This document shows, piece after piece, positions 1 through 64,000 of a stretch of 64,000 nucleotides of DNA; position 1 is the stretch's first letter; the number at the start of each line of letters is the position of its first letter. Under the pieces are notes generated by a model. It was given only the letters and a program-made list of their open reading frames with translations, did no database searches and was not told the origin of the DNA. The position numbers and the translations under genes were made by a program. Source of the stretch: Coriobacteriaceae bacterium (GTDB lineage Bacteria > Actinomycetota > Coriobacteriia > Coriobacteriales > UMGS124); the NCBI GenBank assembly GCA_019421015.1, contig JAHZGC010000002.1, positions 1,619 through 65,618 of the forward strand, read 5' to 3'.

Positions 1-420
1 GCCGACGACCTGGCCACGCTGGCCGGCTACCTGGGCCTGACGGGCGACGCCGCCGAGAACTTCGTGGCGTCGGTCGAGCGCTACTCGCAGTTCGCCGAGG
101 CCGGCCGCGACGAGGACTACGCCAAGCCCGCCGACATGATGTGGCCCATCAACGAGGGGCCCTTCTACGCCGAGAAGAACACCCGCAACGCGAACATCGT
201 GCTCGTGACGCTGGCGGGCCTCTACATCGACGGCAACGGGGCGGTGCTCGACCAGTCCTTTGAGCCCATTCCCGGCCTCTACGCCACCGGCAACGCGAGC
301 GGCGGCCGCTTCCCGCTGCAGTACACGGCGCCCATGAACGGCATCTCGATCGGATTTGCCACGGTGTTCGGCGCGCTTTTGGGCGAGTATCTGGGCACCC
401 AGGCGCCTGTGGTGGCGTAG
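1..420 (+). CDS. FAD-dependent oxidoreductase (fumarate-reductase/urocanate-reductase-like flavoprotein), C-terminal part; 5' end outside window
   Basis: Frame 1 is open from base 1 to TAG 418-420. The tail ...PGLYATGNASGGRFPLQYTAPMNGISIGFATVFG matches the C-terminal FAD-contact segment of the full-length paralogs at 15693-17612 and 21756-23681. Confidence 0.8.
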   Translation, partial: ADDLATLAGYLGLTGDAAENFVASVERYSQFAEAGRDEDYAKPADMMWPINEGPFYAEKNTRNANIVLVTLAGLYIDGNGAVLDQSFEPIPGLYATGNASGGRFPLQYTAPMNGISIGFATVFGALLGEYLGTQAPVVA

Positions 421-480
421 GGGAGAAGGCGCAGCTCGGCCAGAAGGGTTGGCTGACGAATAGAGAAGACGGATTGCTAG

Positions 481-520
481 GGGTTTCTCGGCTGGACCAC
501 GGTCGGGAAACCCTTTTGTG
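481..520 (+). terminator. Intrinsic terminator candidate
   Basis: GGGTTTC ... GAAACCC stem followed by TTTT, about 60 nt after the stop codon at 420. Confidence 0.5.
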
Positions 521-634
521 TGTATCCGCTTGCATACCGTATGCTGCTTACAATATAACGAAGAGGAGACCTCGAATAGGTCGATGGATACTTGTGTGCG
601 ATAAGGGGCCCACGAGCGAAAGGACCGCATTGCC

Positions 635-910
635 ATGAGTCAATTCAATTATACGAGATGGTCCCCAATGCTTCGCGTGTTTGAAGGCTGTGTAGCCAAT
701 GCCATATTCTCAAACAGGGAGTACGCCCAGCAATTGTACGAAGGTCTCCAGCCCGGAGGCGTTCGGACGGACGTCAGCGAGTCTGAAATTGCTTCGTATC
801 TTGAGGAACATAAATGGAGTGCCTTGCAATACATTATGGATCGCTATGACGAAGAGGGGGCCGTGCGCGTCCACTTTGAATCGGAGATACGCAAGGCGGT
901 AGAGCGGTAA
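635..910 (+). CDS. Hypothetical protein (91 aa)
   Basis: ORF-track ORF with lower GC than its neighbours and a weak GAAAGGA SD about 12 nt upstream. No recognisable domain. Confidence 0.45.
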   Translation: MSQFNYTRWSPMLRVFEGCVANAIFSNREYAQQLYEGLQPGGVRTDVSESEIASYLEEHKWSALQYIMDRYDEEGAVRVHFESEIRKAVER

Positions 911-964
911 TCGGACGACTCGGTGCTGACGCGGGGAACCGTGGTTTGCGGAGACGGCCAAATC

Positions 965-1180
965 GGCAGATAGCACCGCATAATCAGGCTTCTGGATAGG
1001 GCCGCAAGGCCCTCGATGTTCCGAGGTGCTTGCAAGTGGGGATGATCTTGCGGGTAACGACCCTTCTGAACTGCGGGTTTTCTGGACCCAGGGTCGCACG
1101 GGGGAGCGGGCAGACCGGCAAAGTGCGATGGAGCCCCTCCCGCGCCTATCCAGAACCCTCATTCTGCGGAAGTATCTCGC
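965..1180. repeat. ~215-bp TIR element, copy 1 (MITE/REPIN-like)
   Basis: GGCAGATAGCACCGCATAATCAGGCTTCTGGATAGG (965-1000) is inverted at 1145-1180 (CCTATCCAGAACCCTCATTCTGCGGAAGTATCTCGC). The same ends occur at five other loci in the window. Confidence 0.8.
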
Positions 1181-1275
1181 TTCGGCGCTCTTTGCGGCAA
1201 AAGGCATGGAGGCTCCAGCTGCAAAGCAGCTGTGCCAGCGGTCGCCGCTCGCCCCGCTCGTCCCTCCCCCTCTCC

Positions 1276-2730
1276 CTACCCCCATGCCCGCACGAGCGCC
1301 TGCACGCCGGGGGCCACCTCGTCAGGGTCGATGGCCGAGAAGCCCACGATGACCTGCGGGGGATACGGCCGCCCCGAGCAGCGGTAGATGCTCGAACGGT
1401 ACACCTGGGCCCCCTGGGCGCGGGCACTGCTTACCAGCTCGTCTTCGCTCATGCCGTTGGGCAGCCCAACGCAGAAATGCAGCCCGGCGTTGGTCCCCTG
1501 GAGCGCGATGCGGTCGCCGAAGCCCTGGCGCAGGCAGCTCAGCAGACGGTCGTGGCGTTGCCTGCCGGCTGCCACCATCTTGCGCACCTGTTGGTCCATG
1601 GCACCGGTGGCGATGAAGCGGGCTAACACCTCCTGGGTTATGAGCGACACGGCGGTGCTGGCCGACCAGAACCGGTCGAAGTAGCGCTCGAGCAACCGCT
1701 CGGGCACCACGGCGTAGGCCACGCGCAGGCCGGGGCACAGCGTTTTGGAGAAGTTCCCTAGGTAGCACACGCGGCCCTGGGCGTCGAGGGAGCTGAGCGA
1801 GGGCACCGGGTCGGTGTCGTAGCGGTACTCGTTGCACGAGTCGTCCTCGATGAGAAAGACGTCGTTGGCGTTGGCCCAGCTCAGGAGCTCGGCGCGCGTG
1901 CTCAGGGGCATGACGGCCCCGGTGGGGAACTGGTGCGAGGGCGTCACAAAGGCGACGCCGGAGCCTGCGGTGCGCAGCGCGTCCAGAAAGGCGGCGTCCC
2001 CGCGGTCCACCGGCAGTGGGTCCACGGAGAAGCCCAGGCGCCGGGCGACCTCGACGCAGCCGGTGTAGCCGGGCTCCTCGCAGCCCACGCGGTGGCGCCC
2101 TGGGTCAAAGAGCCCCAGCAGCGTGGTCAGGGCGACGTCGGTCGACGGCAGGACGACCACCTGCTCGGGGGCGCACACCACGCCGCGGGTGCGCCGCAGG
2201 TAGCGGGCGAGCTCGCGCTGCAGGGCGCTCGGCCGGTGCTCGAGGGGGTAGTTGCCCAGCAGGTCGTCGTCGGCGTAGTGCAGCACCTCCTGCTCCAGGC
2301 GCAGCCAGGTCTTGACCGGGAAGCTGCCCGGGGCGAGCCGGGCGAAGGCAAAGTCGTAGGGCACGTCGGGGCCGTGCTCGAACTCCTCAAAGAACGCCAC
2401 CCGCCGGGCCGGTAGCTTCACGTGGGGCGCCTCGCGCGGGGCGGCCGCCGACTGCAGGAACGCCGTCTGGAGCCGGCGCACCCGATGGCCCGAACGTGCG
2501 ACGGCGTCCACATAGCCCTCGACCGCAAGCTGCGAGTAGGCGCGCTCCACGGTGCAGCGGGCCACTTCGAGTCCCGATGCCACGCTGCGGGTGGTGGGGA
2601 GAAGGTCGCCCTCCCGCAGGGCTCCGGCCACTATGGCGTCGCGCAGGCGCTGGTAGATCTGCTGGTAGAGAGGTTCGGGGGCCGTGCGGTCGAGCACAAT
2701 GTCGACCTGGGCGCTGCGCGACGTTCGCAT
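1276..2730 (-). CDS. MocR/PdxR-type regulator (GntR HTH fused to class I/II aminotransferase-like domain)
   Basis: N-terminal GntR winged-helix pattern (PLYQQIYQRLRDAIVAGALREGDLLPTTRSVASGLEVARCTVERAY). C-terminal aminotransferase fold with the FSKTLCPGLRVAY lysine motif. GGGAGG SD before ATG 2730. Confidence 0.85.
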   Translation of the reverse strand: MRTSRSAQVDIVLDRTAPEPLYQQIYQRLRDAIVAGALREGDLLPTTRSVASGLEVARCTVERAYSQLAVEGYVDAVARSGHRVRRLQTAFLQSAAAPREAPHVKLPARRVAFFEEFEHGPDVPYDFAFARLAPGSFPVKTWLRLEQEVLHYADDDLLGNYPLEHRPSALQRELARYLRRTRGVVCAPEQVVVLPSTDVALTTLLGLFDPGRHRVGCEEPGYTGCVEVARRLGFSVDPLPVDRGDAAFLDALRTAGSGVAFVTPSHQFPTGAVMPLSTRAELLSWANANDVFLIEDDSCNEYRYDTDPVPSLSSLDAQGRVCYLGNFSKTLCPGLRVAYAVVPERLLERYFDRFWSASTAVSLITQEVLARFIATGAMDQQVRKMVAAGRQRHDRLLSCLRQGFGDRIALQGTNAGLHFCVGLPNGMSEDELVSSARAQGAQVYRSSIYRCSGRPYPPQVIVGFSAIDPDEVAPGVQALVRAWG

Positions 2731-2897
2731 GGGTGCCTCCCGGAGTTGCGGCGCGGGGGATTTGGGGCCAGGTGCTCCGACCTGTCGGTCGGGGCCATTC
2801 TGGTTTGGTCAAATATACGCTTTCTGGGCCTTCTCACCGGCCATCGCGGGTCGTAGATTGGGCCAAGAGGCCGTTTGCGGCCAAGGATTGCAGGTAA

Positions 2898-3520
2898 GAT
2901 GCGGGGTCGATCGCCGGTTGCTTTACCGGCTACGACGTGCACGGGCCTGCGGGCGCGGGCATGAGCTGCATGGACTGCCACAACATCAACGAGATTCACG
3001 GTGACGGTGTGGAGCGTTCCACCATGGCCCACAGCGGTGCCATCACCACCGAGTGCGAGGACTGCCACGCGGTCGAGTCCCTTGAAGGGCCTGGCACAAC
3101 GAGGGGCACCTCGAGGCCAACGAGTGCTGGGCCTGCCACTCGGGCACCTATCGAACCTGCGAGTCGTGCCACGGCTGGATGGCCGAGGGCCGCGGCGACG
3201 TGCCCTTTGAGTCCCGCGACGTGCTGTGCCTGGGCTACGACCTGGGCAACGGTAAGATCACCACGCTCGTGAAGGCGCCCGTGGACGGCGGCATGCTCGG
3301 CGACTCCACCACCGCCCTCACGATTCCCGACGAGCTGCTGAACAACGGCAGCACCTGGTACGCCGGCTTTACCCACGGCGTGATCCTGCCCGAGGCGAAC
3401 GAGGAGTTCTGCTCGCGCTGCCACGGCGAGGGGACGAACCTGCTCACCGAGGCCGACCTGCAGTACCCCGACTACGAGCGGGAGCAGGTCGTGGCCCCGC
3501 TGCCCGAGGTGCAGCCGTAG
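2898..3520 (+). pseudogene. Multihaem cytochrome c remnant (5'-truncated and frameshifted)
   Basis: Five CxxCH motifs (CMDCH, CEDCH, CWACH, CESCH, CSRCH) are split over two frames that switch near 3083-3100. The first frame only opens at 2898, with no start codon, SD or signal peptide. Confidence 0.7.
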
Positions 3521-3639
3521 GGCTGGAGTGCAAGGATTGGCGTGCAATCGCATACGGTAGGCAACGGGCCCCGGGCCCGCTGGGTGGAGAAGCCCGGCGG
3601 CCCCGGGGCCTTGTGGGTTTGGGGTGGCCGAGAAACCCT

Positions 3640-4386
3640 CTACACGGGCATCCGTAGCAGCGCCTGCGCCATGGCGTAGGGAGATGGGTCCTTGACGAGC
3701 TCGTAGGTGTAGGAGGTCACGGTGCCGTCGGGGGCGGTGACGGTCGCTATGCAGCCGTTCTCGTCGTAGGTGAACGTGAACGCCTGCGGCTTGTCGCCGT
3801 CCGTGGAGACGTACATCTTGGTGACGGCCCCGTTCTCGTTGATTTCGTACACGTAGGACACCTCGTGCACGGTGCCGTCGCTGTCGGTGACCGTCTCCTC
3901 CAGCGGCCAGCCGTCGCGGTCGTAGCGCTTGGTCTGGGAGCGGCCGTCGGCCCGGGTGACCTCGACCGTCTCGATGCGGCCGCGCACGTCGTAGTAGGTG
4001 TAGGTTATCTGGCCGCCGTCGAGGTCGGTGGTGATCGAGATGCTGGTAGGTTGCCCGCGGTCGTCGAGCTCGACGGCGGTGTCGATGGAGGCGTCGTCCA
4101 AGGTGGGGCAGCCGTTCGCGACGCCGTAGGAATCGTAGGTGTACTCGATGGTGCTGCCGGCCTCGCCCTGCCGCTCGGCGACCGTCACGGCGTTGCCATG
4201 CTCGTCGAGGGTGTAGGTCTTCACGAGGTCGGGCCTCCCGTCGGCGTAGCGGACGGTCTCGGAGGTCGGGATATAGACGTCGACGTCGGTGGCCTCGCAG
4301 CCCGTGAGGGCAAGGGCAAGCCCGATCGAGGCCAGGGCCGCCCCGATCAGGGCGAGCGGTTTGCGGATGCGCGCGCGTGTGGCCAT
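3640..4386 (-). CDS. Lipoprotein with YD-repeat-like beta-hairpin repeats
   Basis: Signal peptide ending in lipobox LALTGC. AAGGAG SD 9 nt upstream. Recurrent YTYD/YVYE..G..T motifs. Confidence 0.7.
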   Translation of the reverse strand: MATRARIRKPLALIGAALASIGLALALTGCEATDVDVYIPTSETVRYADGRPDLVKTYTLDEHGNAVTVAERQGEAGSTIEYTYDSYGVANGCPTLDDASIDTAVELDDRGQPTSISITTDLDGGQITYTYYDVRGRIETVEVTRADGRSQTKRYDRDGWPLEETVTDSDGTVHEVSYVYEINENGAVTKMYVSTDGDKPQAFTFTYDENGCIATVTAPDGTVTSYTYELVKDPSPYAMAQALLRMPV

Positions 4387-4571
4387 GCTGTGTTGGCTCC
4401 TTGTGCGAGTGGGGATGGTGGGAGCGGCGTTGGGCGATTATAGCAAGCAACTGTGGTGGCGGGACTTGTGCCCGGCGCGTGTTCTGAGGAGCGCGTCTCG
4501 GCAGGCTTGCGGTGCGACGGCGTCGTATGGGTGTGCCGATGGACGGAACTGCGACTTTCTCGACCGATTGG

Positions 4572-4787
4572 GGGTGCGTGGTGCTGCTGAATCGCCGCGC
4601 CAGCCCAGGCACCCAGCTTAAGGCCGTCGCCGGTGTTGGTGGGGTTGCCCTCCACGTCGAAGTTCATCCACAGCGACGCGATGTTGTTGGCGATGACCTC
4701 GGGGCAGTAGTGGGCCACAATTTCCTGGTTGCTGCCGTGGTCGCCGGTGGCCAGGATGACGCCCTTAGAGGCGGTGGCCTTCACCAT
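4572..4787 (-). pseudogene. Internal fragment of a flavoprotein reductase
   Basis: KGVILATGDHGSNQEIVAHYCPEV...NTGDGLKLGAWAGAAIQ resembles the middle of the intact reductases. A TGA lies directly upstream of the first codon, and downstream the frame runs into unrelated sequence overlapping gene 3640-4386. Confidence 0.55.
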
Positions 4788-5346
4788 TCAAGGCACGTTG
4801 TCGCTATCATTTGGGAATGGTATGGCTCACACGGTGCGAGAACCCGGCATTTGACGCGTTCGTCGAAGACATGCGGGCGGCGTTTTGCCGGATTCATGGC
4901 GCTGACGGTCTGTAGCCTGGCAGGATTCCGATGGAATCGGCGGGGTTGGAGGCCGGCGTTTGCCCAAAAGGGCCCTTCGGTGGCCGCATGCGAGGGTCGT
5001 GCGGGATCGTAACAAAGCCGTTGGCGTAAACAGTCAGGTGCAGGATGGTATCAAATTACTAAATTAGCAGGTAGGACGTTTGTGATCCTTGCCCAACTTC
5101 TCAGGCATCGTTGAATTGGCGCTCGGTCATCCCGCACGACCCACCGATGCGGCCACTTGGGAAGCATAAACCGAGAATCGAGGGCATATAACTTTTTATA
5201 TTGATTATCATTTCCCTTCGGCCCCCCGTTCTCACAGCCCATCCCTACCTCGGCCCCCGGCTTTCGACCCCCTGACCTCCATACTTAGGGGGCCGACCCG
5301 CATCCGCAGGCCGGCCCCAGCAGCGAGCCCTTTCTCCCTCTCGCCC

Positions 5347-7059
5347 TTACCCGCGGGCCTGCTCGATGCAGTCGGCCACGGCGCGCAGCAGCGCGATCGA
5401 GGTGTGGGTGGCGCCGCCCACGATGTCGACGTCGGTGCCGTTGGCGGCCGCAATCTCGGCGGGCAGCTGGTCAAAGGCACGGGTGCCGAAGACCGGCGTC
5501 TCGCGGTTCTCGCCCACCTCGACGGCCGCGATGACGCCGCCCTCGATGGTCACGGTCACGTTCATGGGGCCGCCCAGACCGTTGCGCACGGCCTCGTAGG
5601 TGCCGTCGGCGCAGCCCTCGGCCGACACCACGGGCTTCTGGTCCACGAGCCAGTTGTACTTGGCGTGCGTGGCCTCGTCGGCGGCAAGGCTCGCCTCCAC
5701 GGCGTATTCGGGCAGCTCGGTGCCCTCAAAGTCCACGATGCGGTTGGTGGCCATGCGGTCCACCGAGCTCCACACGATCTGGTCGAGCAGGTACGGCTTG
5801 GGGGGAATCTCGTCTTCGGGCTTGAGCTTGAGGATGCGCGCGTCGGCCGGGCACACCAGGGCGCACTGGCCGCAGCCCACGCACCACTTGTCCATGATGC
5901 ACAGGCCGTCCTCGTCCTGGCGCACGGCCATGAGCGGGCAGCGCTCCACGCAGGCCCCGCAGCGCAGGCACTTCTCGGCGTCGTAGTCCAACACGTAGGC
6001 CGAGGCGTTGGGGAACGTGCCGGTCTCGCCCTGCAGCGAACGGTAGGTGCCGAGCAGCGCGCAGTTGTCGCTGCGGCAGAAGCACATGATGTCGGGGTAG
6101 TCGGCGTAGGCGCCCTCGGGTACGTAGCCCAGGTCCACGAGCTTCTCGGCCTCGGCCAGGGCCTCTTCCTTGGTGATGGCGGGCACACCGGTCTCGATAA
6201 AGAACTCCGCCAGCTCGCCAAAGACCATGCAGTGGCAGATGCCCTCCTCGTGCTCCTCCTCGTGGCCGCGCAGGATGGCCTTGTTGCGGCAGCCGCAGGG
6301 CTGGGCGGTAAAGACCGTGTTGCGCTCAAAGATGGCGCGCCAGTCGCGGTAGGGGGCCAGCTTGCCGCCCTCGACCACGTCGGCGCTCACGGGAAACACG
6401 TCGTAGATGGGGTACTGGGCGCCGTTGCCGGCGTCCACGCCCAAGAGGCGGTCGTTCTTCTCGATGAAGTCCTTGTCGATACGGTAGTACAGGTTGGGAA
6501 TGAGCGCGCCCGGCCACGAGTACACGTAGAACCAGTCGACGCCGGCGCGGGTGATGCGGTTGATGAGGCGGCGGTTGGCCAGGTCGTTCAGGATGTCGAG
6601 GGCCTCGGCCTCGCTGCGGTCGGTGAGGCAGGCGTAGTCGTAGGCCGAGAAGCGCTCGAGCAGCGGCAGCTCGTTCCAGTGCTCGGCGTCCTCGAGGCTC
6701 CAGAGCTCCAGGATCATGTCGAAGCTGTAGGCGCCCGGCGTGTTGTTGAGGCCGTTGCTCAGGCGGTTGAGGCGGTTCCACAGGGTCACGTAGGTCTTGT
6801 CGATCACGCGGCCGTCGGGCAGCGTGAGGTCCTCGGTGGCCACCGGCGCGTCCTGGACCATCTTGATCAGCACGTCGCGGTTCTGGTCGAGCAGCTCGTT
6901 GTTAGAAAAGCCGGTGGTGCGCGCCGGCGCGGTGGAGCCGCCGTCGACGTCCTCGGCGAGCGCGACGCCGACTGCGGGGACGGCTGCGGCAGCTGCGGCC
7001 GCGGCTCCCATGGCCCCGATAAAGCCTCTGCGCGAAACGTTCTGGGTGGAGTCGTGCAT
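5347..7059 (-). CDS. Tat-exported 4Fe-4S dicluster protein with C-terminal FMN_bind domain (paralog 1)
   Basis: Start moved to ATG 7059 (GGAAGG SD; the ORF track starts at 7092). Twin-arginine signal SRRGFIG. CxC cysteine clusters and two CxxCxxCxxxCP motifs. C-terminal FMN_bind-like domain with VDIVGGATHTS. Confidence 0.8.
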   Translation of the reverse strand: MHDSTQNVSRRGFIGAMGAAAAAAAAVPAVGVALAEDVDGGSTAPARTTGFSNNELLDQNRDVLIKMVQDAPVATEDLTLPDGRVIDKTYVTLWNRLNRLSNGLNNTPGAYSFDMILELWSLEDAEHWNELPLLERFSAYDYACLTDRSEAEALDILNDLANRRLINRITRAGVDWFYVYSWPGALIPNLYYRIDKDFIEKNDRLLGVDAGNGAQYPIYDVFPVSADVVEGGKLAPYRDWRAIFERNTVFTAQPCGCRNKAILRGHEEEHEEGICHCMVFGELAEFFIETGVPAITKEEALAEAEKLVDLGYVPEGAYADYPDIMCFCRSDNCALLGTYRSLQGETGTFPNASAYVLDYDAEKCLRCGACVERCPLMAVRQDEDGLCIMDKWCVGCGQCALVCPADARILKLKPEDEIPPKPYLLDQIVWSSVDRMATNRIVDFEGTELPEYAVEASLAADEATHAKYNWLVDQKPVVSAEGCADGTYEAVRNGLGGPMNVTVTIEGGVIAAVEVGENRETPVFGTRAFDQLPAEIAAANGTDVDIVGGATHTSIALLRAVADCIEQARG

Positions 7060-7514
7060 GATGGTTTCCCTTCCTCTTCCCGTTCCCCCCACGGGTGGTT
7101 CCCGTGGGAGTTCTCCCTATGGGCCGGCGTTGGCGCTTGGGCGCTTTGGTGTTTTGGCGCTTGGACGCGGCCGGCTGCACGGGGCCCTATGTTGGGCGCG
7201 GAGGGGCGGGCCGTCATGACTACAAAATCGCGCATTTGGCGGAGAAGACCCCCAAAAACCGGGGGCGAAGAACGGGGGAGGAGGGCGCGAAAAACGGAGG
7301 AATACCTGGTGGGGAGGGGTAAATGTGATGGCATACCCCGTGGCATGTAAAGGGTGCACTTTTTGCGAGGTGCTCGTGGGAGGGAGATGGAACGGTGGTG
7401 TTGGGATGGTGGTGGCTGGAGGCATGGGGTGAGAACGGGGCCGAGCACCGAGGAGGGGCGGACGCTGGGGGCTGAAAATCATTCTTCTATATGACCTGCG
7501 CTTGATCGCAAAAC

Positions 7515-7747
7515 ACACCCGCAAAACAGGGGTTCGTGTACCGTATGGTGTTTGATGTATACATGGCCATATGACATTATGAATATGATATTTAAGAAAA
7601 CCCCCGGTAGATGCGATATCCTAAAATCGCCCGGCTCTGGCGGAGCCTGCTTTTGTCGATCGGACACGCGCCGTGGGGCGCAGATGAAGCCCAAAATGGG
7701 CGCGTTGTCTCGAAGCCGCGGTACACGAACCCCGGTTTTGCGGGTGT
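7515..7747. repeat. 29-bp inverted-repeat pair enclosing 175 bp, upstream of gene 5347-7059
   Basis: ACACCCGCAAAACAGGGGTTCGTGTACCG at 7515-7543 and its reverse complement (28/29) at 7719-7747. An AT-rich tract follows at 7750-7800. A second pair lies at 43033-43254. Confidence 0.8.
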
Positions 7748-7877
7748 AGTTTCCTAAAAAAGAGTTAATTTTTAATAAGTTGATATATGGTCCACGGCTA
7801 ACGACTACTGTGAGAACGTTGGTCTACCCAATGGGTTGGAAGTTTCCCCTGGAAACCGGGAGCCTTCCCCCAATTAT

Positions 7878-9569
7878 CTACCCCTGCTCGTCCATAAGCG
7901 TCAAGAACGCCTGCTTGCCGTTCACGCCGGCGCGGGCGTAGGCGCGGGCGTAGGCGCGGGCGAGCCCCGACTTCACGGTCTCGCGCGAGATGCTCAGGCG
8001 GTCGGCGATGTTGTCGATGGTGTAGCCGTGGATGGCCGTGAAGAGGATCTCGCGCTCGCGTTGGGTGAGGCCGTGGGCGTTGCAGGCCAGCTCGAAGCGG
8101 CGGCAGAAGTCCGCCTCTTGTTGGGCGAAGGGTGGGACAGCGGAGGAGTTTCCGGAGACGTCGGGGCACCCGGGAATGTCGACCTGCGACACGGCCGCGC
8201 GTACCCTGGGCTGAGGTCGCGCCCCTCCCGCCGAGGGTTTCTCCGCTGCGGCGCCCTGCGCTAACCCGCTCCGGGCCAAGCGGTCGGCCACCGACCCGCC
8301 CCGCGCCCACATCAGGAAGAAGTCCGCCGTGCCTGCGGTGGCGATTGCGCCCAGGGCCACCACGACCGTGTGGTCCACCACGGCCGCCGTGCTGTTGGCC
8401 GGCGAGCTGCCCAGCACGGCAAGGCCGACGATGCGGGTGAGCTGGTTCGAGAGCATCACGGCGCTGGCCAGGCAGAACAGCTGGCCGGCCTGGGCGGGCC
8501 GGGCGGTCGCCACCTCGTAGGCCCACAGCAAGATAACGGTCTGCAGCACGTTGTAGCCGGTTTCGAGCAGGAGCTCGCCCAGATGGCCGGCGTCGGTGCC
8601 CCACCCCAGGGCGGTCGTGACCAGGGCGACGCACCAGATCAGGGCAAGCGTAGCCGCCGAGGGCACGGGACGCGGGCTGCTGGCGACAAAGACGCAGTAC
8701 AGCACCACGAGCACGCGGGTCGTGAACGAGAGGATGTCGCCGGCAGCCCCGAAGCGCGCCCCCTCGCCGGTGGCGCCGTAGCCGGTGGCCTGCACCACGA
8801 ACCCCTGCACCAGCATAAGGGCCAGCGCCACGACCGTGGCGGCGGCCCAGGGGACGAGCGAGGGGGCGGGTGGGCAACCCTGGGTCGCGTTGGCGGAGAG
8901 GGGCCCGTTGCCGAGGGTCGCTGCTGGGCCCTGCGGCTCCGAGGGTGTCTCGGCGGCTCCGCACCCAGGTGCCGGTGCCTCGCGGGTCTGGGAATCTCGC
9001 AAACACAGGGCGCACAGGGTGAGCACGGCCAGGTCGGCGACTACCCATTGGGCGAGGCCTACGCCGGCGCCCAGGTTCGAGAAGACCAGGCTGTAGGCGG
9101 TGGCGACCAAAAACCCGAAGGCTATCGCCAGCCGGGCTCGCGTGCGGTCCAGACGCAGCGTGGCGTTCAACAGGCAGGGGAGTGCCACCGTGATGAAGAT
9201 GCCGTCGATCACGCAGGCGGCAAAGCCGAGAGCCGCCAGGTCCTGCGGGGCCGCGGCGAACCGTGCGAATAGCAGGCAGCCGATGTGGCCGGCAACGGCG
9301 GCCGCGGCAATGGGCAGGAGCACGGGGTTTCCCACGGGGCGCCGTGCCAGCGCACAACCCCAAAGGACCAGCAGGATTGTGGCCACGGCTCGGCCGCCCG
9401 GAAGATACACGGGGCCGCCGAAGACGTCTTGGGCGCGCGAGGCCCAGATCGACCCCAGCAAAAGGCCGATGCCGGCTGCCACAATCGCGGCAAGGGCCGT
9501 GGCGCTTGGGGGGCGTTTAGCCAAGGCCGGCTGCCACCCGACGTTGCTGTGCGTGGATGAGTTGTCCAT
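7878..9569 (-). CDS. Membrane-anchored LuxR-family transcriptional regulator
   Basis: The first ~450 aa are multiple hydrophobic helices. The C-terminal LuxR HTH reads REREILFTAIHGYTIDNIADRLSISRETVKSGLARAY. Confidence 0.8.
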   Translation of the reverse strand: MDNSSTHSNVGWQPALAKRPPSATALAAIVAAGIGLLLGSIWASRAQDVFGGPVYLPGGRAVATILLVLWGCALARRPVGNPVLLPIAAAAVAGHIGCLLFARFAAAPQDLAALGFAACVIDGIFITVALPCLLNATLRLDRTRARLAIAFGFLVATAYSLVFSNLGAGVGLAQWVVADLAVLTLCALCLRDSQTREAPAPGCGAAETPSEPQGPAATLGNGPLSANATQGCPPAPSLVPWAAATVVALALMLVQGFVVQATGYGATGEGARFGAAGDILSFTTRVLVVLYCVFVASSPRPVPSAATLALIWCVALVTTALGWGTDAGHLGELLLETGYNVLQTVILLWAYEVATARPAQAGQLFCLASAVMLSNQLTRIVGLAVLGSSPANSTAAVVDHTVVVALGAIATAGTADFFLMWARGGSVADRLARSGLAQGAAAEKPSAGGARPQPRVRAAVSQVDIPGCPDVSGNSSAVPPFAQQEADFCRRFELACNAHGLTQREREILFTAIHGYTIDNIADRLSISRETVKSGLARAYARAYARAGVNGKQAFLTLMDEQG

Positions 9570-9778
9570 AGCCCGTGCGCCCCCTCAAAGCAGCGGCCTG
9601 CTTTACGGGATGAGTCTACCGTTGGGTCGTGTCCGTCGCAAGCGGCCTGCTGGTCCTTGCCGGGTGTGCGTGGGTGCTCGCGGGGGTGCTGGGTGCTCGC
9701 GGGGGTGCTGGGTGCGGGCCGCTTCATGCCGGTGCCCGAAACGGCAGATGCGCCTAAGTTTTCGGCGAGCCCCGAATC

Positions 9779-9993
9779 GGCAGATAGCGCCGCGCTTTGG
9801 GGGTTCTGGATAGGCTCGCAGGTTGCCTGGGTGTCCCTGTTGAAGCGTGGTGTCTCCGGAGTTCTCTGCGCACCTGGTAAAACCACAGTTCAGGAGGTTG
9901 TTGGCAGCGAGGGTTTTCCGCTGCGGGCGAACGGGGTGCATCAGGGCCCCTTGCGGGCCTATCCAGAACCTCCTTTATGCGGAAACATCTCGG
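9779..9993. repeat. ~215-bp TIR element, copy 2
   Basis: GGCAGATAGCGCCGCGCTTTGGGGGTTCTGGATAGG (9779-9814) and CCTATCCAGAACCTCCTTTATGCGGAAACATCTCGG (9958-9993). Internal AAAACCACAGTTCAGGAGG block. Confidence 0.8.
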
Positions 9994-10136
9994 TCGAGAG
10001 TTGCTATCAAAATTAAAAAACCGTACATTGCCGCAGTCCCGTACATCCCGTAAATCCGTGGAACCCGCCGAACATCGCTGCTGTTTGGCGGGTTCCATGA
10101 GGCGTATATGCTTGCGGGTCTTGCAGTTCTCTCGTG

Positions 10137-10535
10137 CTATGCGCAGAGGCTCACGAGCGTGCCGTCGTCCACGGGTTTCTCGCTGAGCACCCTGATCGAC
10201 TCGATGTAGAGCTCGTCGCCCGAGAACACGCGGTACTTCTTGTAGGCACCGCAGCGCGGGCACGACCAGGTGTCGGGGTCGCGCACGTCGATGGGAAAGA
10301 TGTCGCCGCACTCGTGGCACCGAACGTTGAGCGGCACGCGGCGAACAGTGACCTCGGCCTCGGCCGCGATCGTGCCGCGCGCCAGGTAGCGGAACAGGTC
10401 GGGCACGTAGGCGTCGATCATGTCGTGGAGCTGTCCCACCACGAGGTCGATACCCTCCACCTTGGTTATGCCCTTACCCGCGCACTCTTCGAGGACGATG
10501 TTCACGATGCTTCTGACCAGCGACATCTCGTGCAT
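10137..10535 (-). CDS. hypA: HypA-like nickel metallochaperone (zinc-finger)
   Basis: Start set at ATG 10535 (GGGAGA SD). N-terminal MHEMSL (the MHE Ni-binding motif). CHECG...CPRCG double CxxC zinc site. ~132 aa. Confidence 0.75.
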   Translation of the reverse strand: MHEMSLVRSIVNIVLEECAGKGITKVEGIDLVVGQLHDMIDAYVPDLFRYLARGTIAAEAEVTVRRVPLNVRCHECGDIFPIDVRDPDTWSCPRCGAYKKYRVFSGDELYIESIRVLSEKPVDDGTLVSLCA

Positions 10536-10549
10536 GGTGTTCTCCCTGT

Positions 10550-12028
10550 TTACCAGATCAGGCCGGCCTCGAAGCGGCGGGCGCACAGCATGTTGTTCAT
10601 GTCAAAGATGTCCTGCGGCAGCGGGGGGAAGGAGTCCTCGGGCAGGGGCTCCAGGATGCGCGTGCTCACCGGGCAGACGATGGTGCACTGGCCGCAGGCA
10701 AAGCACAGCTCTCCCACCTGCGGGGTACCGTCGGGGCCGTCCATGGTGATGCACTGCATGGGACAGCGATCGGCGCAGGCGCCGCACTTGAGGCACTGGT
10801 CGAGGTCGGCCGTGATCTTGTAGTGGCGGTTGACCTGCCAGGTGTTGGAGTCGGCGAGGATGCCCTCGTCGTGTAGGGCCTTGAACGAGGCGATCTCGTT
10901 GCAGCAGTCGCCGTGGCAGGCGCAGATGGTCTCGGCCTCCTTGGAGAGGATGTGCTGCAGGATGAACCCGTCCTCCACGTGGCGGTCGATCATCGCGAGG
11001 GCCTCTTCGCGCGAGATCTCGCGGCCCACGCCGTGGTCGATCCAGAACTGGGCCTCCTCGCCGCAGGAGAGGCAGGTCTCGTAGCGGTGGCCGCAGGGCT
11101 CGGTGTAGGCTTCGCTCAGGTCGTACTCGCCAAAGCCGTAGTTGGGGTCGCCGTTCACGAGTTCGAGCTTGCCCAGGTTGCTGTTGAGGAAGCGGCAGGA
11201 GCAGGGCGAGAGAGAGAACTTGTTCTTGGTGGCCCAGATGGCGCGGAGGTCGTCGTAGGGGTAGATGGCGCCGTCTTTGACCGACTCGCGGCTCACGGGG
11301 GCGGGGCCAAAGAAGTGCGCGCCGCTCTTGTCGTAGGCAACGTGGTTGATGTCACCGCTCATGAGCAGGAAGTCGAAGTAGTTGTCCATGCTGCGGGCAA
11401 AGTCGACGTCGTGGTACTCATAGATGCCCTGGACAAACGACACCTGAGCGTACAGGGTGCCGCGGTCATTGTTGATGACGTTGAGCCAGGCGCGGGAGGC
11501 CAGCGACTCGCAAACGCGCTCGCACTGCTCGAGGTCGCGGCCCGACTCGGCGGCGAACTCGTAGGCGGTGAAGTGACGGCCCATGGGCATGTCGAGGAAG
11601 CACTCGGCCTCCTCCTCGGACATGTCTTTATAGGCAAAGGTGTAACTCATATCGCTCTCGTCGTTGCCCAGGCCGTAGCTGTAGAGGCCAACGAGACGGG
11701 TGACCTTCTTAAAGACCACGGGGATCACGGTGCCGTCGGAGCACACGTAATCCTCGGTCATGGAGTCGAGGTACAGCTTGCGCCGGTAGTTGAGCTCCTC
11801 GAGCGGCATGGTGCAGCCGCCCACGGCCTTGATGGCCTCGGGGGTGCCGTTCCAGTCGCCGAGGTGCGAACCGGGGCCGCTCCACGGCAGCCCGGCGCCG
11901 CGCGGGTCGATGCCCGACTCGTCCAGGCCCGCGAACGCCTGGCTGGCACCAAGGCCGACGCCCATCGCGCCCATGCCGGCGGCCATGGCGGCCGCGCCCA
12001 TGAAGTTCCTCCTGCTTAGTTCGATCAT
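10550..12028 (-). CDS. Tat-exported 4Fe-4S dicluster protein (paralog 2)
   Basis: Start set at ATG 12028 (GGAGAAGG SD). Tat signal SRRNFMG. SPCSCR, CGHRYETCLSCG and CACHGDCC cysteine clusters. CLKCGACADRCP and CFACGQCTIVCP motifs. Confidence 0.8.
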   Translation of the reverse strand: MIELSRRNFMGAAAMAAGMGAMGVGLGASQAFAGLDESGIDPRGAGLPWSGPGSHLGDWNGTPEAIKAVGGCTMPLEELNYRRKLYLDSMTEDYVCSDGTVIPVVFKKVTRLVGLYSYGLGNDESDMSYTFAYKDMSEEEAECFLDMPMGRHFTAYEFAAESGRDLEQCERVCESLASRAWLNVINNDRGTLYAQVSFVQGIYEYHDVDFARSMDNYFDFLLMSGDINHVAYDKSGAHFFGPAPVSRESVKDGAIYPYDDLRAIWATKNKFSLSPCSCRFLNSNLGKLELVNGDPNYGFGEYDLSEAYTEPCGHRYETCLSCGEEAQFWIDHGVGREISREEALAMIDRHVEDGFILQHILSKEAETICACHGDCCNEIASFKALHDEGILADSNTWQVNRHYKITADLDQCLKCGACADRCPMQCITMDGPDGTPQVGELCFACGQCTIVCPVSTRILEPLPEDSFPPLPQDIFDMNNMLCARRFEAGLIW

Positions 12029-12301
12029 AGCGTGTGCACCTTCTCCCCTGGTTCTGTAAAAGGCATTGCCCACCGGGACCGCTCCCGTGTATGGGGCGCC
12101 CGGTGCTGAGGTCATGCTACGGGCGGGGGAGGGGGCCTCTCAACAAAATGCACCCTATCGAAACGGGGCATCCAAAAGAGCGAAGTACCGTTCGGGTTTT
12201 CCGAATTCCCCGGCGCGCGTCGGAGGCACCGGCCTTGAACGGGCGGTCGGGCGGCTGGTACTATCGGCATTGGTTTTGTCGGGATTGGAGAGGGGGAGCG
12301 C

Positions 12302-13255
12302 ATGAGAATCGAGCTGCTGGAGGAGTTCATCGAGCTTTCCTGCGACCTCGACTTCAAGGCAACGGCCGCGCGGCTCAACCTCTCTCCGTCGTCGTTTTCG
12401 GAGCACATGGACAAGCTGGAGCGCGAGGTAGGCTTTGCGCTGGTCACGCGATGGCCGAACCGCGCCCTCACCCCGCAGGGCAGCCGGTTCCTCAAGTACG
12501 CCCACAAGATCACGAGGCTGTATGCCGAGGCGCTGCAGAGCTGCGCCAACCCCAGAAGCGTTGCCCGGCAGCGCATCCGGGTGTCGTGCACGGGCATGTC
12601 GCCGCGCGTGCACGACTGCTTCTTTGCCCTGTTGGCCGAGTACGGCAACGAGCGTCCCGAGGTCGAGTTCGCGTGCGGGGAGTACACCAAAAAGGGCGGC
12701 AACGTGCAGGCGCTGGCCCGCGGGGCGGTCGACATAGCGTTTGTGGTGCGAAAGCCCGACGTCTCGCTGGTCGACTTGGAGCGTAGGGGCGTGGTGTGCT
12801 CGGTGTTCTGCCGGGAGGAGGCCGGCGTGTGGCTCCTCAAGTCGAACCCCCTGGTCCAGAAAAAGGGCCTGCGCATGGACGACTTCGATCTGTGCAGCTT
12901 TCCGCTCATGAGCGACAGCACCTACGACGACTTTAAGGCGAGCGTCGAGACGAGCTTCTCCGAGGCGGGCGCCACGCCGATCATCACGCCCTACTACACG
13001 AGCTCGTTCGAGGAGTACCTCTCCAACGCGTTTGGTGAGGACGAGATGTTCACGGCGACGCGGTCGTTCTTTGAGGACATTCCCGCCTTTGGCCTGCACC
13101 CGGAGCGCACCGTGGTCTATTACGACCCGCCGGTCTTCTCGCCGTTTTACCTGGGCCGGCGCATCGACGAGAGCTCGCAGGCTGTGCTCGACCTGTATAA
13201 CTGGCTGTTGGAGCAGGCCAACGAGATTGACGTCACGGGGCTGGTGGGGGCGTAG
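12302..13255 (+). CDS. LysR-family transcriptional regulator
   Basis: N-terminal LysR HTH (LEEFIELSCDLDFKATAARLNLSPSSFSEHMDKLEREVG). ~300 aa substrate-binding-type body. Divergent from 10550-12028. Confidence 0.85.
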   Translation: MRIELLEEFIELSCDLDFKATAARLNLSPSSFSEHMDKLEREVGFALVTRWPNRALTPQGSRFLKYAHKITRLYAEALQSCANPRSVARQRIRVSCTGMSPRVHDCFFALLAEYGNERPEVEFACGEYTKKGGNVQALARGAVDIAFVVRKPDVSLVDLERRGVVCSVFCREEAGVWLLKSNPLVQKKGLRMDDFDLCSFPLMSDSTYDDFKASVETSFSEAGATPIITPYYTSSFEEYLSNAFGEDEMFTATRSFFEDIPAFGLHPERTVVYYDPPVFSPFYLGRRIDESSQAVLDLYNWLLEQANEIDVTGLVGA

Positions 13256-13396
13256 GGCGGCCGTGGGGCTCGATGGCTTGGGGTGCGGCGAACCATAATG
13301 AAGCATTACCGAAGCAATAGTGGGCCTCTCTGCCTGTCCTGGGGCATCGGAGTCCGGCCACCCGCGACAACTTGCACTCACGTCCGACGCCAAACC

Positions 13397-13611
13397 GGCA
13401 GATAGCGCCGCGCTGTGGGGGTTCTGGATAGGCGGTCCGGGGCCGAGGGAGCCCTTCTGCTCCCAAGGTCTTCTCCGCCGCAAAGGGGCACCCAATAAAC
13501 CCGCAGGTCAGAAGGGTGTTGGCTGCGAGATTTTCTCCCCTGCGCGCACATGGGGTACATCGGACCCCTCGCGAGCCTATCCAGAACCCTCATTCTGCGG
13601 AAGCATCTCTG
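13397..13611. repeat. ~215-bp TIR element, copy 3
   Basis: GGCAGATAGCGCCGCGCTGTGGGGGTTCTGGATAGG (13397-13432) and CCTATCCAGAACCCTCATTCTGCGGAAGCATCTCTG (13576-13611). Confidence 0.8.
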
Positions 13612-13644
13612 TTTCGGGGCCCCCTCGCCTGCACCGCCTCCCTC

Positions 13645-14727
13645 TTATGCTGCCTCGGCTTCCGGAGCCGCCTCCGGGACTGTTAGCAGGCTCGCCATCG
13701 CCGGGGCGTCCGCTATCGATCCCCGGTCCTTCTCCACCTGGCCCTTCTGCCCTTCGTCGGGCAGGATCCGCGTCGCGATCTTTGCCATCACTCCGATAAA
13801 GGGCAGCCACAGCAACGTCATGATCACGTTGAACAGCGTGTGGGCGTTGGCGATCTGCCGCGCGACGACCTCGACCTCGGGGCCTGCGGGCGAGACGGCC
13901 TGTACCAGCGCGGCAAACGGCACCACGAGCCAGATGAAGATCAGGCAGCCCGAGAGGTTAAAGAGGCAGTGCGAGGCGGCCACCCGCTTGGCGGGGCGCG
14001 CCAGGGCGAGCGACGCGAGGACGGCGGTGATCGTGGTGCCCAGGTTGTCGCCCAAAAGGATTGGGATCGCGCCCTCCAGGCCCAGGATGCTCGAGGTGCC
14101 GTCGGCGGCGGGCTGGCTCGCGAAGTTCTGGAGCACCGCGATGGTGGCGCTCGAGCTCTGGACCACCACGGTCATGAGGGTGCCCACCGCCACGCCGAGC
14201 ACGGGGATGTGGGCCACCTGCTCGATGAGCGAGAGGAACACTTCGCTTTGGGCCAGCGGCTTCATAGCGCCGCCCATGGTGTCGATGCCCAGGAACAGCA
14301 GGCCAAAGCCAAAGACGGAGCGCCCGATCTCCTTGGTGCGCGCCGAGCGCCCCAGGGTCATGGCCACAAAGCCGACAAACACAAAGAGCAGCACGTAGTC
14401 CGAGAGCTTGAAGGCGATGATCTGGGCCGTGATGGTGGTGCCGATGTTCGCGCCCAGGATGATCGAGATGGCCTGGGGCAGCCCCATGAGGCCCGACGCC
14501 ACAAAGCTGATGGCCATCACGGTCGTGGCGCTCGAGCTTTGCAGCACCGCCGTTGCCAGCGCGCCGGCCAGCACGCCGAGCACGGGGTTGCGGGTCACGG
14601 CCGAAAGGATCGACTTCATGCGGTCGCCGGCCACGCTTTGCAGGCTGTCGGTCATAAGGTTCATGCCGTACAAGAAGAGCGCGAGGCCTCCCAAGAGGCC
14701 GAGCAGGGTGGGAATCGCCGTAGGCAC
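13645..14727 (-). CDS. Na/Pi cotransporter family (NptA-like) membrane protein
   Basis: LFLYGMNLMTDSLQ...LQSSSATTVM...ANIGTTIT repeats typical of Na/Pi-cotransporter II-related proteins. Start set at GTG 14727 after AAGGAG; the ORF-track start 14880 adds an implausible Arg/Pro-rich leader. Confidence 0.75.
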   Translation of the reverse strand: MPTAIPTLLGLLGGLALFLYGMNLMTDSLQSVAGDRMKSILSAVTRNPVLGVLAGALATAVLQSSSATTVMAISFVASGLMGLPQAISIILGANIGTTITAQIIAFKLSDYVLLFVFVGFVAMTLGRSARTKEIGRSVFGFGLLFLGIDTMGGAMKPLAQSEVFLSLIEQVAHIPVLGVAVGTLMTVVVQSSSATIAVLQNFASQPAADGTSSILGLEGAIPILLGDNLGTTITAVLASLALARPAKRVAASHCLFNLSGCLIFIWLVVPFAALVQAVSPAGPEVEVVARQIANAHTLFNVIMTLLWLPFIGVMAKIATRILPDEGQKGQVEKDRGSIADAPAMASLLTVPEAAPEAEAA

Positions 14728-14951
14728 GGTGCTCCTTGCAGGTCGGGGTGGTCGTCCGCGGCGTTCGCAGGAGAGAAGACCGTGGGGGAGAAGCCCTGTG
14801 ATTCGGCCGAGAAGCTCTCGCGACGCGCCGGCGGATGCTTGCCGGGACCAGCATACGGGGGGCGGGCAAAGGATTGGCAAGGGCGGTGTAAAGGCTGCGT
14901 AAAGTCGGGGGAGGGGGTGCGCGGCTGGGGGTCGGGGCTAACGGTTTCGGG

Positions 14952-15245
14952 TGGCGCCAAAGGCGGGTTCGGTAAGGGTTAGCGGATTTGGGTGGCACCG
15001 GACCCGAATTGTGTAAGGGTCAAGTCCGAAGGCTGGCGCCAAGCTCGAGTTTTGTAAGGGGAAGGGCTGGGTGCTGGCACCAAAAGCGAGTTCTGTAAGC
15101 GCGCAATCCGACTTTCCGGACGAGAGGCCCTCGAATTACTTACACAGCGCCGATTTGGTGCCATTCTCACCCACTGATTCTTACAAAACTCTAGTTCGGT
15201 GCCACCATCCCGTTGGCAAGTTTACAGAACTCGCATTCGGTGCCG
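14952..15245. repeat. Phased motif array, family 1, locus A (4 direct + 3 inverted units)
   Basis: TGGC[A/G]CC-N11-12-TGTAAG units start at 14952, 14993, 15034 and 15075. Inverted units start at 15139, 15180 and 15221. Phasing is 41 bp with a 64-bp central step. Confidence 0.9.
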
Positions 15246-15692
15246 GACTCTCTGCGAATGTGCTTGCGAGACGGAGGCGCTACGGCGTTCGGACGGTCGG
15301 AGTTCGCTCGAAAAGGCCCTTTTCTGGCCGCGTCGCCGGGTCGTGCGGGACGTCGCAGTTCCTTGAAGGCACGCCTGTTAAGGTTTCTCAACTATCAAAT
15401 TGCTAAAACCGCAGGTATCGTCGGTGAACCTCCCGGGTGACACCTTGCTTTCGCCGTACATCGATGCGCGGCGCCGCCCGGCTATCCCGCACGACCGCCC
15501 CATGCGGCCACCGAAGGGGCTCAAACCAGAAAAGAAGAAGCAATTCATTTGTAAAATGATATATGCAGCGCTGGCGCGGGCGTCGCAGAGCCACAAACGG
15601 CCGGCTGCCCCGACTTTCGGACAACCGGCCGCCACGTCTTTCGCTTGCGCGTTCGTCCACCTGCGCGCTTGCCTTTATCTGCGCGTCTCGCC

Positions 15693-17612
15693 TTACTTGG
15701 TGTAGCTCACCGGCGTGCCGTCCACCGTGCCCTCGAGGCTCTCGAGCACGTAGTTGTAGACGATCGGGATCTCGTGGGTCGCGGCGATCTCGGCGCCCTC
15801 GGACTCGGTCACGTTCACGACCATCTCCATGGCGTCGATCTTCTGGCCGGTCAGGGCCTCGATCGAGGCAAAGAAGGCATCGTGGGCGCCGTCGCCCTTG
15901 CTCACCGTGCAGGGCGAGTCGGCCGCAGTGATGCCCAGGTCGGCGATGTTGAGCTGGTTGACGATGGTCTTGACCGCGGTGTTGGGGTTGGTGATCGAAG
16001 GCGCCGGGACCTCGGTGGTGCCCACCAGCTCGTGGGCGCAGTTGGCGGCGGTGCGGGCCGAGTTCACGCCGTGGCAGCTCATGGAGCCGTTGATGTCGAG
16101 GCCGTACACGTGGTTGTAGAGCATGCCGCCGTCAGCGCCGATGGCAAAGAGGTTCTCGAAGGCCTGGTCGCGGCCGGGCTTCTTCACGTGGAAGGTGCGG
16201 TCGGTCTTGACGCCGCCCGAGTACAGGCCCTCGAGCGCCCCGCGGATCAGGCCACAGTAGAACGGTGCGGTCTCGATGGGCATGAGGTACTGCGGGTCCT
16301 TGCCGTAGTCGCCGTCGATGCCGTTGGCCACGTGCTCGTTGTAGGTCGCGACCTGGGCCAGGAACAGCTCCTTGTCGACGCCCATGATGTCGGCGAGCTC
16401 CTCGAGGGTGTTGGCGGTGTAGGCGTCGTCGCCCTCGGCCACCATCTCGTCCCACAGGGTGCGGGCCTCCTCGTCGCCGTCGATCATGGCCTCGAGGATG
16501 TTGGCGTCGTACACGGCCCAGCAGGTGCCTCCGGCCAGACGCACGGGCACGTTCTGCAGCTCGAAGTTGTGGGTATAGGTCGAGACGGCCTCGTCGCTGA
16601 AGCGCTCGCCGTTGATGTCGACCCACAGGCTCGGGCCGCCCCAGCACAGCTTGTCCCAGATGGGGCCCCAGGGGCCGGCCGACCCGATGATGTTGGTGCA
16701 GCCAAAGGCCGGGGCGCCGTGGTCGATGCCGCCTGCCTCGATGATCATGTTCACACCGTCGCCGTAGTGGCCCGGGGTGCCGATGATGCGGATGTCCTCG
16801 ATGTCCATGCCCAGGCGCGCCCAGTGCTCGGCGTCCTCGCCAAAGCCGCCGGTGCCCACGATGATGGCGCGGGCGTTGATCTTGACCACGTCGCCGTAGG
16901 TGTCGGTGGCGTAGGCACCGGTCACGTTGCCGTCGGCGTCCTGGGCCAGGCTGCGCACGCGGGTGCCCATGCGCAGGTTCACGCCGTGGTCGGCCATCTG
17001 CTTCTTCATGGCCGGGAAGAAGCCCTGACCGGCGGCGCCGTTGGCGTACACGTAGTCAAAGCTGTACTCGGCACGGTAGCGGCCGGCCTTGTACATCTCG
17101 AGGTAGGCCGGGTCGAGCTCCTCGGTGGGGGTGTACTGCACGCCGTTGTCGATGAGCCACTGCACGTTGTCGGCCGCGTGGCTCACCATGTCGCGGATGA
17201 ACATCTGGTTCACGGTGTAGGCCTGCGACTTGGCCTCGAAGGCCACCATCTCGCCCAGGGTGACGTCGGCCGAGTTGGGGTGCAGGCCAAAGGCGTTGGT
17301 GCACTCGATGCCCAGGCCGTTGCCGCCCAAGAAGGTCTGGCCCTCTGCCAGGATGACCTTGTCGCCGTTCTGGGCCGCCTGCACCGCGGCGCAGGTGCCC
17401 GAGAAGCCGCCGCCCACCACGAGCACGTCGCAGGAGAGCTCCTCGGTGACCTTGCTCTCCCAGTCGTCCCCGGCGCGGGTGGCCACCTCGTACATCACGT
17501 CGTCGGCTGCGGCGTCGGCAAAGGCAAAGGCCGTGGGCACGGTGGCCAGAACGGCCGCGGCGCCGGCGCTCAGGATAAAGTTCTTACGGGTCAGAGCGGT
17601 AGAAGCTGCCAT
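15693..17612 (-). CDS. Exported FAD-dependent reductase (fumarate-reductase-like flavoprotein)
   Basis: Tat-like signal TRKNFILSAGAAAVLATVPTAFAFA. Dinucleotide fold DVLVVGGGFSGTCAAVQAAQNG. Conserved C-terminal FAD segment. Confidence 0.85.
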   Translation of the reverse strand: MAASTALTRKNFILSAGAAAVLATVPTAFAFADAAADDVMYEVATRAGDDWESKVTEELSCDVLVVGGGFSGTCAAVQAAQNGDKVILAEGQTFLGGNGLGIECTNAFGLHPNSADVTLGEMVAFEAKSQAYTVNQMFIRDMVSHAADNVQWLIDNGVQYTPTEELDPAYLEMYKAGRYRAEYSFDYVYANGAAGQGFFPAMKKQMADHGVNLRMGTRVRSLAQDADGNVTGAYATDTYGDVVKINARAIIVGTGGFGEDAEHWARLGMDIEDIRIIGTPGHYGDGVNMIIEAGGIDHGAPAFGCTNIIGSAGPWGPIWDKLCWGGPSLWVDINGERFSDEAVSTYTHNFELQNVPVRLAGGTCWAVYDANILEAMIDGDEEARTLWDEMVAEGDDAYTANTLEELADIMGVDKELFLAQVATYNEHVANGIDGDYGKDPQYLMPIETAPFYCGLIRGALEGLYSGGVKTDRTFHVKKPGRDQAFENLFAIGADGGMLYNHVYGLDINGSMSCHGVNSARTAANCAHELVGTTEVPAPSITNPNTAVKTIVNQLNIADLGITAADSPCTVSKGDGAHDAFFASIEALTGQKIDAMEMVVNVTESEGAEIAATHEIPIVYNYVLESLEGTVDGTPVSYTK

Positions 17613-17938
17613 GGTTTCTCCCCTTTGGCGTCAGGGGCGGGTCCCGTGCCCGCCCACCTGTGTGGCTGCCGGGCGTGCGGAGCGTGGGGGCGTCCGCCGT
17701 GCCCGGCGTGACCCCAGCGTGCCACGGCGCGGAAGGGCCCGGGTCGCGACAAACGGGCGATTGGGGGAGAAGTCACCCGATTGTGACGAGATGTTGACAG
17801 TACGTCAACACGGGTAGAAGGTCACGGCGGAAAAGCCCTGGGGATATCCGGCGGGGCGCACCTCGGCACGCCGCGCCCCGGCGCACCTCGGCACGCCGCG
17901 CCCCGGCGCGCCTTGTGCAGGGACTTTCTCAAAATGCT

Positions 17939-19579
17939 CTAAGTCTCCTGCTCCTGCACCAGGTCGAGCAGCTCCTGGCGTGTGTGGATGTCGAGCTTGG
18001 CGTAGATGTGGCGCACATGGGTCTTCACGGTGTTCTGCGACACGCATAGCTGCTCGGCGATGTAGGGGGCGCTGCGGCCGGCGAGCAGCAGCCCGAGCAC
18101 GCCCGCCTCGCGCTCGGTGAGGAAGTAGCGGGCCGCCATGGCGTTCACGGCGCTGACGTGCGCAGGTGTGGACCCTGCCGCCCCCGCCTCCGCGTGCTGG
18201 CATGTGGCCGATCCCGTGCGGTTCGGTTCTTGCGCCGGTAGGTTGTCGAGGCCGCTACCGGCGGATGCGCCAAAGGGTGCGCCGGGTTTTGTCGCCCTTC
18301 CTGATCGCACGCCGCCCGCCCGTACGCTGCCCGCGTGCGCGGCCTCCTCTGCAGGGAGGGCCCCGCGCAGGTCGTCGCGCACGGAGTGGGGGCGGCCCAG
18401 CACCAGAAGGGCCACCGCGAGCAGGGCTCCTCCCAGCACCATGGCCGCAAGGTCGATCCAGCTCTGCTGGGGGAGCAGGACGGCCAGTGCCATCCCGGCC
18501 GAGATCCCCACACCGTCGATGGCGTAGGCGATGCAGAGGAACCGGCGCATCGAGAGCGCCGACCCGTGGTGCACGATGACCAGCATGGCCCAGATGAGCA
18601 GGTCGAACACCGCATAGCCCGTCAGTACGAGCAGGTGCGAGAACACCGTGGCCACCGGTCCGAGTGCCGCCGTGGGCCCCAGGGCCAAAAGTCCGGCGGC
18701 GATGAGCGCGATGGCCACGACCAGAAACGTCTGGGGCTGCTTGGAGTAGAACACGTAGGCGCAGAACACCGCCAGCGCGCAGACGCCGCGGATGAGCAGC
18801 GACGCGTAGTCGAGGAAGGCGACCCCAAAGGCGTCTCGGGCGGTGGCGGGGTCCTGCGCCTCCATGAATCCGAAGGCCGCCGTGACCAGGATGAGCAGCA
18901 CGACATAGCCGCCGTAGCGTGGGTGCTCACGGTGCGATCTGGCGCTGTGTTGCGAGGTCTTCTCCACCGTGGCGAGGTTTTGGGCGTTGGTCCCGCGCAC
19001 TAGGAACACCTGGTAGCTCAGGGCCGAGAGCAGGGGGAGGAGCGCGCAGAGCACCACGGCCGCCCCGGGCTGCAAAAACATGCCGAGCAGCACGAACACC
19101 ACGTTGAAGGGCAGGCAGGCGGCAATGTGGATCAGGGCGTTGGTCTTGCCCTGGCATACCGCCACGCACCCCACCACGGCGGCGCCGACTCCCTGGTAAA
19201 GACCGGTGAGCACGGTGCCGCCCACCAGAAGTGCCGCCCAGCCGGTGGCAAAGCCGCCGTAGAGCGCGAGCGACCCCGCACCGCCCAGGACTAAAGACGC
19301 CCCGGCAAAGTAGGAGGGCTTGAGGCTGAGCGAGCGCAGGCGCCCCGAGAGGGCGTAGGCTGCCAGGGCCACCGCCCCGAGCAGCACCGACGCGACGGGT
19401 ACCCAGGCGAGGGGCCGGGCCATGGCAGCCTGGGGCAGAAGCGGGCTAAAGGGCACGAGGTCGAACCACGACCAGAAGAACGTGGAGACCATGAGCGCCG
19501 AGGGCGAGAGGTTGCCCACGAACCGGTCGAGGAAGCTGCGCAGGGGCAGTCCTTGTGCGCGGGGTTCGGTGACGGTCAC
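17939..19579 (-). CDS. Membrane-anchored LuxR-family transcriptional regulator
   Basis: C-terminal HTH LTEREAGVLGLLLAGRSAPYIAEQLCVSQNTVKTHVRHIYAKL. Start set at GTG 19579 after GAAGGAG. The ORF-track extension to 19888 runs through repeat array B. Confidence 0.75.
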   Translation of the reverse strand: MTVTEPRAQGLPLRSFLDRFVGNLSPSALMVSTFFWSWFDLVPFSPLLPQAAMARPLAWVPVASVLLGAVALAAYALSGRLRSLSLKPSYFAGASLVLGGAGSLALYGGFATGWAALLVGGTVLTGLYQGVGAAVVGCVAVCQGKTNALIHIAACLPFNVVFVLLGMFLQPGAAVVLCALLPLLSALSYQVFLVRGTNAQNLATVEKTSQHSARSHREHPRYGGYVVLLILVTAAFGFMEAQDPATARDAFGVAFLDYASLLIRGVCALAVFCAYVFYSKQPQTFLVVAIALIAAGLLALGPTAALGPVATVFSHLLVLTGYAVFDLLIWAMLVIVHHGSALSMRRFLCIAYAIDGVGISAGMALAVLLPQQSWIDLAAMVLGGALLAVALLVLGRPHSVRDDLRGALPAEEAAHAGSVRAGGVRSGRATKPGAPFGASAGSGLDNLPAQEPNRTGSATCQHAEAGAAGSTPAHVSAVNAMAARYFLTEREAGVLGLLLAGRSAPYIAEQLCVSQNTVKTHVRHIYAKLDIHTRQELLDLVQEQET

Positions 19580-19777
19580 GGAGACTCCTTCGGGGGAGGG
19601 CGGTGTCGTGCGGTGCTGTCTTGCGGGAGTATAGCGCGGCCTGCGGTGGCCCGTGCTCGTCGGGGTTGGGTGGCGTAGCGGGGCGCGTGCGGCATGGGAG
19701 CGCGCGTGGCATAAAACCGCGCAAATCGGGACGTTCCCGTCTGGCACGCCGTCGGCCGAAGGTGCCGGTGGCGTGCC

Positions 19778-20030
19778 GGGCACCAGGCTCGCGTTATGTA
19801 AGCCTCCGCGGCCCTGGGTGGCACCAACGGCGAGTTCTGTAAGTCCCGAAAGGAGAGAATGGCACCGAATCGGCGTTCTGTAAGTCACGGGGCGCGCATG
19901 TTGCCGGTTTTTGCCCCCCGGTCCTTACAAAACCCGCGTTCGGTGCCGCAGGAAGTCTCGCCGGTTTACACAACTCGCATTCGGTGCCAGCCCTGCCCGG
20001 GCGCCCTTACACAACGCCGGTTTAGTGCCA
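19778..20030. repeat. Phased motif array, family 1, locus B (3 direct + 3 inverted)
   Basis: Direct units start at 19778, 19819 and 19860. Inverted units start at 19924, 19965 and 20006. Same 41/64-bp geometry as locus A. Confidence 0.9.
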
Positions 20031-20064
20031 CCTGCCGGCCGTTGCTGCCTGTTTTCGCCTGCGC

Positions 20065-21550
20065 CTACCCCTTCCCGGTGTCGTAGGCGATGTCGAGCAG
20101 CTCGGACTGGGTGTGGATGCCCAGTTTCTTGTAGATGTGGGTCAGGTGGGTCTTGACCGTGCCTTCGGAGAGATGCAGCTCCCGGCACATGTTCTGCCGG
20201 GTCTCGCCCTTCACGAGCAGAACCAGCACCTCGCCTTCGCGGGCCGAGAGCGCGTATTCCTGGGCGACGTTTGCGCACCGCAGCTCAAGGGCTTCCTGCA
20301 GCATCTTTCCGTTGACGCCTGCGGTGAGGCGGCGCTCGCCGTCGAGCACGAAGGCGTTCAGGTCCTCCTCGCTGCTCGACGACCGCAGGTTCGTGCGATT
20401 GAACGCCTGGGGGTACACCATGCACGCGATGATGATGAGGTAAAAGACGATGAACACGGCCGACTCGGCGGCGGCCATCCGGTGCTCTAGGAACACGCTC
20501 CATACGAGGCCGGTTACGCTGCACGACAGCAAGCCGACACTAAACGCCCGGTAGATGGGCCAGCCCAAAGAGCCGGCAGCGTCGAGGGCCACGACCCAAA
20601 AGAGGATGTGCGCGTAGTTTTCGACCGTGACGAGCAGCCCGTCCACCACCTCGGCCGGCAGCGCGTAGAGCATCTGGCGCGACGACGTCAGGGCAAAGGC
20701 CGTGATGAGCACCAGCAGCGAGCTCTGGTAGCGCAGGGCGAGCGGCTTGCGCTCCTTGGACAAGAAGGTCGCGCGGCAGAGAAGCACCACGAGCAGGCAT
20801 TCGGCCATGGCGGCCAGGATAGACCACGTTTCGCCGGCATACTGGCCGCTGCCGGCGTTGCCCCAGATCCCCACGGTGCTCATGGCCCCGCAGGCTACCA
20901 GGCCCACGCCGGTCATGACGCACAGGGCCACGAAGTAGCGCTGGGCCGCGGCACCTCCCACCTCAGAGGGGGCGGCGGTGCGGCGGGGGCGGCAGTGGGC
21001 AAAGAGCCGGTCCGACAGCAAGAGCGCACCGACGCCCAGGACGGGAAGCGCGTAGGAAGCGACGATGAGCGCGGTCTCGTTCAGCAGGTAGCCGACCGTT
21101 TCCGCAGCCAGGCGCTCGAGGACTTGGGCCGCCACCAGCACGTACAGGGCTTCTCGCCGGGAATCGACGCAGGCGATGTAGGCGTACACGGCCGAGACGG
21201 CCCATATATGGCTGGCCCCTAGGAGCAGGGAGCCTGCGGCGCAGACCAGCAGCGGGTCGAACAGAGACTGATGGAACCCGAACGAGTAGAGCACCGTGCT
21301 GCCCAGCATGAGCCCGAGCACAGCGGGGGCCAGGCGTCCCGGCGACCAATCGATTTGGCGGGGGGAGAAGGGCGAAGAGGGCTGCGACCGCGACGCGCCC
21401 TACGTAGCACGCATAGTGGGCGGCCTCTTTTGCCCGGTCGGTCGCGGAGGGGTCGGCAAAGACGTCGAGGTAGCCGGTTATATCGACCCAGACGCCTATG
21501 AGCACGAGCGCGGCAAGGGACGCAAGCGATGCCCTGTGTTTGGTTAACAT
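20065..21550 (-). pseudogene. Membrane LuxR-family regulator interrupted by a +1 frameshift in a C6 (plus-strand G6) run
   Basis: The N-terminal 63 codons (frame of ORF 20963-21550) and the C-terminal 418-aa body with its LuxR HTH (ORF 20065-21321) join if one base is removed from the G run at 21360-21365. Confidence 0.7.
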
Positions 21551-21755
21551 AGCGTCAACACCTTGCCCCTCTTATCGGACAAACCGGATGATACCGCGCT
21601 TTAGCTGGCATTTGTAGCCCTTTGTCCGATAGGGGCGGCCGACGGGTCGTGCATCATTCGAGCCGTTGCCTACGCCCGGCGCAAACAACGCCCGGGTGCC
21701 CATCGGCGGGGTTGTACCGAAGGTGCCCCCGACTCACGAACCCAAGGAGCTCAAC

Positions 21756-23681
21756 ATGATCGATTGCATCGGTGTCATTGGCGGAGAAGCCCGTTCCCTG
21801 AGCCGCCGCTCGTTCATCGCTGCCGCCGGTGTTGCGGCGGCGGCCGTCCTGGGGCCCCGCACGGTGCTGGCTACCGAGTCGAGCGCACCGGCCGTGCAGA
21901 TGACTCCCGGTGTTTACGAGGTCACGGCCCAGGGATGCTACGCCCCCTACACCGTCGAGGTGGAGGTGTCCGAGGATGCCATTGTGGATGTGCGCGTGAC
22001 CGACACCCACGAGTCCAAGTACATGGGCCAGCGTGCGCAGGAGACCATCGCCAAGAACGTCGTGGAGCACCAGACGGTCAACGTCGACAGCATCACCGGC
22101 GCCACGATCACCACGACGACCATGAAGGACGCGATCCGCCAGGCTTTGACCGAGGCCGGCGCATCGGAAGACATGTTTGCCGACGACGCGGTGACCCCTG
22201 AGCCCGCCGGTGTCGACGGGGAGCTTGCGGAGTTTGCCCCCGACGTCATCGTGGTAGGCGCGGGCATCGCCGGTCTCACCGCGGCTCTTACCGCGGCTGA
22301 CCGGGGGGCCAAGGTGCTGGTCCTGGAGCAGAACACGTGCTTCGGCGGCTCCACCATGTACAGCGGCGGCTACATCGCCGCGGCCGGCGGCACCACGCTG
22401 CCCCAGTACGGCTACGAGACCGACCCCGACCGGCTGTACGCGTGGTTCATGGACGGCGATGAGTCCACGTTCCGTCCCGAGCTCTCGTACGTGGCCGCCT
22501 ACAACAGCGGCGCCGCCCTCGACATGCTGACCAAGTACGGCGCCGCCTGGCTCGAAGGCGGTCCCATCGGCGACGGCGTGGGCGCCCACAGCAACAACGC
22601 CTCCGCGGGCAACTCCACCGAGGGCGTCGACTACTTCGCGGCCTACCTCATCTCCTCGGAGCAGCGCGGCCTGAGCATCTTCGAGGGCACTGCCGACGCC
22701 GTGCAGGGCCTCGTCGACGAGGGCAAGCTGGCCTATGCGCTTAACGCCAAGGTGGTCGAGCTCGTCACCGACGAGGCCGGCGCTGTGGTGGGTGTGCGCA
22801 CCGAGGACGGCGGCGAGTATCGTGCGCCTGCGACGATCCTCTCGTGCGGCGGCTACTGTGCCAACGAGGAGATGCTCTCCGAGATCTACACCCGCTGGGC
22901 GCGCTCGGGCAACTCGAGCTCCATCGGCAACATGTTCGCCGCCGCCACCGCGATCGGTGCCGTGCTGCACGACATGGACTTCTGCCGCACCGACGGCGGC
23001 ACGCTGCCCATGTACGAGGGCAACGGCATGCCCGTGCACCGCGAGATCCAGTTCAAGACCCCCGGCCTGGTGTGGCTCAACACCGACGGCGTTCGCTTCT
23101 GGAAGGAAGGCTCCAGCCCGGCCCGCGCCTACTTCGACACCGACCGCAACACGGTGTACTGCGTTGCCAACCAGGCGCTTCTCGACACCGTCGACATGAT
23201 CTACTACGGTAACTACGCCACCTACGTGACCGACAGCAACAACGAGGAGCTCGAGCGCCTGGCCCAGGAGGGCAAGGTCGTGTTCAAGGGCGAGACCATC
23301 GAGGAGGCGGCCGAGAAAGCCGGGCTTGACCCGCAGGTCGTGGCCGCCGAGATGGCCAAGTACAACGGCTACTGCGCCGCCGGGGTCGACGAGGACTTCG
23401 AGAAGGACGCCAGCGCGCTCATCGCCATGGAGGAGGGGCCCTTCTACATCTTCGAGACCATCCCCAACGTCAAGAACACCTACGGCGGCCTGGTCATCGA
23501 CGAGGGTGCCCGCGTGGTCGACGCCGCCGGCGAGCCCATCCGCGGCCTCTATGCCGCCGGCGAGACCGCGGGCAACTATAACATCGTGCGCCCCACCGCC
23601 TCGTACTACGGCGGCAACCTGCACCGCGGTGCCACCTTTGGCTACACGGCCGCACTGAGCGCCATCGCCGACTTCGCGTAA
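21756..23681 (+). CDS. Tat-exported FMN_bind + FAD flavoprotein reductase (urocanate/fumarate-reductase-like)
   Basis: ATG 21756 after AAGGAG. Tat signal LSRRSFIAAAG. FMN_bind domain with VDSITGATITT. FAD fold DVIVVGAGIAGLTAALTAADRG. Confidence 0.85.
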   Translation: MIDCIGVIGGEARSLSRRSFIAAAGVAAAAVLGPRTVLATESSAPAVQMTPGVYEVTAQGCYAPYTVEVEVSEDAIVDVRVTDTHESKYMGQRAQETIAKNVVEHQTVNVDSITGATITTTTMKDAIRQALTEAGASEDMFADDAVTPEPAGVDGELAEFAPDVIVVGAGIAGLTAALTAADRGAKVLVLEQNTCFGGSTMYSGGYIAAAGGTTLPQYGYETDPDRLYAWFMDGDESTFRPELSYVAAYNSGAALDMLTKYGAAWLEGGPIGDGVGAHSNNASAGNSTEGVDYFAAYLISSEQRGLSIFEGTADAVQGLVDEGKLAYALNAKVVELVTDEAGAVVGVRTEDGGEYRAPATILSCGGYCANEEMLSEIYTRWARSGNSSSIGNMFAAATAIGAVLHDMDFCRTDGGTLPMYEGNGMPVHREIQFKTPGLVWLNTDGVRFWKEGSSPARAYFDTDRNTVYCVANQALLDTVDMIYYGNYATYVTDSNNEELERLAQEGKVVFKGETIEEAAEKAGLDPQVVAAEMAKYNGYCAAGVDEDFEKDASALIAMEEGPFYIFETIPNVKNTYGGLVIDEGARVVDAAGEPIRGLYAAGETAGNYNIVRPTASYYGGNLHRGATFGYTAALSAIADFA

Positions 23682-23696
23682 GACGTGGAGTGGGGT

Positions 23697-23736
23697 ATGC
23701 GGCGGGTGTCCCGTGAGGGATGGGCTCCCGCCGCAT
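23697..23736 (+). terminator. Hairpin downstream of reductase gene
   Basis: ATGCGGCGGG (23697-23706) pairs with CCCGCCGCAT (23727-23736). The loop is 20 nt and there is no clear U-tail. Confidence 0.4.
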
Positions 23737-23753
23737 GCCGTTGTGGTCTTTCG

Positions 23754-24046
23754 TGGCGCCAAAGAGGGTTCTGTAAGTCCGGGACGCCCCGGGTGGCACC
23801 GAATGCTTGTTTTGTAAGTCTCGACGACCCCGGGTGGCACCAGACGCGAGCTCTGTAAGCCCGGGTAGCGGAATATGGCACCGGATCGGTGTTTTGTAAG
23901 CCCGGGTGTGCGCATAACGCCGGTTTTTGCGTGCGAGTTCTTACAAAACTTGCATCTGGTGCCAGCTTGGGCCAGCTGGCCTTACACAACGCCGATCCGG
24001 TGCCATTGGCTGCGCCGGACTTTTACCAAACCCGTATTCGGTGCCA
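23754..24046. repeat. Phased motif array, family 1, locus C (4 direct + 3 inverted)
   Basis: Direct units start at 23754, 23794, 23835 and 23876. Inverted units start at 23940, 23981 and 24022. Central step 64 bp. Confidence 0.9.
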
Positions 24047-24078
24047 CCCGTCCAGGACCGCCCCTACTCCCCTCATGG

Positions 24079-25443
24079 CTATCGTCGCCCCCCGAACGGC
24101 CCCTGGTCGCAGCTCGTCTCCACCGCAAAGCGCGCCAGCTCGTCGACGACCACCGCATGTCGCCCTGCAGGGGAAAGCCCCGGCACCCCCAGTATCCCAA
24201 GCGCCCTCCCGAGTTCTTCTCCCAGCCCGCTCTGGGCGAGAAGCCCCGCCACTTGGTCTGCCAGGTCAAAGTAGTACGAGACGGACTCGGGCTTTGAGAT
24301 GCGGTAACGGCAGCCGAACGCGCAGCGCTTGTCGAGGGCCTGGAGCTTGCGGGGCGAGAACGGGTGGCAGTGGCCGGGCTCGTGGAGAAACAGCAGTGTG
24401 GCGGCCGTGCGGTAGGTGGCGCTTGCCGATGGCCGGGCAACGGCGCTGCAGATGAGGCTGCGCTGGCGCTCGATAAGAACGGCGCAGGCGTCCGTGAAGG
24501 GGGCGATGCGCTCCTCAAGCGGGCGGTCGGGGGAGAAGAGCCTGCCGAGGGCACCCCCGAAGACCTCGGGTTCTTGGCTGGTAAAGACGCCCAGCTCCCT
24601 ATAAGCACCCCGGGCGCCGCATTCGTCCAGCAAGGGCGCCCCGTCTTCGAGGCATCGGCCGAGCATCGACGGTAAATCGGGCGTCGCAGGATCCCAGTGC
24701 CGGCCAAAGTCCGCAGCCGCCCGGGCCGACGCCGGGGCCTGGCGGGTGGGGCGCTCCCCCAACCGGTCGAGGAACTCCCGGGCGAGCCCCTCTGTCTGCT
24801 CAGGGTCGATGCGGGGCGCTCGCCTCTGCGGCAGGGCGGGGGTGGCGCCGCGTGCTAGGGCCTCCAGGAACTCGGGGGGCGTGGAGGGCGTGCCTGCTGG
24901 GGGGGCCACCCGCAGGGGGTCGATCCGCCACTGCTGCGTCGCCAGGCCCGTGCGGGCGGGGATTTTGGACCGGGCGACGGCGTCATAGGCGTGAATAAAG
25001 GCGCAGACAAGGGCGTCGCGCTCGTCCGCATCCTCGGCATCGCCGGCGGACAGCCCCATGGCGGCGGCAAACAGGTCCCACAGCCGCTCGATCTCCTCGC
25101 CCATGGTTTTGTCCCGGTGCGAGAACATGCGCACCTGATAGTCCTCGACCTCGGGGCAGTCATAAAACGAGGGGGTCTCAGCTACCTCGAGCTCCAGGGC
25201 TTCGCAGACCAGCAGGAACAGGCGTTCCTTGCGGGCCTCGGGCATGGGGCGGCACCAGGCGGCCATGAAGGTGAAGGGGTCCAGGGCGTCGAGCGCCTCT
25301 CCGGCTTCTACGATGGGGAACTGCACGCAGCAGGTTTCGAGCGCCCAAGAAAGGGAGTCGACGAGCCCCTCTTTGTCGTTGCGGCGCGCGAGCAGCCTCT
25401 TGGCCACCGATCGGTGAGCCTGCGCCCAGCTGGGTTTTTCCAT
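24079..25443 (-). CDS. Hypothetical protein (454 aa), no recognisable domain
   Basis: Long ORF with GC-rich third positions and a GGAGAGGAGA SD before ATG 25443. No TM segments or motifs recognised. Confidence 0.6.
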   Translation of the reverse strand: MEKPSWAQAHRSVAKRLLARRNDKEGLVDSLSWALETCCVQFPIVEAGEALDALDPFTFMAAWCRPMPEARKERLFLLVCEALELEVAETPSFYDCPEVEDYQVRMFSHRDKTMGEEIERLWDLFAAAMGLSAGDAEDADERDALVCAFIHAYDAVARSKIPARTGLATQQWRIDPLRVAPPAGTPSTPPEFLEALARGATPALPQRRAPRIDPEQTEGLAREFLDRLGERPTRQAPASARAAADFGRHWDPATPDLPSMLGRCLEDGAPLLDECGARGAYRELGVFTSQEPEVFGGALGRLFSPDRPLEERIAPFTDACAVLIERQRSLICSAVARPSASATYRTAATLLFLHEPGHCHPFSPRKLQALDKRCAFGCRYRISKPESVSYYFDLADQVAGLLAQSGLGEELGRALGILGVPGLSPAGRHAVVVDELARFAVETSCDQGPFGGRR

Positions 25444-25569
25444 AGCGAGGTCGTCTCCTCTCCGCCCAGGGGTTTCTCAAAACTCCCTGGCCAACGGGCC
25501 GAACCCGCCGAGGTGCGGAGCCGGCCCGTCGTTATCTCGCCCATGCGGCGCAAGCCGCCGCACTTCTCT

Positions 25570-26040
25570 TTAGATCTCGATGCTCGGGATCTCCGCGTGG
25601 GCGTCTCCGCCGGCGGCGTTGATGCCCGCCATGCGCCCGAAGGTCACGCAGCGGCCGTGGCCGATGCCGGCGACGAAGGTGGGGTAGTCGCCTGCGCCGA
25701 AGAAGTCGCCGGCGGCCGAGCCGCAGACGTAGAGCCCCTCGATGGGCTGGTCGTCCTCGTCGAGCACGCGGCACTGCAGGTCGGTGCGCAGGCCGCCGCA
25801 CATGGTGAGCAGGCAGGCCTGCAGGTGGCCGGCGTAGAACGGCGGGTTCTTGACCGGGTAGAGGATCTCGGCGCGCTTGCCGAAGTCCTCGTCGTTGCCG
25901 TTGTCGCAGAGCTCGTTGTAGCGCTCGACCTCGGCCACGAACACGGCGGGGTCGCAGCCGATCTGCTCGGCCAGCTCCTCGAGCGTGTCGGCCTGGAAGG
26001 TCAGGCCGCTTTCGAGCTCGCCCTCCAGGGTCGCCTTCTG
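25570..26040 (-). pseudogene. C-terminal remnant of a flavoprotein reductase (5' part deleted)
   Basis: ...ADTLEELAEQIGCDPAVFVAEVERYNELCDNGNDEDFGK...PIEGLYVCGSAAGDFFGAG... aligns with the last ~155 aa of the intact paralogs. There is no N-terminal domain or start. Confidence 0.7.
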
Positions 26041-26074
26041 GGCGTCGATAGGCCGGGGTTGCAACCGGGGTTCC

Positions 26075-26221
26075 ATCGCCGACGAGCACGGTGTGTCGCG
26101 CGAGACCGTGAAGACCCACATCGCCGGCATCTACCGCAAGGTCCACGTCCATTCGCACCAGGAGCTGATCGCCGCCCTCGAGGCGAGGGCGGCCCAGGTC
26201 GAGAAGGACGAGACGACGTAG
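26075..26221 (+). pseudogene. C-terminal stub of a LuxR-family HTH
   Basis: IADEHGVSRETVKTHIAGIYRKVHVHSHQELIAAL is only the second half of a LuxR HTH. The upstream sequence is the opposite-strand reductase remnant. Confidence 0.65.
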
Positions 26222-26254
26222 GGGCGGGTGGGGTGGAGAGGGGAGATACCCTAT

Positions 26255-27568
26255 CTATGGCTTCAAACATCCCAGCGGCACCACATATACCCCGTCCGGC
26301 CTGCGATAGGCATAGTGCGTGGGGGTGATGACCAGCAAAAACGACGGCGCGCCCATCACATCGTGGTCGATGCGCCCGGCGAGCTTGAGGAGGTTTGCAG
26401 CCCCCTCGTCCACGAGCGATGCGCCCAGCTTGACCTCCACCAGGCCCCAACGTCCGTCCCGAAGCACGACCGCGGCGTCGGCCTCGAGGCCCGTTGCGTC
26501 GCGGTAGTGGAACACATCCCCTTTGAGCGTCTGGGCGTAGACCCGTAAATCGCGCACGGCCATTGACTCGAACAGGAGGCCCAGGGTGGGAAGGTCTTTG
26601 AGCAGGATCGCGGGGCTGGCTCCAAGTGCGGCCACCGCTAGGGAGGGGTCAACGAAGTGCCTGGTGGGGGTGGTCGCTATCCGGGTCTTTGAGCGTAGCG
26701 ACGGTGTCCAGGCCGGGAGGTCCTCAAAGACGTAGAGGGCTCGCAAGGCCGCCACATAGGAGTCCACCGTTCCGCGCGAGAGCTCGCTTTTTTGGGCCTT
26801 GATGGTTCCGCGAATGGTGGCCATGTCTGCTTGTGTGGCCGTGCACCGCGCGTAGGCCTGCATGATGAGGCGGGCGTACTGGGGATTTCTGCGGGCTCCG
26901 TCCACACGCGATACGTCTTCTTCGGCAACGGCCTCGATGTAGTCGTAGGCGGTTTCGAGCGCGTCTTCACCTCCGAGCACAACGGCTGCCGGCCATCCCC
27001 CACGGCATAGCGAGTAGACCATGGGTTCCAGGTTTCCGGGCGCTGAGCCGCGTATCTCTCCACCGTCAAAGAGCGTCGAAAGCGAGACTTCGCCGCTGGA
27101 CTCCTGCGATTCGAACAACGACATGGGTCTCATGGTGAGAAAAGAGAAGCGCCCTGTGCCCGAGTGCTTTGGACGCTCGTTGGCATGCAGGGGTGTTGCC
27201 GATCCCGTGAGGATAAAACGACTCTTTTCTCCGCTTTGATCGACGGCAAACCGTACGGCATCCCATAGTTGGGGGGCGACCTGCCACTCGTCGATGAGGT
27301 GCGGAGCCGCTCCATCCAAGAGCAACGACGGCTGGGCCTGCGCAGCAATCAGGTTGTTCTCGTAGCTGTTGGGGTCTTGCATGTAGACGGCACTGTTTGC
27401 CTGTCGGGTACAGGTGGCGGTTTTGCCGCACCACTTTGCCCCGCGAACGAGGACTGCGCCCGAGCGATTGAGTTTTCCGGTGAGTTCTTGGTCGGCAAAG
27501 CGAGGTAGATAAGCGGAAGGCAAGATAGCTCCAAAGCGTTGTAGTAAAATACCTGGTAAATAGCTCAA
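26255..27568 (-). CDS. AAA-type ATPase with DUF4143-like C-terminal region
   Basis: YLPRFADQELTGKLNRSGAVLVRGAKWCGKTA (Walker A-like GxxGxGKT variant) and overall similarity to the common stand-alone 'ATP-binding protein/DUF4143' family. TTG start is uncertain. Confidence 0.75.
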   Translation of the reverse strand: MSYLPGILLQRFGAILPSAYLPRFADQELTGKLNRSGAVLVRGAKWCGKTATCTRQANSAVYMQDPNSYENNLIAAQAQPSLLLDGAAPHLIDEWQVAPQLWDAVRFAVDQSGEKSRFILTGSATPLHANERPKHSGTGRFSFLTMRPMSLFESQESSGEVSLSTLFDGGEIRGSAPGNLEPMVYSLCRGGWPAAVVLGGEDALETAYDYIEAVAEEDVSRVDGARRNPQYARLIMQAYARCTATQADMATIRGTIKAQKSELSRGTVDSYVAALRALYVFEDLPAWTPSLRSKTRIATTPTRHFVDPSLAVAALGASPAILLKDLPTLGLLFESMAVRDLRVYAQTLKGDVFHYRDATGLEADAAVVLRDGRWGLVEVKLGASLVDEGAANLLKLAGRIDHDVMGAPSFLLVITPTHYAYRRPDGVYVVPLGCLKP

Positions 27569-27572
27569 TTGT

Positions 27573-27658
27573 GCAGATTGCAGCGTTTCCGTTAGGCAGA
27601 TTGTAGCACTTTCATTGTGCAGATTGCAGCGTTTCCGTTAGGCAGATTGCGGTCTGCC
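27573..27658. repeat. 23-bp tandem repeat x3.7 in divergent intergenic region
   Basis: GCAGATTG[C/T]AGC[G/A][T/C]TT[C/T]C[G/A]TT[A/G][G/T] units start at 27573, 27596, 27619 and 27642. Confidence 0.85.
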
Positions 27659-27737
27659 CCCTTCGCGCGCCGTCCTTCTCGCCCACGAACTGCGCTACAC
27701 TGGGCAGCCACTCCAAAATAATCGGGAGGAGGCCCCC

Positions 27738-29642
27738 GTGCCCGAGGACGTACCCAACGCGGCCACCGCGACCGTCGCAACCACTGAGCCCAATGTGCCC
27801 AATGCATCCACCGAGTTTGCCCCACCCACCGCGCCGGCGGACGCCCCCAGCGCGCCGTCGTCCGCGCGCTGGATAGCCTACCTCGTCAAATCCGCCGTGC
27901 TCATCGGCCTGCTGTACCTGTTCGCCCGCTGTGCGGGTATGCTGCCGCCGTTGGTCATCGCGTTGGTATGGGCGGTTCTGAGTGCCGTCTCGGCCGTGGG
28001 GCTTACCTACCACCGTGTGGTGCGCAAGACCCTCAAGCAGCACGAATACGCCGAGAAGGGCCTCCTCTCGCGGCTCAACAACGGGCGTGTGGTCTGCCTT
28101 GTGGTGTCGTTTGCCGCCTCGGCCTGGTGCATGGCGGGGCTTATCCTCGAAGCGCCTACCTGGGATTTGGCCGAGTGGGTCCTCATGGCGGTCGCCATAC
28201 CCCTCTACCTGGGCGTTTATCTGCTTGTGCAGCGCTGTCTGCGCCGTGAGTATAAGCCGGTGTACCGCGCTTCGAGGGTAACGCTGCTCAGCTGCACAAT
28301 CGCGGCCGTTCTGTTGGCTGCAGCCTATGCGGGCATCGGCCAGCTGCAGCCGGCCCAGACCTTCACCAGCGCGTCCGAGGCATTCCTCTCGGTGGATCAG
28401 CCTTTCGAGAGCTCCCCGTCCGCCCTGGCAACCGAGGCGGGCACGATATATGCGCTGGTCGACGGCTTTGCGGCCTACGGCACCGCGCGCGCAGCGGAAG
28501 CCTCGCCGGTCGGTTATGTCCTCTGCCGGGCGCTGCTGGTCTTCTCGGCCCTCTGCGGCGTTGCGAGCCTTCTGGGCCTGTGCTCCCTGCGCTGGTCCGA
28601 GCTCAAGCGTGTATTTCTGCCGCTCGATGCGGGTACCTCGCCGGATGCGGTGCCTACTCAGGTCGTGAAGCGCAACATCGTGGTGGCCGTCGTGCTGCCC
28701 GTCGCACTCGTGGGACTGTACACGGCGGCCGACTCCGCGGTTGCCAAGGCCGCCCAGACCCAGGAGTACACCGCGGCTCAGCTCTTCGTGCGCGACCAGG
28801 TTGACCTGGCCGTCTACGTGCTCGACGGCACTTACTACGAGTACCAGGCCGTGCAGGAGGCGCTCAACCAGGCCAAGCTCGACGCGGCGGCGCTGGCCGA
28901 GGAGGCCCAGGCGACCCTGGTGCCGCTGATCAACGCCTCCTACGACGCGCGCGTCGCCAACGTCGACGCCTACCTGGACTGGTACTACAGCCTCCCAGCC
29001 GACTACGAGCGCTTGCTGAGCCTCATCACCGGCTCGGTGGAGGAGTTCGCGCAGGACCAGTTCGTGGCGCAGATCGAGGCCGGCGTCGACGACACCGCCT
29101 TCGAGGCCCAGCTCCAAACCTACTGGGACCGCGCCGAGGCCCTCAAAGACAACCTTATGGAGCAGATCGCCGAATGCGAGATTGCCGGGATCCCGGAGTG
29201 GCTCCCCGAGGTAAAGGACGAGGTCACGGCCGACGCTTTGCTGGAGCCCCTTGAGCCGAGCGAGCAGTTTGCGAGCGCGGGCGAGCGCCTGCTGACCAGC
29301 GCCGGAACGGGCACGGCCGTGGGCGTGGGCACCGGCATCGCAGCAAAGAAGCTGGTAGGCAAGGTGGTGGAGAAGTCCTTCTTCAAGACGATCGTCTCCG
29401 AGATCACCAAGCGTCTGGGCTCCCGGGCCGTGGGGTCGGCGGTTGGCGGCGTTGTGGGTGCCGTGGGCGGTCCGGTTGGCGTCGTGGCGGGTGTTGCGGC
29501 CGGAGGGGCCGCAGGCGTCGGCGTGGACTACGGGCTGCTCAAGCTCGACGAGCTCTGGAACCGTGAGACCTACAAGGCCGAGGTCGTGCAGACCATCGAG
29601 GACGCCCGCGCCGAGATGCTCGCGGCGGTGGAGGGGGAGTAG
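27738..29642 (+). CDS. Large polytopic membrane protein with C-terminal glycine-zipper segment, unknown function
   Basis: GTG 27738 after GGGAGGAGG. Several hydrophobic helices in the first ~330 aa, then an acidic helical middle. C-terminal SAVGGVVGAVGGPVGVVAGVAAGGAAGVGV. Confidence 0.65.
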   Translation: MPEDVPNAATATVATTEPNVPNASTEFAPPTAPADAPSAPSSARWIAYLVKSAVLIGLLYLFARCAGMLPPLVIALVWAVLSAVSAVGLTYHRVVRKTLKQHEYAEKGLLSRLNNGRVVCLVVSFAASAWCMAGLILEAPTWDLAEWVLMAVAIPLYLGVYLLVQRCLRREYKPVYRASRVTLLSCTIAAVLLAAAYAGIGQLQPAQTFTSASEAFLSVDQPFESSPSALATEAGTIYALVDGFAAYGTARAAEASPVGYVLCRALLVFSALCGVASLLGLCSLRWSELKRVFLPLDAGTSPDAVPTQVVKRNIVVAVVLPVALVGLYTAADSAVAKAAQTQEYTAAQLFVRDQVDLAVYVLDGTYYEYQAVQEALNQAKLDAAALAEEAQATLVPLINASYDARVANVDAYLDWYYSLPADYERLLSLITGSVEEFAQDQFVAQIEAGVDDTAFEAQLQTYWDRAEALKDNLMEQIAECEIAGIPEWLPEVKDEVTADALLEPLEPSEQFASAGERLLTSAGTGTAVGVGTGIAAKKLVGKVVEKSFFKTIVSEITKRLGSRAVGSAVGGVVGAVGGPVGVVAGVAAGGAAGVGVDYGLLKLDELWNRETYKAEVVQTIEDARAEMLAAVEGE

Positions 29643-29841
29643 AGGACGCGTTCAGGGTAAAATCACCCACAGCCAAAAGGGGCGGTTTCGCGCGTGCGCG
29701 CCGACGTAGCGGAGGATTTGGGCTACGCCGAACCTGGCGATTTGGTCGTCGCCGCGACGAGCGAGCACGTCGAGGACGTTTGCAAGGCGGTCGATATCAA
29801 GAAGTCTATGCTCGAGAAGATGTTTGTTTAGGAGGGCGGGA

Positions 29842-30402
29842 ATGGAAAAGCTGATTCTGTTTCACGGTGCTCCTGACAAAGTCGTAGTGCCAACATACGG
29901 TAGGGGCGAAGAAAAGCACGACTACGGCCGTGGTTTCTACCTTACCGGAAGCCTAGACCTTGCGAAGGAATGGGCAGTTTGCAGGCCTAGTTAAGTGAAC
30001 GGCTGGGTTCATAAATATGAACTTGATACCAGTGATCTTAAAATCTTGGATTTTCAAAACGAGGGCGTTCTTCCTTGGCTTGCCGAGTTGATGAAGCATA
30101 GGGATGCGGCGGACTCCAAACGCTATCGCGTGCTCGCAAAGAAGTTTATCGATAAGTATGGCGTGGACACTGCCGGATTCGATGTCATCAAGGGCTGGCG
30201 GGCGAATGCCTCCTATTTTTATATTGCCAGGGAATTCGTGCGGGACAATATCGACATGGACATTCTCGAAGAATTACTTTCTTTGGGAGATTTAGGCATC
30301 CAGTACTGCATTAAATCAGAGCTTGCGTACTCCAAGCTCCATGAGCTCGAAAGCGATTTGCAGGCTGTGCCCTACGAAGAGTTTAACGAGAGGTATAACT
30401 AG
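29842..30402 (+). pseudogene. DUF3990-like (putative ADP-ribosyltransferase-fold) gene with in-frame TAA at codon 51
   Basis: MEKLILFHGAP...HDYGRGFYLTGSLDLAKEWAVCRPS-TAA(29992-29994)-VNGWVHKYELD... The same frame continues to 30402. GGAGGG SD before ATG 29842. Confidence 0.7.
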
Positions 30403-30494
30403 AGAGACGTTATTGCCAGGCGAAAGATGTGCGAACTTGTTGACTCCGACGCTAACCGTGTGACAAGGGTGTTCAGCACGCTATTTGAGGAGCG

Positions 30495-30920
30495 ATGACC
30501 ATGGGGGCATATGCACAAGACTATCTAAACGATGTGGTCGAAAATCAAGGTAAGCTCTTTGATATCATCGCTCAAACCCACCCCGAGGCCGACACCGAGG
30601 ATTTCATCAAGGCCTATATGGCAAGCAAGACGAGAAAAGGCATCGATGAGGGAAAAGCCTACGTTAATACCATGAGCGCCAAAGAGCTGTGGGCCTACTT
30701 TACCGAAACGGAAGGATATTCCCTGAAGCCCGGCAAGGCGCTTGATGGCTTTATGCCCGACTGGATTGGGGAGTTCTATGCCTACTATCAGTGGTATTAC
30801 GATATCCCAAGCAGCGAAGTGCTGAAAGAGGTGCCGCTTGAGTTTTTAAAGAAGGCCTACTGCGGCTTGCATGACCTAGAGCTTGACCTAGCGGTGCAAA
30901 AGGTCGGCGGAGCGAAATGA
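30495..30920 (+). CDS. Hypothetical protein; C-terminal half resembles DUF3791
   Basis: 141-aa ORF in the lower-GC island. GAGGAG SD (the start may be the second ATG at 30501). The tail ...AYCGLHDLELDLAVQKV resembles the Y-x2-LH end of DUF3791 proteins, which usually accompany DUF3990. Confidence 0.5.
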   Translation: MTMGAYAQDYLNDVVENQGKLFDIIAQTHPEADTEDFIKAYMASKTRKGIDEGKAYVNTMSAKELWAYFTETEGYSLKPGKALDGFMPDWIGEFYAYYQWYYDIPSSEVLKEVPLEFLKKAYCGLHDLELDLAVQKVGGAK

Positions 30921-31390
30921 GCATCGTCTGCTTTCATAATCCCGATGAAGACAACGGCTTCATGAGCAACTGGTATCTCTCGCGATTCGTTGTGGATGAC
31001 ATCGCGTTCTCTTCGGTGGAACAGTTCATGATGTACCGAAAGGCGGTCTGTTTCTGCGATGAACCTGCGGCGGAGCAGATACTCGCCACAGACGATGTGG
31101 CTCGGATTAAGACGCTCGGAAGGCTTGTGTCAAACTACGATGAGGGCCTTTGGAACGGTGTTCGGCAAATCGTTGTCTACGAGGGACTTCTGGCGAAGTT
31201 CTCGCAAAACGATGATTTAAGAGGGCGACTAAAGGCAACTGGCGATTCGGTGCTGGCGGAATGTGCTGTACAAGACAAGATTTGGGGTACTGGCCTGTCG
31301 ATGAAAGATCCCAATAGGTTTGATCAATCCAAATGGAAAGGCCAGAATTTGCTTGGGTATACCCTGATGATGGTGCGAGCTGCTACATAG
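30917..31390 (+). CDS. NADAR (YbiA/DUF1768) family protein
   Basis: GFMSNWYLSRFVVDDIAFSSVEQFMMYRKA...KIWGTGLS...GQNLLGYTLMMVR matches the NADAR pattern (F-S-N-[FW]-Y ... E-[HQ]-x-[FM]-x-x-x-K ... W-G). Overlaps the previous gene by 4 nt. Confidence 0.8.
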   Translation: MSIVCFHNPDEDNGFMSNWYLSRFVVDDIAFSSVEQFMMYRKAVCFCDEPAAEQILATDDVARIKTLGRLVSNYDEGLWNGVRQIVVYEGLLAKFSQNDDLRGRLKATGDSVLAECAVQDKIWGTGLSMKDPNRFDQSKWKGQNLLGYTLMMVRAAT

Positions 31391-31521
31391 AGCGTCTTGA
31401 GAACGCCTATGAGGATATTGACGGTCTGGTTGCGACCGGTAGGTATGCTTGGTGATACAAACGACGGCTCTTTGTGCCGCAATATATGCTGGCGGTCGGC
31501 TCTTCAGGGTAGTGCAATTGT

Positions 31522-31841
31522 ATGCAGATGTTCAAGGACCGTCAGGGCGACTTCTGGAAGAGCTGCACGGGCAACCTCAACTTCGGTGCCGCCGAGGGCG
31601 ACGGCATCAAGGCATGCCTGTGGGCCGGCGCATCACCAACGAGTCGATGGACGGCATCGTCACCGATGACGAGTACCGCGCGCTGACCCCCGAGGGAGAG
31701 GTCATCGAGGGCCTTTACGTGACCGGCAACGACTGCGGCTGCAACCACCTCGACAGCTATCCCAACCAGGGCGCCGGCACCTGCTGCGGCCGCAGCGCCG
31801 TAAACGGCATGCTCGTGGGCAAGGCTCTCGCCGCGAAGTAA
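31522..31841 (+). pseudogene. Flavoprotein reductase remnant (two non-contiguous pieces fused out of frame)
   Basis: ...NFGAAEGDGIKACLWAGA (a mid-protein motif) shifts frame near 31625 into ...GIVTDDEYRALTPEGEVIEGLYVTGNDCG...GRSAVNGMLVGKALAAK (the C-terminus). Confidence 0.6.
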
Positions 31842-31869
31842 GAGGCGCGGTTAAGGCCAAGACGCAAGA

Positions 31870-31916
31870 GGGCGCGGCCCCGGGGCAACTGCCTTCTGGG
31901 GTCGCGCCCGTTTTTT
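31870..31916 (+). terminator. Intrinsic terminator
   Basis: GGGCGCGGCCCCGG ... CTGGGGTCGCGCCC stem followed by GTTTTTTGG. Confidence 0.55.
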
Positions 31917-31967
31917 GGAGCGCGTGAGACTGAGGTCCTCTGCTGGCCGTTCTTCGCCGGTTCGCCC

Positions 31968-33416
31968 TTAACGCCGCACGTATCGGTAGGACTTGCCGAT
32001 TCGTACGTGCTCCAACTCCCCGGCTTCCTCTAGGCCCTTGAGGCGTTTTTGGGCGGCACGGACGCTTAGCCCAAAGCGCTGGTTCAGGAGCGCGGCCGTT
32101 ATAAAGCCGGCTTCGTTGCATGCTTCCAGGATAGTTGCGTTGTCGATGGGCTTAGTTGTCGCATGTTTTGCCGGAATAGCTTGCAGCGGGAGCTCCATGC
32201 GCACCTCAGCGGGGGCATGGGTCTCAAGAAGCAGGGGCTCCTGCCAGTCCATGGAGCGCCAGGTGGTAAAAATCTTGCAGATCCCGCTGCCGGCCCGATC
32301 GATAACCCCTACCTGCCCAAAGATTCTCATAAGGGTGGGGTTGCGCGGCTCAGAGAGGCCGCCTTCTATGGCGACTGCGCGGTCGACCAGGAACGACCCC
32401 GAATTCGTGACGGTCAGCCGGTCGGGATGCAGCACGACGCGCACGGTGCTGCTGCTTCCGTAGTAGGCGTGTACCAGCGCGTTGGCCATCGCTTCGTGTA
32501 CAGAGTCTTTGACGTCGTTTGACGATACGTGGCGCATGCCGGATGTGTCGACCTTAAAAGGCGTTGCGAGCGCGCGGTCGATGCGGTTGGCGACTGTGAA
32601 GTAGAAATCGACCAGGTTTCCGCTCCAATCGCCGCTGGTGGATACCACGCGGTCGTCCCAGCGGAGCTCCCCCGATGTTTCCTGGCGGTAGTCCAGCAGG
32701 AAGTGTGGAAAGAGCGCTGTGATGTCGTATTCGTTTCCAAAGGCTAGCAGCCCGGCTCTGGTGGGGCGCAGAAGACCGTCGGCATCCTTGGCTGCCGCGC
32801 CGATGTGGTAAAGAAAATCGGCGTCGGTGTCGGATCGCCAGGGATGCGTGGGCTTGTCGGCGGCAAACAGGGCGCGATAGGACGAGATTGTTTGGGAATT
32901 AAGGGAGTCGAGCGAAAGCTCGCGCAACGGCTGGCGATCGGCCGCGGGAATCGCGTCGTACTCCATGAGCCGGATATCGTCCTGACCGCATTGGATATCC
33001 GAGCTGCCGCGGCGTACGAACGCCACGAGAGCTTTCGCTCGACGGTTCCACACGGTAACCGGCCTGTCGGATCGTTCGGCACGTGGTACCGTAATGATAA
33101 CGACCGTGCTGTCGTTAATTTTGACCGAACGCACGCCGTCTGGCAGCATGACATCGCGGGAGACTTTGGACGGGTTGCGCACAACATCCCAGAAGGCTTT
33201 GATGAGGGTATCCGCGTCGGGCACCCCTTGAATCGTAAAGACGGACGGCCGCCCCTCCTGTGCCTCTTCACGAACGCCAAGGACGATTTCGCCGCCTTCG
33301 GTATTCGCGAACGCCGAATAGGTCTCCCAGATGTCCTCGGGGAGTCCGGCGAAGGCCTCTTTAAACTCTAGTTTTTGGTGCTCATGGAGGTTGTTGAGCT
33401 CGTTCATGAATGCCAT
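31968..33416 (-). CDS. AlbA_2 (Schlafen-like) / HATPase_c_4 putative DNA-binding protein ('RecG-like' regulator family)
   Basis: N-terminal HEHQKLEFKEAF...FANTEGGEIVLGV (AlbA_2). RNPTLMRIFGQVGVIDRAGSGICKI motif. C-terminal winged-helix-like tail. ATG 33416 after AAGAGG (the ORF track uses GTG 33422). Confidence 0.75.
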   Translation of the reverse strand: MAFMNELNNLHEHQKLEFKEAFAGLPEDIWETYSAFANTEGGEIVLGVREEAQEGRPSVFTIQGVPDADTLIKAFWDVVRNPSKVSRDVMLPDGVRSVKINDSTVVIITVPRAERSDRPVTVWNRRAKALVAFVRRGSSDIQCGQDDIRLMEYDAIPAADRQPLRELSLDSLNSQTISSYRALFAADKPTHPWRSDTDADFLYHIGAAAKDADGLLRPTRAGLLAFGNEYDITALFPHFLLDYRQETSGELRWDDRVVSTSGDWSGNLVDFYFTVANRIDRALATPFKVDTSGMRHVSSNDVKDSVHEAMANALVHAYYGSSSTVRVVLHPDRLTVTNSGSFLVDRAVAIEGGLSEPRNPTLMRIFGQVGVIDRAGSGICKIFTTWRSMDWQEPLLLETHAPAEVRMELPLQAIPAKHATTKPIDNATILEACNEAGFITAALLNQRFGLSVRAAQKRLKGLEEAGELEHVRIGKSYRYVRR

Positions 33417-33526
33417 GGGCACCTCTTCTTTGCCGGTCGGTTGTCTCCCATAATACGCCCGATTATGGCTGGCTATGGCGGTACTGCCCGGGATATCGAC
33501 GTTCTCTATGAGCGTGTTTGCGCCCT

Positions 33527-33646
33527 GTTCGCGAACGGTTCGCGCACGGCTGCCCTGTTCGCGAACGGTTCGCGCACGGACGCCCGGTTCGCGAACGGTT
33601 CGCGCACGGACGCCCGGTTCGCGAACGGTTCGCGAACGGACGCCTA
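33527..33646. repeat. 30-bp tandem repeat x4 containing palindrome GTTCGCGAAC
   Basis: Units start at 33527, 33557, 33587 and 33617. Each unit reads GTTCGCGAACGGTTCGCG[C/A]ACGG.... The last unit overlaps the PFOR stop codon. Confidence 0.9.
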
Positions 33647-36600
33647 CTCCCCATACACCCCCACCGTGCGCGAGAGCACCTGGTACTCGCGGTCGCAGTC
33701 CTTGGCGAGCTCACTCTGCAACCGGCTCGAGAGTTCGGGCTTGCGGCTGGCCAGTCGCGCATAGCGGTCCTGACCTGCAAGGAAGTCCTTCATCGAGCCG
33801 TTGGGCGCGGCGCAGTCCACGGTGAGCGGGTCCTTGCCCTGCCGGGCCAGCCGCGGGTCGAACCTGAACAGCGGCCAGTAGCCCGCCTCCACCGCCTCCT
33901 TGGACGCCCGGATCGAGGTGCCCATGCCCGCCTTGAGCCCCCAGCTGATGCACGGGCACAGCGCGATCACGATGCTCGGCCCGTCGTAGTTCTCGGCCTC
34001 GCGCAGCGCGTCGATGGCCTGCTGCATGTTGGCGCCCAGGCAGATCTGCGCCACGTACACGTAGCCGTAGGCCATCATCATGCGGCCCAGGTTCTTCTTG
34101 GGCGTGGCCTTGCCGTTGAGCGCAAAGCCGCTCACGCTGCCCAGTTGGGTGGCCTTGCTCATCTCGCCGCCGGTGTTGGAGTACCCCTCGGTGTCGAGCA
34201 CCAGCACGTTGAGGTTCTCTCCGCTGGCCAACACCTCGTCGAGGCCGCCGTAGCCGATGTCGTAGGCCCACCCGTCGCCGCCCACGGCCCAGACGCTCTT
34301 CTTGCCGAACATGCTCCCGCAGTCCAGGATCTCGCGCACCTGGGCGAGAAGCCCCCGCGACCTTGCGGCGGCCTCCGTGGAAGCGCCGTTGTCCGGAGCG
34401 CCTGCGGTTCCCGAGCTTACCGCCACTCCGCTTATGCCGTCCATTCCCGAGGTCTTCTCCGCCCCCTGCATCCAGCTGCGCAGCGCATCCTGGGCTGCCT
34501 GACCTGCGGCGTAGGCAGCGTCGGCGTCGTCGCGCACGGCGATCCACGCCTCCAGGAGCGTCTTGACCTCGGTGGGCGTCTCCGCTGCCTGGGCCACCGA
34601 GGTGGCCAGGTTCACCAGGTGCTGGCGGCGCACCTTGACCGCCTTGGCGATGCCGTAGCCGTACTCGCCGTTGTCCTCGAAGAGCGAGTTGCCCCAGGCC
34701 GGCCCGTGGCCACGGCGGTTCACGGTGTAGGGCATCGCGGGGCTGTAGGCGCCCCAGATCGAGCTGCACCCGGTGGCGTTGGCCATGATGAGCCGATCGC
34801 CGAAAAGCTGGGTGAGCAGCTTTACGTGCGGGGTCTCTCCGCAGCCGCCGCAGCAGCCCGAGAACTCGAGCAGTGGCTGCTGGAGCTGGGTGCCGGGGAT
34901 GCTGGTGGCGGGGATCAGGTCGTCTTTGATCGAGACGTTGGCCTGGGCAAACGCCAGGTTCTGCCTCTGTTCGTCGAGCTGGCTGGCCAGGGGCCGCATG
35001 ACCAGGGCCTTACCCGGCGCGGGGCAGTTGTCGGCGCACGAGCCGCACCCCACGCAGTCCTGCGGGTACACCTGGATGCGGAGGTTGAGCCCCTCGAGCC
35101 CCTTGAAGCTGGCCTTCTTGGTGGCGTAGCCGGCCGGCGCGCCCTCGAGCTCGGCATCGGTGGCCAGGTAGGGCCGGATGGCCGCATGGGGGCACACGAG
35201 CGAGCACTCGTAGCACTGCACGCACTTGGCCACGTCCCACTCCGGGATCTCAAAGGCCACGGTGCGCTTCTCGTAGGCGGCTGTGCCTGGGGGAACGATG
35301 CCGGCGGGATCGAGCTTGGACACCGGCAGCGCGTTGCCCTCGAGCCGCTCGATGGGCCAGAAGACGTCGTCCAGGTAGGCCTGGGAGGGGCCTCCGTGGG
35401 GTCCGACCGAGGGCGACGGCCCCGCTGTGGTCGCGCCACCTTGACTCTTCGCATCGGAGAAGCCCTCGTCTTCCGGGGCCTTCTCCGATGCGGTACCCCA
35501 GCTGGCGGGGTAGTCGACCTGCACGATGGCCCCGGCTGTGGCGTCGATGGCCTGGATGTTCTTGGCCACCACGTCGGACCCCTTGGAGGCGTACATCACC
35601 TGCACGTCCCGCTTGAGGGCGCTTGCCGCGGCGTCGAAGTCCATGGCGCCCGAGAGCTTGAAGAAGGCCGTCTCCATGACCATGTTGATGCGCGCACCAA
35701 GCCCCACCTGCGCCGCGATGGCCGAGGCGTCGATCACGTAGAAGCGCGCCTTCTTGGCCGCGATGGCCTGCCGCAGCGTCGCGGGCAGCTCTCGTTCGAG
35801 CTCGCCGACCGTGGTCCAGGGGGCGTTGAGCACAAAGACGCCGCCTTCCTTGAGGTGCTCGAGCATGCGGTAGCCACGCTTGACGTAGATGTCTTTGTGG
35901 CAGGCCACGTAGTCGGCGCGGTCGATGAGGTAGGGGGCATCGATGGGATCGGGGCCCAGCCGCAGGTAGGTGATCGTGAGGCCGCCCGACTTCTTGGAGT
36001 CGAACCACGAGTATTCCTGCACGTAGGCGCCGGTCTTGTCGCTCACGATCTTGGCGGCCTCCTTGCTGGCACCCACGGTGCCGTCGCTGCCGAAGCCGTA
36101 GAAGATGCACTGGGTGAGGCCGCGTCCCTCCAGCAGGTCGAGCTCCGGGCCTACCGGCAGCGACAGGTGGGTCACGTCGTCGTCGATGCCCACGGTGAAG
36201 CGCGGCTTCATGGGGGCGGCGGCCGAGGTCCCGCCGTCGCTCAGAGCGGGTTCTCGGCCGCAAGGTGCCGGGAGGTGAGGCGTACTAGATGTACGTGAGC
36301 CTTCCGGGAACGCGGCGGCCGAGGTTCCGCCACCATCCCTCATGTTGTCGAAGACGGCGCGCACCATGGCGGGGGTAAAGTCCTTCGAGCTCAGCCCATA
36401 GCGGCCGCCGATGGCCCGCACGTCGCCGCGCCCCTGGCTCATGAGCGCGCAGCATACGTCCTGGAGCAGGGGTTCTCCCTGGCTGCCGGGCTCTTTGGTG
36501 CGGTCGAGGGCGCACACCACGCGCGTGCTCGCCGGTAGGGTCGCCACAAAGCGCTCAGCGTCGAAGGGCCGGTAGAGGCGCACCTTCACGAGGCCCACCT

Positions 36601-37516
36601 TCTCGCCCTGGGCGTTAAGGTGGCGCACGGTCTGCTCCACCACCGAACAGCTCGAACCCATGGCCACTACCACGCGCTCGGCATCGGGTGCCCCCACGTA
36701 GTCAAAGGCGTGGTAGCTGCGGCCGGTAAGGGCTGCTACCTGCGCCATGGTCTTCTCCACGATGCCCGGCAGCGCGTCGTAGTAGCGGTTGGGTGCCTCG
36801 CGGTTCTGGAAGTAGATGTCGGGGTTCTGGGCGGTGCCGCGAATCTGCGGGTGCTCTGGGTCCATGGCGCGGGCGCGGAACGCACGGACCTTGTCCCAGT
36901 TCACCAGGCCGGTCATGGCCTCGGGCGCGATGGTCTCGATGGTGCAGATCTCGTCGCTCGTGCGAAAACCGTCAAAGAAGTGCGCAAAGGGGAGCGACCC
37001 CTCGATGGCGCTCAGGTGTGCCACCAGGCTCAGGTCCATGCACTCCTGCACCGACGAGCTGGCCAGCATGGCCACGCCCGTGGCGCGCACGGCCATGATG
37101 TCCTGGTGGTCTCCGAAGATCGAGAGCGCGTGGGCCGCCAGCGACCGGCACGTGATGTGGAACACGCCGGGCAGCAGCTCGCCGGCGATCTTGTACATGT
37201 TGGGGATCATGAGCATGAGGCCCTGGGAGGCGGTGAACGTGCTGGCCAGGGCCCCGCCGGCCAAGGCGCCGTGGAGCGCGCCGGCCACGCCCTTCTCAGA
37301 CTGCATCTCCTTGACCGCCACCGGCTGGCCAAAAAGGTTCGGGCGCCCGGCCGCCGCCCACGACTCCACGGTCTCGGCCATGTGCGACGCCGGCGTGATG
37401 GGGTAGATGGCCGCCACGTCGCTGAGCGCGTAGGCCGCCCACGCTGCGGCGGTCATGCCGTCCATGGCCTGGCGGGCGGGGGAGGACGAAGGTTGGGGGT
37501 TCGGGGTGGTCGTCAT
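33644..37516 (-). CDS. nifJ: Pyruvate:ferredoxin (flavodoxin) oxidoreductase
   Basis: AAWAAYALSDVAAIYPITPAS...EMQSEKGVAGALHGAL. Two CxxCxxCxxxCP motifs. TPP-binding C-terminus GGDGWAYDIGYGGLD. Start set at ATG 37516 (the ORF track starts at 37576). Confidence 0.9.
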   Translation of the reverse strand: MTTTPNPQPSSSPARQAMDGMTAAAWAAYALSDVAAIYPITPASHMAETVESWAAAGRPNLFGQPVAVKEMQSEKGVAGALHGALAGGALASTFTASQGLMLMIPNMYKIAGELLPGVFHITCRSLAAHALSIFGDHQDIMAVRATGVAMLASSSVQECMDLSLVAHLSAIEGSLPFAHFFDGFRTSDEICTIETIAPEAMTGLVNWDKVRAFRARAMDPEHPQIRGTAQNPDIYFQNREAPNRYYDALPGIVEKTMAQVAALTGRSYHAFDYVGAPDAERVVVAMGSSCSVVEQTVRHLNAQGEKVGLVKVRLYRPFDAERFVATLPASTRVVCALDRTKEPGSQGEPLLQDVCCALMSQGRGDVRAIGGRYGLSSKDFTPAMVRAVFDNMRDGGGTSAAAFPEGSRTSSTPHLPAPCGREPALSDGGTSAAAPMKPRFTVGIDDDVTHLSLPVGPELDLLEGRGLTQCIFYGFGSDGTVGASKEAAKIVSDKTGAYVQEYSWFDSKKSGGLTITYLRLGPDPIDAPYLIDRADYVACHKDIYVKRGYRMLEHLKEGGVFVLNAPWTTVGELERELPATLRQAIAAKKARFYVIDASAIAAQVGLGARINMVMETAFFKLSGAMDFDAAASALKRDVQVMYASKGSDVVAKNIQAIDATAGAIVQVDYPASWGTASEKAPEDEGFSDAKSQGGATTAGPSPSVGPHGGPSQAYLDDVFWPIERLEGNALPVSKLDPAGIVPPGTAAYEKRTVAFEIPEWDVAKCVQCYECSLVCPHAAIRPYLATDAELEGAPAGYATKKASFKGLEGLNLRIQVYPQDCVGCGSCADNCPAPGKALVMRPLASQLDEQRQNLAFAQANVSIKDDLIPATSIPGTQLQQPLLEFSGCCGGCGETPHVKLLTQLFGDRLIMANATGCSSIWGAYSPAMPYTVNRRGHGPAWGNSLFEDNGEYGYGIAKAVKVRRQHLVNLATSVAQAAETPTEVKTLLEAWIAVRDDADAAYAAGQAAQDALRSWMQGAEKTSGMDGISGVAVSSGTAGAPDNGASTEAAARSRGLLAQVREILDCGSMFGKKSVWAVGGDGWAYDIGYGGLDEVLASGENLNVLVLDTEGYSNTGGEMSKATQLGSVSGFALNGKATPKKNLGRMMMAYGYVYVAQICLGANMQQAIDALREAENYDGPSIVIALCPCISWGLKAGMGTSIRASKEAVEAGYWPLFRFDPRLARQGKDPLTVDCAAPNGSMKDFLAGQDRYARLASRKPELSSRLQSELAKDCDREYQVLSRTVGVYGE

Positions 37517-37662
37517 GGCGAGAGGCACCTTCTTGGGGTCGGGGGGTACGGGCGGGCGTTTGCGTAGATGGCGCACGCGTGTTTGGGGCGGTATGTACCC
37601 GGTCGGGTTCGGGGACGTTGGGGATGCCGCCGGAGGTGCCCAAGTCTGCAGAAGCTGTGGGT

Positions 37663-37782
37663 TGGCAAGAAATTCGAGATATCAGGATGTTTTACATGCT
37701 TGGAGGGCCTCTGTCATCCTGATATCTTGCATTTTTTGCCAATGGGGCCGGAAAACTTCCTGATTTATCGCAATTCTTGCCA
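37663..37782. repeat. Phased motif array, family 2, locus F (1 direct + 2 inverted)
   Basis: TGGCAAGAAATTCGAGATATCAGGA at 37663. Inverted TCCTGA...TTGCCA units start at 37717 and 37758 (41 bp apart). Confidence 0.8.
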
Positions 37783-37860
37783 GCGGTCCTCGCCCCCCGG
37801 GTAAATCATGAAATGGAGGCGAGACCGCCGACAGCGTGCCGGGATTCCCCCAGGTCGAGC

Positions 37861-38072
37861 TGACACCAAACTGGCGTTCTGTAAGTGGAATCGACCTGTG
37901 TTGGCACCGAATACGAGTTTTGTAAGCAGGGTCGGGGGCTTATCGCCCAAAATCGAGGGCCCGGGCTTACAGAACGCCGGTTTGGTGCCACTTTCCGCTC
38001 GACGGGCTTACAAAACTCGCATCCGGTGCCAACGCGCGCCCCGCGCCCTTACAAAACTCGCATTTGGTGCCG
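37861..38072. repeat. Phased motif array, family 1, locus D (2 direct + 3 inverted)
   Basis: Direct units start at 37861 and 37902. Inverted units start at 37966, 38007 and 38048. 41/64-bp geometry. Confidence 0.9.
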
Positions 38073-38174
38073 CGAGCCACCTGTCGGCCAACCCGCCGAC
38101 CACCCACCAGCCGGCCGCCAACCATCCCACCCGGCCACCCCATCCGGCGTCCCACGCCGTCCGCCTGTGCGCTC

Positions 38175-39446
38175 CTACCCCACAACCCCCTTCTCCCGCA
38201 GCTCGTCCACCTGCGCCTCCGTGTACCCCAGCTCGCTCAGCATGCGTGCGGTGTCGGCCCCCAGCGCCGGTGCCGGCCCAATGGTCGGCTGCCAGCCCGA
38301 GAACAGAATCGGGCATCCTACCAGCTTGAACGTCCCGCGCGCGCCGCCCTGGTCCACGCTTGCGATAAGTCCGGCCTGTGCCAGTTCGTCGTCGGCCGCA
38401 AGCTCGGCCCAGCTCAGCACCGGCCCGCAGGGCACGCCGGCCGCCCCGAGCGCCTTCGTCACCTCGTACTTGTCGCGCGTGATCGTGTATTTCTCCGCGG
38501 CGGCGTAGATATCGCGCTTGTGTTCGAAGCGGGCCTCGGGGGTGTTGTAGCGCGGGTCGGTCTTCCAGCTCTCGAGCCCCAGCGCGTCGCAGAACTCCTC
38601 GAACCCCTTGCCCGCCCGCTGCACCACCACGTACACGTAGGCGTTGGGGTCGGTCTCCCAGCCCTTGCACCGGTAGCACCACCCCAGCTCGCCGCCGCCC
38701 TCGGCGTTGGCCACGCGGGGCACGGCCCGCCCCTGCTTCTGGTAGGGGTAGTTGGGGTATTCGGGCAGGTAGCCCTTGGCGTCGAGGAACGCCTGGTCGT
38801 GCATGCGCACGCGCCCCAGGTTGAGCACCGCGTTTTGCATGGACTGCTCCACGTGGCAGCCATCGCCGGTGCGGGAGCGCTGCTGCAGGGCGGCAAGCAA
38901 CCCAATGAGCAGGTGCATGCCGGCGTTCACGTCGCCCAGCGACGAGCCCGAGAGCAGCGGCGCGTCGTTGGGCCCCATGTTCCAGCCGGTGTTCGAGGCG
39001 GCTCCGCCCATGCACTGGGCCAGCGCGTCGAAGGCCTCGGCCGGCTGATAGCGGTAACCGGGGTTCGTGCAGCTCAACGACCCCATGATGAGCCGCGGGT
39101 TCAGGGTGTGCACGCTGTCCCATGCCAGCCCCAGACCCTCGAGGGCCGCAGGGCCGCGGTCTTCCACAAAGAGGTCGGCCTGGGCGAGAAGGTCGCGCAG
39201 GATGCGCGCGCCATCGGGGGAGGCCAGGTCCACCGCGATTGAGCGCTTGTTGGTGTTGAGCTGCACAAATCCCAGGCTGTCGGTATCGGGGACGTCCTGC
39301 AGGCAACGGCGTTCGGGATCGCCTGTGCCAAGCGGTTCCACCTTAACAACGCTTGCGCCGAGCCATGCAAGCATTTGTGTGCAAGAGGGACCTGCGATGC
39401 CTTGCGTTATATCTATTACGTGCAGATATTCCAACGGAGCAACCAT
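38175..39446 (-). CDS. frc: Formyl-CoA:oxalate CoA-transferase (family III CoA-transferase)
   Basis: Similar along its length to the Oxalobacter Frc sequence as I recall it (VIDITQGIAGPSCTQMLAWLGA..., GWCYRCKGWETDPNAYVYV, VPCGPVLS). Adjacent to oxc. Confidence 0.85.
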   Translation of the reverse strand: MVAPLEYLHVIDITQGIAGPSCTQMLAWLGASVVKVEPLGTGDPERRCLQDVPDTDSLGFVQLNTNKRSIAVDLASPDGARILRDLLAQADLFVEDRGPAALEGLGLAWDSVHTLNPRLIMGSLSCTNPGYRYQPAEAFDALAQCMGGAASNTGWNMGPNDAPLLSGSSLGDVNAGMHLLIGLLAALQQRSRTGDGCHVEQSMQNAVLNLGRVRMHDQAFLDAKGYLPEYPNYPYQKQGRAVPRVANAEGGGELGWCYRCKGWETDPNAYVYVVVQRAGKGFEEFCDALGLESWKTDPRYNTPEARFEHKRDIYAAAEKYTITRDKYEVTKALGAAGVPCGPVLSWAELAADDELAQAGLIASVDQGGARGTFKLVGCPILFSGWQPTIGPAPALGADTARMLSELGYTEAQVDELREKGVVG

Positions 39447-39621
39447 TTTTTATAACCCTTCCGATTGTACCAGAACCAATAGTGAATAAAACATCTTAGA
39501 GGTGCTAAAACAGTCTTATCAGTGTGTGATTATTACCATTAGATATGCCAAAGTTTCTAGAAAATGACGGGAAAGGGAACAGGTCTTACACGTTCATTCG
39601 TTACGTGTTTGGAGGCTGTTT

Positions 39622-41409
39622 ATGGCTACGACTGTTCCCGCCGCCGCAACGGCGGTTCCCGCCGCTTCCGCCACGGCGCCTGCGGCCAACCTCACCGACG
39701 GCATGCACATGCTGGTAGAGGCCCTGCTCACCAATGGGCTCAATAAGATGTACGGCGTGATCGGCATTCCCGTGACCGACGTCGCCCGTATCGGTCAGGG
39801 CGAGGGCATCCGCTACATCGGCATGCGCCACGAGGCCGACGCGGGCAACGCCGCTGCGGCAGCCGGCTTCATCACCGGCAAGCCCGGCGTGTTCATCACC
39901 GTCTCGGCCCCCGGCTTCCTAAATGGCCTGCCCCCGCTGAAGGAGGCCACCGAGAACGGCTGGCCCGTGATCATGATCTCGGGCTCCAGCGACCGCCAGC
40001 TCATCGACATGGGCGAGGGCGACTACGAGGGCCTGGACCAGTACAACTTTGCCAAGCCGTTCTGCAAGGCGGCCTACCGCATCGACAAGCCCGAGGACAT
40101 CGCCCTGGGCGTGGCCCGCGCCATCCGTGCCGCCCTGTCGGGCCGTCCCGGCGGCGTGTACCTCGACGTTCCTGGCGAGCTGCTGGGCGCCACCATGGAC
40201 CTCGACACGGCCAAGGCGACCATCTACGCGGTGAACGAGCCTGCCCCCGCCATGGTTCCCTCCCAGACGTCGGTCGACGCGGCCCTCAAGCTGCTGGCCG
40301 AGGCCAAGAATCCGCTGATCTACCTGGGCAAGGGCGCCGCCTACGCCCAGTGCGATCAGGAGATCCAGGACTTCGTGCACCAGACGGGCATCCCCTACCT
40401 GGCCATGTCGATGGCCAAGGGCCTCATCCCCGACACCGACCCCCAGAACGCCGCCTCGGCCCGCGGCCTCGCCATGCGCACGGCCGACGTGGTGATGCTG
40501 GTGGGCGCGCGCCTCAACTGGATGCTCAACTTCGGCAAGGGCAAGCACTGGAACGAGAACGTCAAGTTCATCCAGATCGACATCGACCCCACCGAGATCG
40601 ACAACTCCCGCAAGATCGACGCCCCCATCGTGGGCGACATCAAGAGCGCCATGGCCATGCTGCTCAAGGGCCTCAAGACCACGCCGATCAAGGTCGACCC
40701 CGCCTGGCCGCAACTGCTCGACGCCGACAAGCAGAAGAACGACGCCAAGTTCGCCGGCAAGACCTCCGAGGTCACCGAGCCGCTCAACCACTTCAACGCC
40801 CTGGGCGCCATCAAGAAGGTCATCGACCAGCACCCCGAGGTCTACATCACCAACGACGGCGCCAACGCGCTCGATGACTGCCGCGACATCATAAACATGG
40901 CCCTCCCGCGCCACCGCCTTGACTGCGGCACCTGGGGCGTCATGGGTGTGGCGACCCCCTACGCCATCGGCGCCGCCGTGGAGACCGGCCAGCCCGTGGT
41001 GGCCATCAGCGGCGACTGCGCCTTTGGCTTTGCCGGCATGGAGATCGAGACCATCACCCGCTTCAACCTGCCCGTGACCCAGATTGTGCTCAACAACGGC
41101 GGCATCTACCGCGGCGACTTCGAGAACCTGGGCACCGACGGCGACCCCTCGCCGCTGACCCTCACCGCCACCGGCCGCTACGAGAAGATTATGGAGGCCT
41201 TTGGCGGCGCGTCCTACTACTGCACCACGCCCCAGGAGATCGAGACCGCCCTTACCGAGGCCATCGCCTCCAAGAAGCCGGCCATGATCAACGTGCAGCT
41301 GAGCATCCACTCGGGCAAGGAGAGCGGCCACATCAGCTACCTGAACCCGCAGCCTGTGCGCGGGCCGTTGGCCACCAGCGAGATGGAAGATCTCACTAAG
41401 ACCATCTAG
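39622..41409 (+). CDS. oxc: Oxalyl-CoA decarboxylase (TPP-dependent)
   Basis: GGAGG SD. TDGMHMLVEALLTNGLNKMYGVIGIPVTD...; TPP-binding GDCAFGFAGMEIETITRFNLPV...LNNGGIY. ~595 aa, divergent from frc. Confidence 0.9.
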   Translation: MATTVPAAATAVPAASATAPAANLTDGMHMLVEALLTNGLNKMYGVIGIPVTDVARIGQGEGIRYIGMRHEADAGNAAAAAGFITGKPGVFITVSAPGFLNGLPPLKEATENGWPVIMISGSSDRQLIDMGEGDYEGLDQYNFAKPFCKAAYRIDKPEDIALGVARAIRAALSGRPGGVYLDVPGELLGATMDLDTAKATIYAVNEPAPAMVPSQTSVDAALKLLAEAKNPLIYLGKGAAYAQCDQEIQDFVHQTGIPYLAMSMAKGLIPDTDPQNAASARGLAMRTADVVMLVGARLNWMLNFGKGKHWNENVKFIQIDIDPTEIDNSRKIDAPIVGDIKSAMAMLLKGLKTTPIKVDPAWPQLLDADKQKNDAKFAGKTSEVTEPLNHFNALGAIKKVIDQHPEVYITNDGANALDDCRDIINMALPRHRLDCGTWGVMGVATPYAIGAAVETGQPVVAISGDCAFGFAGMEIETITRFNLPVTQIVLNNGGIYRGDFENLGTDGDPSPLTLTATGRYEKIMEAFGGASYYCTTPQEIETALTEAIASKKPAMINVQLSIHSGKESGHISYLNPQPVRGPLATSEMEDLTKTI

Positions 41410-41454
41410 CCCGTTAGTACGGTGGCGGAACCCCGCTCGCCGCGTTTTTACTCG

Positions 41455-41496
41455 CGCGGCGGAGAAGCCCCCGATTCCCAGGTCTTCTCCGCTGCG
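41455..41496 (+). terminator. Hairpin after oxc (stem GCGGAGAAG/CTTCTCCGC)
   Basis: GCGGAGAAG at 41459-41467 pairs with CTTCTCCGC at 41484-41492. No U-run. Confidence 0.45.
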
Positions 41497-41535
41497 AAAA
41501 GCCTCTGATCACCGATCCCCCTGGAAGGTCGGACC

Positions 41536-42708
41536 ATGGAAAAAATCTTGATACAGGACATATTGCCGATCCTGGTGATCATGATTCTCGGCTACATCTG
41601 CGGCAAGTTCAGCTACTTCGACGACGACCAGCGCCAGGGCCTCAACAAGGTCGTGCTGAACATCGCCCTGCCCGCCGCTCTGTTCGTCTCGATCGTCAAG
41701 GCAACGCGCGAGATGCTGTTCAGCGACCTGACCCTCACGATCCTCTCGGTCGTGGGCGTGGTGGGCATGTTCATGCTCAGCTACTGGCTGTGCCGCAAGC
41801 TGTTCCACCACAGCATGCAGGAGGCCGCCGTCTGCGCCCTGATCGCCGGCTCGCCGACCATCGGGTTCCTTGGTTTTGCCGTGCTCGACCCCATCTACGG
41901 CGACTCCGTCGACACCAACCTGGTCATCGCCATCGTGGCCATCGTGGTGAACGCCATTACGATTCCCATCGGCATGTACCTCATCAACCGCGGCCAGGCC
42001 AAGGATCTTGAGAAGGCCGCCAAGGCCGTCTCGAACAACACGCTGGCCGCCGAGGCCGTCCCTGCCGCCGCCGTTGCGGCCGGCACCGTGGCGGCTGGCA
42101 CCACCGCCAGCGGGGGCGCCGCGGGGACCAAGGCCCTCATGACCGAGCACGAGGCCAAGAAGGCCGGCAACAAGGACGCCGAGCTCCTGGTGGCCGACGG
42201 CTCCAAGAACGGTCAGGCCGCCAAGACCAGCAAGAACTCGAACGCCCTGGTCAGCGCCTTGAAGCAGCCGGTCTGCTGGGCGCCTATCCTCGCCGTGGTG
42301 TTCGTGCTCGTGGGCATTCGCGTGCCCGACCCGCTCGACCCCTGCTTCGACCTGATCGCCAAGGCCAACTCGGGCCTGGCCGTGCTCGCCGCCGGCCTGG
42401 CGCTCTCGACCGTGAAGTTCAGCCTCGACAAAGAGGTGCTGTGGAACACCTTCTTCCGCCTGATCCTGACCCCCGCCGTGTTCCTGGTGGCCGGCATCTT
42501 GTGCGGTATGGCAAGCGACCCCAGCAAGCTCGGCATGCTCATCATGGCTGTGGCCCTGCCGCCGGCGTTCTCGGGCATCATCATCTCGAGCCGCTATAAC
42601 ATCTACGTGCGCGAGGGTGCGAGCTCTGTGGCCGTCTCGACCGTGGGCTTTGCCGCGACCGTGATTCTGTGGGTCTGGCTCGTGCCCGTGGTGGCGCACA
42701 TGTTCTAA
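41536..42708 (+). CDS. AEC (auxin-efflux-carrier) family transporter
   Basis: GGAAGG SD. N-terminus MEKILIQDILPILVIMILGYICGK. Two 5-TM halves separated by a long Ala/Gly/Lys-rich loop. Confidence 0.8.
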   Translation: MEKILIQDILPILVIMILGYICGKFSYFDDDQRQGLNKVVLNIALPAALFVSIVKATREMLFSDLTLTILSVVGVVGMFMLSYWLCRKLFHHSMQEAAVCALIAGSPTIGFLGFAVLDPIYGDSVDTNLVIAIVAIVVNAITIPIGMYLINRGQAKDLEKAAKAVSNNTLAAEAVPAAAVAAGTVAAGTTASGGAAGTKALMTEHEAKKAGNKDAELLVADGSKNGQAAKTSKNSNALVSALKQPVCWAPILAVVFVLVGIRVPDPLDPCFDLIAKANSGLAVLAAGLALSTVKFSLDKEVLWNTFFRLILTPAVFLVAGILCGMASDPSKLGMLIMAVALPPAFSGIIISSRYNIYVREGASSVAVSTVGFAATVILWVWLVPVVAHMF

Positions 42709-43032
42709 GGGTTGCGCGCGGGTAATAACGGCCGTGCGATAACGGCTGCGCGGACAGCTGGTGCGACGCGCTTGCCAAACGGTTCCGTCGCCTGGGGGAG
42801 AAACCCCTGGGCGGCGGGACCGCTTGCGTGGGGGAGAAGGGCTGGCGGGTGGGGGCCCGCTGTTGGGATGGGTTTGCGGCCGGATGTGGTCTTTGGGGTG
42901 GGGGGCGCCCGCAACGGGGGACGCCCAGAGCGGGGGACGCCCAACATTACCTATGGGGCGTTGACGCGGGCGCCACGGGAGGGGGTGCGATATGCATCAT
43001 ACATTGAATATTTAACTGTTTTGAACGCAATT

Positions 43033-43254
43033 ACACCCGCGAAAAGGGGGTTCGTGTACCGCGTAACATCTCCGTTTTTTACGCAAAGGGGAGCAAAGGG
43101 GTCGTTGGCGCCATCCCAATGATGGTCGAACGGGGAGCCGCAATTCCGGGTAACACTCTGACCAGGGGTTTTGCCATGGCGTGATTGCACGGCCTTCAGT
43201 CGGGCGGTCAATATCAAACACTGCACGGTACACGAACCCCCGTTGTGCGGGTGT
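43033..43254. repeat. 29-bp inverted-repeat pair enclosing 164 bp, upstream of gene 43326-44171
   Basis: ACACCCGCGAAAAGGGGGTTCGTGTACCG at 43033-43061 and CGGTACACGAACCCCCGTTGTGCGGGTGT at 43226-43254. 26/29 identical to the arm at 7515-7543. Confidence 0.8.
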
Positions 43255-43325
43255 ATTCCCTGTGGCCGTATTTCGCTTCTCGAGAAGATGGTCGTGGCCA
43301 AAGAGGAGATTCCGGAGCTGTAACC

Positions 43326-44171
43326 ATGAAGACAACAACTGCGCATCGTGTGGCCGCTTTAACCGGTTCGGCGCTCATGCTGGCCGGGATGGGCGCGGGA
43401 GGGGGTTTTGCCTCTGCGGGCGAGGCCCCGGCCACCGTTTCCCAAGAGGGCGTGTTTCAGAAGGTTGCTGCCGATAAGGGCGCTGTGGCCAAGGCCCCAG
43501 CCGTCGCCAGAACGTTTGCCTACAGCCAGGGTGCGCCTGCTTCCATCGACACGATCGCCCGGGTCATGGGCACACCTCGATACGCCCGCAGCTCCACCTA
43601 TGCGGGTGCCCCGCAGAGCCTCAACGCCCTGGACTGGACCATCGAGGTGGGTGGCGCCGTAGAAAACGAGTTTGTCGCCACGGTGGGCGATCTGGTAGAG
43701 AACGGACCCATGAACATCGTCATGGGTTGCAGCTGTGCGAGCAACCCGGCCAACGGCGTGGCCTCCGCGGACACCGACGTGAGCGGTGTCATGTTTCGCT
43801 CCATCGTCGATGCGGCCAACCCTGACGCTGGGGTAAACACTGTGGTCTTCACCTCGGCGGACGGCTACGAGGTGGCGCTTCCCCTGCGCTATTTGGACCA
43901 GCGCTACTCCCTCATCGGGTTCGACGTTAACGGCCAGCCGCTGAGCGATTCCATGGGCGGCTCCAACCAGCTTTGGCTCTCGGGCACCTCGGCCAACAAC
44001 CACGCTTTGTGCGGTTGGTCGGCCCCACAATCTCCCCCTGGGTCGCGGGGCCGAGGACGCTTGCCCGCCATGGCAAGAAACCACGGAAATCAGGATGCCG
44101 GCCGGGTCTTACGGCAGGAAATCAAACTAATCAGGATGTTCGGGGGTTTACGGTGGCAGAAAATGGCATAA
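43326..44171 (+). CDS. Secreted molybdopterin-oxidoreductase-domain-like protein (Oxidored_molyb/YedY-like); 3' end uncertain
   Basis: Signal peptide MKTTTAHRVAALTGSALMLAGMGAGGGFASA. WTIEVGG...FVATVGDL...MGCSCASN...VVFTSADGYEVALPL...FDVNGQPL...GGSNQLWL pattern. The last ~45 codons run into repeat array G. Confidence 0.55.
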   Translation: MKTTTAHRVAALTGSALMLAGMGAGGGFASAGEAPATVSQEGVFQKVAADKGAVAKAPAVARTFAYSQGAPASIDTIARVMGTPRYARSSTYAGAPQSLNALDWTIEVGGAVENEFVATVGDLVENGPMNIVMGCSCASNPANGVASADTDVSGVMFRSIVDAANPDAGVNTVVFTSADGYEVALPLRYLDQRYSLIGFDVNGQPLSDSMGGSNQLWLSGTSANNHALCGWSAPQSPPGSRGRGRLPAMARNHGNQDAGRVLRQEIKLIRMFGGLRWQKMA

Positions 44172-44293
44172 AACCTCGTAAATCAGGAAATTTACCAGGC
44201 ATTTGGACTGGTCGGCTACCATCGGGTTCCTGATTTCTCATGTCTCTTGCCGTTCGGTACCTTGGGCATCCTGATTTCCCGGACTTTTTGCCA
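44071..44293. repeat. Phased motif array, family 2, locus G (3 direct + 2 inverted)
   Basis: Direct units start at 44071, 44112 and 44164. Inverted units start at 44228 and 44269. Steps are 41, 52, 64 and 41 bp. Confidence 0.85.
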
Positions 44294-44355
44294 TATGGTC
44301 TCCGCGACTCGGGTAGTATGGAGCCATCCCCCCCGTCCGTGAACTAAGCGACCGC

Positions 44356-44608
44356 TGGCACGAAACTGGAGTTATGCAAGGGGGCAGAGCGTCCACTGGT
44401 ACCGAATGCGAGTTTTGTAAGGGTGCCCGGAGCCATCTGGCACCAAATCGGAGATATGAAAGGGCTCGCGGACAAAAACCGGTATCGTGCGTGCTCCCGG
44501 ACTTACAAAACTCGCGTCTTGTGCTATCTCCGCGCCTCTTGGCTTACAGAACCCGCATTCGGTGTCACCTCCCTCCCCGGGGGCTTACACAACTCGCGTC
44601 CGGTGCCA
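44356..44608. repeat. Phased motif array, family 1, locus E (3 degenerate direct + 3 inverted)
   Basis: Direct units start at 44356, 44397 and 44438. Inverted units start at 44502, 44543 and 44584. 41/64-bp geometry. Confidence 0.85.
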
Positions 44609-44887
44609 TCCTGCGTTCCCACCGCCCCGTGTCCCCATCCCTTCCCCTCAGCGCAAGAATTAACCCCGCCTTACTCTCCATGAATGCTACACAACTCCGA
44701 TTCCATAGCACTTTTAGACGGGCCGCCCTCAGTGTCAACGCCTGGTTACACAACCCTCAAAGGCGTCTAATAAACGCAGGTCAAGGGGGCTTTTCTGACA
44801 CCTGATAACCGTGCTTAAATACGGCTTGGGGGGTTACCGAACCACAAAGCAATACGTCAGCAAGACCTTTGGAGAGAGGGGATAGTT

Positions 44888-46399
44888 ATGTCTGACATCA
44901 CCACGACCCGTCGCGCGTTTGTGGGTGGCATGGCCGCTATGGGTGGCATGGCCGCGATGGCCGCCGCCGCTGCCAAGGCCGGTATCGCTGTGGCCGACGA
45001 GGCCGCCGCTGCCGATCCCGCTACCACCTACGAGCTCGAGGACCCGAGCGAGTACTGGGGCGAGGGCGTCGTTGCCCCCCACACCACCCGCGAGTCTGCC
45101 TACGAGAACGTCCTGCCCGAGCTGGCCGACGCCTCCATGTCCGAGCTCGTCGACATGGTCCAGGATACCCTGCCCCTCGACGAGATCGAGGACGCCGTCC
45201 TGCCCGACGGCACCACCGTGCCCGCCGTGTACGTCAAGCTGCGCAACCACATCAACCGCATCGGCTCCGGCATCGGCGGCACCCCGCTGCCCAACTCCTA
45301 CGAGATGATCATGTCTCTGTGGAGCGAGGAAGACGCCCAGCACGAGATCGAGATGCCCTACAACAAGTACTTCGACGCCAACGACTACCACTGGCTGAGC
45401 GGCCGTCCCGTCGAGGAGTGCACCGAGATCTGCGACGATCTGGCCTCCCGCGGCATGATCATGCGCGCCAATCACTCCGGCCACATCGTGTACCACCTGC
45501 TGCCCTACATCAACGGCTTCTGGGAGTTCAACGAGCTGCGCGCCTACTTCGAGAACGGCGGCGACCCCGACGGCGTGGCCGAGGCTCCCGAGGCCTACGC
45601 CGCCGCTGGCGCCTTTGACGCCCTGGGCATCGGCGGCGCCGAGCCCGGCTCGTCCTTCGAGGCCCTCGTGCCGCTGTTCCACACCTACCCCGTGAGCGCC
45701 GACGTCGTGGAGGAGGACGAGCTCGCCCCCTACATGGACTGGAAGGCCATCATCGAGGCCAACGAGAAGATCACCGTCTCCCCCTGCCAGTGCCGCCTCA
45801 TGTGGAAGTCCTTCGGCGCCCCCATGTGCCACGGCGACGGCGACCACCCCTTCGAGACCTGCCTGTCCTTCGGTGAGCTCGCCGAGTACTTCGACGAGAT
45901 CGGCATCGGCCGCTACATCAGCCAGGACGAGGCCATCGCCATGGTCGAGAAGTGCATGGACGCCGGCATGGTGCCCGAGTCCCTCAGCATGAAGGAAGTC
46001 GACATCATGTGCATGTGCCACGGCGACTGCTGCGGCAACCTGAGCGGCTACAAGGCCATGGGCGGCCAGGCCCACGCCAACGTGAACGTGAACGCCTACC
46101 TGCTCAAGTACGATCCCGAGAAGTGCATCAGCTGCGGTGCCTGCGCCGAGCGCTGCCCCATGGAGGCCATCAGCCTCAACGAGGACGGCATCTGCCTGCA
46201 CAACAACGCCTGCGTGCGTTGCGGCCAGTGCGTCACCGTGTGCCCGGCCGACGCCCGCATCCTCAGCTACCGCGGCGACTACCCCGAGCTCGGCCGCGAC
46301 TACGTCGAGGCCGTCGAGATGCTGTCCGCCGAGCGTATGCGCCGCGGCATGATCACCGACTTCGCCGGCGGCGAGGTCCAGGCCCCGGCCGAGGCGTAA
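44888..46399 (+). CDS. Tat-exported 4Fe-4S dicluster protein (paralog 3)
   Basis: Tat signal TRRAFVGGMAAMGG. SPCQCR and CMCHGDCC clusters. CISCGACAERCP and CVRCGQCVTVCP motifs. GGAGAGAGGGG SD. Confidence 0.8.
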   Translation: MSDITTTRRAFVGGMAAMGGMAAMAAAAAKAGIAVADEAAAADPATTYELEDPSEYWGEGVVAPHTTRESAYENVLPELADASMSELVDMVQDTLPLDEIEDAVLPDGTTVPAVYVKLRNHINRIGSGIGGTPLPNSYEMIMSLWSEEDAQHEIEMPYNKYFDANDYHWLSGRPVEECTEICDDLASRGMIMRANHSGHIVYHLLPYINGFWEFNELRAYFENGGDPDGVAEAPEAYAAAGAFDALGIGGAEPGSSFEALVPLFHTYPVSADVVEEDELAPYMDWKAIIEANEKITVSPCQCRLMWKSFGAPMCHGDGDHPFETCLSFGELAEYFDEIGIGRYISQDEAIAMVEKCMDAGMVPESLSMKEVDIMCMCHGDCCGNLSGYKAMGGQAHANVNVNAYLLKYDPEKCISCGACAERCPMEAISLNEDGICLHNNACVRCGQCVTVCPADARILSYRGDYPELGRDYVEAVEMLSAERMRRGMITDFAGGEVQAPAEA

Positions 46400-46467
46400 G
46401 AAAGGCAGCCCGTCGGGTGTCCTGTTGAGCGCCCGCCGTGCCTTGCAAGCTATAGCTCGGTTCTAAC

Positions 46468-46507
46468 CAGCGGAGAAGTTCTCGGAGTTCCGGGGGCTTC
46501 TCCGCTG
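46468..46507. terminator. Bidirectional hairpin between convergent genes (same stem as 41455-41496)
   Basis: CAGCGGAGAAG at 46468-46478 pairs with CTTCTCCGCTG at 46497-46507. Confidence 0.5.
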
Positions 46508-46522
46508 CGTTTGGGCGGCTGC

Positions 46523-47485
46523 CTACCCAAAGAAGCCCCCCGGCACAGCCAGGCCGTCGGGGTGCGCCCGCACGGCGTCCCAGGTGAACGTCTCGGCCAG
46601 CTCGGCGGCGGTCACGGGCCCGTCGGTCTCGCGCAGACCGCCCAGCTTGGCAAGACGGCCCAGCAGCACCTCGGGTCGCCCAAAGAAATCCCGCATAAAG
46701 CCCAGGTCGCAGTCGTGGTCGCGCTTCGAGAGCCTGCGTTCGCGGCCGGTCGAGAGCAGCAGCGGGACGTGGGCGTAGGAGGGCTGCGCAAAGCCGAGCA
46801 GCCGCTGCAGGTAGGCTTGGCGCGCCACCGACGTCAGCAGGTCGTTGCCGCGCACCACGCGGTTCACCCCCATGAGCGCGTCGTCCACGACCACGGCCAG
46901 CTGATAGGCGTGGACCCCGTCGCTGCGCCGCACGATGAAGTCGCCGCACTCGTGAGCCAGGCACTCCTGCCGGGGGCCGCACACGTCGTCGACAAAGGCC
47001 ACCGTGCCGGACGCGTCGTCCTCCGGGGGTACCGCCAGGCGAACGGCCGGGTTTCTCCGTTGCGCCTTTAAGGCCCGTTCCTCGGGGGAGAGGTCCCTGC
47101 AGGTGCCGGCGTACAGGGGCGTGCCGTCGCTGGCGTGGGGGGCCTCGGCGGCGTGCAGGTCGGCCCGCGAGCAAAAGCACGGGTAGGTGAGCCCGAGCTC
47201 CTCGAGCCGTTCCAGGTAACTCGCGTATATGGCGGAACGCTCGCTCTGGTAGACAGGCTCGCCGTCCCAGTCGAGGCCGAGCCAGCGCAGGTCGTCCATG
47301 AGCAGCTCGTCGGCTCCGCGAGGCAGCCGCGGGCGGTCAAGGTCCTCGATGCGCAAGACCAGCTCGCCGCCGCGGGAGCGCACGTCGAGCCATGCGAGCA
47401 GTGCGCACCACACGTTGCCCAGGTGCATACGGCCCGAGGGGGTGGGGGCAAAGCGCCCGCGGAGAGGTGGGTTCGCGCCGGTCAT
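46523..47485 (-). CDS. gluQ: tRNA glutamyl-Q(34) synthetase (GluQRS)
   Basis: RGRFAPTPSGRMHLGNVWCALLAWLDVRSRGGELVLRIEDLD. A truncated GluRS catalytic domain of ~320 aa with no anticodon-binding domain. Confidence 0.85.
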   Translation of the reverse strand: MTGANPPLRGRFAPTPSGRMHLGNVWCALLAWLDVRSRGGELVLRIEDLDRPRLPRGADELLMDDLRWLGLDWDGEPVYQSERSAIYASYLERLEELGLTYPCFCSRADLHAAEAPHASDGTPLYAGTCRDLSPEERALKAQRRNPAVRLAVPPEDDASGTVAFVDDVCGPRQECLAHECGDFIVRRSDGVHAYQLAVVVDDALMGVNRVVRGNDLLTSVARQAYLQRLLGFAQPSYAHVPLLLSTGRERRLSKRDHDCDLGFMRDFFGRPEVLLGRLAKLGGLRETDGPVTAAELAETFTWDAVRAHPDGLAVPGGFFG

Positions 47486-47506
47486 GGGAGGGGCCTTTCG
47501 GGCCGG

Positions 47507-47941
47507 TTATTGCTGCTGGGCACGGTAGCGGGCCATGGCGGCGTGCTCCGCGCTTACCTCGCGCACCAGGTCCCCAAAGGCCCAGCGGCGGTTGTGCTCG
47601 GTGAGCGCGGCCTTGCACCCGATGGCCACCCCGGCCGGGCGCATGGCGCGGATAACGGCCATGACCTGGTCTTCCTCCATGTTGCACAGCAGCAGGAACT
47701 CTTCGGTGGGCAGTGGGTCCGATGCAGGGGCGGGGGTGCCTGCGGGTGCGTCGGCGGGGCAGGGAGAGAAGCCCGGCAGCCCGGCGAGATGTCCCACCGA
47801 CTGATTGAGCTCTTCGGGTCCGACCGGCCTCACCGCCACGCCGGCCCCGTCGAGCAGCGCGCGCAAGGCGGCTCCCTTGGGCGAGGTGAGATCGATGTTG
47901 AACGTGAGGGCGAGCGGCGAGGGGTTCGTGTCGGGGGTCAT
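47507..47941 (-). CDS. DUF3783-like protein
   Basis: Start set at ATG 47941 after AAGGAG. ...EEFLLLCNMEEDQVMAVIRAMRPAGVAIGCKAALTEHNRRWAFGDLVREV resembles the DUF3783 C-terminal pattern (KA..T..N..W....L..E). Confidence 0.65.
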   Translation of the reverse strand: MTPDTNPSPLALTFNIDLTSPKGAALRALLDGAGVAVRPVGPEELNQSVGHLAGLPGFSPCPADAPAGTPAPASDPLPTEEFLLLCNMEEDQVMAVIRAMRPAGVAIGCKAALTEHNRRWAFGDLVREVSAEHAAMARYRAQQQ

Positions 47942-48202
47942 GGGACTCCTTTGGGGTGGCTCGGGACGGGCTGGGAACGGGCTTGAGGTGAGCGGCTCCG
48001 CCCTGGGGGGCGGACACGGCCTGCAACCGTGCAAGTATAATTGTTGCGATATAAAAAACCATGCGCACAGGTGATTCGCGCGCGCATTACGGCGGGTAAA
48101 AAACGTGCGTGACGCATAGCCTGGCCACCGACACCGCACCGCCCGGCCAGCCGACGCGCAACAGCCCGGCGGCGCGGTTTGAACAAGGATTGAGAGGTCA
48201 TC

Positions 48203-48628
48203 ATGAAGAAACAGACTCAGCGCCCCTCCGCCTCCTTTGCCGACGCCGTTGCACAATGTCACAAGGCCATTGAGCCCGGCATGGTCGCCGGGGCGTTTGG
48301 CGTGCCCGGCTGGGTCGACTGTGCGAGCGGTTGCCTCAGCCGCGTGCAGGGTTGCGCGCAGGTCACGGTGGGCGACATCATGGTGGCCGCAAGCGACCTG
48401 GCCGCCCGATTCAACGGCGAGATAGTGGACTTCTCCCTGCGCTCCGAGGGCGGCGCGCGGGTGTACGCTTTTGAGATCGCTTTCGAGCGCGACGGCGAGG
48501 CGTGCTTGGGGACCGTGGGGTTCTCACCTATCGCCGACGGGACGGTGAGCGTGTTCGCGGCTGCCTGCGGCGCCGACTCCGCCCTGGGCTTTGGGCCCGT
48601 CTACACGCATACGGAGGTCGCGGCGTAG
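48203..48628 (+). CDS. Hypothetical protein (141 aa)
   Basis: ORF with a GAGAGG SD. No recognisable domain. Confidence 0.5.
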   Translation: MKKQTQRPSASFADAVAQCHKAIEPGMVAGAFGVPGWVDCASGCLSRVQGCAQVTVGDIMVAASDLAARFNGEIVDFSLRSEGGARVYAFEIAFERDGEACLGTVGFSPIADGTVSVFAAACGADSALGFGPVYTHTEVAA

Positions 48629-48661
48629 GCGGCGGCATGGCGCGGCAAGCGTGCAGTTTGA

Positions 48662-48700
48662 GGGCCCCGGACCGCGTGCATCGGTCCGGGGCCCTTGTGT
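48662..48700 (+). terminator. Intrinsic terminator
   Basis: A perfect 12-bp stem, GGGCCCCGGACC (48662-48673) with GGTCCGGGGCCC (48683-48694), then TTGTGT. Confidence 0.6.
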
Positions 48701-48807
48701 CGGGTCTGGCTGGAATGGGCCGCTGGTTTCTCCGCCGCGTAGCCCCCATAAGCGCTACACTGTTCCCCATGCGCAATCGACGCACACCAACAAGCTAGGA
48801 GGCACCC

Positions 48808-50046
48808 ATGGCTATGAAGCCGTTCCAGTACGAGCTCATCATGCGCGAGCTCGCCACCATCAAGGAGCGCAGCCCGTTCTACGCCAAGAAGTTCGCCGAC
48901 ATCGACATGGCGACCATCAAGACTCCCGAGGATTTCACCAAACTGCCCTTCTCCGAGAAGGCCGACCTGCGCGAGGCGTACCCGCTCGGTATCCAGGCGG
49001 TGCCCGACGAGCAGGTGGTGCGCATCCACTCGTCGAGCGGCACCACGGGCACGCCGGTCATCATCCCCTACACCCAGAAGGACGTGGACGACTGGGCCGA
49101 TATGTTCGCCCGCTGCTACCGCGTGATCGGCTGCACGCCCACCGACCGCATCCAGATCACCCCGGGCTACGGCCTGTGGACCGCCGGCATCGGCTTTCAG
49201 CTGGGCGCCGAGCGCATGGGCGCCATGGCCATCCCCATGGGTCCCGGCAACACCGAGAAGCAGCTGCGCATGATGATGGACCTGCAGTCCACCGTGCTCT
49301 GCGCCACCTCGAGCTACGCGCTGCTGCTGGCCGAGCGCATCGCCCAGGAGGGCATCCGCGACCAGCTGGCCCTCAAGAAGGGCCTCATCGGCAGCGAGCG
49401 CTGGGGCAAGAAGATGCGCGAGCGCATCGCCAACGAGCTGGGCGTCAAGCTCTACGACATCTACGGCCTGACCGAGATCTACGGCCCCGGCGTGGGCGTG
49501 AGCTGCGAGTACGACTGCGGCATCCACGTGTGGGACGACTACGTGTACCTCGAGGTCGTCGACCCCAAGACCGGCGAGCTGCTGCCCGACGGCGAGGTGG
49601 GCGAGCTCGTGATCACCACGCTCGTGAAGGAGGGCGCGCCGCTCATCCGCTACCGCACCCACGACCTCACGAGCATCATCCCCGGCGAGTGCCCCTGCGG
49701 TATGGGCCACACGCGCATCAGCCAGCTGGTGGGCCGCACCGACGACATGTTCAAGGTCAAGGGCGTCAACATGTTCCCCGCCCAGGTCGAGGAGGTCTGC
49801 GCGGCCGTCGACGGCGTGAGCAGCGAGTACCAGGTCATGATCGATCACCTCAACGGCAAGGACATCATGACGGTCTACTTCGAGTGCACCACCGACGACG
49901 CCATGGAGCGCCGCGCCATCGAGGCCACTGTGCTCGAGACCTTCAAGAACCGCATCGGCGTGACCGTGGTCCCCAAGGCCGTGGGCGTGGGCGACCTACC
50001 CCGCTCCGAGAAGAAGTCCACGCGCATCCTGGACAACCGCTACTAG
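48808..50046 (+). CDS. Phenylacetate-CoA ligase family (PaaK/F390-synthetase-like adenylating enzyme)
   Basis: AGGAGG SD. ...LPFSEKADLREAYPLGIQAV...RIHSSSGTTGTPVIIPYTQKDVDDWA... Confidence 0.8.
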   Translation: MAMKPFQYELIMRELATIKERSPFYAKKFADIDMATIKTPEDFTKLPFSEKADLREAYPLGIQAVPDEQVVRIHSSSGTTGTPVIIPYTQKDVDDWADMFARCYRVIGCTPTDRIQITPGYGLWTAGIGFQLGAERMGAMAIPMGPGNTEKQLRMMMDLQSTVLCATSSYALLLAERIAQEGIRDQLALKKGLIGSERWGKKMRERIANELGVKLYDIYGLTEIYGPGVGVSCEYDCGIHVWDDYVYLEVVDPKTGELLPDGEVGELVITTLVKEGAPLIRYRTHDLTSIIPGECPCGMGHTRISQLVGRTDDMFKVKGVNMFPAQVEEVCAAVDGVSSEYQVMIDHLNGKDIMTVYFECTTDDAMERRAIEATVLETFKNRIGVTVVPKAVGVGDLPRSEKKSTRILDNRY

Positions 50047-50109
50047 CGGCGAAGGGCGACGCGGGGTGCTGCGGCGCGAAGCGCGGCGGCCGGCGTCTCA
50101 CAAGGCGTA

Positions 50110-50153
50110 AACCAACCAGGGCACCTGGGGGAGAAACCCTCAGGTGCCCTGTG
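50110..50153 (+). terminator. Terminator hairpin after the ligase gene (left copy of a duplicated hairpin)
   Basis: CAGGGCACCTG (50117-50127) pairs with CAGGTGCCCTG (50141-50151). It is preceded by AACCAAC, whose complement GTTGGTT follows only the second copy, at 50647-50653. Confidence 0.6.
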
Positions 50154-50273
50154 TGTTTGGGGCGGCTGAGCTAGGCCGGCGTTGAGCCATGCCCCCGTGG
50201 TAAGATTCCCCTGTGCCAGCGGGCTGCGCTACCCAATGCCGAAAGGCGGGCGGCGCAGAAAGGCACGGTAACG

Positions 50274-50435
50274 ATGGAGAAGCTCTACTTCTACGCAACC
50301 TTGGCCGCCGCCCTGGCGACCGTCCTAGACGTCCTCGGCAAGCCCCTCGCTCACGCTGCGGTGCGAGGTGTCAAGAGGTTGACGGGCGGTAGGAGGGGAG
50401 GCGGTGACAAAACGCCCGAAGCACGACCCCGCTAG
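50274..50435 (+). CDS. Small hydrophobic peptide (53 aa), candidate type I toxin-like ORF
   Basis: MEKLYFYATLAAALATVLDVLGKPLAHAAVRGVKRLTGGRRGGGDKTPEARPR has one predicted TM helix and a basic tail. GAAAGG lies 10 nt upstream. Too short for codon statistics. Confidence 0.3.
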   Translation: MEKLYFYATLAAALATVLDVLGKPLAHAAVRGVKRLTGGRRGGGDKTPEARPR

Positions 50436-50466
50436 GCGAGTTCCGCGGTAGGGGGTAACCCGCCCC

Positions 50467-50556
50467 CAAAAAAAGAAGAGGCCGGGTACCCCTACCCGGC
50501 CTAAGTCTCAAACCGCGCTGCCCGCCCACACGACTAGGCATGGCTCGCTGGCACAC
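50467..50556 (-). ncRNA. Candidate ~85-90-nt sRNA convergent with the small ORF
   Basis: On the minus strand, TTCTCA (50589-50584), a 17-nt spacer and TATAAT (50566-50561) form a promoter. A perfect 10-bp hairpin AGGCCGGGTA/TACCCGGCCT (50502-50479) is followed by CUUCUUUUUUU. Confidence 0.35.
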
Positions 50557-50611
50557 ATCCATTATACCCGCCGTCAACGACTTTGAGAAGAGTCGTAGCA
50601 TCCCAATCAAT

Positions 50612-50653
50612 CAGGGCACCTGGGGGAGACACCCTCGGGTGCCCTGGTTGGTT
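50612..50653. repeat. Right copy of duplicated terminator hairpin
   Basis: CAGGGCACCTGGGGGAGACACCCTCGGGTGCCCTG (50612-50646) is 33/35 identical to 50117-50151 and is followed by GTTGGTT. Confidence 0.8.
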
Positions 50654-50761
50654 GAGGATGTCTTCGCGATTGGCTGACCGAACGGCTTGCTTTTAAACGT
50701 GTTATTATACGGGTATTTATTTGTGCATATAACCGCGCATTTGTCATCCATAGGAGTACCC

Positions 50762-51127
50762 ATGGTTCCCAACGCCATCCTCGACAGGGTCAACGAGGTG
50801 CGAAACGCCGTAACCGGCTGTCGCAGAATCAGCGTGACCGACCTCACCCGCGGAAAAGATTGGCGCTCGATGCTGCCAGAGGCCGGCATCATGGAGGTTA
50901 CCGACCGGGGGGACACGGCCGGCTGGCTGGTGTCCGACTCCGACATGCGGGCTATGGTCGAGGAATATAACCGCCTTGAGGAGGAGCTCGAACGCGCGCA
51001 AATCGCCGCGATGTTCGCAGAACGGGAAGCGTCGCATCCTTTGACGGGCAACGACCTGGCCGCTGGCGTGCGTTCCGTGTTCGAGGCCCGCAAACAGGAG
51101 CTCATGGGGATTGTTGCTGATGATTAG
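50762..51127 (+). CDS. Phd/YefM-like antitoxin
   Basis: ATG 50762 after AGGAG. ...RISVTDLTRGKDWRSMLPEAGIMEVTDRGDTAGWLVSDSDMRAMVEEY fits the Phd/YefM N-terminal fold pattern. Overlaps the next gene by 8 nt. Confidence 0.55.
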   Translation: MVPNAILDRVNEVRNAVTGCRRISVTDLTRGKDWRSMLPEAGIMEVTDRGDTAGWLVSDSDMRAMVEEYNRLEEELERAQIAAMFAEREASHPLTGNDLAAGVRSVFEARKQELMGIVADD

Positions 51128-51518
51128 CGAGGCGGTGCTGCTCGAAGCCGCCGAGGCCGTCTCCGCCGTCAAAGGGCTGGCCATGGATCCGAACGACCTT
51201 GTCGAGGACGTCTTTCTTCTTGCCTACGCCTTTCCCGAAGAACGGGACTTCAAGGCCGCCGTAGCGAGCACGTGTCGTGCCCTGGGGCGTCTGGTCGCCG
51301 AAGCCGTGACACCCTCCGATTTGAAGTATGACCTGTCCGGTTGGAGCTCGTATCACTACCAGCCCTGGGTCGGGCAGGGCGTCAGGGCGATGTGCCGGAT
51401 TATGTTCAGACGCATCGAAGGCGGCATCGAGGTCAAGGGGTTCGGGCACCGGCGCATCCCCGAAGACTTTTACCGCCGCATGGGCGCGGGAAGGATGCCG
51501 GCCGATCCCAGCGCATAG
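51120..51518 (+). CDS. RelE/ParE-superfamily-like toxin (long form)
   Basis: C-terminal ...CRIMFRRIEGGIEVKGFGHRRIPEDFYRRM resembles the RelE/ParE signature (R-I-x-[YF]...I-x-V-x-x-[IF]-G-H-R...Y). ATGATTAG start/stop overlap with the antitoxin. Confidence 0.5.
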   Translation: MISEAVLLEAAEAVSAVKGLAMDPNDLVEDVFLLAYAFPEERDFKAAVASTCRALGRLVAEAVTPSDLKYDLSGWSSYHYQPWVGQGVRAMCRIMFRRIEGGIEVKGFGHRRIPEDFYRRMGAGRMPADPSA

Positions 51519-51567
51519 CCGGGTCTACGGTCGTTCTCCCCGCGCCCTAACACGTGCGGCGCCTGCC

Positions 51568-53148
51568 TTACGCCTTGGCCAGGTGCTCCAGGCGGAAGTT
51601 GCCCAGGGGCGTCTGGATCCAGCCGGTGATGTCGGTGCGGTAGGCGTTGCACCAGGGGGTCACGAACAGCGGGATGTTCACGGCCTGCTTGCGGAACGCC
51701 TGCTGGATCTGGGCGTAGAGCTCCTTGCGGATCTCGTTGTCGAGCTCCACGTTGGCGGCGTCGTTGATGGCCACCAGCTCCTCGGGCTGCTCAAAGTTGG
51801 TGAAGCAGCCGTAGTTCACGTCAAAGCTGAACAGGAAGTGCATGAACTCCGCCGGGTCCTGGACGTCGTCGCTCCAGCCCGAGACCAGGATGTCGAAGTC
51901 GCGGTCGGCGCGGGCCTGCGAGAACGATGTGGCCTCGCGCGCGTCGAGCTCCAGGGTCACGCCGATCTGGGCCCACTGCTGCATGAGGATCATCGCGATC
52001 TGCTCCTGGGTGGCGTTGCCGCCGCGCAGAAGGACGCGCAGGCTAAAGCCGTCGGGGTAGCCGGCCTCAGCGAGCAGCGCCTTGGCGGCCTCGACGTTTG
52101 CCACCGCCGGCTCGATCGAGTGGTCGCAGAACTCCGAGGTCGGGGCAAAGACGCTGCCCACGGCCGTGGCGTAGCCGTACGAGAGCGCGTCGACGAACTC
52201 TTGGGCGTCGGTGGCCTCGTAGAGCGCCTCGCGCACGGTCTCGTTGGCCAGGTACTCGTTGGCCACGTTGCACGAGAGGAAGGTGACGTTGGTCGAGGGG
52301 TCGGGGCTCACGACCACGCTGCTGTCGCTCGAGAGCTGCATGAGCGTGGAGAAGGGCAGGTCGGTGGCGATGTCGATGTCACCGGCCTGGAGCTGGAGCT
52401 GGCGCGAGGTGTCCTCGGCAACCACCTTGAACTCGATCTCCTGGGTGAGCGGCAGCCCGGCCTCGCGGTAGTTGGGGTTGGCGGCCAGGGTCAGGTACTC
52501 GCCCTTCCTCCACTCCTTGATCATGTAGGGGCCCGCGCCGATGACGTCGGTCATGTAGCCCTCGTCGCCCACCTGGTCAAAGTGGGCCTTGGACTGCACG
52601 CCCAGCGTGAAGATGCACAGGTTGGCCATGGTGGAGGCGGCCGGCTCCTTGGTCACGACGATCACCGTGGTGTCGTCGGGGCACTCCACGTGGTCGATGT
52701 TCTCGACGCACATGTGCCAGTTGGAGTCCTCGGCCTCGATGGCGCGGTTAAAGGTGAACTCCCAGTCGGCGGCGGTCACGGGGGTGCCGTCCGAGAAGAG
52801 CAGGCCGGGCTTCACGGTGAACGTGTAGGTGGTGCCGTCCTCGGAGACCTCCCAGCTTTCGGCCAAGCAGGGCTCGATGGACTCGCCGTCGTCGGAGGTC
52901 TTGACGAGGCCTTCGAGGATGAGGTTGAACACGAAGATGTTCTGGTTGCCGATGCAGGTCACCGGGTCGAGGTTGTCGGAGTCGACGGCGCGGCCGATGA
53001 CGATGCGGCTGGAAGCGCTGGCGTCGGCGCTGTCGGCGAGCGCGGCACCGGTGCCGTTCAGCGCGTAGCCACCGAAGGCGACCAGGGCACCGAGGGCGGC
53101 GGTGCCGCGCAAAAAGCCGCGACGGTCGAGGCTGGACAGGCAGTTCAT
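51568..53148 (-). CDS. ABC transporter substrate-binding protein, family 5 (peptide/nickel type)
   Basis: Start set at ATG 53148 after AAGGAGG. Tat-like signal LDRRGFLRGTAALGALVAFGG. Typical SBP_bac_5 body (...LEGLVKTSDDGESIEPCLAESWEVSEDG...). Confidence 0.85.
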   Translation of the reverse strand: MNCLSSLDRRGFLRGTAALGALVAFGGYALNGTGAALADSADASASSRIVIGRAVDSDNLDPVTCIGNQNIFVFNLILEGLVKTSDDGESIEPCLAESWEVSEDGTTYTFTVKPGLLFSDGTPVTAADWEFTFNRAIEAEDSNWHMCVENIDHVECPDDTTVIVVTKEPAASTMANLCIFTLGVQSKAHFDQVGDEGYMTDVIGAGPYMIKEWRKGEYLTLAANPNYREAGLPLTQEIEFKVVAEDTSRQLQLQAGDIDIATDLPFSTLMQLSSDSSVVVSPDPSTNVTFLSCNVANEYLANETVREALYEATDAQEFVDALSYGYATAVGSVFAPTSEFCDHSIEPAVANVEAAKALLAEAGYPDGFSLRVLLRGGNATQEQIAMILMQQWAQIGVTLELDAREATSFSQARADRDFDILVSGWSDDVQDPAEFMHFLFSFDVNYGCFTNFEQPEELVAINDAANVELDNEIRKELYAQIQQAFRKQAVNIPLFVTPWCNAYRTDITGWIQTPLGNFRLEHLAKA

Positions 53149-53341
53149 GGGGGTCCTCCTTGGTTGCTTGCTGTGCCCGGTAACCCGGGTGCCGTACAAC
53201 CTACTCTTTTGGTTCTGCGATGTCGAGGGGTACATGGTGGTTTTTGGAGGACGAGCGGCATGGGGAGTGGTTGGCTGACCGGTGGGATAGCCTGGTTGGG
53301 TGGCGGGGATGGCGCGTGGGTACGTGGGAGGGTGGGCTTGC

Positions 53342-53565
53342 TGGCAGGAATCGGGACTTTGCGACTTTCCGGGTGGTCCGACTGGCGGAAATCCGAACTT
53401 TGCGACGTGGTTTTGGTGGTAGGGAAGAAGGGTGTGGAGGTCGGTGCGTCTCTCACCTGTGGTGATACTGATGCTAATAGTGGTGCTACCGTAAAAGCGA
53501 GTCGCATAGTTCGGATCCCTGCCATTCCCAACCCTGCTCAAGTCGCAAAGTTCCGATTTCTGCCG
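53342..53565. repeat. Phased motif array, family 3, locus H (2 direct + 2 inverted)
   Basis: TGGC[A/G]GGAA(A)TC[G/C]G[G/A]ACTTTGCGAC at 53342 and 53383. Inverted GTCGCA...CTGCC[A/G] at 53501 and 53542. 41-bp phasing within each arm. Confidence 0.8.
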
Positions 53566-53715
53566 GTTTCTGCCGGACTGTGGGCAGACCGCGCCAAAAG
53601 CCGTGGGTTCCTAATGCCTCGCTCTTACAGTAAACAGTTGTAAAATACCCTCAGCCCCTCTCCACCCGCATCCCTGCCGCCCGCTTGCCGCTCACCCCAC
53701 CCTGGGAGCCTCGCC

Positions 53716-55200
53716 ATGAACCTCTCCAAGTCGCGCTACGTCAAGGGCATCCAGTGCCCCAAGATCCTCTGGATGGACCTCCACATGCCCGAGCAATTCA
53801 ACGACGCGGCCTTGAATCAGGCAGCGCTCGACACCGGCAGCGCGGTGGGCGACCTGGCCATGGGCTACTTCGGCGACTACGTCGAGGTGCCCTTTGCCCC
53901 GCAGGGCTTCTCCGCCATGGCCGCCACGACGCGGGAGTTGCTCGACGCTGCGACGCCCGTCGTCTGCGAGGCCACATTTGCCTGCGACGGGTGCCTCTGC
54001 ATGGTCGACATCCTGCTCACGGAGCCCGACGGCGTGCGTCTCGTGGAGGTCAAGTCGTCCACCTGCATGAGCGACATCTACCTGCACGACATGGCGTTCC
54101 AGACCTGGGTGCTGCGCCGCTGCGGGTTCAACGTCAAGTCGGCGGCCCTCATGCATCTCAACAACCAGTATGTGCGCCGGGGAGAGCTCGACCTGCGGCA
54201 GCTCTTCACCGTTGAGGACTGCACCGAGCAGGTGTTTGCGATGCAGCCCGAGGTGGGGGCTGCCGTCGAGCGGCTCAAGGCCGTGGCGGAGCAACCCGAC
54301 GAGCCGCCGATCGCCTGCGGTGCCCGCTGCAAGAAGCCCTACGAGTGCGGCTACTGCGGCTGGTGCTGGCGCGAGCTGCCCACGCCCAACGTCTTTGACC
54401 TGAGCCGCATGCAGATGAAGAAGGGTCTGGAGCTGCTCGACCGGGGAATCGTGAGCTTCCAGGACCTTCTCGACCACAAGGTTAAGCTGAATGGCCGGCA
54501 GGCGGTGCAGGTGCGCTGCGAGGTCGAGGGGCTCGACACCGTTATCGACCGCAAGGCCGTGGCCGGGTTCCTGGACGGGCTGAGCTTTCCGCTGTACTTC
54601 CTTGACTTCGAGACGTTCCAGCCGGCCGTGCCGCCCTTCGACGGCGTGCGTCCCTACCAGCAGATTCCCACCCAGTACTCGCTCCACGTACTCCGCGAGC
54701 CGGGGGCCGAGCTGGAGCACCGCGAGTTTTTGGCCGAGGCGGGCAAGGACCCCTGCCGCGCTGTGGCCGAGCGTCTGGTGGCCGACATCCCCATGGGCGC
54801 GTGCACGCTCGCCTACAACATGACCTTTGAGAAGGGCCGCATCGGCGAGCTGGCCGCGGCCTTCCCCGACCTGGCCGAGCACCTGCTGGCCATCAACGCC
54901 GGCATGGACGACCTGCTCAAGCCGTTCAGCAGCGGTGCCTACTACGCCCGGGCCATGGGCGGCAGCAACTCGATCAAGCGGGTGCTGCCGGCGCTGTTTC
55001 CCGACGATCCCGAGCTCGACTACCACAGCCTCGACGGTGTACATAACGGCAGCGAGGCCATGGCCGTCTACGCCGACCTGGTGAACATGGCTTCCGAGGA
55101 GGCTGCGCGCACGCGCGAGAACCTGCTGCGCTACTGCGAGCTCGACACCTACGCGATGGTGAAGATCTGGCAGAAGCTCGTCGAGGCCGTGGAGGGGTAG
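53716..55200 (+). CDS. DUF2779-like protein (PD-(D/E)XK/Cas4-like nuclease fold family)
   Basis: N-terminus MNLSKSRYVKGIQCPKILWMDLHMPEQF is the characteristic DUF2779 start. A cysteine cluster CGARCKKPYECGYCGWC lies mid-protein. Confidence 0.75.
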   Translation: MNLSKSRYVKGIQCPKILWMDLHMPEQFNDAALNQAALDTGSAVGDLAMGYFGDYVEVPFAPQGFSAMAATTRELLDAATPVVCEATFACDGCLCMVDILLTEPDGVRLVEVKSSTCMSDIYLHDMAFQTWVLRRCGFNVKSAALMHLNNQYVRRGELDLRQLFTVEDCTEQVFAMQPEVGAAVERLKAVAEQPDEPPIACGARCKKPYECGYCGWCWRELPTPNVFDLSRMQMKKGLELLDRGIVSFQDLLDHKVKLNGRQAVQVRCEVEGLDTVIDRKAVAGFLDGLSFPLYFLDFETFQPAVPPFDGVRPYQQIPTQYSLHVLREPGAELEHREFLAEAGKDPCRAVAERLVADIPMGACTLAYNMTFEKGRIGELAAAFPDLAEHLLAINAGMDDLLKPFSSGAYYARAMGGSNSIKRVLPALFPDDPELDYHSLDGVHNGSEAMAVYADLVNMASEEAARTRENLLRYCELDTYAMVKIWQKLVEAVEG

Positions 55201-55303
55201 GAACGCCGGCGGCCCTTTGCGGCCACGACCGGGACCAACAAGGGTGGGCCGAAGCGCCTGGCATCTGCCAGTGTCGAGGCCCCCGTGAGAAAGGATGTTC
55301 ATC

Positions 55304-55492
55304 ATGGCGACCATCGATGTCGACGCGCTGCGCGACTATATGGAGGACTACTACGGTACCGCGATGTTCAACGGGTTTGCGCCGGCGCTGGGGGACCTGG
55401 CGGACGTGAGCTCCATGGACCCGTACGAGTTGTGTCAAAAGGCCGAGGAGGAGGGCGTCGACCTGCGGCGCTTCGAGGTGGAGGAGGAGTAG
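55304..55492 (+). CDS. Small acidic hypothetical protein (62 aa)
   Basis: MATIDVDALRDYMEDYYGTAMFNGF.... GAAAGGA lies ~10 nt upstream of ATG 55304. Confidence 0.45.
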   Translation: MATIDVDALRDYMEDYYGTAMFNGFAPALGDLADVSSMDPYELCQKAEEEGVDLRRFEVEEE

Positions 55493-55676
55493 AAGGGCTC
55501 ACGCGGAAGGCGACTGCCCGGTTTGGGCCATTGTTTCCGAAGCATGCAAACGCCCCGTCGCCTTCGCCGCGTCTCCGCCGGGTGTGAGGGGGGGCTTGGA
55601 CTGGGCTTGCCCGTTGCTCTCGATGTGTTTACAGAACCTGCTGTTCCACGAGCGCTAGCGCGGGATCATTGCGCGC

Positions 55677-55904
55677 ATGGGCGAGCTGCTCACCATGTAC
55701 GTGAGCCACGCGTTTCCGGGCGACGCCACGGCGACGGGCCCCTCGGCTCTGCAGTCCCTGTTCGAGCACGCCCGCAACCGCGGGTTCGACGTGGTGGGCG
55801 ACTACTACGAGGAGTCGGTCTGCCGCTGGCCCCAGGTGTTCGACGAACGCGGAGAGATCTTGGTGCACTGCCGCCTGCCGGTGCGGCAGGGGGAGCGGAG
55901 GTAG
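55677..55904 (+). CDS. Possible fragment of a GyrI-like/effector-binding-domain protein
   Basis: The 75-aa ORF ...YYEESVCRWPQVFDERGEILVHCRLPV resembles the C-terminal end of GyrI-like domains. An in-frame TAG lies just upstream. Confidence 0.3.
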   Translation: MGELLTMYVSHAFPGDATATGPSALQSLFEHARNRGFDVVGDYYEESVCRWPQVFDERGEILVHCRLPVRQGERR

Positions 55905-55939
55905 GGCGTCGCGGAGGCGCGCCGACTGCCCGTGGGCGC

Positions 55940-56182
55940 GGACAGAATCGCGACTTTCTTGGCCCATGGGGTCTTTCCGGCGGGTCTCTTGGACGGAACC
56001 TCGACTTTCTTGGCCGATTTTTCGGACGGCCTGGTGACCTGCGGGATAAAGCTGCTGGTAGATGACTCGCCCCCTCAGAAATCCTGACAAGGGGAGGTCC
56101 ATATCGGTCGAGAAAGTCCGCAATCTTGTCCGCCGGCGCCCCCTCAGGCACCGAATAGGTCGAGAAAGTCGAGGTTTTGTCC
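55940..56182. repeat. Phased motif array, family 4, locus I (2 direct + 2 inverted)
   Basis: GGAC[A/G]GAA[T/C]C[G/T]CGACTTTCTTGGCC at 55940 and 55991. Inverted GGTCGAGAAAGTC...TTGTCC at 56106 and 56158. 51-52-bp phasing. Confidence 0.8.
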
Positions 56183-56209
56183 ACAGGCTGGCCCCTAGCC
56201 GAAAACCCT

Positions 56210-56710
56210 TTATTCCACCTCGAGCAGGGTCTGCACCAGAGCGACCATCGTGTCCTTCTCCGTCGGTGCCGAAAGGGCAACCATAAGCGCTATGGCAGCC
56301 AGGGCGTTGGGTTCGACGGGCTGGCGCGCAGGGCTTAGCAACCCGTTGCGCTCCAAAAAGTACACGAACAGGGCGGCGGCGCAGCGCTTGTTTCCGTCGT
56401 AGAAGGGGTGGTCCTTGACCACCTGGTACAGCAGGTTCGCCGCCTTGGCCTCCAGCGACGGGTAGAGTTCGAACCCGGCGAACGACTGGTAGAGCCCCCG
56501 TACAATGCCCTCGAAGGAACCATCGCGTTCACGGCCGAAGAGATCCGAGGTCTCGTAGAACGGCAATTGCTGGATGAAGGCTCGGGCATCCTCGTAGGTC
56601 AGCTCCCAGGTGGCGGCCTGCCCCTTGGGTGCGATTACCTCGCCCTCGTCGTAGCGGGCCAGCAGCTCCAGGGCCGGAAGGTATTTGCGGATAAGGGCGG
56701 CCGTTCCCAT
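56210..56710 (-). CDS. Fic/Doc-family protein (death-on-curing type)
   Basis: HPFYDGNKRCAA matches the Fic/Doc motif HxFx(D/N)(G/A)NKR. The flanking ...ELYPSLEAKAANLLYQVVKD... is typical of Doc toxins. Confidence 0.75.
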   Translation of the reverse strand: MGTAALIRKYLPALELLARYDEGEVIAPKGQAATWELTYEDARAFIQQLPFYETSDLFGRERDGSFEGIVRGLYQSFAGFELYPSLEAKAANLLYQVVKDHPFYDGNKRCAAALFVYFLERNGLLSPARQPVEPNALAAIALMVALSAPTEKDTMVALVQTLLEVE

Positions 56711-56818
56711 GGATGTCCTTTCGTGCAGGGATGCTGGGTCTCAGGGTAGCACGGATATGGAGCGTGAAGGACAAGGTGGGAGAGGACCCTGTCATTTGCC
56801 TGCAGTCTGCCGGTTGCC

Positions 56819-57027
56819 TGCCAGAAAAAGCAGCTTTATTTGGCAAGAGGGCTCTTCGGGAAAGGCCATGCCAGATAAACCTACTTTATTTGGTAGGCCA
56901 TCTGCCTGCGGAAATAATGAAAAACAGCTGGTAGATGGACCTGTTTTTGTTTGCCAAATAAACCAGCTTTGTTTGGCGGCACTCCCTTGGAGAAGGGCTT
57001 CTGCCAGAAAAGCCTACTTTATTTGGC
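56819..57027. repeat. Phased motif array, family 5, locus J (four quasi-palindromic 26-27-bp units)
   Basis: TGCCAGAAAAAGCAGCTTTATTTGGCA-type units start at 56819, 56869, 56952 and 57002 (50-bp steps within pairs). Confidence 0.8.
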
Positions 57028-57206
57028 AGTCTCCACCTCGCTCGGCAGTCCCAGCCCCGCTTGGCCGCCCCCGGTCTGCCTTCCACCCGCCTCCCCCCAC
57101 CGCGAGTTCCTCCCCCGTGCCCTCCACGTCGCTCGGGTACTATACCTTGCACAACTACCGTACCTCCGGCCCCGCGCTTCTATCCTCCCGAAAGGTTTCC
57201 GCCCCC

Positions 57207-59720
<2,514 letters not shown>

Positions 59721-59865
59721 GGCGAGCGGCGCGGGCGGGGCGAGGCGAGCGATGTGTGCGGCCTGGGCGGCGCGGGCGGGGCGATGGCGTGCGGGCTGGA
59801 GAGTGCGGGCGACCCTCCCAATATGGGAACACCTGTCTGTATGAATCGCTCCCTCGACTTGCAAG

Positions 59866-60092
59866 CCGAGATGCTTCCGCAGAAAGGGGGTTCTGGATAG
59901 GCGCAATCTTTTTTGTTCGAGTTTGCGCTCGGCGGTTGCTTCAAGGGCTAGCGGAGAAATACCTGGTAGATGGGCTGTTTTTATAAGCAGGTACCCACCA
60001 ACTCCAAGGTTTTCTCCCCTAGGGCTGCTACCGGGGGCGTTTGGGCGGTCGAGTTGCCTATCCAGAACCCTGATTATGCGGCGGTATCTGCC
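59866..60092. repeat. ~215-bp TIR element, copy 4 (variant interior)
   Basis: CCGAGATGCTTCCGCAGAAAGGGGGTTCTGGATAGG (59866-59901) and CCTATCCAGAACCCTGATTATGCGGCGGTATCTGCC (60057-60092). Confidence 0.8.
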
Positions 60093-60169
60093 AAAATGGC
60101 CTCCGTAGGCGTTCTGCGGAGAAGTCCCGGAGGTAGTCGGCGAGCGCCCATGCGTGATAGCCTCCCTCC

Positions 60170-61270
60170 ATGGATACGATCATCTGCCTCGAGTCGGCAC
60201 TCGAGATGTATCATGCGGCGCGCATCGTCGACGACCAACGGGGCTCGTCGGATCCTGCCGTGCGGTTATCGGCGCTTTCGCTTAAGCGTTTGAACTGCGG
60301 CAATGTGGGCAGTCGCGCCCCCTCGCCCCAAGATGTCGACCTGCTCTTGCGCCAGTTCGGCCGGTTCTCGGACGCTTGCCTCAAGGAGGGGCCGTGCCCC
60401 GTTGTGGGGTTGACGCCGCCGGTGCACGTTTTGGTTCCCCACGACGTCCCGCGGTGGCAGACCGATCGCCGCGTTTCGCACCGCGCGCCAGCCCGGGTGC
60501 CCGACGGCTCCTTGGTTCGTTTTGAGGACGGCCTGCTTCTGAGCTCGCCCGAGTATCTTTTTCTCCAGGCCGCCATTCAGCTTGATGTGCTCGACCTCGT
60601 TTGGCTGGCCTGCGAACTGTGTTCTCTGTATACCATCCATCCCCGGTGCCGGGGTGCGCTGCTGCCCGCTCGGCCCCTTACCACGCCGCAGCGTCTCGTC
60701 GGCTATGTGGAGAAGGCCTGCGAGCTGGGAGCTTATGGGGCAAAGAAGGCCTTGCGCGCCGCAGGCTATGCGTTGGGACATGCCGCCTCTCGCCGCGAGG
60801 TTGCGTTGGCGCTGTTGGCGACGCTGCCCCGGTCGATGGGTGGGCGGGCGATCCCAAAGCCGCAGCTCAACTACGACATCAAGATCGACGGTCGGCTGGG
60901 GGCAATCCACAATTGGCGGTCGTTTGACGTCGACGCCTGCTGGCCCAACGAGAAGGTCGTGCTTGAGTACGACAGCGACACGCACCATCTGAAGGGTTGG
61001 CGCAGGGCGCGCGACAACGACAAGCGGGAGGCCCTGCGGACGATGGGCTACCGGGTGGTCGAGGTGTCGACGCAGCAGTTCGACTCCTTGGTGATGGTCG
61101 ACGATTCCCTGTTGCGCCTGTGCAACTATCTGGGCGTTCGCAACCGGGCCGGCGAGTCTCGCTACGATTGGCAGCAGCGGCGCTCTGACCTGCGGCGGCG
61201 TCTCTACCGGCTGGACGAGCGGGGGATCGAGTGGTCGCCCACGGGCAGGCGCCGCTCCGGTTCTGCGTAG
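60170..61270 (+). CDS. Hypothetical protein with C-terminal DUF559 (Vsr-like endonuclease fold) region
   Basis: C-terminal ...FDVDACWPNEKVVLEYDSDTHH...RDNDKREALRTMGYRVVEVS matches the DUF559 pattern. No clear SD. Confidence 0.6.
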   Translation: MDTIICLESALEMYHAARIVDDQRGSSDPAVRLSALSLKRLNCGNVGSRAPSPQDVDLLLRQFGRFSDACLKEGPCPVVGLTPPVHVLVPHDVPRWQTDRRVSHRAPARVPDGSLVRFEDGLLLSSPEYLFLQAAIQLDVLDLVWLACELCSLYTIHPRCRGALLPARPLTTPQRLVGYVEKACELGAYGAKKALRAAGYALGHAASRREVALALLATLPRSMGGRAIPKPQLNYDIKIDGRLGAIHNWRSFDVDACWPNEKVVLEYDSDTHHLKGWRRARDNDKREALRTMGYRVVEVSTQQFDSLVMVDDSLLRLCNYLGVRNRAGESRYDWQQRRSDLRRRLYRLDERGIEWSPTGRRRSGSA

Positions 61271-61327
61271 GGCGCAGGGCCGGGAAGCCTAAAACCGGCA
61301 GGCCGCGAGACCGAGAAGCTGCGAAAC

Positions 61328-61543
61328 CCGAGATGCCTCCGCATAATCAAGGTTCTGGATAGGCGGAGGTGGGCGCCGTGCGCTACCCGATGGCCCGCCT
61401 TCGCTCTCGTGCGATTTCGGCCCCAGCAAAATCGCAGTTCAGGAGGGTCATTGCCTGCGGGACCTCCCTGCGTTGCGGGCATCCGGGGACATCGGGGCGC
61501 TCGCGGGCCTATCCAGAACCCTCATTCCGCGGCGCTATCTGCC
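61328..61543. repeat. ~215-bp TIR element, copy 5
   Basis: CCGAGATGCCTCCGCATAATCAAGGTTCTGGATAGG (61328-61363) and CCTATCCAGAACCCTCATTCCGCGGCGCTATCTGCC (61508-61543). Confidence 0.8.
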
Positions 61544-61720
61544 CTTGGGGCTATCCGCCTGTAAGACTGCCGGGCAATCGGGCGTCCGTCGGGGATGACA
61601 ATTCGTGCGTGCGCCGGCAATGCCCATGGGTATGCTCTAGTAGTATGACAGGTGATGTACAATTGCATCTTACATTATGCCCATCACCAGTCGCGTTGCC
61701 AGCTTGTAGAGGAGGCTCAT

Positions 61721-62248
61721 GTGGCCCAGGCGGTTCTGAGCGTGCGCATGGACGAAGAGACCAAGCGCGCCTTTGTGGACTTCTGCGATCAGATTGGCAT
61801 GAGCGTGTCGACAGCAATCAACATGTTTGCTCGCCAAACGCTTAGGGAGCAGCGGCTGCCGTTCATCCCTTCGCTTAGCATGCCCAACACCCCCGCCGCT
61901 TTCGATTCCGGCCCTGGTTTTGGCAGTCCAACCGAGATTCCCGTTGCGCTTAGCCGTCTTGATATAGCGAAGGCGGTGGAACGGGCGGCCGCGCCCTTTG
62001 TTGCCATCGATCGCGTCGTCCTGTTCGGATCCCATGCACGTGGGGACGCGCGCCCCGACAGCGACATCGACCTGCGCATCGTTCGTGCAACGGCGGCCGT
62101 TCTCACCTGCGCGAACATTGCGGCTTTTAGCGAGGCCGTTGGGGTGGAGACGGGCAGGAGGGTCGATGTGGTCTCCGCGCGTGTCATCAAAGACGAAGCG
62201 TTGGCGGCCGCCATTGAGCGAGAGGGCGTCGTGGTCTATGAGCGCTAA
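61721..62248 (+). CDS. RelB/DinJ-like RHH domain fused to MNT-type nucleotidyltransferase (antitoxin of a HEPN/MNT pair)
   Basis: GTG 61721 after GAGGAGG. The N-terminal SVRMDEETKRAFVDFCDQIGMSVSTAINMFARQ is RelB/DinJ-like. VVLFGSHARGDARPDSDIDL is the nucleotidyltransferase GS-x9-DxD motif. Confidence 0.7.
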   Translation: MAQAVLSVRMDEETKRAFVDFCDQIGMSVSTAINMFARQTLREQRLPFIPSLSMPNTPAAFDSGPGFGSPTEIPVALSRLDIAKAVERAAAPFVAIDRVVLFGSHARGDARPDSDIDLRIVRATAAVLTCANIAAFSEAVGVETGRRVDVVSARVIKDEALAAAIEREGVVVYER

Positions 62249-62551
62249 GGGTACGGATATCAAACGTGTCAGGGAACTGTATGCCGTCATCCAAGAAACC
62301 AAGGAGCGGCTGGCCCATCTGAACCTCACCAAGGAAGACTTCTTGAGCGATGAGACCGTCGGAGGCCGCTTGGCGGCGGATGGCCTGCTCATGTGTGTTT
62401 TAGGGCTACCGAAGAGGCCGGGGCCATGTCGCAGGAGACGCGGGAGGCGTATCCGTCTATCTACTGGGCCGGCATAAAGAGCATGCGCAACATTTTGGCT
62501 CACGACTACGGGGCCGCCGATCGGGAGGCTATCTGGGACAGCATCGAGTGA
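62238..62551 (+). pseudogene. HEPN (DUF86) toxin gene with a 1-nt deletion in a T-run
   Basis: The frame starting at ATG 62238 ends at TAA 62475. The -1 frame from ~62396 encodes ...VFRATEEAGAMSQETREAYPSIYWAGIKSMRNILAHDYG (the R-x4-H HEPN motif) up to TGA 62549-62551. The switch is at TTTT 62398-62401. Confidence 0.7.
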
Positions 62552-62691
62552 GACTTTCCCGAGCTTGAAGAGTTTTGCATAGCGTACTGCGAGGATCACG
62601 GGGAATCGGTGGAGGGGTAGCGACGGGGAGCGCGACAATGGTGGTCGCAAGATGTGCTACGGACTGATCGGTTTTCAGCAAGCTGAGAAGT

Positions 62692-62903
62692 CCGAGATGC
62701 TTCCGCGGAATTGGGGTTCTGGATAGGCGGGTGGGGGTGCTTTGCGCGCCATGGCGGGTCATCTTTGCCTCGCGGGTCCAGGTCTAGTAAAACCGCAGTT
62801 CAGGAGGGTCATTGCCTGGGGGCCTCCCTGTGCTGCGGGCTCGTGGGGACATCGGGGCGCTCGCGGGCCTATCCAGAACCCTCATTCCGCGGCGCTATCT
62901 CCC
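62692..62903. repeat. ~215-bp TIR element, copy 6
   Basis: CCGAGATGCTTCCGCGGAATTGGGGTTCTGGATAGG (62692-62727) and CCTATCCAGAACCCTCATTCCGCGGCGCTATCTCCC (62868-62903). The right half of the interior is nearly identical to copy 5. Confidence 0.8.
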
Positions 62904-63144
62904 GATTCAATGATAATCAAAAGCACAAGTTAGCCTGTCCCGCCCGTGTTGCCCTCATTTAGACAATCGACCCCCGTTTGTCGCGGGTTTGGGTGTTGCG
63001 TCCCCACGCAGGGTACAAGCTCCCCCAAGGCCCCGGTATCCGCGCCGCGCCTACGTCCCGCCCGTGCGTGCTTGCCGGGCGGCGCTTCCCTTGAGTGCGC
63101 GGGCTTCTCGGGCCGGACAACCCGCGTCATGCAAAGGAGTCCAC

Positions 63145-64000
63145 ATGATGGAGAACATCACGCGTCGCACGTTCGTCGCCGGGGCATCTGCCTTGGCCGC
63201 CACCGCCGCCGCAGAGGGAGCCGCCTCCGCCTTGGCCGATGCTGCCAAGGCTGATGACGACGCCAAACCCGCCGACGGCGCCCTGCCTGCCGATGGCGTC
63301 TACGTCGAGGAGGTCGAGGGCCGCAACGGCCTCGTGACCGTCGAGGTCACCTTCGGCAACGGCCAGATCGTCTCGGTGGTGGTCGTGGACCAGCAGGAGA
63401 CCGAGGTTTTCACGGCCGACGCCATCCCGCAGCTGTGCCAGGAGATCGTGGCCGCCCAGTCGTTTGGCATCGACGGCGTCTCGGGCGCGACCTTCACGAG
63501 CGCGGCTATTCTTACCGCCGTGCGCCAGGCCATCGTGGATGCCGGCGGCGACCCCGAGCAGTTCAACAAGCCCAGCCAGGTCGAAAAGGGCACCGACGAG
63601 ACCGTCGACGTCGACGTGGCCGTGGTGGGCGCCGGCATGAGCGGCATCCTGACCGCCGCCCGCGCCGCCGAGGCCGGGGCCACCGTGGCCCTGGTCGAGA
63701 AGGTGCGCCTCATCGGCGGCTGCTCGCTCATGAGCTTCATGAGCGCCATGTACGCGCCCGAAGACGCCAGCACCACCATGGTGCAGTGGGTTACCAACCA
63801 GATGTACCTGGCCGACCCCTCGCTGGTCTTTACCTATGTGCAGAACACCACGCCGGCCGTGCAGTGGCTGGCCGGGGCCACGCAGACCAGCATGTTCCCG
63901 TACCTCTCCGACCCCAACTCGATGTTCCCCACCATGCTCGAACCCTATATGGACCGCCCGACCACCTACAGCGAGCTCATGGACTCCACGGTGCTGGCCA
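63145..64000 (+). CDS. Tat-exported FMN_bind + FAD flavoprotein reductase, N-terminal part; 3' end outside window
   Basis: AAAGGAG SD. MMENITRRTFVAGASALAATAAA Tat signal. FMN_bind with IDGVSGATFTS. FAD fold DVAVVGAGMSGILTAARAAEAGA. The frame is open to the window end. Confidence 0.85.
   Translation, partial: MMENITRRTFVAGASALAATAAAEGAASALADAAKADDDAKPADGALPADGVYVEEVEGRNGLVTVEVTFGNGQIVSVVVVDQQETEVFTADAIPQLCQEIVAAQSFGIDGVSGATFTSAAILTAVRQAIVDAGGDPEQFNKPSQVEKGTDETVDVDVAVVGAGMSGILTAARAAEAGATVALVEKVRLIGGCSLMSFMSAMYAPEDASTTMVQWVTNQMYLADPSLVFTYVQNTTPAVQWLAGATQTSMFPYLSDPNSMFPTMLEPYMDRPTTYSELMDSTVLA

Follow-up and report, generated by a model that had tools for sequence, protein, structure and literature searches.

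Array D between frc and PFOR: phased, opposed 25-bp units as candidate protein-binding sites

Phased arrays of protein-binding sites are known in general. The sopC site of F consists of 12 tandem 43-bp repeats bound by SopB, and the parC site of R1 consists of two blocks of five 11-bp repeats around a 39-bp promoter core, bound by ParR. These sites occur once per replicon and are linked to par/rep genes; both blocks consist of direct repeats, and conservation extends over the entire repeat. The replication origin oriC is a single locus with a DNA-unwinding element and 9-bp DnaA boxes at ~11-bp spacing. Its sites point the same way within each half and opposite ways between the halves, which implies two facing head-to-tail oligomers. 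MalT boxes are ~10 bp long, few in number, and irregularly spaced, and in this case an oligomerising regulator reads direct and inverted asymmetric sites upstream of promoters.

REP units are palindromic and alternate in orientation, and the arms of REPINs covary. CRISPR arrays are recognised by near-identical repeats of ~23–55 bp in one orientation, spacers of ~21–72 bp, and adjacent cas genes. In Geobacter metallireducens, paired multicopy "global regulator binding sites" have been described (Aklujkar et al. 2009, PMC2700814). Each of these sites holds three repeats of ~9 bp, the distance within a pair is variable, and the sites have been assigned to IHF/HU by sequence only (PMC2700814).

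The window discussed here is the whole 64-kb stretch of DNA that was analysed, from an uncultured gut actinobacterium of the Eggerthellaceae. It contains a family of arrays of 25-bp units, which we call F1, and array D, located between a formyl-CoA transferase gene (frc) and a pyruvate:ferredoxin oxidoreductase (PFOR) gene, is one of its members. The architecture and family structure of F1 and its sister families F2–F4 are not described in the resources searched, and the literature search found no description of arrays of this type. F1 resembles sopC and parC in having multiple sites at an approximately whole-turn period in two blocks around a core, and by analogy it may also form a cooperative nucleoprotein complex. 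Unlike these partition sites, F1 occurs at no fewer than five chromosomal loci in 30 kb, its blocks are opposed, its spacers are random, and it is accompanied by other specificity families, at least four in all. Phased repeats as in partition sites and iterons are present in F1, F2, and F4, but they are not linked to par or rep genes, none of which was found among the window ORFs scanned. The opposed halves of oriC are the closest parallel to the two arms of F1; unlike oriC, F1 has 25-bp units at 41-bp spacing at many loci, and no replication genes were found among the window ORFs scanned. F1 shares arrays of asymmetric direct and inverted sites with MalT-type activators and differs from them in unit size, number, and regularity. 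No MalT-like STAND ATPase regulator has been found in the window.

Like REP, BIME, and REPIN elements, F1 consists of clustered short extragenic units with less conserved linkers, often lies after genes or between convergent genes, and is species-specific. F1 units, however, are asymmetric and stand in same-orientation blocks, with no covariation between partners. The regular repeats, the unique spacers of constant length, and the variation in unit number between strains are reminiscent of CRISPR. On the other hand, the F1 repeats are 76% alike, the spacers are 16 bp long (plus one 39-bp centre), the blocks are opposed, an array has 5–7 units, and no cas genes were found in about 30 window ORFs scanned against Pfam. 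The arrays also differ from MITEs, as they have no target-site duplications, the F1 spacers are random, and the best-conserved sites are not at the outer termini. As expected for the sites of a transcription-factor regulon, the units (76% identity) are conserved over the surrounding non-coding DNA (spacers 31%). The arrays share with the Geobacter sites that they are species-specific intergenic tandem repeats with opposite-strand pairs and several classes, are absent from sister species, and are sometimes adjacent to IS elements (PMC2700814). There is no sequence similarity between the two, and the Geobacter sites have no fixed 41-bp lattice (PMC2700814).

Array D and the F1 family

Array D consists of five 25-bp units of the form T-GGCACC-N9-TT-N-TGTAAG at 37861–38072, identified by reading the sequence and by a repeat search. 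Two units are on the + strand and three on the − strand, and the steps between unit starts are 41, 64, 41, and 41 bp. The central step is 64 bp by unit starts, and 63 bp when both starts are counted from GGCACC/CTTACA. The array and its flanking genes are as follows:

33644..37516, − strand, PFOR gene (TIGR02176, 1578 bits)
37861..37885, + strand, F1 unit, outer unit of the + arm, TGACACCAAACTGGCGTTCTGTAAG, matrix score 35.2 bits
37902..37926, + strand, F1 unit, inner unit of the + arm, TGGCACCGAATACGAGTTTTGTAAG, matrix score 40.1 bits
37927..37965, unstranded, 39-bp centre of array D, holding an A4 tract (CCCAAAATCGAGG)
37966..37990, − strand, F1 unit, inner unit of the − arm, − strand reading TGGCACCAAACCGGCGTTCTGTAAG, 38.4 bits
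38007..38031, − strand, F1 unit, middle unit of the − arm, 41.6 bits
38048..38072, − strand, F1 unit, outer unit of the − arm, 38.8 bits
38175..39446, − strand, frc (TIGR03253, 510 bits against a cut-off of 504)

An earlier note on this DNA had described a family-1 array of two direct and three inverted units, phased at 41 bp and with a central step of 64 bp, and the same units and steps have been recovered here. It had also placed the array downstream of frc and upstream of the PFOR promoter region, in agreement with the gene calls and profile matches. Its further point that the family is not confined to reductase/LuxR loci holds as well, with frc and PFOR on the two sides of array D. The frc stop codon is 103 bp from array D. 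The PFOR start codon used by homologues, at 37516, gives a protein of 1290 aa and is 345 bp from array D. Because an F2 array at 37663–37782 stands between array D and PFOR, the F1 array is not a promoter-proximal element at PFOR. The gene that comes after frc encodes oxalyl-CoA decarboxylase.

The F1 pattern GGCACC-N9-TTNTGTAAG, with up to two mismatches, has 30 matches in the 64-kb window against 0.24 expected from 100 shuffles, in which the largest count was 2. All 30 matches fall in five arrays and none outside them, which rules out a chance origin. The five arrays have an identical layout of + units, a 63-bp step, and − units, and the spacing is invariant (20 steps of 41 bp and 5 steps of 63 bp):

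14952..15245 (pattern 14953–15244), unstranded, F1 array A, 4+3 units
19778..20030 (pattern 19779–20029), unstranded, F1 array B, 3+3 units
23755..24046 (pattern 23795–24045), unstranded, F1 array C, 3+3 units plus a damaged fourth + unit, the outermost, at about 23755
37861..38072 (pattern 37862–38071), unstranded, F1 array D, 2+3 units
44356..44608 (pattern 44357–44607), unstranded, F1 array E, 3+3 units

The 30 units give a position weight matrix that reads T-GGCACC-RRA-Y-N-S-G-N-G-TT-N-TGTAAG, with ~18 near-invariant positions and ~33 bits per unit. The matrix shows that the unit is asymmetric and not palindromic. Its information has sharp edges at exactly 25 bp and is zero immediately beyond them. 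The units in the arrays score 25–42 bits, while every other site in the window scores 12 bits or less. Among lags of 20–79, self-similarity of the window at lag 41 is unique.

Compared from array to array, the units show 76% identity and the 16-bp spacers 31%, against 27% expected for random sequence, and the flanks of the arrays are mutually unrelated. Units agree equally well whether they are compared inside one arm, as hairpin partners, or across arrays (18.7–19.1 of 25 positions); hairpin partners agree at 18.9 of 25 positions and non-partners at 19.0–19.1. Units of the same array are thus no more alike than units of different arrays, and this equal similarity in all classes rules out recent tandem duplication, concerted evolution, and pairing-driven covariation. 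Since the units are alike and the spacers random, with no signal of duplication or pairing, each F1 unit is kept by a common sequence-specific constraint. By rank, the third and fourth units from the centre score 34.6 and 29.2 bits against ~37 bits for the inner units. Weaker outer units are as expected for cooperative extension outward from the centre.

The 39-bp centres are 44% identical overall among arrays. The centres of B, C, E, and a further F1 array found in a related strain (array X) share 49–69% identity, and 59–69% in every pair except B–X. Their consensus, GGaCAAAAACCGGyA..GTGCGyGC.CCCGG, is polar, and no consistent relation was found between this polarity and the neighbouring genes. 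The centres of A and D differ from this group, and that of D, although it is not homologous to the polar centre, still has an A-tract.

Sister families, strains, and related species

Three further families have been identified. F2 and F3 are present in the window:

37663..37782, unstranded, F2 array adjoining array D, 27-bp unit TGGCA-AGAAAT-N6-AATCAGGA-NG, layout 1+2 (+ strand unit at 37663–37689, − strand units at 37715–37741 and 37756–37782)
44071..44293, unstranded, F2 array adjoining array E, layout 3+2, steps of 41, 52, 62, and 41 bp
19707–19733, single F2-like unit near array B
53342..53565, unstranded, F3 array between divergent genes, unit TGGCRGRAATCSGRACTTTGCGAC, layout 2+2, 41-bp period

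F1, F2, and F3 are alike in the outer TGGCA box and in the 41-bp period, and the inner box is specific to each family. Within an arm, F2 units follow each other at 41 or 52 bp, and the centres of the two inner units are 51/52 or 62 bp apart. At D and at E, F1 and F2 stand in different orders with respect to the gene downstream. F4, found in the sister species described below, has a 25-bp unit (CTGYCAAAAC-N6-CCGCYGTGTACG) that is built in the same way, with TG.CA as the outer box and TGTA.G as the inner one. Its array has 2+2 units, a 32-bp period, and a 17-bp centre (ATTTTCTCGAGCGAAAA), and the distances between unit centres are 32 and 42 bp, that is, 3 and 4 turns. Expressed in helical turns, the steps in F1, F2, and F4 come to 3, 4, 5, or 6, to within ~0.1 turn, and the 41-bp period of F1 amounts to four. 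F3 departs from the whole-turn rule, with a centre-to-centre distance across the dyad of 118 bp (about 11.2 turns).

The strain series consists of the metagenome assemblies L001 and L086–L091, with PFOR 90–99% identical to that of the window. Array D is present in L001 and L086–L091 and array E in L086–L088, L090, and L091, that is, in every locus that covers the respective position. In the strain with 90% PFOR identity, array D is shortened to 1+2 units. The F2 array near D has 4+2 units in four strains and 1+2 units in the window and two others, and the difference in length is exactly 123 bp, or 3 × 41. Since the junction units differ among the short versions, the unit number has changed repeatedly, in 41-bp steps. 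In array E, substitutions across strains affect 10% of conserved unit positions, 17% of variable unit positions, and 21% of spacer positions. The difference between conserved unit positions and spacers is significant for array E (Fisher p = 0.024) but not when all arrays are pooled (p = 0.18). Insertions of the IS256 family adjoin arrays in one strain.

The arrays are also found in an unrelated organism of lower GC content. A 1.3-kb metagenome contig from it (L083) has an acetyltransferase gene with an F2 array on one side and an F1 array on the other, and this F1 array has 2+3 units with the same consensus and the same 41/63 steps. Another contig, L082, ends inside an F1 arm. On the other hand, two adjacent exact F1 units were found in 0 of 185,579 GTDB representative genomes, among which the closest PFOR is from Adlercreutzia (67% identical). 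No array at any period was found in the species with 81% PFOR identity (L084, L093), and in the species with 81–83% identity a different gene and no array lie between frc and PFOR. Array B is decayed in L092, and the arrays are dispensable. No phased arrays were found in ~20 other Eggerthellaceae loci with LuxR and reductase genes. Conservation at PFOR in other Eggerthellaceae was also sought, and ~20 loci (350 kb in total) gave no array at periods of 18 to 90 bp.

The sister species, whose PFOR is 83% identical (L085, L095), lacks 41-bp arrays and has F4 instead. Its four F4 copies are 80–90% identical over the whole 135 bp, spacers included, and end sharply (CTTG-CTGCCAAAAC ... GTTTTGGCAG). 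Judged from the sequences, this full-length likeness looks like recent copying of a discrete element. One F4 copy is ~40 bp upstream of the Na/Pi transporter promoter block (…ACTTTACGCAGCCTTTACACCGCCCTTGC…TATGCT), the same block that follows array A in the window, and convergent genes flank two of the remaining copies. One orthologous promoter thus has a different family in each species, with a period of 41 bp in the window and 32 bp in the sister species.

Gene context and competing explanations

Array A precedes a conserved promoter-like block of a Na/Pi cotransporter gene by ~65–100 bp. Array B lies between two transmembrane LuxR genes, 36 bp past the stop codon of a 418-aa LuxR gene and ~140 bp upstream of the conserved TATACT of the next. 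Array C is located between convergent genes for a flavin reductase and a DUF8425 protein. Array E is 280 bp upstream of a gene for a Tat-signal Fe-S protein, from which it is separated by a highly conserved 240-bp leader. Arrays A, B, D, and E are 65–290 bp upstream of gene starts or conserved promoter blocks, and C and several relatives stand between convergent genes. Tandem genes flank roughly 6 of the ~13 arrays of the window and its relatives, convergent genes flank 4 (C, the L086 F2 array, and copies 1 and 2 of L095), and divergent genes flank 3 (F3, the L083 F1 array, and L095 copy 3). The placement shows no preference for gene orientation and is about what random intergenic placement gives. 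Because array C lies between convergent genes and no consistent orientation relation exists, "upstream of a promoter" describes the location of the arrays and not their function.

Some simpler assignments have been discarded. A sigma-54 promoter (TGGCAC-N5-TTGC) is ruled out by reading the unit, in which the second box is 6 bp too distant. The spacing also misfits a sigma-70 or ECF promoter, and the promoter scan was null. A tRNA search (ARAGORN) found none.

It has to be considered whether the arrays are a selfish repeat (REP/BIME, REPIN, or MITE-like) without host function, whose cassettes a transposase or recombinase would copy by recognising the 25-bp units. The distribution of the arrays is indeed patchy. 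They are dense in the window species (8 arrays in 64 kb) and present in the unrelated L082/L083, but neither the species with 81% PFOR identity nor any GTDB representative has them. The indifference to gene orientation, convergent gaps included, the near-identity and sharp ends of the F4 copies, and the different families at the same spot in the sister species all point the same way, and the shared polar centre of B, C, E, and X (59–69% identity) suggests common descent. We nevertheless regard this reading as rather unlikely. Neutral decay of dead copies would affect units and spacers equally, whereas the F1 spacers are randomised and the units are still 76% identical. Target-site duplications and conserved flanks were found for none of the arrays, the F4 copies included, and the weakness of the outermost units is the opposite of what is seen at transposon ends. 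F1 units, being neither palindromic nor alternating, do not resemble REP/BIME, and their hairpin partners do not covary as those of REPINs do. Arrays D and E are also at fixed loci in all strains with 90–99% PFOR identity that cover them. No Y1/RAYT-type gene was found among the ORFs and called genes examined (~64 kb plus flanks from related strains). The only nearby transposases belong to the IS256 family, and their ends are unrelated to the units, which rules them out as the origin of the units. Plasmid and phage records gave no match, and viral contigs gave 0 matches. F1 and F2 bracket genes in L083 and L086, but the idea that they are the two ends of a cargo element is unsupported, as arrays A, B, and C are without an F2 partner. 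The arrays, being quasi-palindromic, also offer no orientation by which such an element could be recognised.

Two other explanations have been weighed, both less probable than a selfish repeat. The arrays could act after transcription as a long imperfect RNA or ssDNA hairpin, serving as a bidirectional terminator, an mRNA 3'-end stabiliser, or an RNase III target behind genes such as frc. The − strand transcript of 37855–38078 does fold to −111 kcal/mol (z = −6.0 against shuffles), and most arrays, such as D, B, C, and L095 copies 1 and 2, are downstream of at least one gene 3' end. This explanation is nonetheless improbable. Symmetric hairpin partners are no more complementary than non-partners, the variable middles of the units are unpaired with their partners, and the minimum-energy fold of array D pairs the units out of register, so that selection for a hairpin is unsupported. 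What is conserved is a specific asymmetric sequence and not complementarity. There is no 3' end at the three arrays between divergent genes (F3, L083 F1, and L095 copy 3), Rfam gave no match at gathering score anywhere in the window, and a scan for intrinsic terminators gave nothing above chance. Alternatively, as a specific form of the explanation favoured below, the arrays could be the operators of the 10–12-TM LuxR activators of Coriobacteriia. The wide spacing on one DNA face would then reflect bulky membrane-embedded proteins docked next to each other. In this specific form we consider the explanation improbable. Three transmembrane LuxR regulators are encoded in the window (two with ~10–12 predicted TM segments and a GerE domain, the third with ~6), array B is directly between two of them, no DNA targets are given in the paper that defines the transmembrane LuxR family (PMC9734109), and the 41-bp period, ~14 nm, would leave room for large membrane proteins. 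GerE-type domains, however, usually bind short symmetric sites as dimers and not 25-bp asymmetric sites. Phased arrays of whatever period are lacking from the LuxR and reductase loci of the species with 81% PFOR identity and from those of other Eggerthellaceae, and no array is present upstream of a 64%-identical orthologue of the 546-aa LuxR. Autoregulation of this LuxR through array B is likewise unsupported, as the array is decayed at the locus of an 83%-identical orthologue and absent at those with 64% and 47% identity. The characterised members of the transmembrane LuxR family are locus-specific activators (PMC9734109), while F1 occurs at no fewer than six unrelated loci, including PFOR and the Na/Pi transporter.

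Proposed binding-site arrays

The explanation that we favour, with about as much doubt as belief, is that array D is a member of a clade-specific system of candidate protein-binding-site arrays that would assemble opposed oligomers and have a regulatory or architectural role. Protein binding as the constraint on the units, the geometry of the oligomers, and the regulatory role are all read from sequence, and each should be taken as provisional. The sharp unit edges, the conserved units between random spacers, the whole-turn spacing, the occurrence in L083, the persistence of D and E across strains, and the F4 copy at the promoter that array A precedes speak for this explanation. Against it stand the placement without a rule, the differing order of F1 and F2, the dispensability of the arrays, the array-free LuxR and reductase loci, the element-like F4 copies, and the non-significant pooled contrast. 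Each 25-bp unit would be an asymmetric, two-part recognition site for a sequence-specific protein. All families have the outer box, TGGCA with an A-rich stretch, in common, and each has an inner box of its own (TTYTGTAAG in F1). F1–F4 may be read by paralogous or orthologous proteins sharing a TGGCA-recognising part. Units spaced by whole turns would place all bound proteins on one face of the DNA, and the same direction of the units within each arm would suit head-to-tail oligomerisation. With the arms facing each other over the 39-bp centre, two opposed oligomers could form. Alternatively, a folded "zipper" can be envisaged, in which the DNA is bent at the A-tract-containing centre and units equidistant from the centre are bridged.

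Such an array is most likely an upstream regulatory or architectural module acting on neighbouring transcription units. It may activate or repress them or serve as an insulator or roadblock, and in the case of array D the presumed target would be PFOR, acted on together with the adjacent F2 array. The transmembrane LuxR proteins encoded beside array B are weak candidates for the binders. The regulatory and the selfish views may also be compatible, in that arrays moving about as cassettes could be kept wherever they are of use to the host. A bolder reading, rather unlikely in our view, is that the arrays are a new class of prokaryotic interspersed element. They would be "landing pads", strict helical lattices of two-part 25-bp units, and on each of them paralogous DNA-binding proteins would polymerise from a polar centre into two opposed filaments. 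The pads would turn over as cassettes, in keeping with the switch of family and period at one promoter between sister species and with the changes of unit number between strains. Their action in this gut actinobacterial clade would be that of enhancer- or insulator-like architectural elements, with fast co-evolution with the binders.

Regulation in the Coriobacteriia, where the transmembrane LuxR proteins are the dominant regulator family, is almost unmapped, and these gut bacteria metabolise drugs, dietary compounds, and neurotransmitters. With ~33 bits per unit and 5–7 units per array, the F1 element offers a handle with which the binding protein and its target set could be fished out. As they combine a strict lattice with opposed arms, several families of specificity, and a switch of family at an orthologous promoter, these arrays would also be a compact natural system for studying the co-evolution of sites and proteins or the spread of a new type of repeat. 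The apparent target set includes genes of energy metabolism, namely those for PFOR, the Fe-S protein, and the phosphate transporter.

Unit number and rearrangement at the F1 and F2 arrays

The number of repeat units in the phased array of family F2 that adjoins array D, the F1 array between frc and the pyruvate:ferredoxin oxidoreductase (PFOR) gene, differs among related strains. In the window this array has 1+2 units (37663-37782), while in 99%-identical strains it has 4+2 units (L001 2534-2776; L086 9612-9854), and the difference in length is exactly 123 bp (3 x 41). The metagenome loci L087 and L088 likewise carry 1+2 units. Units were lost or gained in more than one event, because the junction units of the L087 and L088 versions differ from those of the window. 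Isolated F2-like units also occur in the window. A single unit (19707-19733, 24.9 bits) lies between array B, another F1 array, and the LuxR promoter, and a weaker one (about 60063-60100) is intergenic, before the 366-aa gene at 60170.

The region that separates the flavin reductase gene from the 634-aa membrane-protein gene has undergone rearrangement between strains, as seen by comparing window 24079-27700 with L086 19958-23800. In the window and in L089, this segment contains DUF8425 and a 186-aa fragment of a FAD-binding reductase, and the L089 version has an additional AAA_14/DUF4143 gene. The L086 version contains an intact 478-aa reductase and a LysR gene, together with an F2 array and a further F1 array (array X). 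Homology is lost about 50 bp away from array X. In L087, an IS256-family element is present in two copies (8161-9666 and 20229-21733) that share 85% identity. One copy is inserted 14 bp outside array D, and the other replaces 3.2 kb from inside array X to inside an F2 array. The ends of the L087 elements show no relation to the array units. Upstream of the 634-aa membrane-protein gene, a short tandem repeat has been observed in the window (27573-27650; 23-bp unit, 3.4 copies).

The F3 and F4 families

A third family, F3, is represented in the window, and a fourth, F4, is present in the sister species (NCBI assembly GCA_029782595.1; loci L085 and L095).

Window 53342-53565: F3 array, unit TGGCRGRAATCSGRACTTTGCGAC, 2+2, period 41 bp
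L095 4189-4320: F4 copy
L095 9857-9995: F4 copy
L095 13157-13295: F4 copy
L085 about 10934-11070: F4 copy

The F3 array is flanked by divergently transcribed solute-binding-protein and DUF2779 genes. Its inter-arm gap is unusually long: the unit centres lie 118 bp apart, a distance that does not correspond to a whole number of turns. The F4 arrays have 2+2 units of CTGYCAAAAC-N6-CCGCYGTGTACG with a period of 32 bp around a conserved centre of 17 bp, and the copies are 80-90% identical across their entire length. One F4 copy occupies the position orthologous to array A of the F1 family.

Surroundings of PFOR and array E

The PFOR stop codon directly precedes a 30-bp tandem repeat (CGCCCGGTTCGCGAACGGTTCGCGCACGGA; window 33521-33644, 4.1 copies, 94% matches). 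Alignments of related strains to this repeat are shifted in register, suggesting that its copy number varies among strains. Another short tandem repeat (17855-17913; 25-bp unit, 2.4 copies) is located just 3' of the stop codon that ends the 546-aa LuxR gene.

PFOR also adjoins a low-GC island (about 29700-33450; GC 0.53 at 30-32 kb) that contains a Schlafen/AlbA_2-HATPase_c_4 gene, with additional NADAR and DUF3990 genes in related strains. The island is probably horizontally acquired or a defence island.

Between array E of the F1 family and the Fe-S protein gene, a 240-bp leader (44650-44888) is more conserved across strains than array E itself. This leader may contain the promoter and a structured 5' UTR; it has no match in Rfam. 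Elsewhere in the window, at 56210-59720, a Fic/DOC gene overlaps the 5' end of the coding sequence for a UvrA-like ABC protein of 1011 aa. This ABC protein probably represents a UvrA paralogue and not the repair enzyme.

Follow-up and report, generated by a model that had tools for sequence, protein, structure and literature searches.

Locus G of a gut Coriobacteriia genome, a phased array of direct and inverted units and candidate copy of a lineage-specific interspersed repeat element

Introduction

What kind of element is a short stretch of intergenic DNA in which a 25-nt unit recurs five times, first in one orientation and then in the other, at distances that look fixed? The question is raised by locus G, which lies in a 64-kb stretch of DNA (referred to here as the window, that is, the whole stretch analysed) and which a first-pass annotation had described as a phased array sharing its spacing rule with a second family of units in the same window. 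The genes of the window are typical of Eggerthellaceae-like Coriobacteriia, and include those for LuxR-type regulators, flavin and Fe-S reductases with Tat signals, and PFOR. Reductase-plus-regulator modules are strongly expanded in Eggerthellaceae-like gut bacteria. Here, the architecture of locus G is set out, followed by its conservation, distribution, and relation to known repeat systems.

Architecture of locus G

Locus G is a non-coding array of ~225 bp at positions 44070–44294, made up of three direct and two inverted units (Table 1). A family-2 unit, the type found here, can be counted either as 26 nt or as a 25-nt core beginning at the T of TGGCA, and the direct units of the locus follow the 26-nt pattern ATGGCAaGAAAyC-n5-AATCAGGA. 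The five unit starts originally given (44071, 44112, and 44164 for the direct units, 44228 and 44269 for the inverted ones) denote these same units, with the direct ones counted from the T of TGGCA; likewise, the steps of 41, 52, 64, and 41 bp were reproduced on the 25-nt core (41, 52, 65, and 41 bp on the 26-nt unit), and the CCTGAT reported for the inverted form was found in both inverted units. The degenerate family-2 unit pattern has nine matches in the window as compared with 0.02 expected, and AAATCAGGA has five as compared with 0.13 expected, counts that were reached by no shuffle in either case. The outermost arms of the array constitute a 30-nt inverted repeat, complementary at 83%, and its termini, as read from the sequence, are 5′-TG...CA-3′. 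The centre between the opposed blocks differs in sequence among arrays, and two other family-2 arrays have one that is shorter by 10 bp. A GC-rich motif flanking the array on the right, GGTCTCCGCGACTCGGGTA, recurs in similar form beside another family-2 array and is possibly a part of the element. Overall, locus G is a real array, and an ordinary one within its own family.

Table 1. Positions in the window of locus G, its parts, its surroundings, and the other arrays of families 1 and 2.
Feature	Position	Strand	Evidence or remark
Family-1 array A, 4 + 3 units	14952..15245	.	
Lone family-2-like unit; array B begins 46 bp to its right	19706..19731	+	
Family-1 array B, 3 + 3 units	19778..20030	.	
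Family-1 array C, 3 + 3 units and a fourth direct unit with an indel; between convergent genes	23753..24046	.	
Family-2 array, locus D, 1 direct + 2 inverted units (+,-,-)	37662..37783	.	
Family-1 array D, 2 + 3 units; 5-bp CGAGC abutting both ends	37861..38072	.	
Decayed ORF with molybdopterin-oxidoreductase domain, reading into the array; outside the element	43326..44171	+	domain match, GC3, strain deletion
Whole family-2 array, locus G, 3 direct + 2 inverted units	44070..44294	.	termini TGGCA...TGCCA
Unit G1, ATGGCAAGAAACCACGGAAATCAGGA	44070..44095	+	39.9 bits
Unit G2, ACGGCAGGAAATCAAACTAATCAGGA	44111..44136	+	37.1 bits
In-phase half-unit TGGCAGAAAA (= 44112 + 41)	44153..44162	+	sequence; weak PWM match; homologous half-unit in L187
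Unit G3, ATGGCATAAAACCTCGTAAATCAGGA; the read-through ORF ends at a TAA within it	44163..44188	+	40.3 bits
Centre of locus G, 39 bp, between the opposed blocks	44189..44227	.	array comparison
Unit G4, inverted, ACGGCAAGAGACATGAGAAATCAGGA on the - strand	44228..44253	-	34.4 bits
Unit G5, inverted, ATGGCAAAAAGTCCGGGAAATCAGGA on the - strand	44269..44294	-	41.5 bits
GC-rich flank motif GGTCTCCGCGACTCGGGTA	44297..44315	+	alignment; recurs right of the locus D family-2 array as GGTCCTCGCCCCCCGGGTA
Family-1 array E; direct units at 44356, 44397, 44438, inverted units at 44502, 44543, 44584; steps 41, 41, 64, 41, 41	44356..44608	.	
Fe-S gene, promoter-proximal region; bounds the variable array-bearing stretch on the right	44657..44887	+	conserved with the closest relative, L001, and among strains

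The array was rightly noted to overlap the 3′ end of an ORF (43326–44171), which stops within the third unit. The Oxidored_molyb match of this ORF ends at residue 216 of 281, its GC3 is 0.74 (0.67 in the tail) as compared with at least 0.9 in neighbouring genes, and in another strain it carries a frameshifting 95-bp deletion. Thus, the overlap is incidental read-through without coding meaning, and the ORF is a decaying remnant.

A plan shared by two unit families

The family-2 consensus, aTGGCAagAAatCnnaGaAATCAGGA, derives from 31 units in six independent arrays, while the family-1 unit reads TGGCACCrAAynsGnGTTnTGTAAG. Both families have the 5′ half TGGCAnnnAA in common and differ in the 3′ half, which is GTTnTGTAAG in family 1 and AAATCAGGA in family 2. 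In both, a 25-nt repeat is followed by a 16-nt spacer, and orientation is blockwise, that is, +++-- or +++---. Among the seven independent family-1 arrays, all 27 same-orientation steps measure 41 bp, a period that is no multiple of 3, and all seven centre steps measure 64 bp. The claim that this 41/64 rule also applies to family 2 was borne out, with refinements: 16 of the 19 same-orientation steps are 41 bp (with one of 42 bp and two of 52 bp) and the centre step is 63, 64, 65, and 65 bp in four arrays, but it is 54 and 55 bp in the other two, and the 52-bp step is one of 41 + 11 bp. At locus G, this longer step arises where the half-unit TGGCAGAAAA (44153) precedes the full unit that starts at 44164. 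The departures from the spacing rule (52 = 41 + 11; 54 = 64 − 10) each amount to about one helical turn, which is what a constraint on the face of the helix would predict, with few independent events behind this suggestion.

At least five family-1 and three family-2 sites were found in the window, all of them intergenic, and at least four unit families occur there, in about a quarter of its intergenic regions. Each family-2 site has a family-1 array 40–80 bp to its right, with array E starting 61 bp beyond locus G. The arrays occupy unrelated intergenic contexts, including the space between convergent genes, and strain-variable segments. Families 1 and 2 were not found in the roughly six divergent-promoter gaps of the window.

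Conservation, strain variation, and whole-array paralogy

Alignment of the five family-1 arrays showed the units and their register to be conserved, but not the spacers, the centre, or the flanks. In family 1, 18 of 25 positions are nearly invariant (30 units), and in family 2, 14 of 26 positions, in TGGCA, AA, and AATCAGGA, are conserved at 90% or more across the 31 units of the six independent arrays. Similarity between units is 0.75 within and 0.77 between arrays for family 1, and 0.74 and 0.71, respectively, for family 2; units are thus no more alike inside one array than across arrays, indicative of an independent constraint on each unit.

Strain loci were recovered by exact-protein look-up from independent metagenome assemblies. 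Locus G together with array E was present in four of these (L022, L024, L028, and L029) with identical phase and without internal indels. Between the window and L022, substitutions in family 1 affected 11 of 108 conserved unit positions (10.2%) and 22 of 103 spacer positions (21.4%), those in family 2 affected 2 of 70 (2.9%) and 9 of 95 (9.5%), respectively, and the pooled rates for both families were 13/178 (7.3%) and 31/198 (15.7%; Fisher p = 0.015). The number of units also varies: the family-2 array of locus D has 4 + 2 units in L183 as compared with 1 + 2 in the window, the difference being a clean, in-register indel of 123 bp (3 × 41) in almost identical surrounding DNA, showing that arrays grow and shrink by whole units. 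Most other metagenome contigs break off at the array edge, ~200 bp short of the Fe-S gene on its upstream side, as is expected of a multi-copy repeat.

A further contig, L187, belongs to the same species, with 99.2% identity to the window across 18 kb, and the two part exactly at the stop codon of a reductase gene (window position 23680). Beyond this breakpoint, the window continues with family-1 array C; L187 has a terminator hairpin and then a stand-alone family-2 array, followed by LysR and reductase genes and by a further family-1 array. The steps of the L187 family-2 array (L187 positions 3407–3620) are 41, 52, 54, and 41 bp, and those of its family-1 array 41, 41, 64, 41, and 41 bp. Locus G aligns with L187:3407–3620 from end to end at ~65–70%, including the spacer motif GTCGGCCGGG and the half-unit, so that the 52-bp step is a trait of a subfamily, and whole arrays are paralogous copies, ~230-bp elements having spread entire. 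Any such spread is old, since the spacers are saturated between most copies.

Distribution in relatives and other genomes

The best relatives of the host are uncultured human-gut Coriobacteriales MAGs, with identities of 82–85% for the Fe-S protein and 81–83% for PFOR; beyond these, PFOR identity is ~65% in Adlercreutzia and other Eggerthellaceae. About 270 kb from 19 relatives contained no unit of either family and, in those inspected, no 41-bp periodicity, and two PFOR-linked contigs that keep the local gene order (L184 and L185) were likewise free of both; no site was seen in about 300 kb of relatives' DNA. Pattern scans of viral contigs returned isolated chance matches only, mostly in low-GC contigs, and distant blastn against plasmid and phage records returned no match; a phage or plasmid origin of the arrays was rejected on these grounds. 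In the metagenome collection, a 26-base two-unit family-1 pattern had no match, and a 21-base family-2 pattern had two chance matches and three genuine loci (L200, with a GC3 of 0.88 in its coding part, L201, and L203), which may represent other genomic sites of this species or of a sister species. The array family is lineage-restricted, its host being an uncultured gut Coriobacteriia bacterium, and no description of such arrays was found in the literature on Eggerthella and Coriobacteriia.

A simple empty site was found in none of the strains compared. Upstream of the Fe-S gene in L001–L019, gene order is not conserved, and in L184 and L185 the order around PFOR is kept, but another gene occupies the position of array D; neither comparison yielded a clean insertion boundary.

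Search for a mobilizing enzyme and target duplications

The window ORFs scanned encode no protein identified as binding the units, no cognate transposase or recombinase, and no Y1_Tnp domain, the window and the strain contigs fetched contain no cognate DDE transposase, with or without an AAA+ partner, and no autonomous element with the same ends was found in viral contigs, plasmid and phage records, or metagenome scans. Target-site duplications above chance were absent from eight of the nine arrays, the ninth, array D, being abutted by a 5-bp repeat (CGAGC); old insertions could have lost their duplications over time.

A single transposase was found in the species, that of an IS3 element. In L020, an rve transposase was observed beside TGGCA-type repeats of 38–39-bp period, and the ends of this transposon were considered as a source of the units; this candidate was rejected, as the element is an ordinary member of the IS3 family whose inverted repeats (CGrGGGTGCGGCAG..., determined from a comparison of two insertions) bear no relation to the units. 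The neighbouring repeats in L020 are those of family 4, 27-bp near-palindromes that also occur in the window (56819–57029). The IS3 element does not carry these other repeat families but inserts into them, a family-4 unit being interrupted in L020 and a family-3 unit in L186; this recalls the IS elements described to target REP sequences (PMC1525189).

Proposed nature of the element

The reading preferred here, held at a probability of about 0.5, is that locus G represents a copy of a mosaic repeat element that is interspersed, non-coding, and lineage-specific, and that is predicted to bind a protein and to be non-autonomous. The element is a platform of asymmetric recognition units of ~25 bp, each with two conserved blocks, TGGCA..AA and AATCAGGA, arranged in two opposed blocks of 2–4 units with a 41-bp period, or about four helical turns, and a centre step of ~64 or ~54 bp. 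Each unit would be occupied by one subunit of a trans-acting protein that recognizes its DNA site by sequence, and the fixed phase would bring these subunits to the same face of the helix, allowing them to cooperate. The two inverted blocks look like the multi-site ends, left and right, of a transposon of the Mu/Tn7/IS21 type joined back to back, and the ~230-bp module presumably spreads whole into intergenic DNA by means of a transposase or recombinase supplied in trans. Whole units are gained and lost, presumably through unequal recombination, and the element stays recognizable in its unit positions and phase alone. The arrays could also move passively with the variable segments that contain them.

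Alternative explanations

A role for the host is possible but doubtful. The arrays would in that case be architectural or boundary elements—platforms for a chromosomal protein of nucleoid-associated, insulator-like, or roadblock type—that host selection maintains as separators of independently regulated gene modules and that multiply mainly by being duplicated along with these modules rather than by transposition of their own. Gene order is suggestive of such a role, in that the window presents array A, a reductase–LuxR pair, array B, a LuxR–reductase pair, and array C in succession, L187 presents a family-1 array, a reductase–LysR pair, and a family-2 array, and the GNAT gene of L201 lies between family-2 and family-1 arrays; the constraint on the units, the lack of a transposase and of target duplications, and the absence of families 1 and 2 from divergent-promoter gaps are likewise compatible with it. 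However, close relatives have similar modules and gene order without the arrays, which would imply that any general host function was invented very recently, four unrelated unit families stand side by side in a manner typical of selfish repeats, and arrays are also found beside decaying gene remnants.

A more far-reaching proposal, which is unlikely on present evidence, is that the arrays are assembly platforms on which a sequence-specific protein would polymerize inwards from the two sides, keeping a 41-bp register. The polymer would delimit, and possibly mobilize or exchange, the reductase-plus-regulator modules, amounting to a new cassette-boundary or recombination system.

An RNA or single-stranded DNA element of REPIN-like type, in which direct and inverted units would pair to give a long imperfect hairpin serving as a stabilizer of mRNA 3′ ends, as a terminator, or as a substrate for a Y1/HUH transposase, is improbable. 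The folding of locus G as RNA (−95.1 kcal/mol as compared with −74.6 kcal/mol in shuffles, z = −4.4) would fit such an element, as would its complementary outer arms, but it is the folding that any inverted repeat would show, and array E, even as single-stranded DNA, folds no better than its shuffles (z = −0.4). Most arrays follow the 3′ end of at least one gene, and their genomic behaviour resembles that of REP and REPIN sequences (PMC3116915, PMC2817692). Against this, symmetric direct and inverted partners are no more similar (0.754) than non-partners (0.761), and mirrored spacers are complementary at chance level (0.26). Single units are not palindromic either, with self-complementarity of 16% in family 1 and 24% in family 2 as compared with 80% in a REP-like control, and the minimum free energies of the consensus units of both families are not lower than those of shuffles. 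No promoter-like or terminator-like site was found in 43900–44950, and no Rfam family had a match anywhere in the window at gathering thresholds. Furthermore, a strict 41-bp period with spacers free in sequence is not something that a hairpin requires. Two narrower candidates were rejected as well. The spacing and second element of a sigma-54-type promoter (TGGCAC-N5-TTGC) do not fit the units; sigma-54 is not known from Actinobacteria. A CsrA-type sponge RNA, considered because of CAGGAUG motifs in family 2, would have its motifs sequestered by the inverted copies, and an RNA role is without support.

There is also little likelihood that the arrays are att-like or end-like recombination sites of a cassette system, used by a site-specific recombinase or transposase for the capture, excision, or exchange of the flanked modules and of foreign genes. 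Past the reductase stop codon, L187 and the window are wholly divergent, each with a different array and different genes, the GNAT gene between two arrays in L201 has a low GC3 (0.59), and arrays D and E lie at breaks in gene order relative to L184 and L185, all of which would be expected of such sites. The strain breakpoint, however, lies outside the arrays, with array C beginning ~70 bp and the L187 family-2 array ~310 bp beyond it, a recombinase was not found nearby, housekeeping genes such as that for PFOR are also flanked by arrays, and the sample is small.

Finally, a CRISPR-like array in degenerate form, iterons of plasmid type, and an artefact of chance or of assembly can be set aside as very improbable. 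The conserved repeats with variable spacers of fixed length (25 + 16 nt) bear a superficial likeness to CRISPR arrays, in which repeats are direct only, spacers measure about 30–40 nt, and cas genes or a leader lie nearby. Here, half of the units are inverted, the spacers are 16 nt and the repeats degenerate, and many small arrays occur per 64 kb with no cas genes or domains in the window. Readings of this kind are refuted by shuffles yielding about 0 matches and by independent assemblies from many samples that repeat the arrays base for base and in phase.

Significance

If the preferred reading of locus G as a copy of an interspersed repeat element is true, a little-studied lineage of gut Coriobacteriia has its own dense intragenomic population of repeats. 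The arrays break short-read assemblies of the host organism, most metagenome contigs ending there, and whole-unit changes in their copy number are potential strain markers. The strict phase and the conservation of the units alone predict a specific DNA-binding protein. In addition, the location of arrays at the edges of strain-variable reductase and regulator modules makes the shuffling of such metabolically important gene families a testable question.

Comparison with known repeat systems

The REP, BIME, and REPIN sequences of Proteobacteria are regularly spaced repetitive extragenic palindromes mobilized by RAYT Y1 transposases (PMC2817692, PMC3333891, PMC3116915). The arrays described here are similar to REP and BIME in that short conserved units form mosaic arrays with fixed spacing, the arrays are strictly intergenic, dense, and species-specific in sequence, the number of units varies among strains, several families occur per genome, and IS elements insert into them (here, into families 3 and 4). 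In contrast, family-1 and family-2 units are non-palindromic, whereas each REP unit is an imperfect palindrome that can fold into a stem-loop, a direct block is followed by an inverted block rather than orientations alternating, linkers are fixed in length and free in sequence, and the host is a member of the Coriobacteriia, with no RAYT gene seen among the window ORFs scanned.

The ends of Mu, Tn7/CAST, Tn552, Tn402/Tn5053, and IS21-type elements contain multiple binding sites for the transposase, which share one orientation within each end and are opposed between the two ends, and have 5′-TG...CA-3′ termini. These multi-site DDE ends, as generally described, resemble the arrays in their asymmetric sites of ~22–26 bp, which are direct within and inverted between blocks, in uneven numbers of sites per side (3+2, 4+3, and 4+2 in the arrays), and in termini of the form TGGCA...TGCCA. 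Being small, non-coding, and multi-copy, and having terminal inverted repeats (30-nt arms, 83% complementary, in an element of ~225 bp), the arrays are also similar to MITEs derived from transposon ends. They differ from multi-site ends and MITEs in that a cognate transposase was not found and a 5-bp flanking duplication occurs at one of nine arrays, and from known multi-site ends in their perfectly periodic 41-bp site spacing. Family-1 copies share units and phase, not the sequence between them; locus G and L187:3407–3620 align over their full length. The design as a whole (non-palindromic units, opposed blocks, an exact four-turn period, and free spacers) has not been described for REP/BIME or MITEs.

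The neisserial dRS3/NIME and pneumococcal BOX elements are modular intergenic arrays in which a short module occurs in variable copy number and the terminal modules are mutually inverted. The arrays have all of these features in common with them, and differ in the sizes and order of the modules and in possessing a strict helical-phase period with free spacers, which is not known from dRS3/NIME and BOX.

Because the units are non-palindromic and non-alternating, and neither a cognate transposase nor a consistent target duplication was found with them, the element is assigned neither to the REP/BIME class nor to the class of transposon ends. By analogy, it appears closest to REP/BIME/REPIN in genomic behaviour and to back-to-back ends of the Mu/Tn7/IS21 type in anatomy, and the family to which locus G belongs is an undescribed variant of the interspersed repeats of bacteria.

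Strain divergence around the arrays

Comparison of the window with the strain contig L022 showed 7–37% divergence across positions 42709–44656—that is, over the entire non-coding and pseudogene stretch—and differences of 0.2–0.8% in the flanking genes. This divergence exceeds what relaxed constraint alone should yield, and the excess could be due to imported DNA, local hypermutation, or gene conversion. Furthermore, in L187, a contig of the same species, 18 kb aligned with the window at 99.2% identity, and total divergence followed past 23680/23681 (L187:3933/3934), immediately 3′ of the flavin reductase stop codon; beyond this breakpoint, arrays and genes both differ between the two strains.

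For the Fe-S gene, the promoter-proximal region (44657–44887) was found to be conserved with the closest relative, L001, the conserved part including the partly palindromic ATGAATGCTACACA...TTCCATAGCAC. Upstream of this region, L001 carries a divergent regulator gene, judged TetR-like from its translation alone. In the window, no counterpart of this regulator is called in the interval separating the arrays from the Fe-S gene.

Array centers and edges

The 39-bp center of family-1 arrays contains an asymmetric motif, GCRCATnnYGCCGGTTTTTGC, which occurs in both orientations and has the appearance of a degenerate unit lying out of phase. At the edges of family-1 array D, the 5-bp sequence CGAGC is present on both sides (37856–37860 and 38073–38077), and this pair is the sole candidate target-site duplication, found in one of nine arrays. 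In the metagenome locus L201, a GNAT gene lying between a family-2 and a family-1 array is separated from the array on either side by a gap of ~30–60 bp, and has a GC3 of 0.59 and foreign-looking codon usage. Separately, a tandem repeat was observed directly downstream of the PFOR stop codon.

Coordinates of repeat features and associated genes
Feature	Description	Window	Other contigs
Tandem repeat	30 bp, 5 copies, CGCCCkGTTCGCGAACGGTTCGCGCACGGA	33491–33670	
Family-1 center motif		19893–19915, 23909–23932, 44468–44490 (reverse)	
Family-3 copies		944–1189, 9758–10002, 13376–13620, 59866–60092, 61328–61543, 62692–62903	
Family-4 units		56819–57029	L020:10131–10385
IS3-family insertion sequence			L020:10374–11759; L186:123–1683
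Locus of the GNAT acetyltransferase gene	Gene of 170 aa, between family-2 and family-1 arrays		L201:138–1161

Family-3 and family-4 repeats and an IS3-family element

The family-3 element (~245 bp) has an inverted pair of 35-nt units at its ends, GGCAGATAGCGCCGC...GGGTTCTGGATAGGC on one side and CGAGATGCTTCCGC...GGTTCTGGATAGGC on the other, with ~154 bp between them. Its orientation is definable, with both orientations found, and a copy with 76% identity is present in the metagenome locus L203. The family-4 unit, TGCCAGAWAAA-N5-TTTATTTGGCA (27 bp), resembles the family-1 unit over the first 20 positions, and was spaced at steps of 50, 83, and 50 in the window and of 38–39 in the strain contig L020.

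The IS3-family element, with no copy within the window, encodes a 496-aa transposase and has the IRL CGAGGGTGCGGCAGGAAGTTGGACGC. In one strain its insertion interrupts a family-4 unit, and in another it interrupts a family-3 unit, suggesting that the element targets these repeats. The family-4 unit is REP-like and a near-palindrome with 81% self-complementarity, and the suggested targeting of family-3 and family-4 repeats parallels that of IS1397-type elements, which target REPs.

Follow-up and report, generated by a model that had tools for sequence, protein, structure and literature searches.

The ends of Mu, Tn7, Tn552, IS21 and the foldback transposons consist of arms of reiterated inverted transposase sites, with TG...CA termini and a variable number of subrepeats. 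In the bacterial multi-site ends the spacing is irregular and a transposase-encoding body lies between the arms; in foldback elements the subrepeats are homogenised within an element. Elements of the Mu, Tn7 and IS21 type duplicate 5 bp (or 4-8 bp) of their target and have transposase/ATPase genes alongside. A TG tip is commoner in IS3, IS21 and Mu-like elements than in IS256. Phased sites are also familiar from plasmid centromeres and iterons, for example parC of R1 and sopC of F, where they are bound cooperatively on one face and form two clusters around a short core; in centromeres, each replicon has a single set of short, homogeneous direct repeats, beside the par genes. In the IS256 family, a structural study of ISCth4 has described bipartite TIRs, with the N-terminal DNA-binding domain at bp 14-25, an HTH that contacts bp 7-11, and 26 bp being sufficient; subterminal TGTAAA is a conserved feature of the family (PMC7780238). 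Finally, the REP/BIME and NIME/dRS3 repeats are reported to be associated with IS insertions and rearrangements (PMC1525189).

The array studied here, locus E, is one of five arrays (A to E) of a repeat family, F1, in the window, by which we mean the whole 64,000-nucleotide stretch of DNA that was analysed. The host belongs to the Eggerthellaceae and is an uncultured gut bacterium: its pyruvate:ferredoxin oxidoreductase (PFOR) has its best named relatives in Adlercreutzia and Eggerthellaceae (64-66% identity), while contigs with identical proteins derive from human gut metagenomes. The F1 unit is 25 bp long (consensus TGGCACCnnAnnnGnGTTnTGTAAG) and carries ~34 bits of information. Conservation is concentrated in two stretches, TGGCACC at bp 1-7 and G.GTT.TGTAAG at bp 14-25, with TG at the tip and TGTAAG or TGTAAA at bp 20-25. 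When TGGCACCNNANNCGAGTTNTGTAAG was searched with up to three mismatches, 30 matches were found in the window against 0.02 expected, and all 30 lie inside the five arrays; a PWM scan of the window found no solo F1 units outside them. The units point outwards with their tips, two to four per arm, with an A/T tract close to the dyad of the array. They differ from one another by 10-25%, at up to 8 of 25 positions, and are separated within arms by spacers of 16 bp. According to GC3-based gene calls and Pfam, all five arrays are intergenic (Table 1). It is the F1 family overall, rather than locus E, in which the interest rests.

Table 1. Positions of the arrays, and of the parts of locus E, in the window. 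Bit scores of the E units are from a PWM trained on loci A-D only.
Feature	Position	Strand	Composition	Context or remark
F1 array A	14952-15245		4+3 units; 41/64 geometry	between Na/Pi cotransporter and FAD reductase
F1 array B	19778-20030		3+3 units	two LuxR-type regulator genes, one on each side; single F2 unit to left, at 19707
F1 array C	23753/23794-24046		4+3 units	between convergent genes; fourth left unit (extra) with 1-bp deletion
F1 array D	37861-38072		2+3 units	between formyl-CoA transferase and PFOR; F2 array 37663-37782 to left
F1 array E	44356-44608		3+3 units; ~253 bp	280 bp upstream of 503-aa Fe-S protein gene; downstream of degenerate molybdopterin-oxidoreductase ORF; F2 array to left
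F1 unit L3 of E (outer, left arm)	44356..44380	+	TGGCACGAAACTGGAGTTATGCAAG	25.8 bits, weak
F1 unit L2 of E	44397..44421	+	TGGTACCGAATGCGAGTTTTGTAAG	38.0 bits, one mismatch to consensus
F1 unit L1 of E (inner, left arm)	44438..44462	+	TGGCACCAAATCGGAGATATGAAAG	28.0 bits, weak
Centre of E	44463..44501		39 bp	asymmetric conserved motif; A5 tract close to dyad
Centre motif of E	44472-44492	-	ACGCACGATACCGGTTTTTGT	
F1 unit R1 of E (inner, right arm)	44502..44526	-		30.9 bits, under average
F1 unit R2 of E	44543..44567	-		35.6 bits
F1 unit R3 of E (outer, right arm)	44584..44608	-		37.3 bits; search pattern with 0 mismatches
Two degenerate F1 3'-half sites	44686..44754	-	GTTGTGTAGC at 44686; GTTGTGTAAC at 44745	
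F2 array beside E	44071..44293		3 direct + 2 inverted units	spacing 41/52/64/41
F3 array	53343-53565			third family

The original prediction placed three direct and three inverted units at E, spaced 41/41/64/41/41, and described the left arm as degenerate. Both the positions and the spacing are borne out by our reading of the sequence and by a repeat finder, and the eroded bases quoted for the direct units (TGGCACG..TGCAAG, TGGTACC..TGTAAG and TGGCACC..TGAAAG) are correct. However, the description of the arm was overstated. Two of its three units are indeed weak (those at 44356 and 44438), but the one at 44397 is near-perfect and the innermost unit of the right arm is weak as well, to a lesser extent. 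Scored with the same PWM, the units of A-D reach 35.8 +/- 3.5 bits with a minimum of 26.4, and at A and B, too, the outermost left-arm unit is as weak as the weak units of E; at strongly conserved positions we counted 8 mismatches in the six units of E versus 21 in the 24 units of A-D. The orthologous array in another strain (contigs L005, L007, L011 and L012) has an identical geometry, and L005 keeps the consensus (TGTAAG, TGGCACC) at most of the positions that are decayed in the window, so some of the erosion belongs to the window strain alone. Locus E is a slightly decayed member of its family. Further to the right, the two degenerate half-sites listed in Table 1 have the orientation of the right arm of E, but are out of phase with it; they lie close to the promoter of the Fe-S gene (start at 44888), in a region that is conserved among strains.

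The geometry is exact across the family as a whole. Autocorrelation gave a sharp peak at a lag of 41 (83 sequence windows, against 0 at lags 40 and 42), the intervals within arms are 41 bp in 20 of 20 cases, and the central intervals, taken from inner unit to inner unit, are 64 bp in all five arrays. Thus the earlier observation that geometry is retained at E despite sequence decay extends to all 25 F1 intervals, among spacers that are unrelated between arrays: pairwise identity of the 16-bp spacers is that of shuffled sequence, two pairs at 11/16 being the exceptions, and ~515 bp of unconstrained F1 filler contain no indel at all. At the eight variable positions of the unit, likeness within an array is no greater than between arrays. 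The units also change more slowly than the spacers. In the comparison of the window with L005, the single well-diverged orthologous pair, F1 units differ at 18 of 150 positions, spacers at 17 of 64 and the centre at 5 of 39 (units versus spacers, Fisher's test, p=0.014 for F1 and p=0.007 for F1 and F2 pooled).

Two further families of the window bear on the meaning of this spacing. Family F2, with a 25-bp unit (TGGCAnnAAAnCnnnnAAATCAGGA), directly adjoins F1 on its left side at three loci (B, D and E) and also forms direct and inverted sets on the 41/64 plan; F3 is represented by the array in Table 1. All three families open with TGGCA..AA and have family-specific 3' halves, and TGTAA is absent from F2, F3 and F6. 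Where the spacing deviates, it does so by approximately whole helical turns in F2, in F3 and in the arrays of related species: 52 bp in F2 at E (4.95 turns), which arose by a 10-bp duplication at 44154, 54 bp in F2 at D (5.14 turns), 53 and 52 bp in F2 of strain L055 (5.05 and 4.95 turns) and 116 bp in F3 (11.05 turns), beside canonical F1 spacings of 41 bp (3.9 turns) and 64 bp (6.1 turns). Among relatives, L059 and a divergent contig, L003, have analogous direct and inverted arrays of ~25-bp units at 32-33 bp and 62 bp, and no 41-bp arrays were present within +/-10 kb of PFOR in the two closest relatives, L058 and L059 (PFOR 81-83% identical). A search of 185,579 species genomes with the exact two-unit pattern returned a chance match only, and a search of metagenomes returned one real instance, contig L002. 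Scans of viral contigs gave no match for F1 and chance matches only for F2, and comparison with phage and plasmid collections (megablast, blastn) revealed no relevant similarity; accordingly, a phage or plasmid origin was rejected. We found no account of such repeats or arrays in Eggerthellaceae in the literature.

It had been suggested that the spacing of E was either under selection or inherited from a single template. The observations favour the former, and specifically a constraint that acts on helical phase: the intervals are exact, the spacers are unrelated and the deviants fall at whole turns. Together, the indel-free and randomised filler, the whole-turn quantisation in the sister families and the slower change of the units argue for a constraint on binding positions and helical phase, and they rule out a recent common template for whole arrays. 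Simple inheritance from one template is likewise not supported, as the spacers are unrelated between arrays and the units are no more alike within an array than between arrays. Because 41 bp and 64 bp correspond to 3.9 and 6.1 turns, all sites come to lie on one side of the helix. Judging from their sequence, the arrays are best read as a putative protein-binding array phased on one helix face, and not as RNA. As such, they would constitute an unusually clean natural case of helical-phase selection without sequence dependence.

In its layout, the F1 unit resembles the ends of IS256-family elements. Both are bipartite elements of 25-26 bp with a subterminal TGTAA(A/G) at about bp 20-25, present as inverted copies with their tips out, and the layout of F1 agrees with that by which IS256-family MITEs are recognised (a TIR of ~24-41 bp, bipartite binding and a subterminal TGTAAA). 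Furthermore, an IS256-family IS occurs in the host species. The copy in strain L064 (NCBIfam transpos_IS256, 213 bits) has 29-bp TIRs, GGGTTTG-N9-CTGTGTAAGTCCT, in which TGTAAG stands at bp 20-25, in the same register as in the F1 unit. However, the likeness to these TIRs does not extend beyond the overall architecture, the TGTAAG hexamer and a GG at bp 2-3; the TIRs of the resident IS fail the F1 profile, with scores of -16 and -11 bits for the full PWM. Whereas an IS256-family end has one TIR, F1 has three to four TIR-like copies per arm at a 41-bp phase, and, unlike ordinary MITE families, the F1 copies have no internal sequence in common. No target-site duplication of 8-9 bp, or of any other consistent length, was found at outer or nested unit pairs in any of the five arrays, another difference from IS256-family MITEs; the sole flanking repeat, the 5-bp CGAGC at array D, is compatible with chance. 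An origin of the 16-bp spacers by nested insertion was therefore rejected, as the 8-bp duplications that it predicts are absent. Among strains, there was no insertion polymorphism in the form of whole-array presence or absence. Neither a cognate transposase nor a full-length element with F1 ends was found in the contigs examined, the only IS256-family IS seen being that of L064, with its different TIRs, and no rve or AAA+ transposition genes adjoined the arrays among the scanned proteins. F1 units share three traits with IS256-type ends, namely their architecture, their hallmark hexamer and an inverted layout with outward tips, but the link is partial.

The multi-site and foldback ends offer a second analogy, in that F1 arrays would share with them multiple inverted sites per arm, TG tips and a variable number of units. 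They differ in the even phasing, in spacers that are all different and in a body of just 39 bp. By a similar analogy, the phased, reiterated sites of F1, set in two clusters around a short core, may be compared with plasmid centromeres and iterons; F1 differs from these in its five chromosomal copies within 30 kb and in its opposed arms. Our preferred reading, to which we assign a probability of about 0.4, is that locus E is a phased array of IS-end-type binding sites on one helix face, probably an immobile, foldback-like relic that is still constrained by binding. Under this reading, E would be a dyad-symmetric set of sites at which a sequence-specific protein of the insertion-sequence-transposase type binds DNA; several of its protomers would bind cooperatively on one face of the helix and pair both arms, giving a folded, transpososome-like nucleoprotein complex. 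The array would have originated from the ends of a foldback-type (MITE-like) transposon and would have lost its mobility, with binding positions and helical phase remaining constrained. That the arrays no longer move is suggested by their randomised spacers and by the absence of target duplications. They may now be fixed protein-loading sites and, at the edges of gene modules that vary among strains, hot spots of unit-to-unit recombination. The binding of a protein, its relatedness to transposases, the pairing of the arms and any present function are inferred; the conservation of the units in situ would fit a host regulator or architectural protein equally well.

Comparison of strains shows how the arrays behave at present. 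Every strain contig that covers the locus of array A, B, D or E has the array in the same place. At D, the F2 array of the window is shorter than that of strain L054 by exactly 123 bp (3x41), a unit-to-unit deletion. Strain L055 is 99% identical to the window up to the stop codon at 23681, after which an F2 array, itself between convergent genes, and a LysR gene replace array C and its neighbours. At E, positions 42738-44700, which include both arrays, are 10-30% diverged from L005, against 0-1% in the flanking genes. Finally, the near-identical strain L064 (GCA_965643355.1) lacks window positions 4575-10129 and has its IS256-family IS there instead; the breakpoint at 4575 adjoins a unit of another family. 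The arrays are thus not visibly transposing, but they are located at recombination-prone borders of variable segments. Many contigs end at array edges, so the arrays appear to break short-read assemblies, and such breaks affect the quality of MAGs in this lineage.

Units that change more slowly than spacers, without spacing indels, are also what one would expect if the arrays had nothing to do with transposition and were bound by a host protein, whether a global regulator, an insulator or a nucleoid-organising factor, that folds the intergenic DNA by cooperative one-face binding at four-turn intervals, with paralogues reading F1, F2 and F3. The shared 5' half (TGGCA..AAA) and the family-specific 3' halves would suit such paralogues, most arrays lie upstream of genes (those for the Na/Pi transporter, LuxR, PFOR and the Fe-S protein), the Fe-S gene has the extra half-sites in its conserved promoter region, and LuxR-type regulators, with undescribed operators, form a large paralogous family in the lineage (PMC9734109). 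However, there is no promoter at array C or at the F2 array of L055, both of which are flanked by convergent genes, and a single family stands at functionally unrelated genes. An asymmetric 25-bp unit of 34 bits far exceeds the usual operator half-site, arrays are missing from the orthologous intergenic DNA in the two closest relatives, and the divergent LuxR-reductase promoter regions contain different inverted repeats and no F1 units, for which reason local LuxR operators were rejected. A host-protein array is the main alternative, which we consider possible but somewhat doubtful. A third reading is a recombination site. The motif in the centre of E has the consensus GCGCA-N4-GCCGGTTTTTGC, which is also found in the centres of B and C and is reversed in E; it has diverged in A and D, is absent from F2 and has a weakly palindromic core. 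A tyrosine-recombinase attachment site of the attP type has two inverted recombinase sites around a 6-8-bp overlap as its core, between arm-type sites, together with a recombinase gene and hybrid attL/attR products. Like a phage attP, the array measures ~250 bp and has opposed, phased accessory sites around an asymmetric centre with an A/T tract, and a tyrosine recombinase acting there might insert, excise or invert gene modules between arrays. Arrays bracket two-gene modules of a reductase and a LuxR regulator and an oxalate module, and strain differences begin beside arrays. Contig L002 ends with two F1 units homologous to the left arm of E (spacer 14/16), the inner of which is joined, exactly at the boundary of unit and centre, to an unrelated vWA-domain gene; the first 19 bp past the junction resemble the centre of E (16/19, one gap). 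This junction could be a recombination product with a common core, as in attP/attB, or it could be a chimera at a microhomology; L002 is a candidate chimera because its F1 part amounts to only 91 bp at a contig end. If real, the junction conflicts with the outward-pointing tips, since the unit is joined at its subterminal end and not at its tip. The vWA gene was rejected as a truncated insertion target on account of that orientation and of the gene being native and intact in L062. Other observations speak against an attP-like site. There is no recombinase gene near any array within the window, the centre is kept in only three of the five F1 arrays, the 3-4 strains available per locus show neither arm-swapped nor inverted variants, the breakpoint of L055 is at a stop codon rather than at the core, and the frc-PFOR neighbourhood is older than array D. 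Unlike attP, moreover, F1 has evenly phased units of 25 bp, many complete sites per chromosome and a poorly conserved centre. Recombination of this type is, in our judgement, decidedly unlikely.

Paired arms might alternatively act in RNA or as cruciforms, stabilising or terminating upstream mRNAs in the manner of REP/BIME repeats. Arrays A, B, C and D lie just 3' of stop codons, and the well-preserved arrays fold into long hairpins that score well against shuffles (z=-8.0 for C and -4.85 for B). Like REP/BIME and NIME/dRS3 repeats, the arrays are interspersed intergenic clusters, also between convergent genes, of several species-specific families with a common 5' motif; they contain alternating or inverted units whose number varies among strains, and an IS is found nearby. 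Yet hairpin potential is automatic for any inverted repeat, and E folds no better than its shuffles (z=-0.78). The variable positions show no in-register covariation between opposite arms (3.57/8 versus 3.86/8) and the spacers are non-complementary, which argues against pairing as the selected feature. A search of the whole window with Rfam gave no match that attained a gathering score, and spacing quantised in helical turns matters for duplex DNA, not for RNA. A structured RNA or hairpin was rejected accordingly, and so was a REP/BIME (REPIN) identity, given that the F1 unit has no internal dyad and is non-hairpin, unlike REP units; no Y1/HUH (RAYT-type) transposase was present among the proteins scanned. 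We know of no description of strict helical phasing with non-conserved spacers in REP/BIME, and we regard the hairpin account as very improbable. As for neutral decay of a tandem or inverted duplication, or a CRISPR-like repeat-spacer array, E is eroding and conserved repeats do alternate with unrelated spacers of constant length, but under neutral decay units would be lost as quickly as spacers and indels would appear, neither of which was observed. CRISPR arrays combine a leader and cas genes with near-identical repeats and spacers that measure about 21 bp or more. Such an array was rejected, as the repeats are divergent, the spacers are just 16 bp, each of the opposed arms has 2-4 repeats, five F1 arrays crowd into 30 kb and the genes scanned include no cas genes; we give these two accounts almost no credence. 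Finally, the unit recalls a sigma-54 promoter (TGGCAC-N5-TTGC, with GG and GC 10 bp apart), which was rejected because the TGC that follows TGGCACC comes two bases early; to our knowledge, Actinomycetota, the phylum of the host, have no sigma-54.

Taken more broadly, the F1, F2 and F3 arrays and those of relatives may represent an undescribed, selection-maintained system of the Eggerthellaceae, in which domesticated transposase-like or other paralogous proteins would form one-face complexes at intergenic boundaries, and so partition the chromosome into reductase and regulator modules and promote their exchange between strains. We think this unlikely. If true, however, such a boundary-array system would amount to a mechanism of chromosomal cassette shuffling or insulation. 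Gut Eggerthellaceae metabolise drugs and dietary compounds through large, strain-variable sets of reductase and regulator modules, and the arrays lie next to strain-specific segments; should the arrays be more than relics, they may provide a plausible physical basis for the plasticity of these modules.

The repeats of a second family, F2, lie directly to the left of the F1 array at each of loci E, D and B. The F2 unit, TGGCAnnAAAnCnnnnAAATCAGGA, is 25 bp in length and is arranged on the same 41/64 plan as F1, and a 10-bp duplication (TGGCAGAAAA|TGGCATAAAA) at 44154 gives rise to a 52-bp F2 interval at locus E. Furthermore, by comparing the window with strain L054, we observed that F2 copy number shifts in whole units: three units, or exactly 123 bp (3 x 41), are missing from the window at 37687-37717 and present in L054 (2640-2765), which is otherwise identical.

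Other phased families were also found. The F3 array has two direct and two inverted units, with 41-bp spacing inside the arms and a 116-bp interval from one inner unit to the other, and occupies a divergent region with an SBP_bac_5/TAT gene on one side and a DUF2779 gene on the other. An additional family, with units of approximately 28 bp, has a 2+2 layout with 51-52-bp spacing and adjoins a Doc-toxin gene; strain L004 is without the segment 55671-57187, and a lone unit of this family borders the breakpoint of L064, a near-identical strain. Analogous direct-plus-inverted arrays occur in related species or lineages (L059 and L003), with different spacings (32-33, 36-39 and 62 bp) and different units, including TGGCGGATTGTCCTGGGATGTGTACGA, TGCCAAAACGCCCCCGCCGTGTACG, GTGTCAAAACGGGCGTCGCGTGTGCG and GATAAAGCAGGTTTTTCTGGCAC. 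The last of these arrays, at L003 10130-10380, is adjoined by an IS3-family IS.

Coordinates of repeat families and of genes in neighbouring modules (window positions unless a contig is named)
Feature	Position	Detail
F2 repeats	44071-44293	locus E
F2 repeats	37663-37782	locus D
F2 repeats	19707-19731	locus B
F3 array	53343-53565	third family, unit TGGCAGGAATCnGnACTTTGCGACT
F3 array	L004 8666-8889
Family of ~28-bp units	55940-56183	TGGACGGAACcTCGACTTTCTtGgCCGAT
Family of ~28-bp units	4541-4569	single unit
Analogous arrays	L059 8645-8860, 10929-11060
Analogous arrays	L003 8527-8661, 10130-10380
Fe-S/FMN reductase	5347-7092	module 4575-10129
LuxR	7878-9569	module 4575-10129
Truncated FAD_binding_2 fragment	25570-26130	segment 24079-33600
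DUF4143/AAA_14 ATPase		segment 24079-33600
DUF3990		segment 24079-33600
NADAR		segment 24079-33600
Schlafen AlbA_2/HATPase_c_4 protein		segment 24079-33600
Formyl-CoA transferase		module 38175-42708
TPP enzyme resembling oxalyl-CoA decarboxylase		module 38175-42708
Mem_trans transporter		module 38175-42708

Repeats of other kinds are also present. A 34-nt inverted repeat (91% complementary, 7510-7543 / 7719-7752) surrounds an AT-rich segment of 175 bp 5' of a reductase gene, and GGGGGTTCTGGATAGGC forms inverted-repeat pairs at two loci (9799-9973 and 13416-13592), with the arms 117-141 bp apart. Perfect or near-perfect short tandem repeats in intergenic DNA at 9661-9715 (19 bp x2.8), 17855-17913 (25 bp x2.4) and 27573-27650 (23 bp x3.4) adjoin LuxR and reductase genes. 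In L058, from a related species, two identical 34-bp palindromes (8320-8353 and 9765-9798) bracket a gene inserted between frc and PFOR; its 345-aa product has a weak match to REase_MTES_1575, and a 366-aa homologue is encoded in the window at 60170-61270.

The 5.5-kb module at 4575-10129 is replaced in the near-identical strains L063 and L064 by an IS256-family IS with 29-bp TIRs (GGGTTTG-N9-CTGTGTAAGTCCT). Strain L055 is 99% identical to the window over 8676-23680 and diverges exactly past the reductase stop codon (23681 onward). It carries an F2 array (41/53/52/41 spacing) and a LysR gene at the position that F1 array C, an unknown protein of 454 aa and a low-GC island take up in the window. 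The segment 24079-33600, in which GC falls to 49%, is probably a genomic island, with F1 array C at one end and four tandem copies of a 30-bp repeat (33521-33644) at the other. Between F1 arrays D and E lies an oxalate-degradation-type module, which is syntenic in relatives without the arrays.

In contig L002 (OGPW01002286.1, 10566-11081), a vWA (NorD-like) gene is joined to the subterminal end of two E-like F1 units. This gene is intact in contig L062 (8001-8630), and the first 19 bp past the L002 junction are similar to the centre of array E. The junction could be either a true recombination junction or the end of a chimeric contig.

Around locus E itself, many short-read metagenome contigs with the Fe-S gene (L003, L004, L006 and L008-L010) start at 44641-44847, 30-240 bp past the right end of the F1 array, which suggests that short-read assemblies are broken by the arrays or by the hypervariable stretch surrounding them. 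This stretch of approximately 2 kb (42738-44700) diverges from strain L005 by 10-30%, compared with 0-1% in the flanking genes, and contains a degenerate Oxidored_molyb ORF (43185-44171), both the F1 and F2 arrays of locus E, and a 95-bp indel (43849-43945). It has the appearance of an island that is hypervariable or has recombined, and that ends approximately 30 bp beyond the right edge of the F1 array.

Follow-up and report, generated by a model that had tools for sequence, protein, structure and literature searches.

Behind a phenylacetate-CoA ligase-like gene, the window (the whole 64,000-nucleotide stretch of DNA analysed here, from an Eggerthellaceae-type gut bacterium) carries two near-copies of a long hairpin. 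In the reading to which we give an even chance, these are plus-strand terminators or insulators that bracket a self-contained and undescribed type I toxin-antitoxin-like module, standing beside a type II pair whose toxin has a ParE/RelE fold. Transcription of the ligase gene would end at the left hairpin, just ahead of the promoter of a short peptide gene; the peptide mRNA would run antisense through a small RNA (sRNA) gene and end at the right hairpin, which would also shield the adjacent ParE/RelE-type operon from peptide transcription. The initial annotation of this DNA had described an insertion within a split hairpin, a view that is only partly supported.

The repeated hairpins

The pattern CAGGGCACCTGGGGGAGA[A/C]ACCCTC[A/G]GGTGCCCTG occurs at 50117-50151 and again at 50612-50646 with 33 of 35 positions identical, confirming the direct repeats as they were first annotated; in 100 shuffles that kept the dinucleotides of the window, the pattern did not appear even once. 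The similarity is wider than this 35-nt core, because the alignment goes on into AACCAACC/AATCAATC on the left and into some of the G/T-rich tail on the right; a repeat search gives a full repeat of 53 nt at 85% identity, 50110-50162 against 50605-50657. The initial remark that AACCAAC precedes the left copy and that GTTGGTT follows the right copy only is literally correct, but it overlooked that the right copy has a complementary left flank of its own, and in two strain haplotypes (L034 and L032) the right copy has an exact AACCAACC. Both copies are present in 20 of the 20 same-species assemblies that span both sites, at a spacing of 495-496 bp; the left copy is invariant in all 20, and the adjoining spacer is variable, with a 16-nt deletion in L034.

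Beyond the pair, short-word BLAST and a fuzzy stem search found no further copy of the hairpin in the 3.9-Mb genome, and exact and degenerate hairpin patterns run against GTDB genomes, JGI metagenomes and viral contigs returned unrelated perfect palindromes only. A genome-wide search for other locally duplicated hairpins turned up only two things, both unrelated: a tandem repeat that lies within a large ORF, and terminators of a common GGGGCTTCTCC-type family. A 10-nt match of CAAGGCGTAA, which lies to the left of the left hairpin, to the end of an SBP gene was set aside as chance, several such matches being expected per 3 kb.

The left copy (50110-50162, plus strand), recognized by the repeat, the terminator scan and the fold, is followed by UGUGUUUGGGG. 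In the scan it scores as a plus-strand terminator-like site of 15 pairs, and it fits the pattern of an intrinsic terminator, U-rich tail included. The right hairpin (50598-50661, plus strand) is a complete 29-bp stem-loop, a palindrome whose pairing continues for 6 bp outside the repeat at either end (GCAUCC/GGAUGU); its U-tract is weak in the window strain and in most strains, and CGGUUUUCG follows it in L051, a short allele of the locus. As plus-strand RNA, the left copy folds at -38.2 kcal/mol (z = -5.2) and the right at -49.2 kcal/mol (z = -8.1), and the minus-strand folds are weaker, at -32.1 and -33.2 kcal/mol. The right hairpin folds at -49 to -56 kcal/mol in four haplotypes, and strain differences in the hairpins consist of C>U changes that retain G-U pairs and one compensating G>A.

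The left copy would serve as intrinsic terminator for paaK and as a shield ahead of the toxin promoter, and the right copy as terminator of the peptide mRNA and as an insulator ahead of the downstream operon. The resemblance to ordinary intrinsic terminators lies in GC-rich stem-loops placed right behind a gene, in the U-rich tail on the left, and in the better fold on the transcribed strand. The difference is that the stems here are unusually long (up to 29 bp, with the right-hand folding energies just given), and that there are two near-identical copies 495 bp apart, of which the right mostly has a weak U-tract.

Candidate genes for a peptide and a convergent sRNA

The 442 bp between the repeats are a discrete module made up of a promoter, a 5'UTR, a 53-codon ORF and a convergent sRNA gene. 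The insert had been annotated with a small ORF, a promoter and a terminator of its own; ORF and promoter stand, and the terminator proves to be a minus-strand one that belongs to the convergent sRNA gene. The hairpin repeat (43-53 nt) differs from this sRNA terminator and lies outside the conserved module.

The peptide gene is preceded by an extended -10 promoter, TGGTAAGAT, at 50198-50206 on the plus strand, and it is conserved in three homologs of the module, with TGnTAnnnT in the same place as TGGTAGACT in L080 and TGCTAAAAT in L082. The mRNA would start near 50212-50214. Its 5'UTR (50212-50273, plus strand) is conserved in L080 and L082, and contains, in order, a box A at 50212-50226 that is complementary to 50541-50555, a GCC-GAAA-GGC hairpin at 50238-50247, a box B at 50246-50256 that is complementary to 50515-50525, and the Shine-Dalgarno sequence AGAAAGG at 50258-50264, 9 nt upstream of the ORF. 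The ORF, MEKLYFYATLAAALATVLDVLGKPLAHAAVRGVKRLTGGRRGGGDKTPEARPR (50274-50435, plus strand), was taken from the ORF list and from its homologs, and encodes a candidate type I toxin with a hydrophobic N-terminal helix and then a cationic tail (net +6). Its hydrophobicity is moderate, with a Kyte-Doolittle value of about 1.2 over 19 residues (range 1.2-1.7) and an Asp within the helix.

A phmmer search against 1.8 billion representatives matches the peptide to P0123 (51 aa, 54% identity, E = 1e-6) and P0124. The peptide has no match in Pfam or NCBIfam, a word-index protein search returned the self-match only, and a peptide profile run over 400 genomes of the order gave only low-complexity noise. 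At 54% identity, the homologs keep the ORF length, start codon, Shine-Dalgarno sequence, frame and helix-plus-cationic-tail layout, and conserved peptide codons show synonymous changes. The dN/dS values of 0.46 and 0.28 point to moderate constraint on the peptide; between L080 and L082 the value is about 1, which weighs against the toxin reading. Within the ORF, a 27-nt stretch, ACCTTGGCCGCCGCCCTGGCGACCGTC, is identical in the window and L080, and in L082 except for one missing codon.

The candidate sRNA, proposed as the antitoxin, would be about 90 nt long and is encoded on the minus strand at 50465-50556, as a 5' stem-loop and then a terminator. The terminator scan places the terminator stem at 50502-50479 on that strand, with a U-run to about 50468 (an A-run at 50470-50476 on the plus strand). 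The sRNA promoter, TTCTCA-17-TATAAT at 50561-50589 on the minus strand, has 10 of 12 matches and is the sole sigma-70-type site that a scan finds in 49900-51700. Its -10 is retained as CCATTATACCC in L080 and as CATAAT in L051, where the sRNA is 97-98% conserved. In L080 the terminator stem has a compensatory change, from GGCCGGG/CCCGGCC to GGCCCGG/CCGGGCC. Rfam, searched over 48000-53000 at E <= 1, has no match for the sRNA and gave one chance miRNA match only.

The sRNA has the same sense as the toxin 5'UTR, not the opposite one, and is a near-copy of it, with boxes A and B shared; the 5' half of its gene, taken as plus-strand sequence, accordingly reads as box B' (50515-50525) and box A' (50541-50555), the complements of the 5'UTR boxes. 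The duplex between the 5'UTR and this 3' segment has a predicted energy of -62.4 kcal/mol as against -35.8 +/- 4.6 for shuffles (0 of 500 reach the value), and it forms also in L034 (-67.1 kcal/mol) and in the 72%-identical L080 (-58.0 kcal/mol). Helix A has 15 bp, with a compensatory AG>GA / CT>TC in L080, and helix B has 11 bp. Covariation in the terminator and helix B was checked per sequence, with loop-length differences shifting the alignment columns, and the covariation evidence comes from very few sequences, three diverged family members and none among 400 genomes of the order.

The sRNA is perfectly complementary to the peptide mRNA only if that mRNA extends as far as the right hairpin. 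Read-through is plausible, since no U-tract follows the sRNA terminator on the plus strand, and for this reason the peptide mRNA is expected to pass the sRNA gene. The resulting long 3'UTR would have two complementary partners, the sRNA and the 5'UTR of the same mRNA, so the mRNA may close on itself, and the sRNA may bind or compete at the same 3' segment. An extension of this idea, which we consider improbable, is that the sRNA is a mimic of the toxin mRNA 5'UTR that competes for the 3'UTR segment through the shared boxes, that exchange of the closed mRNA for an sRNA-3'UTR duplex decides the fate of the mRNA, and that the 3' palindrome doubles as a landing or copy point for capturing cassettes behind genes that have no linked recombinase.

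Homologs of the module

The core of the module, 50178-50575, has diverged homologs in L080 and L081 (72%) and, for its 5' half, in L082 (80%). For L080, the 72% alignment pairs its positions 827-1207 with 50181-50571 of the window; for L082, the 80% alignment covers 50196-50381. Both promoter elements (the extended -10 and the sRNA -10) are conserved across the homologs, and so are the 5'UTR, the ORF and the terminator of the sRNA. The homologs sit in unrelated contexts, and in L082 a PIN-type pair is joined to the module. None of L080, L081 and L082 has the hairpins, and no similar repeats flank these homologous cassettes, which marks the module as portable and the hairpins as a local feature.

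The initial suggestion of a captured mini-cassette is borne out to this extent, that the unit is discrete, self-contained and of a foreign type, and that its core has homologs in other contexts. Further copies of the insert, which had been thought worth looking for, did not turn up; it is single-copy in the genome and has only the diverged homologs L080-L082 elsewhere. DNA searches that covered 19 genomes of the family, 400 of the order, plasmids and phages gave no match to the insert; the sole match was to the type II pair, at about 69%.

Neighboring genes

Upstream of the left hairpin, the gene at 48808-50046 (plus strand) encodes a 412-aa phenylacetate-CoA ligase-like protein of the PaaK type, with Pfam matches to AMP-binding and AMP-binding_C_2, and its homologs are labelled phenylacetate-CoA ligase by their sources. 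Downstream of the right hairpin are genes for a 121-aa antitoxin-like protein (50762-51127, plus strand), its role suggested by its partner, and, with an 8-nt overlap, for a 132-aa protein (51120-51518, plus strand). Sequence profiles gave no family match for either the 121-aa or the 132-aa protein. The AlphaFold2 model of the 132-aa protein has a pLDDT of 84.6, and the best 20 Foldseek matches to it are all ParE, RelE, YoeB, YafQ or HigB toxins, with the best being PrpT (7ycs_A) at probability 1.00 and a TM score of 0.73. The predicted structure identifies 51120-51518 as encoding a type II toxin of the ParE/RelE-superfamily fold, with a small overlapping antitoxin-like gene upstream. This toxin family is restricted to Eggerthellaceae-type sources, and its gene is missing from the short allele L051.

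History of the locus

Searches for an empty site came back negative for 20 same-species assemblies, for 400 genomes from the order, for GTDB, JGI and viral collections, and for the closest paaK relatives (P0001-P0005 and P0014), which have unrelated terminators, the order paaK-TSCPD-Rrf2, or another toxin-antitoxin pair. The uninterrupted hairpin that was to be sought among relatives is likewise missing, and the sole single-hairpin allele, L051, holds half a cassette. It is without 50072-50365 and retains 50366-50646, so that its left break is not at the hairpin border; the peptide ORF is destroyed, and the sRNA gene, promoter and terminator are kept. This allele is represented by one metagenome contig, itself a two-species chimera upstream. 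Because it still has half of the module, it is a decayed derivative and not an empty site. L051 and L082 seemed at first to break at the same point inside the ORF, an agreement that disappeared on closer alignment.

The alternative that follows the initial annotation is that a ~460-bp element integrated site-specifically in a single paaK terminator hairpin, a 35-43-bp identity segment being duplicated as attL and attR, with the recombinase acting in trans or since lost. The direct repeats do lie 16-30 nt from the borders of a demonstrably portable cassette, and the left AACCAACC with the right GGTTGGTT would restore a perfect hairpin; the circular junction would read ...CCCTG/TGTGTTTGGGG joined to ...TCCCAATCAATCAGGG. 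There is also a synteny break behind paaK (relatives have paaK-TSCPD-Rrf2, and here TSCPD and Rrf2 are on another contig), and the relative L049 has a different toxin-antitoxin pair at this site. We nevertheless consider site-specific integration unlikely. Splitting and duplication of one ancestral hairpin is made less likely by the right stem, which does not stop at the repeat but runs on toward the supposed insert; the right copy is already a complete palindrome, and the reconstructed ancestor is without its 6-bp extension. In L034 and L032, the left flank AACCAACC belongs to the one copy as well as to the other. No recombinase is encoded by the ORFs in 50152-50611, and the 271-kb contig (C12) has no match to PF00589, the tyrosine recombinase family. 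The element is single-copy, no empty site turned up in any assembly or relative, the homologous cassettes have no such flanking repeats, and the sole single-hairpin allele breaks within the cassette. Two other kinds of element fare worse. A 544-bp non-autonomous IS200/IS605-type, palindrome-associated unit that includes the hairpins, with a Y1 transposase from another locus moving it in single-stranded form, would explain why two similar, like-oriented hairpins end a short unit without a transposase, and the genome has two Y1 transposases (C34:68016 and C18:20309). The transposase-bound hairpins of IS608 are, however, much shorter and less perfect than the stems here, neither Y1 gene has a similar hairpin near it, the unit is single-copy and found nowhere else, and the module homologs are without hairpins, so that we judge this reading very improbable. 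Least credible of all is an integron, with the hairpins as attC-type sites and the module as gene cassette. A cassette with an imperfect palindrome in direct orientation has that look, and GTTGGTT/AACCAAC matches the attC core-site consensus GTTRRRY/RYYYAAC at 6 of 7 positions. Chromosomal integrons commonly carry toxin-antitoxin cassettes (PMC11023631). But there are two copies only and no array, no integrase gene is on the contig, the imperfect core match is missing its 3' part at the left copy with GTTGGTT at the right copy only, and the homologous modules have no such site. The locus thus shares with att elements, attC cassettes and IS200/IS605-derived elements the repeats or hairpins at both borders of a short cargo unit, and differs from them in having no linked recombinase or transposase, in being single-copy with no empty site, and in its core-site and hairpin features.

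A different kind of alternative keeps the twin terminators and gives up the toxin, so that the unit would be an ordinary gene for a small protein, regulated by an sRNA of the cis-antisense or 5'UTR-like kind, or an untranslated ORF in a pair of non-coding RNAs. The modest hydrophobicity of the peptide, its lack of a match to a known toxin family and the 5'UTR sense of the sRNA fit this, and the conserved 27-nt stretch in the ORF could reflect constraint at the RNA level. We hold it to be doubtful, if somewhat less so than site-specific integration, since the retained length, start, Shine-Dalgarno sequence, frame and helix-plus-tail layout with synonymous changes argue against it, as does the short allele, which loses the ORF and yet keeps the sRNA gene with its promoter and terminator. 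The convergent layout of ORF and sRNA, the 5'-3' closing helix and the type II pairs found alongside in two independent contexts are moreover typical of type I systems.

Under the twin-terminator, type I-like reading, the most likely history is that the module arrived next to a pre-existing long terminator palindrome, or carried the palindrome along, and that a copy of about 43-53 nt of it was afterwards made on the opposite side. There is no sign that the module is mobile today.

Comparison with known type I systems

At the level of sequence, the cassette has two of the parts expected of a type I system, an ORF for a hydrophobic peptide of <60 aa with a promoter and a ribosome-binding site, and an adjacent candidate sRNA gene with a promoter and a terminator. 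No Pfam, NCBIfam or Rfam profile links the peptide or RNA to Hok, Fst, TxpA, BsrG, Ldr, Ibs, TisB, ShoB, ZorO, DinQ, SymE or AapA. The known type I families lie almost wholly in Proteobacteria and Firmicutes. A survey of their distribution makes no mention of Actinobacteria (PMC5367252), and if gut bacteria of the Coriobacteriia type have a conserved module of peptide and sRNA, it would bring this kind of system to a new lineage. The RNA design is testable, combining a hok-like 5'-3' closure with a 3'-overlapping sRNA that copies the 5'UTR, and natural alleles exist in which the peptide gene is deleted and the sRNA kept. The twin hairpins would wall the module off transcriptionally from its two neighbors, a metabolic gene and a type II toxin operon; the hairpin duplication alone would be a modest curiosity.

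Two groups of type I systems come closest. The hok/sok systems of plasmid R1 and the chromosomal hok loci likewise have a small membrane-type peptide and a small antisense RNA with a strong promoter, and their full-length mRNA is closed by pairing of the extreme 5' and 3' ends, as is predicted here through helices A and B. The present module has no sequence or Pfam relation to them, however; its sRNA overlaps the 3'UTR rather than the translation start, there is no mok-like leader frame, and the host is a Coriobacteriia-type actinobacterium. The txpA/RatA, bsrG/SR4 and yonT/SR6 pairs of B. subtilis are type I systems with 3'-overlapping convergent antitoxins (PMC5848175). In those pairs the toxin gene is convergent with an antitoxin RNA gene of about 100 nt and the 3' ends overlap, an arrangement that the candidate toxin and sRNA genes of the module would share; their peptides have 38-59 aa, and the loci are often in mobile or variable regions. 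Pfam, NCBIfam and Rfam searches show no homology of the module to these pairs, its overlap would arise only if transcription passes the sRNA terminator, and its sRNA nearly duplicates the 5'UTR of the candidate toxin gene.

The repeated hairpins

The 35-bp direct repeats claimed in the initial annotation are borne out, since the core at 50117-50151 differs from that at 50612-50646 at two positions, and 100 dinucleotide shuffles of the window contain no match to the core pattern. The similarity is longer than claimed, the alignable unit being 53 nt long and 85% identical between 50110-50162 and 50605-50657, and each copy is a stem-loop individually. The pair is unique within the 3.9-Mb assembly, and the DNA between the hairpins, for which other copies had been suggested as a check, is single-copy there as well. 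The pattern was not found in GTDB representative genomes, JGI metagenome contigs, or viral contigs, where its degenerate form matched unrelated perfect palindromes only. The same genome does have a family of terminator-like hairpins with stems GGGGCTTCTCCGC...GCGGAGAAGCCCC at at least 10 loci, including a site near 48.0 kb on the 271-kb contig bearing the window (about 46.4 kb in window coordinates) and contig C23 at 98771/102173; C23 has two nearly identical 42-nt copies of this type 3.4 kb apart. A 591-bp near-perfect tandem duplication in a long minus-strand ORF for a repeat-domain protein (C23:32027-33200) came to notice through a 37-nt hairpin that it contains twice. On contig C2, 2 palindromes with the common core TGTTTCACGTGAAACA lie 3.8 kb apart (33591 and 37356) and resemble operators that a single regulator would bind.

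As plus-strand RNA, the left and right hairpins fold with -38.2 and -49.2 kcal/mol; the minus-strand folds are weaker (-32.1 and -33.2 kcal/mol), the stem imperfections being G-U pairs in the plus-strand RNA. Both copies are present in all 20 loci spanning both sites, namely the window and 19 metagenome contigs of the same species, at a spacing of 495-496 bp. The left hairpin is invariant among these despite a variable adjacent spacer, and the right one occurs as four haplotypes with the stem preserved in each, differing by AACCAACC versus AAUCAAUC, by a G>A facing one of the C>U changes, and by three different loop bases. The stem of this right copy measures 29 bp (-53 to -56 kcal/mol) and reaches 6 bp past the repeated part on both sides, with GCAUCC pairing to GGAUGU (GCUUCU... 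in strain contig L034). Therefore, the right hairpin is the complete palindrome, of which the left one copies a part (43-53 nt); the tail of the left copy is the more U-rich of the two. The pair most likely acts as plus-strand terminators or insulators around a type I toxin-antitoxin-like module.

The module between the hairpins

The small ORF and promoter that had been assigned to the insert are both there on the plus strand, as an extended -10 promoter TGGTAAGAT at 50198-50206, followed by a 62-nt 5'UTR, a Shine-Dalgarno sequence, and a 53-codon ORF at 50274-50435, whose product reads MEKLYFYATLAAALATVLDVLGK... and then a tail with a net charge of +6. The insert's own terminator is also present, but on the minus strand, as that of a convergent candidate sRNA. 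A consensus scan of 49900-51700 found one sigma-70-type promoter, on the minus strand (TTCTCA-17-TATAAT, 50589..50561), and the scan likewise gave the minus-strand terminator (stem 50502..50479 and a U-run); together they delimit a candidate sRNA about 90 nt in length.

The sRNA gene amounts to an inverted near-copy of the candidate toxin's 5'UTR; equivalently, this 5'UTR shows strong complementarity to the plus-strand stretch bounded by the sRNA terminator and the sRNA -10, in helix A (50212-50226 with 50541-50555) and helix B (50246-50256 with 50515-50525). The duplex energy is -62.4 kcal/mol in the window, -67.1 in L034, and -58.0 in the homologous contig L080, values reached by 0 of 500 shuffles (about -36 +/- 4.6 kcal/mol). 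Helix A of L080 has a two-sided change, AG>GA with CT>TC, and a C/U difference within the species gives a G-U pair in the duplex. The sRNA terminator lacks a U-tract in the plus-strand direction, and therefore the peptide mRNA is expected to run on to the right hairpin. Its 3'UTR could pair with its own 5' end to give a closed form, or alternatively with the sRNA to give a perfect duplex, a logic we infer from the complementarity.

A word-index protein search with the peptide returned the self match only. Searching 1.8 billion cluster representatives, phmmer found P0123 (51 aa, 54% identity, E = 1e-6) and P0124, a mis-called fusion; their contigs are L080/L081 and L082. L080 aligns to window 50181-50571 at 72% DNA identity and L082 to 50196-50381 at 80%. 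Conserved features are the TGnTAnnnT promoter, the 5'UTR including a small GAAA-loop hairpin, the peptide ORF, a 17-nt block ACCGCGCTGCCCGCCCA, the sRNA -10, and the sRNA terminator, in whose stem GGCCGGG/CCCGGCC has become GGCCCGG/CCGGGCC, a compensatory change. The dN/dS values of 0.46 (window versus L080), 0.28 (window versus L082), and about 1 (L080 versus L082) lend modest support to translation of the ORF. The contexts are unrelated to that of the window, with hypothetical genes, a SHOCT-domain gene, and a resolvase in L080, and in L082 an antitoxin-like segment and a PIN-type toxin-like gene in place of the module's 3' end (by eye from the translation; Pfam gave no match). At L082 237-1124 the peptide ORF homolog lacks the C-terminal tail and the sRNA gene, and, again judged by eye, continues in frame into a RelB/DinJ-like segment and the PIN-like gene; the module there has either been fused to a type II pair or overwritten by one. 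No hairpins or comparable flanking repeats were found on the L080 or L082 contigs, and those of the window are separated from the conserved core by 16 and 30 nt, so the hairpins are not part of the module family. That family is rare; searches of 400 genomes from the order and of plasmid and phage collections did not find it.

Neighborhood

Upstream of the left hairpin is a gene for a PaaK-type AMP-forming ligase (48808-50046). Downstream of the right hairpin, an AT-rich promoter region leads to 2 overlapping small genes (50762-51127 and 51120-51518) with no Pfam, NCBIfam, or PDB sequence match, followed by a convergent SBP_bac_5 gene (51568-53148). The 132-aa product of 51120-51518 was modelled from 38 homologs with a pLDDT of 84.6, and the best 20 Foldseek matches are all ParE, RelE, YoeB, YafQ, or HigB toxins; hence we take 50762-51518 as a type II toxin-antitoxin pair, a candidate operon with a predicted ParE/RelE-fold toxin. 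In five strain contigs (L040, L043, and L052-L054), gene callers give a 70-aa toxin-gene product only, which suggests truncation.

Related genera have the order DUF3783-paaK-TSCPD-Rrf2. In the window's genome TSCPD-Rrf2 is on another contig, which marks a synteny break or rearrangement breakpoint directly behind paaK; the TSCPD-Rrf2-cytidylate kinase block, which follows paaK in related genera, lies at C21:18831-22165. In L049, a relative with paaK at 88% nt identity, a 430-nt spacer behind paaK (5242-5674) carries repeated GGGAAGT/GGAAAG-type motifs in both orientations and is followed, in the corresponding position, by a toxin-antitoxin pair unlike that of the window, made up of a 96-aa gene and a PIN-domain gene.

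Origin of the arrangement

The initial annotation read the locus as one ancestral hairpin split by an insertion, either site-specific with att-like duplication or a duplication-mediated capture of a mini-cassette. The capture stands, and the insertion into a split hairpin is unsupported, the right copy being a complete palindrome and an empty site not having been found among the relatives. The hairpin it reconstructed is built from the flank to the left of the left copy and the flank to the right of the right copy, which do not pair past AACCAACC/GGTTGGTT. Under splitting and duplication, the sequence flanking the right copy on its left would come from the insert, and the 6 bp by which it complements the chromosomal right flank would be a coincidence, which we estimate to be very improbable. 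The insert has no recombinase-like ORF, and a tyrosine recombinase is absent from the entire 271-kb contig; the genome has 2 Y1 transposase genes elsewhere, neither with hairpins similar to the repeat nearby.

The nearest approach to an empty site is L051, the closest relative by paaK protein, which has a single hairpin. It is a composite, with nt 1-2580 identical to another species (POR-GGDEF-paaK), and the rest of paaK (99-100%) and the end of the SBP gene (99%) matching the window, so that its right part is a variant allele of the window's species. About 25 nt after paaK it has the equivalent of 50366-50646 at 94% identity, with the hairpin followed by CGGUUUUCG and the SBP gene directly next. 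Missing are 50072-50365, with the left hairpin, the peptide promoter, and two thirds of the ORF, and about 50666-51564, with the type II pair; the sRNA gene with its promoter and terminator is intact. The left break is not at a hairpin border, and, since L080 shows the complete module to be ancestral, this short allele, known from that one contig, is a deletion derivative and not an empty site. As a scaffold, L051 1-4105 joins two species with a switch inside paaK at about nt 2580, and may have arisen either in assembly, as a chimera, or by genuine recombination.

Comparison with known systems

The locus fits none of the recombinase-type, Y1-type, or attC-type mobile-element families; integron attC core sites are matched approximately only, and an array is not present here. 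The module is most likely an undescribed type I toxin-antitoxin-like system beside a ParE/RelE-type pair, and the predicted 5'-3' closure of its peptide mRNA can be likened to the closed form of hok mRNA. In a survey of described type I families, each, SymE excepted, is limited to a single phylum, with examples from Proteobacteria and Firmicutes and no mention of Actinobacteria (PMC5367252). To that kind of system the module would be an addition, as a candidate by sequence.
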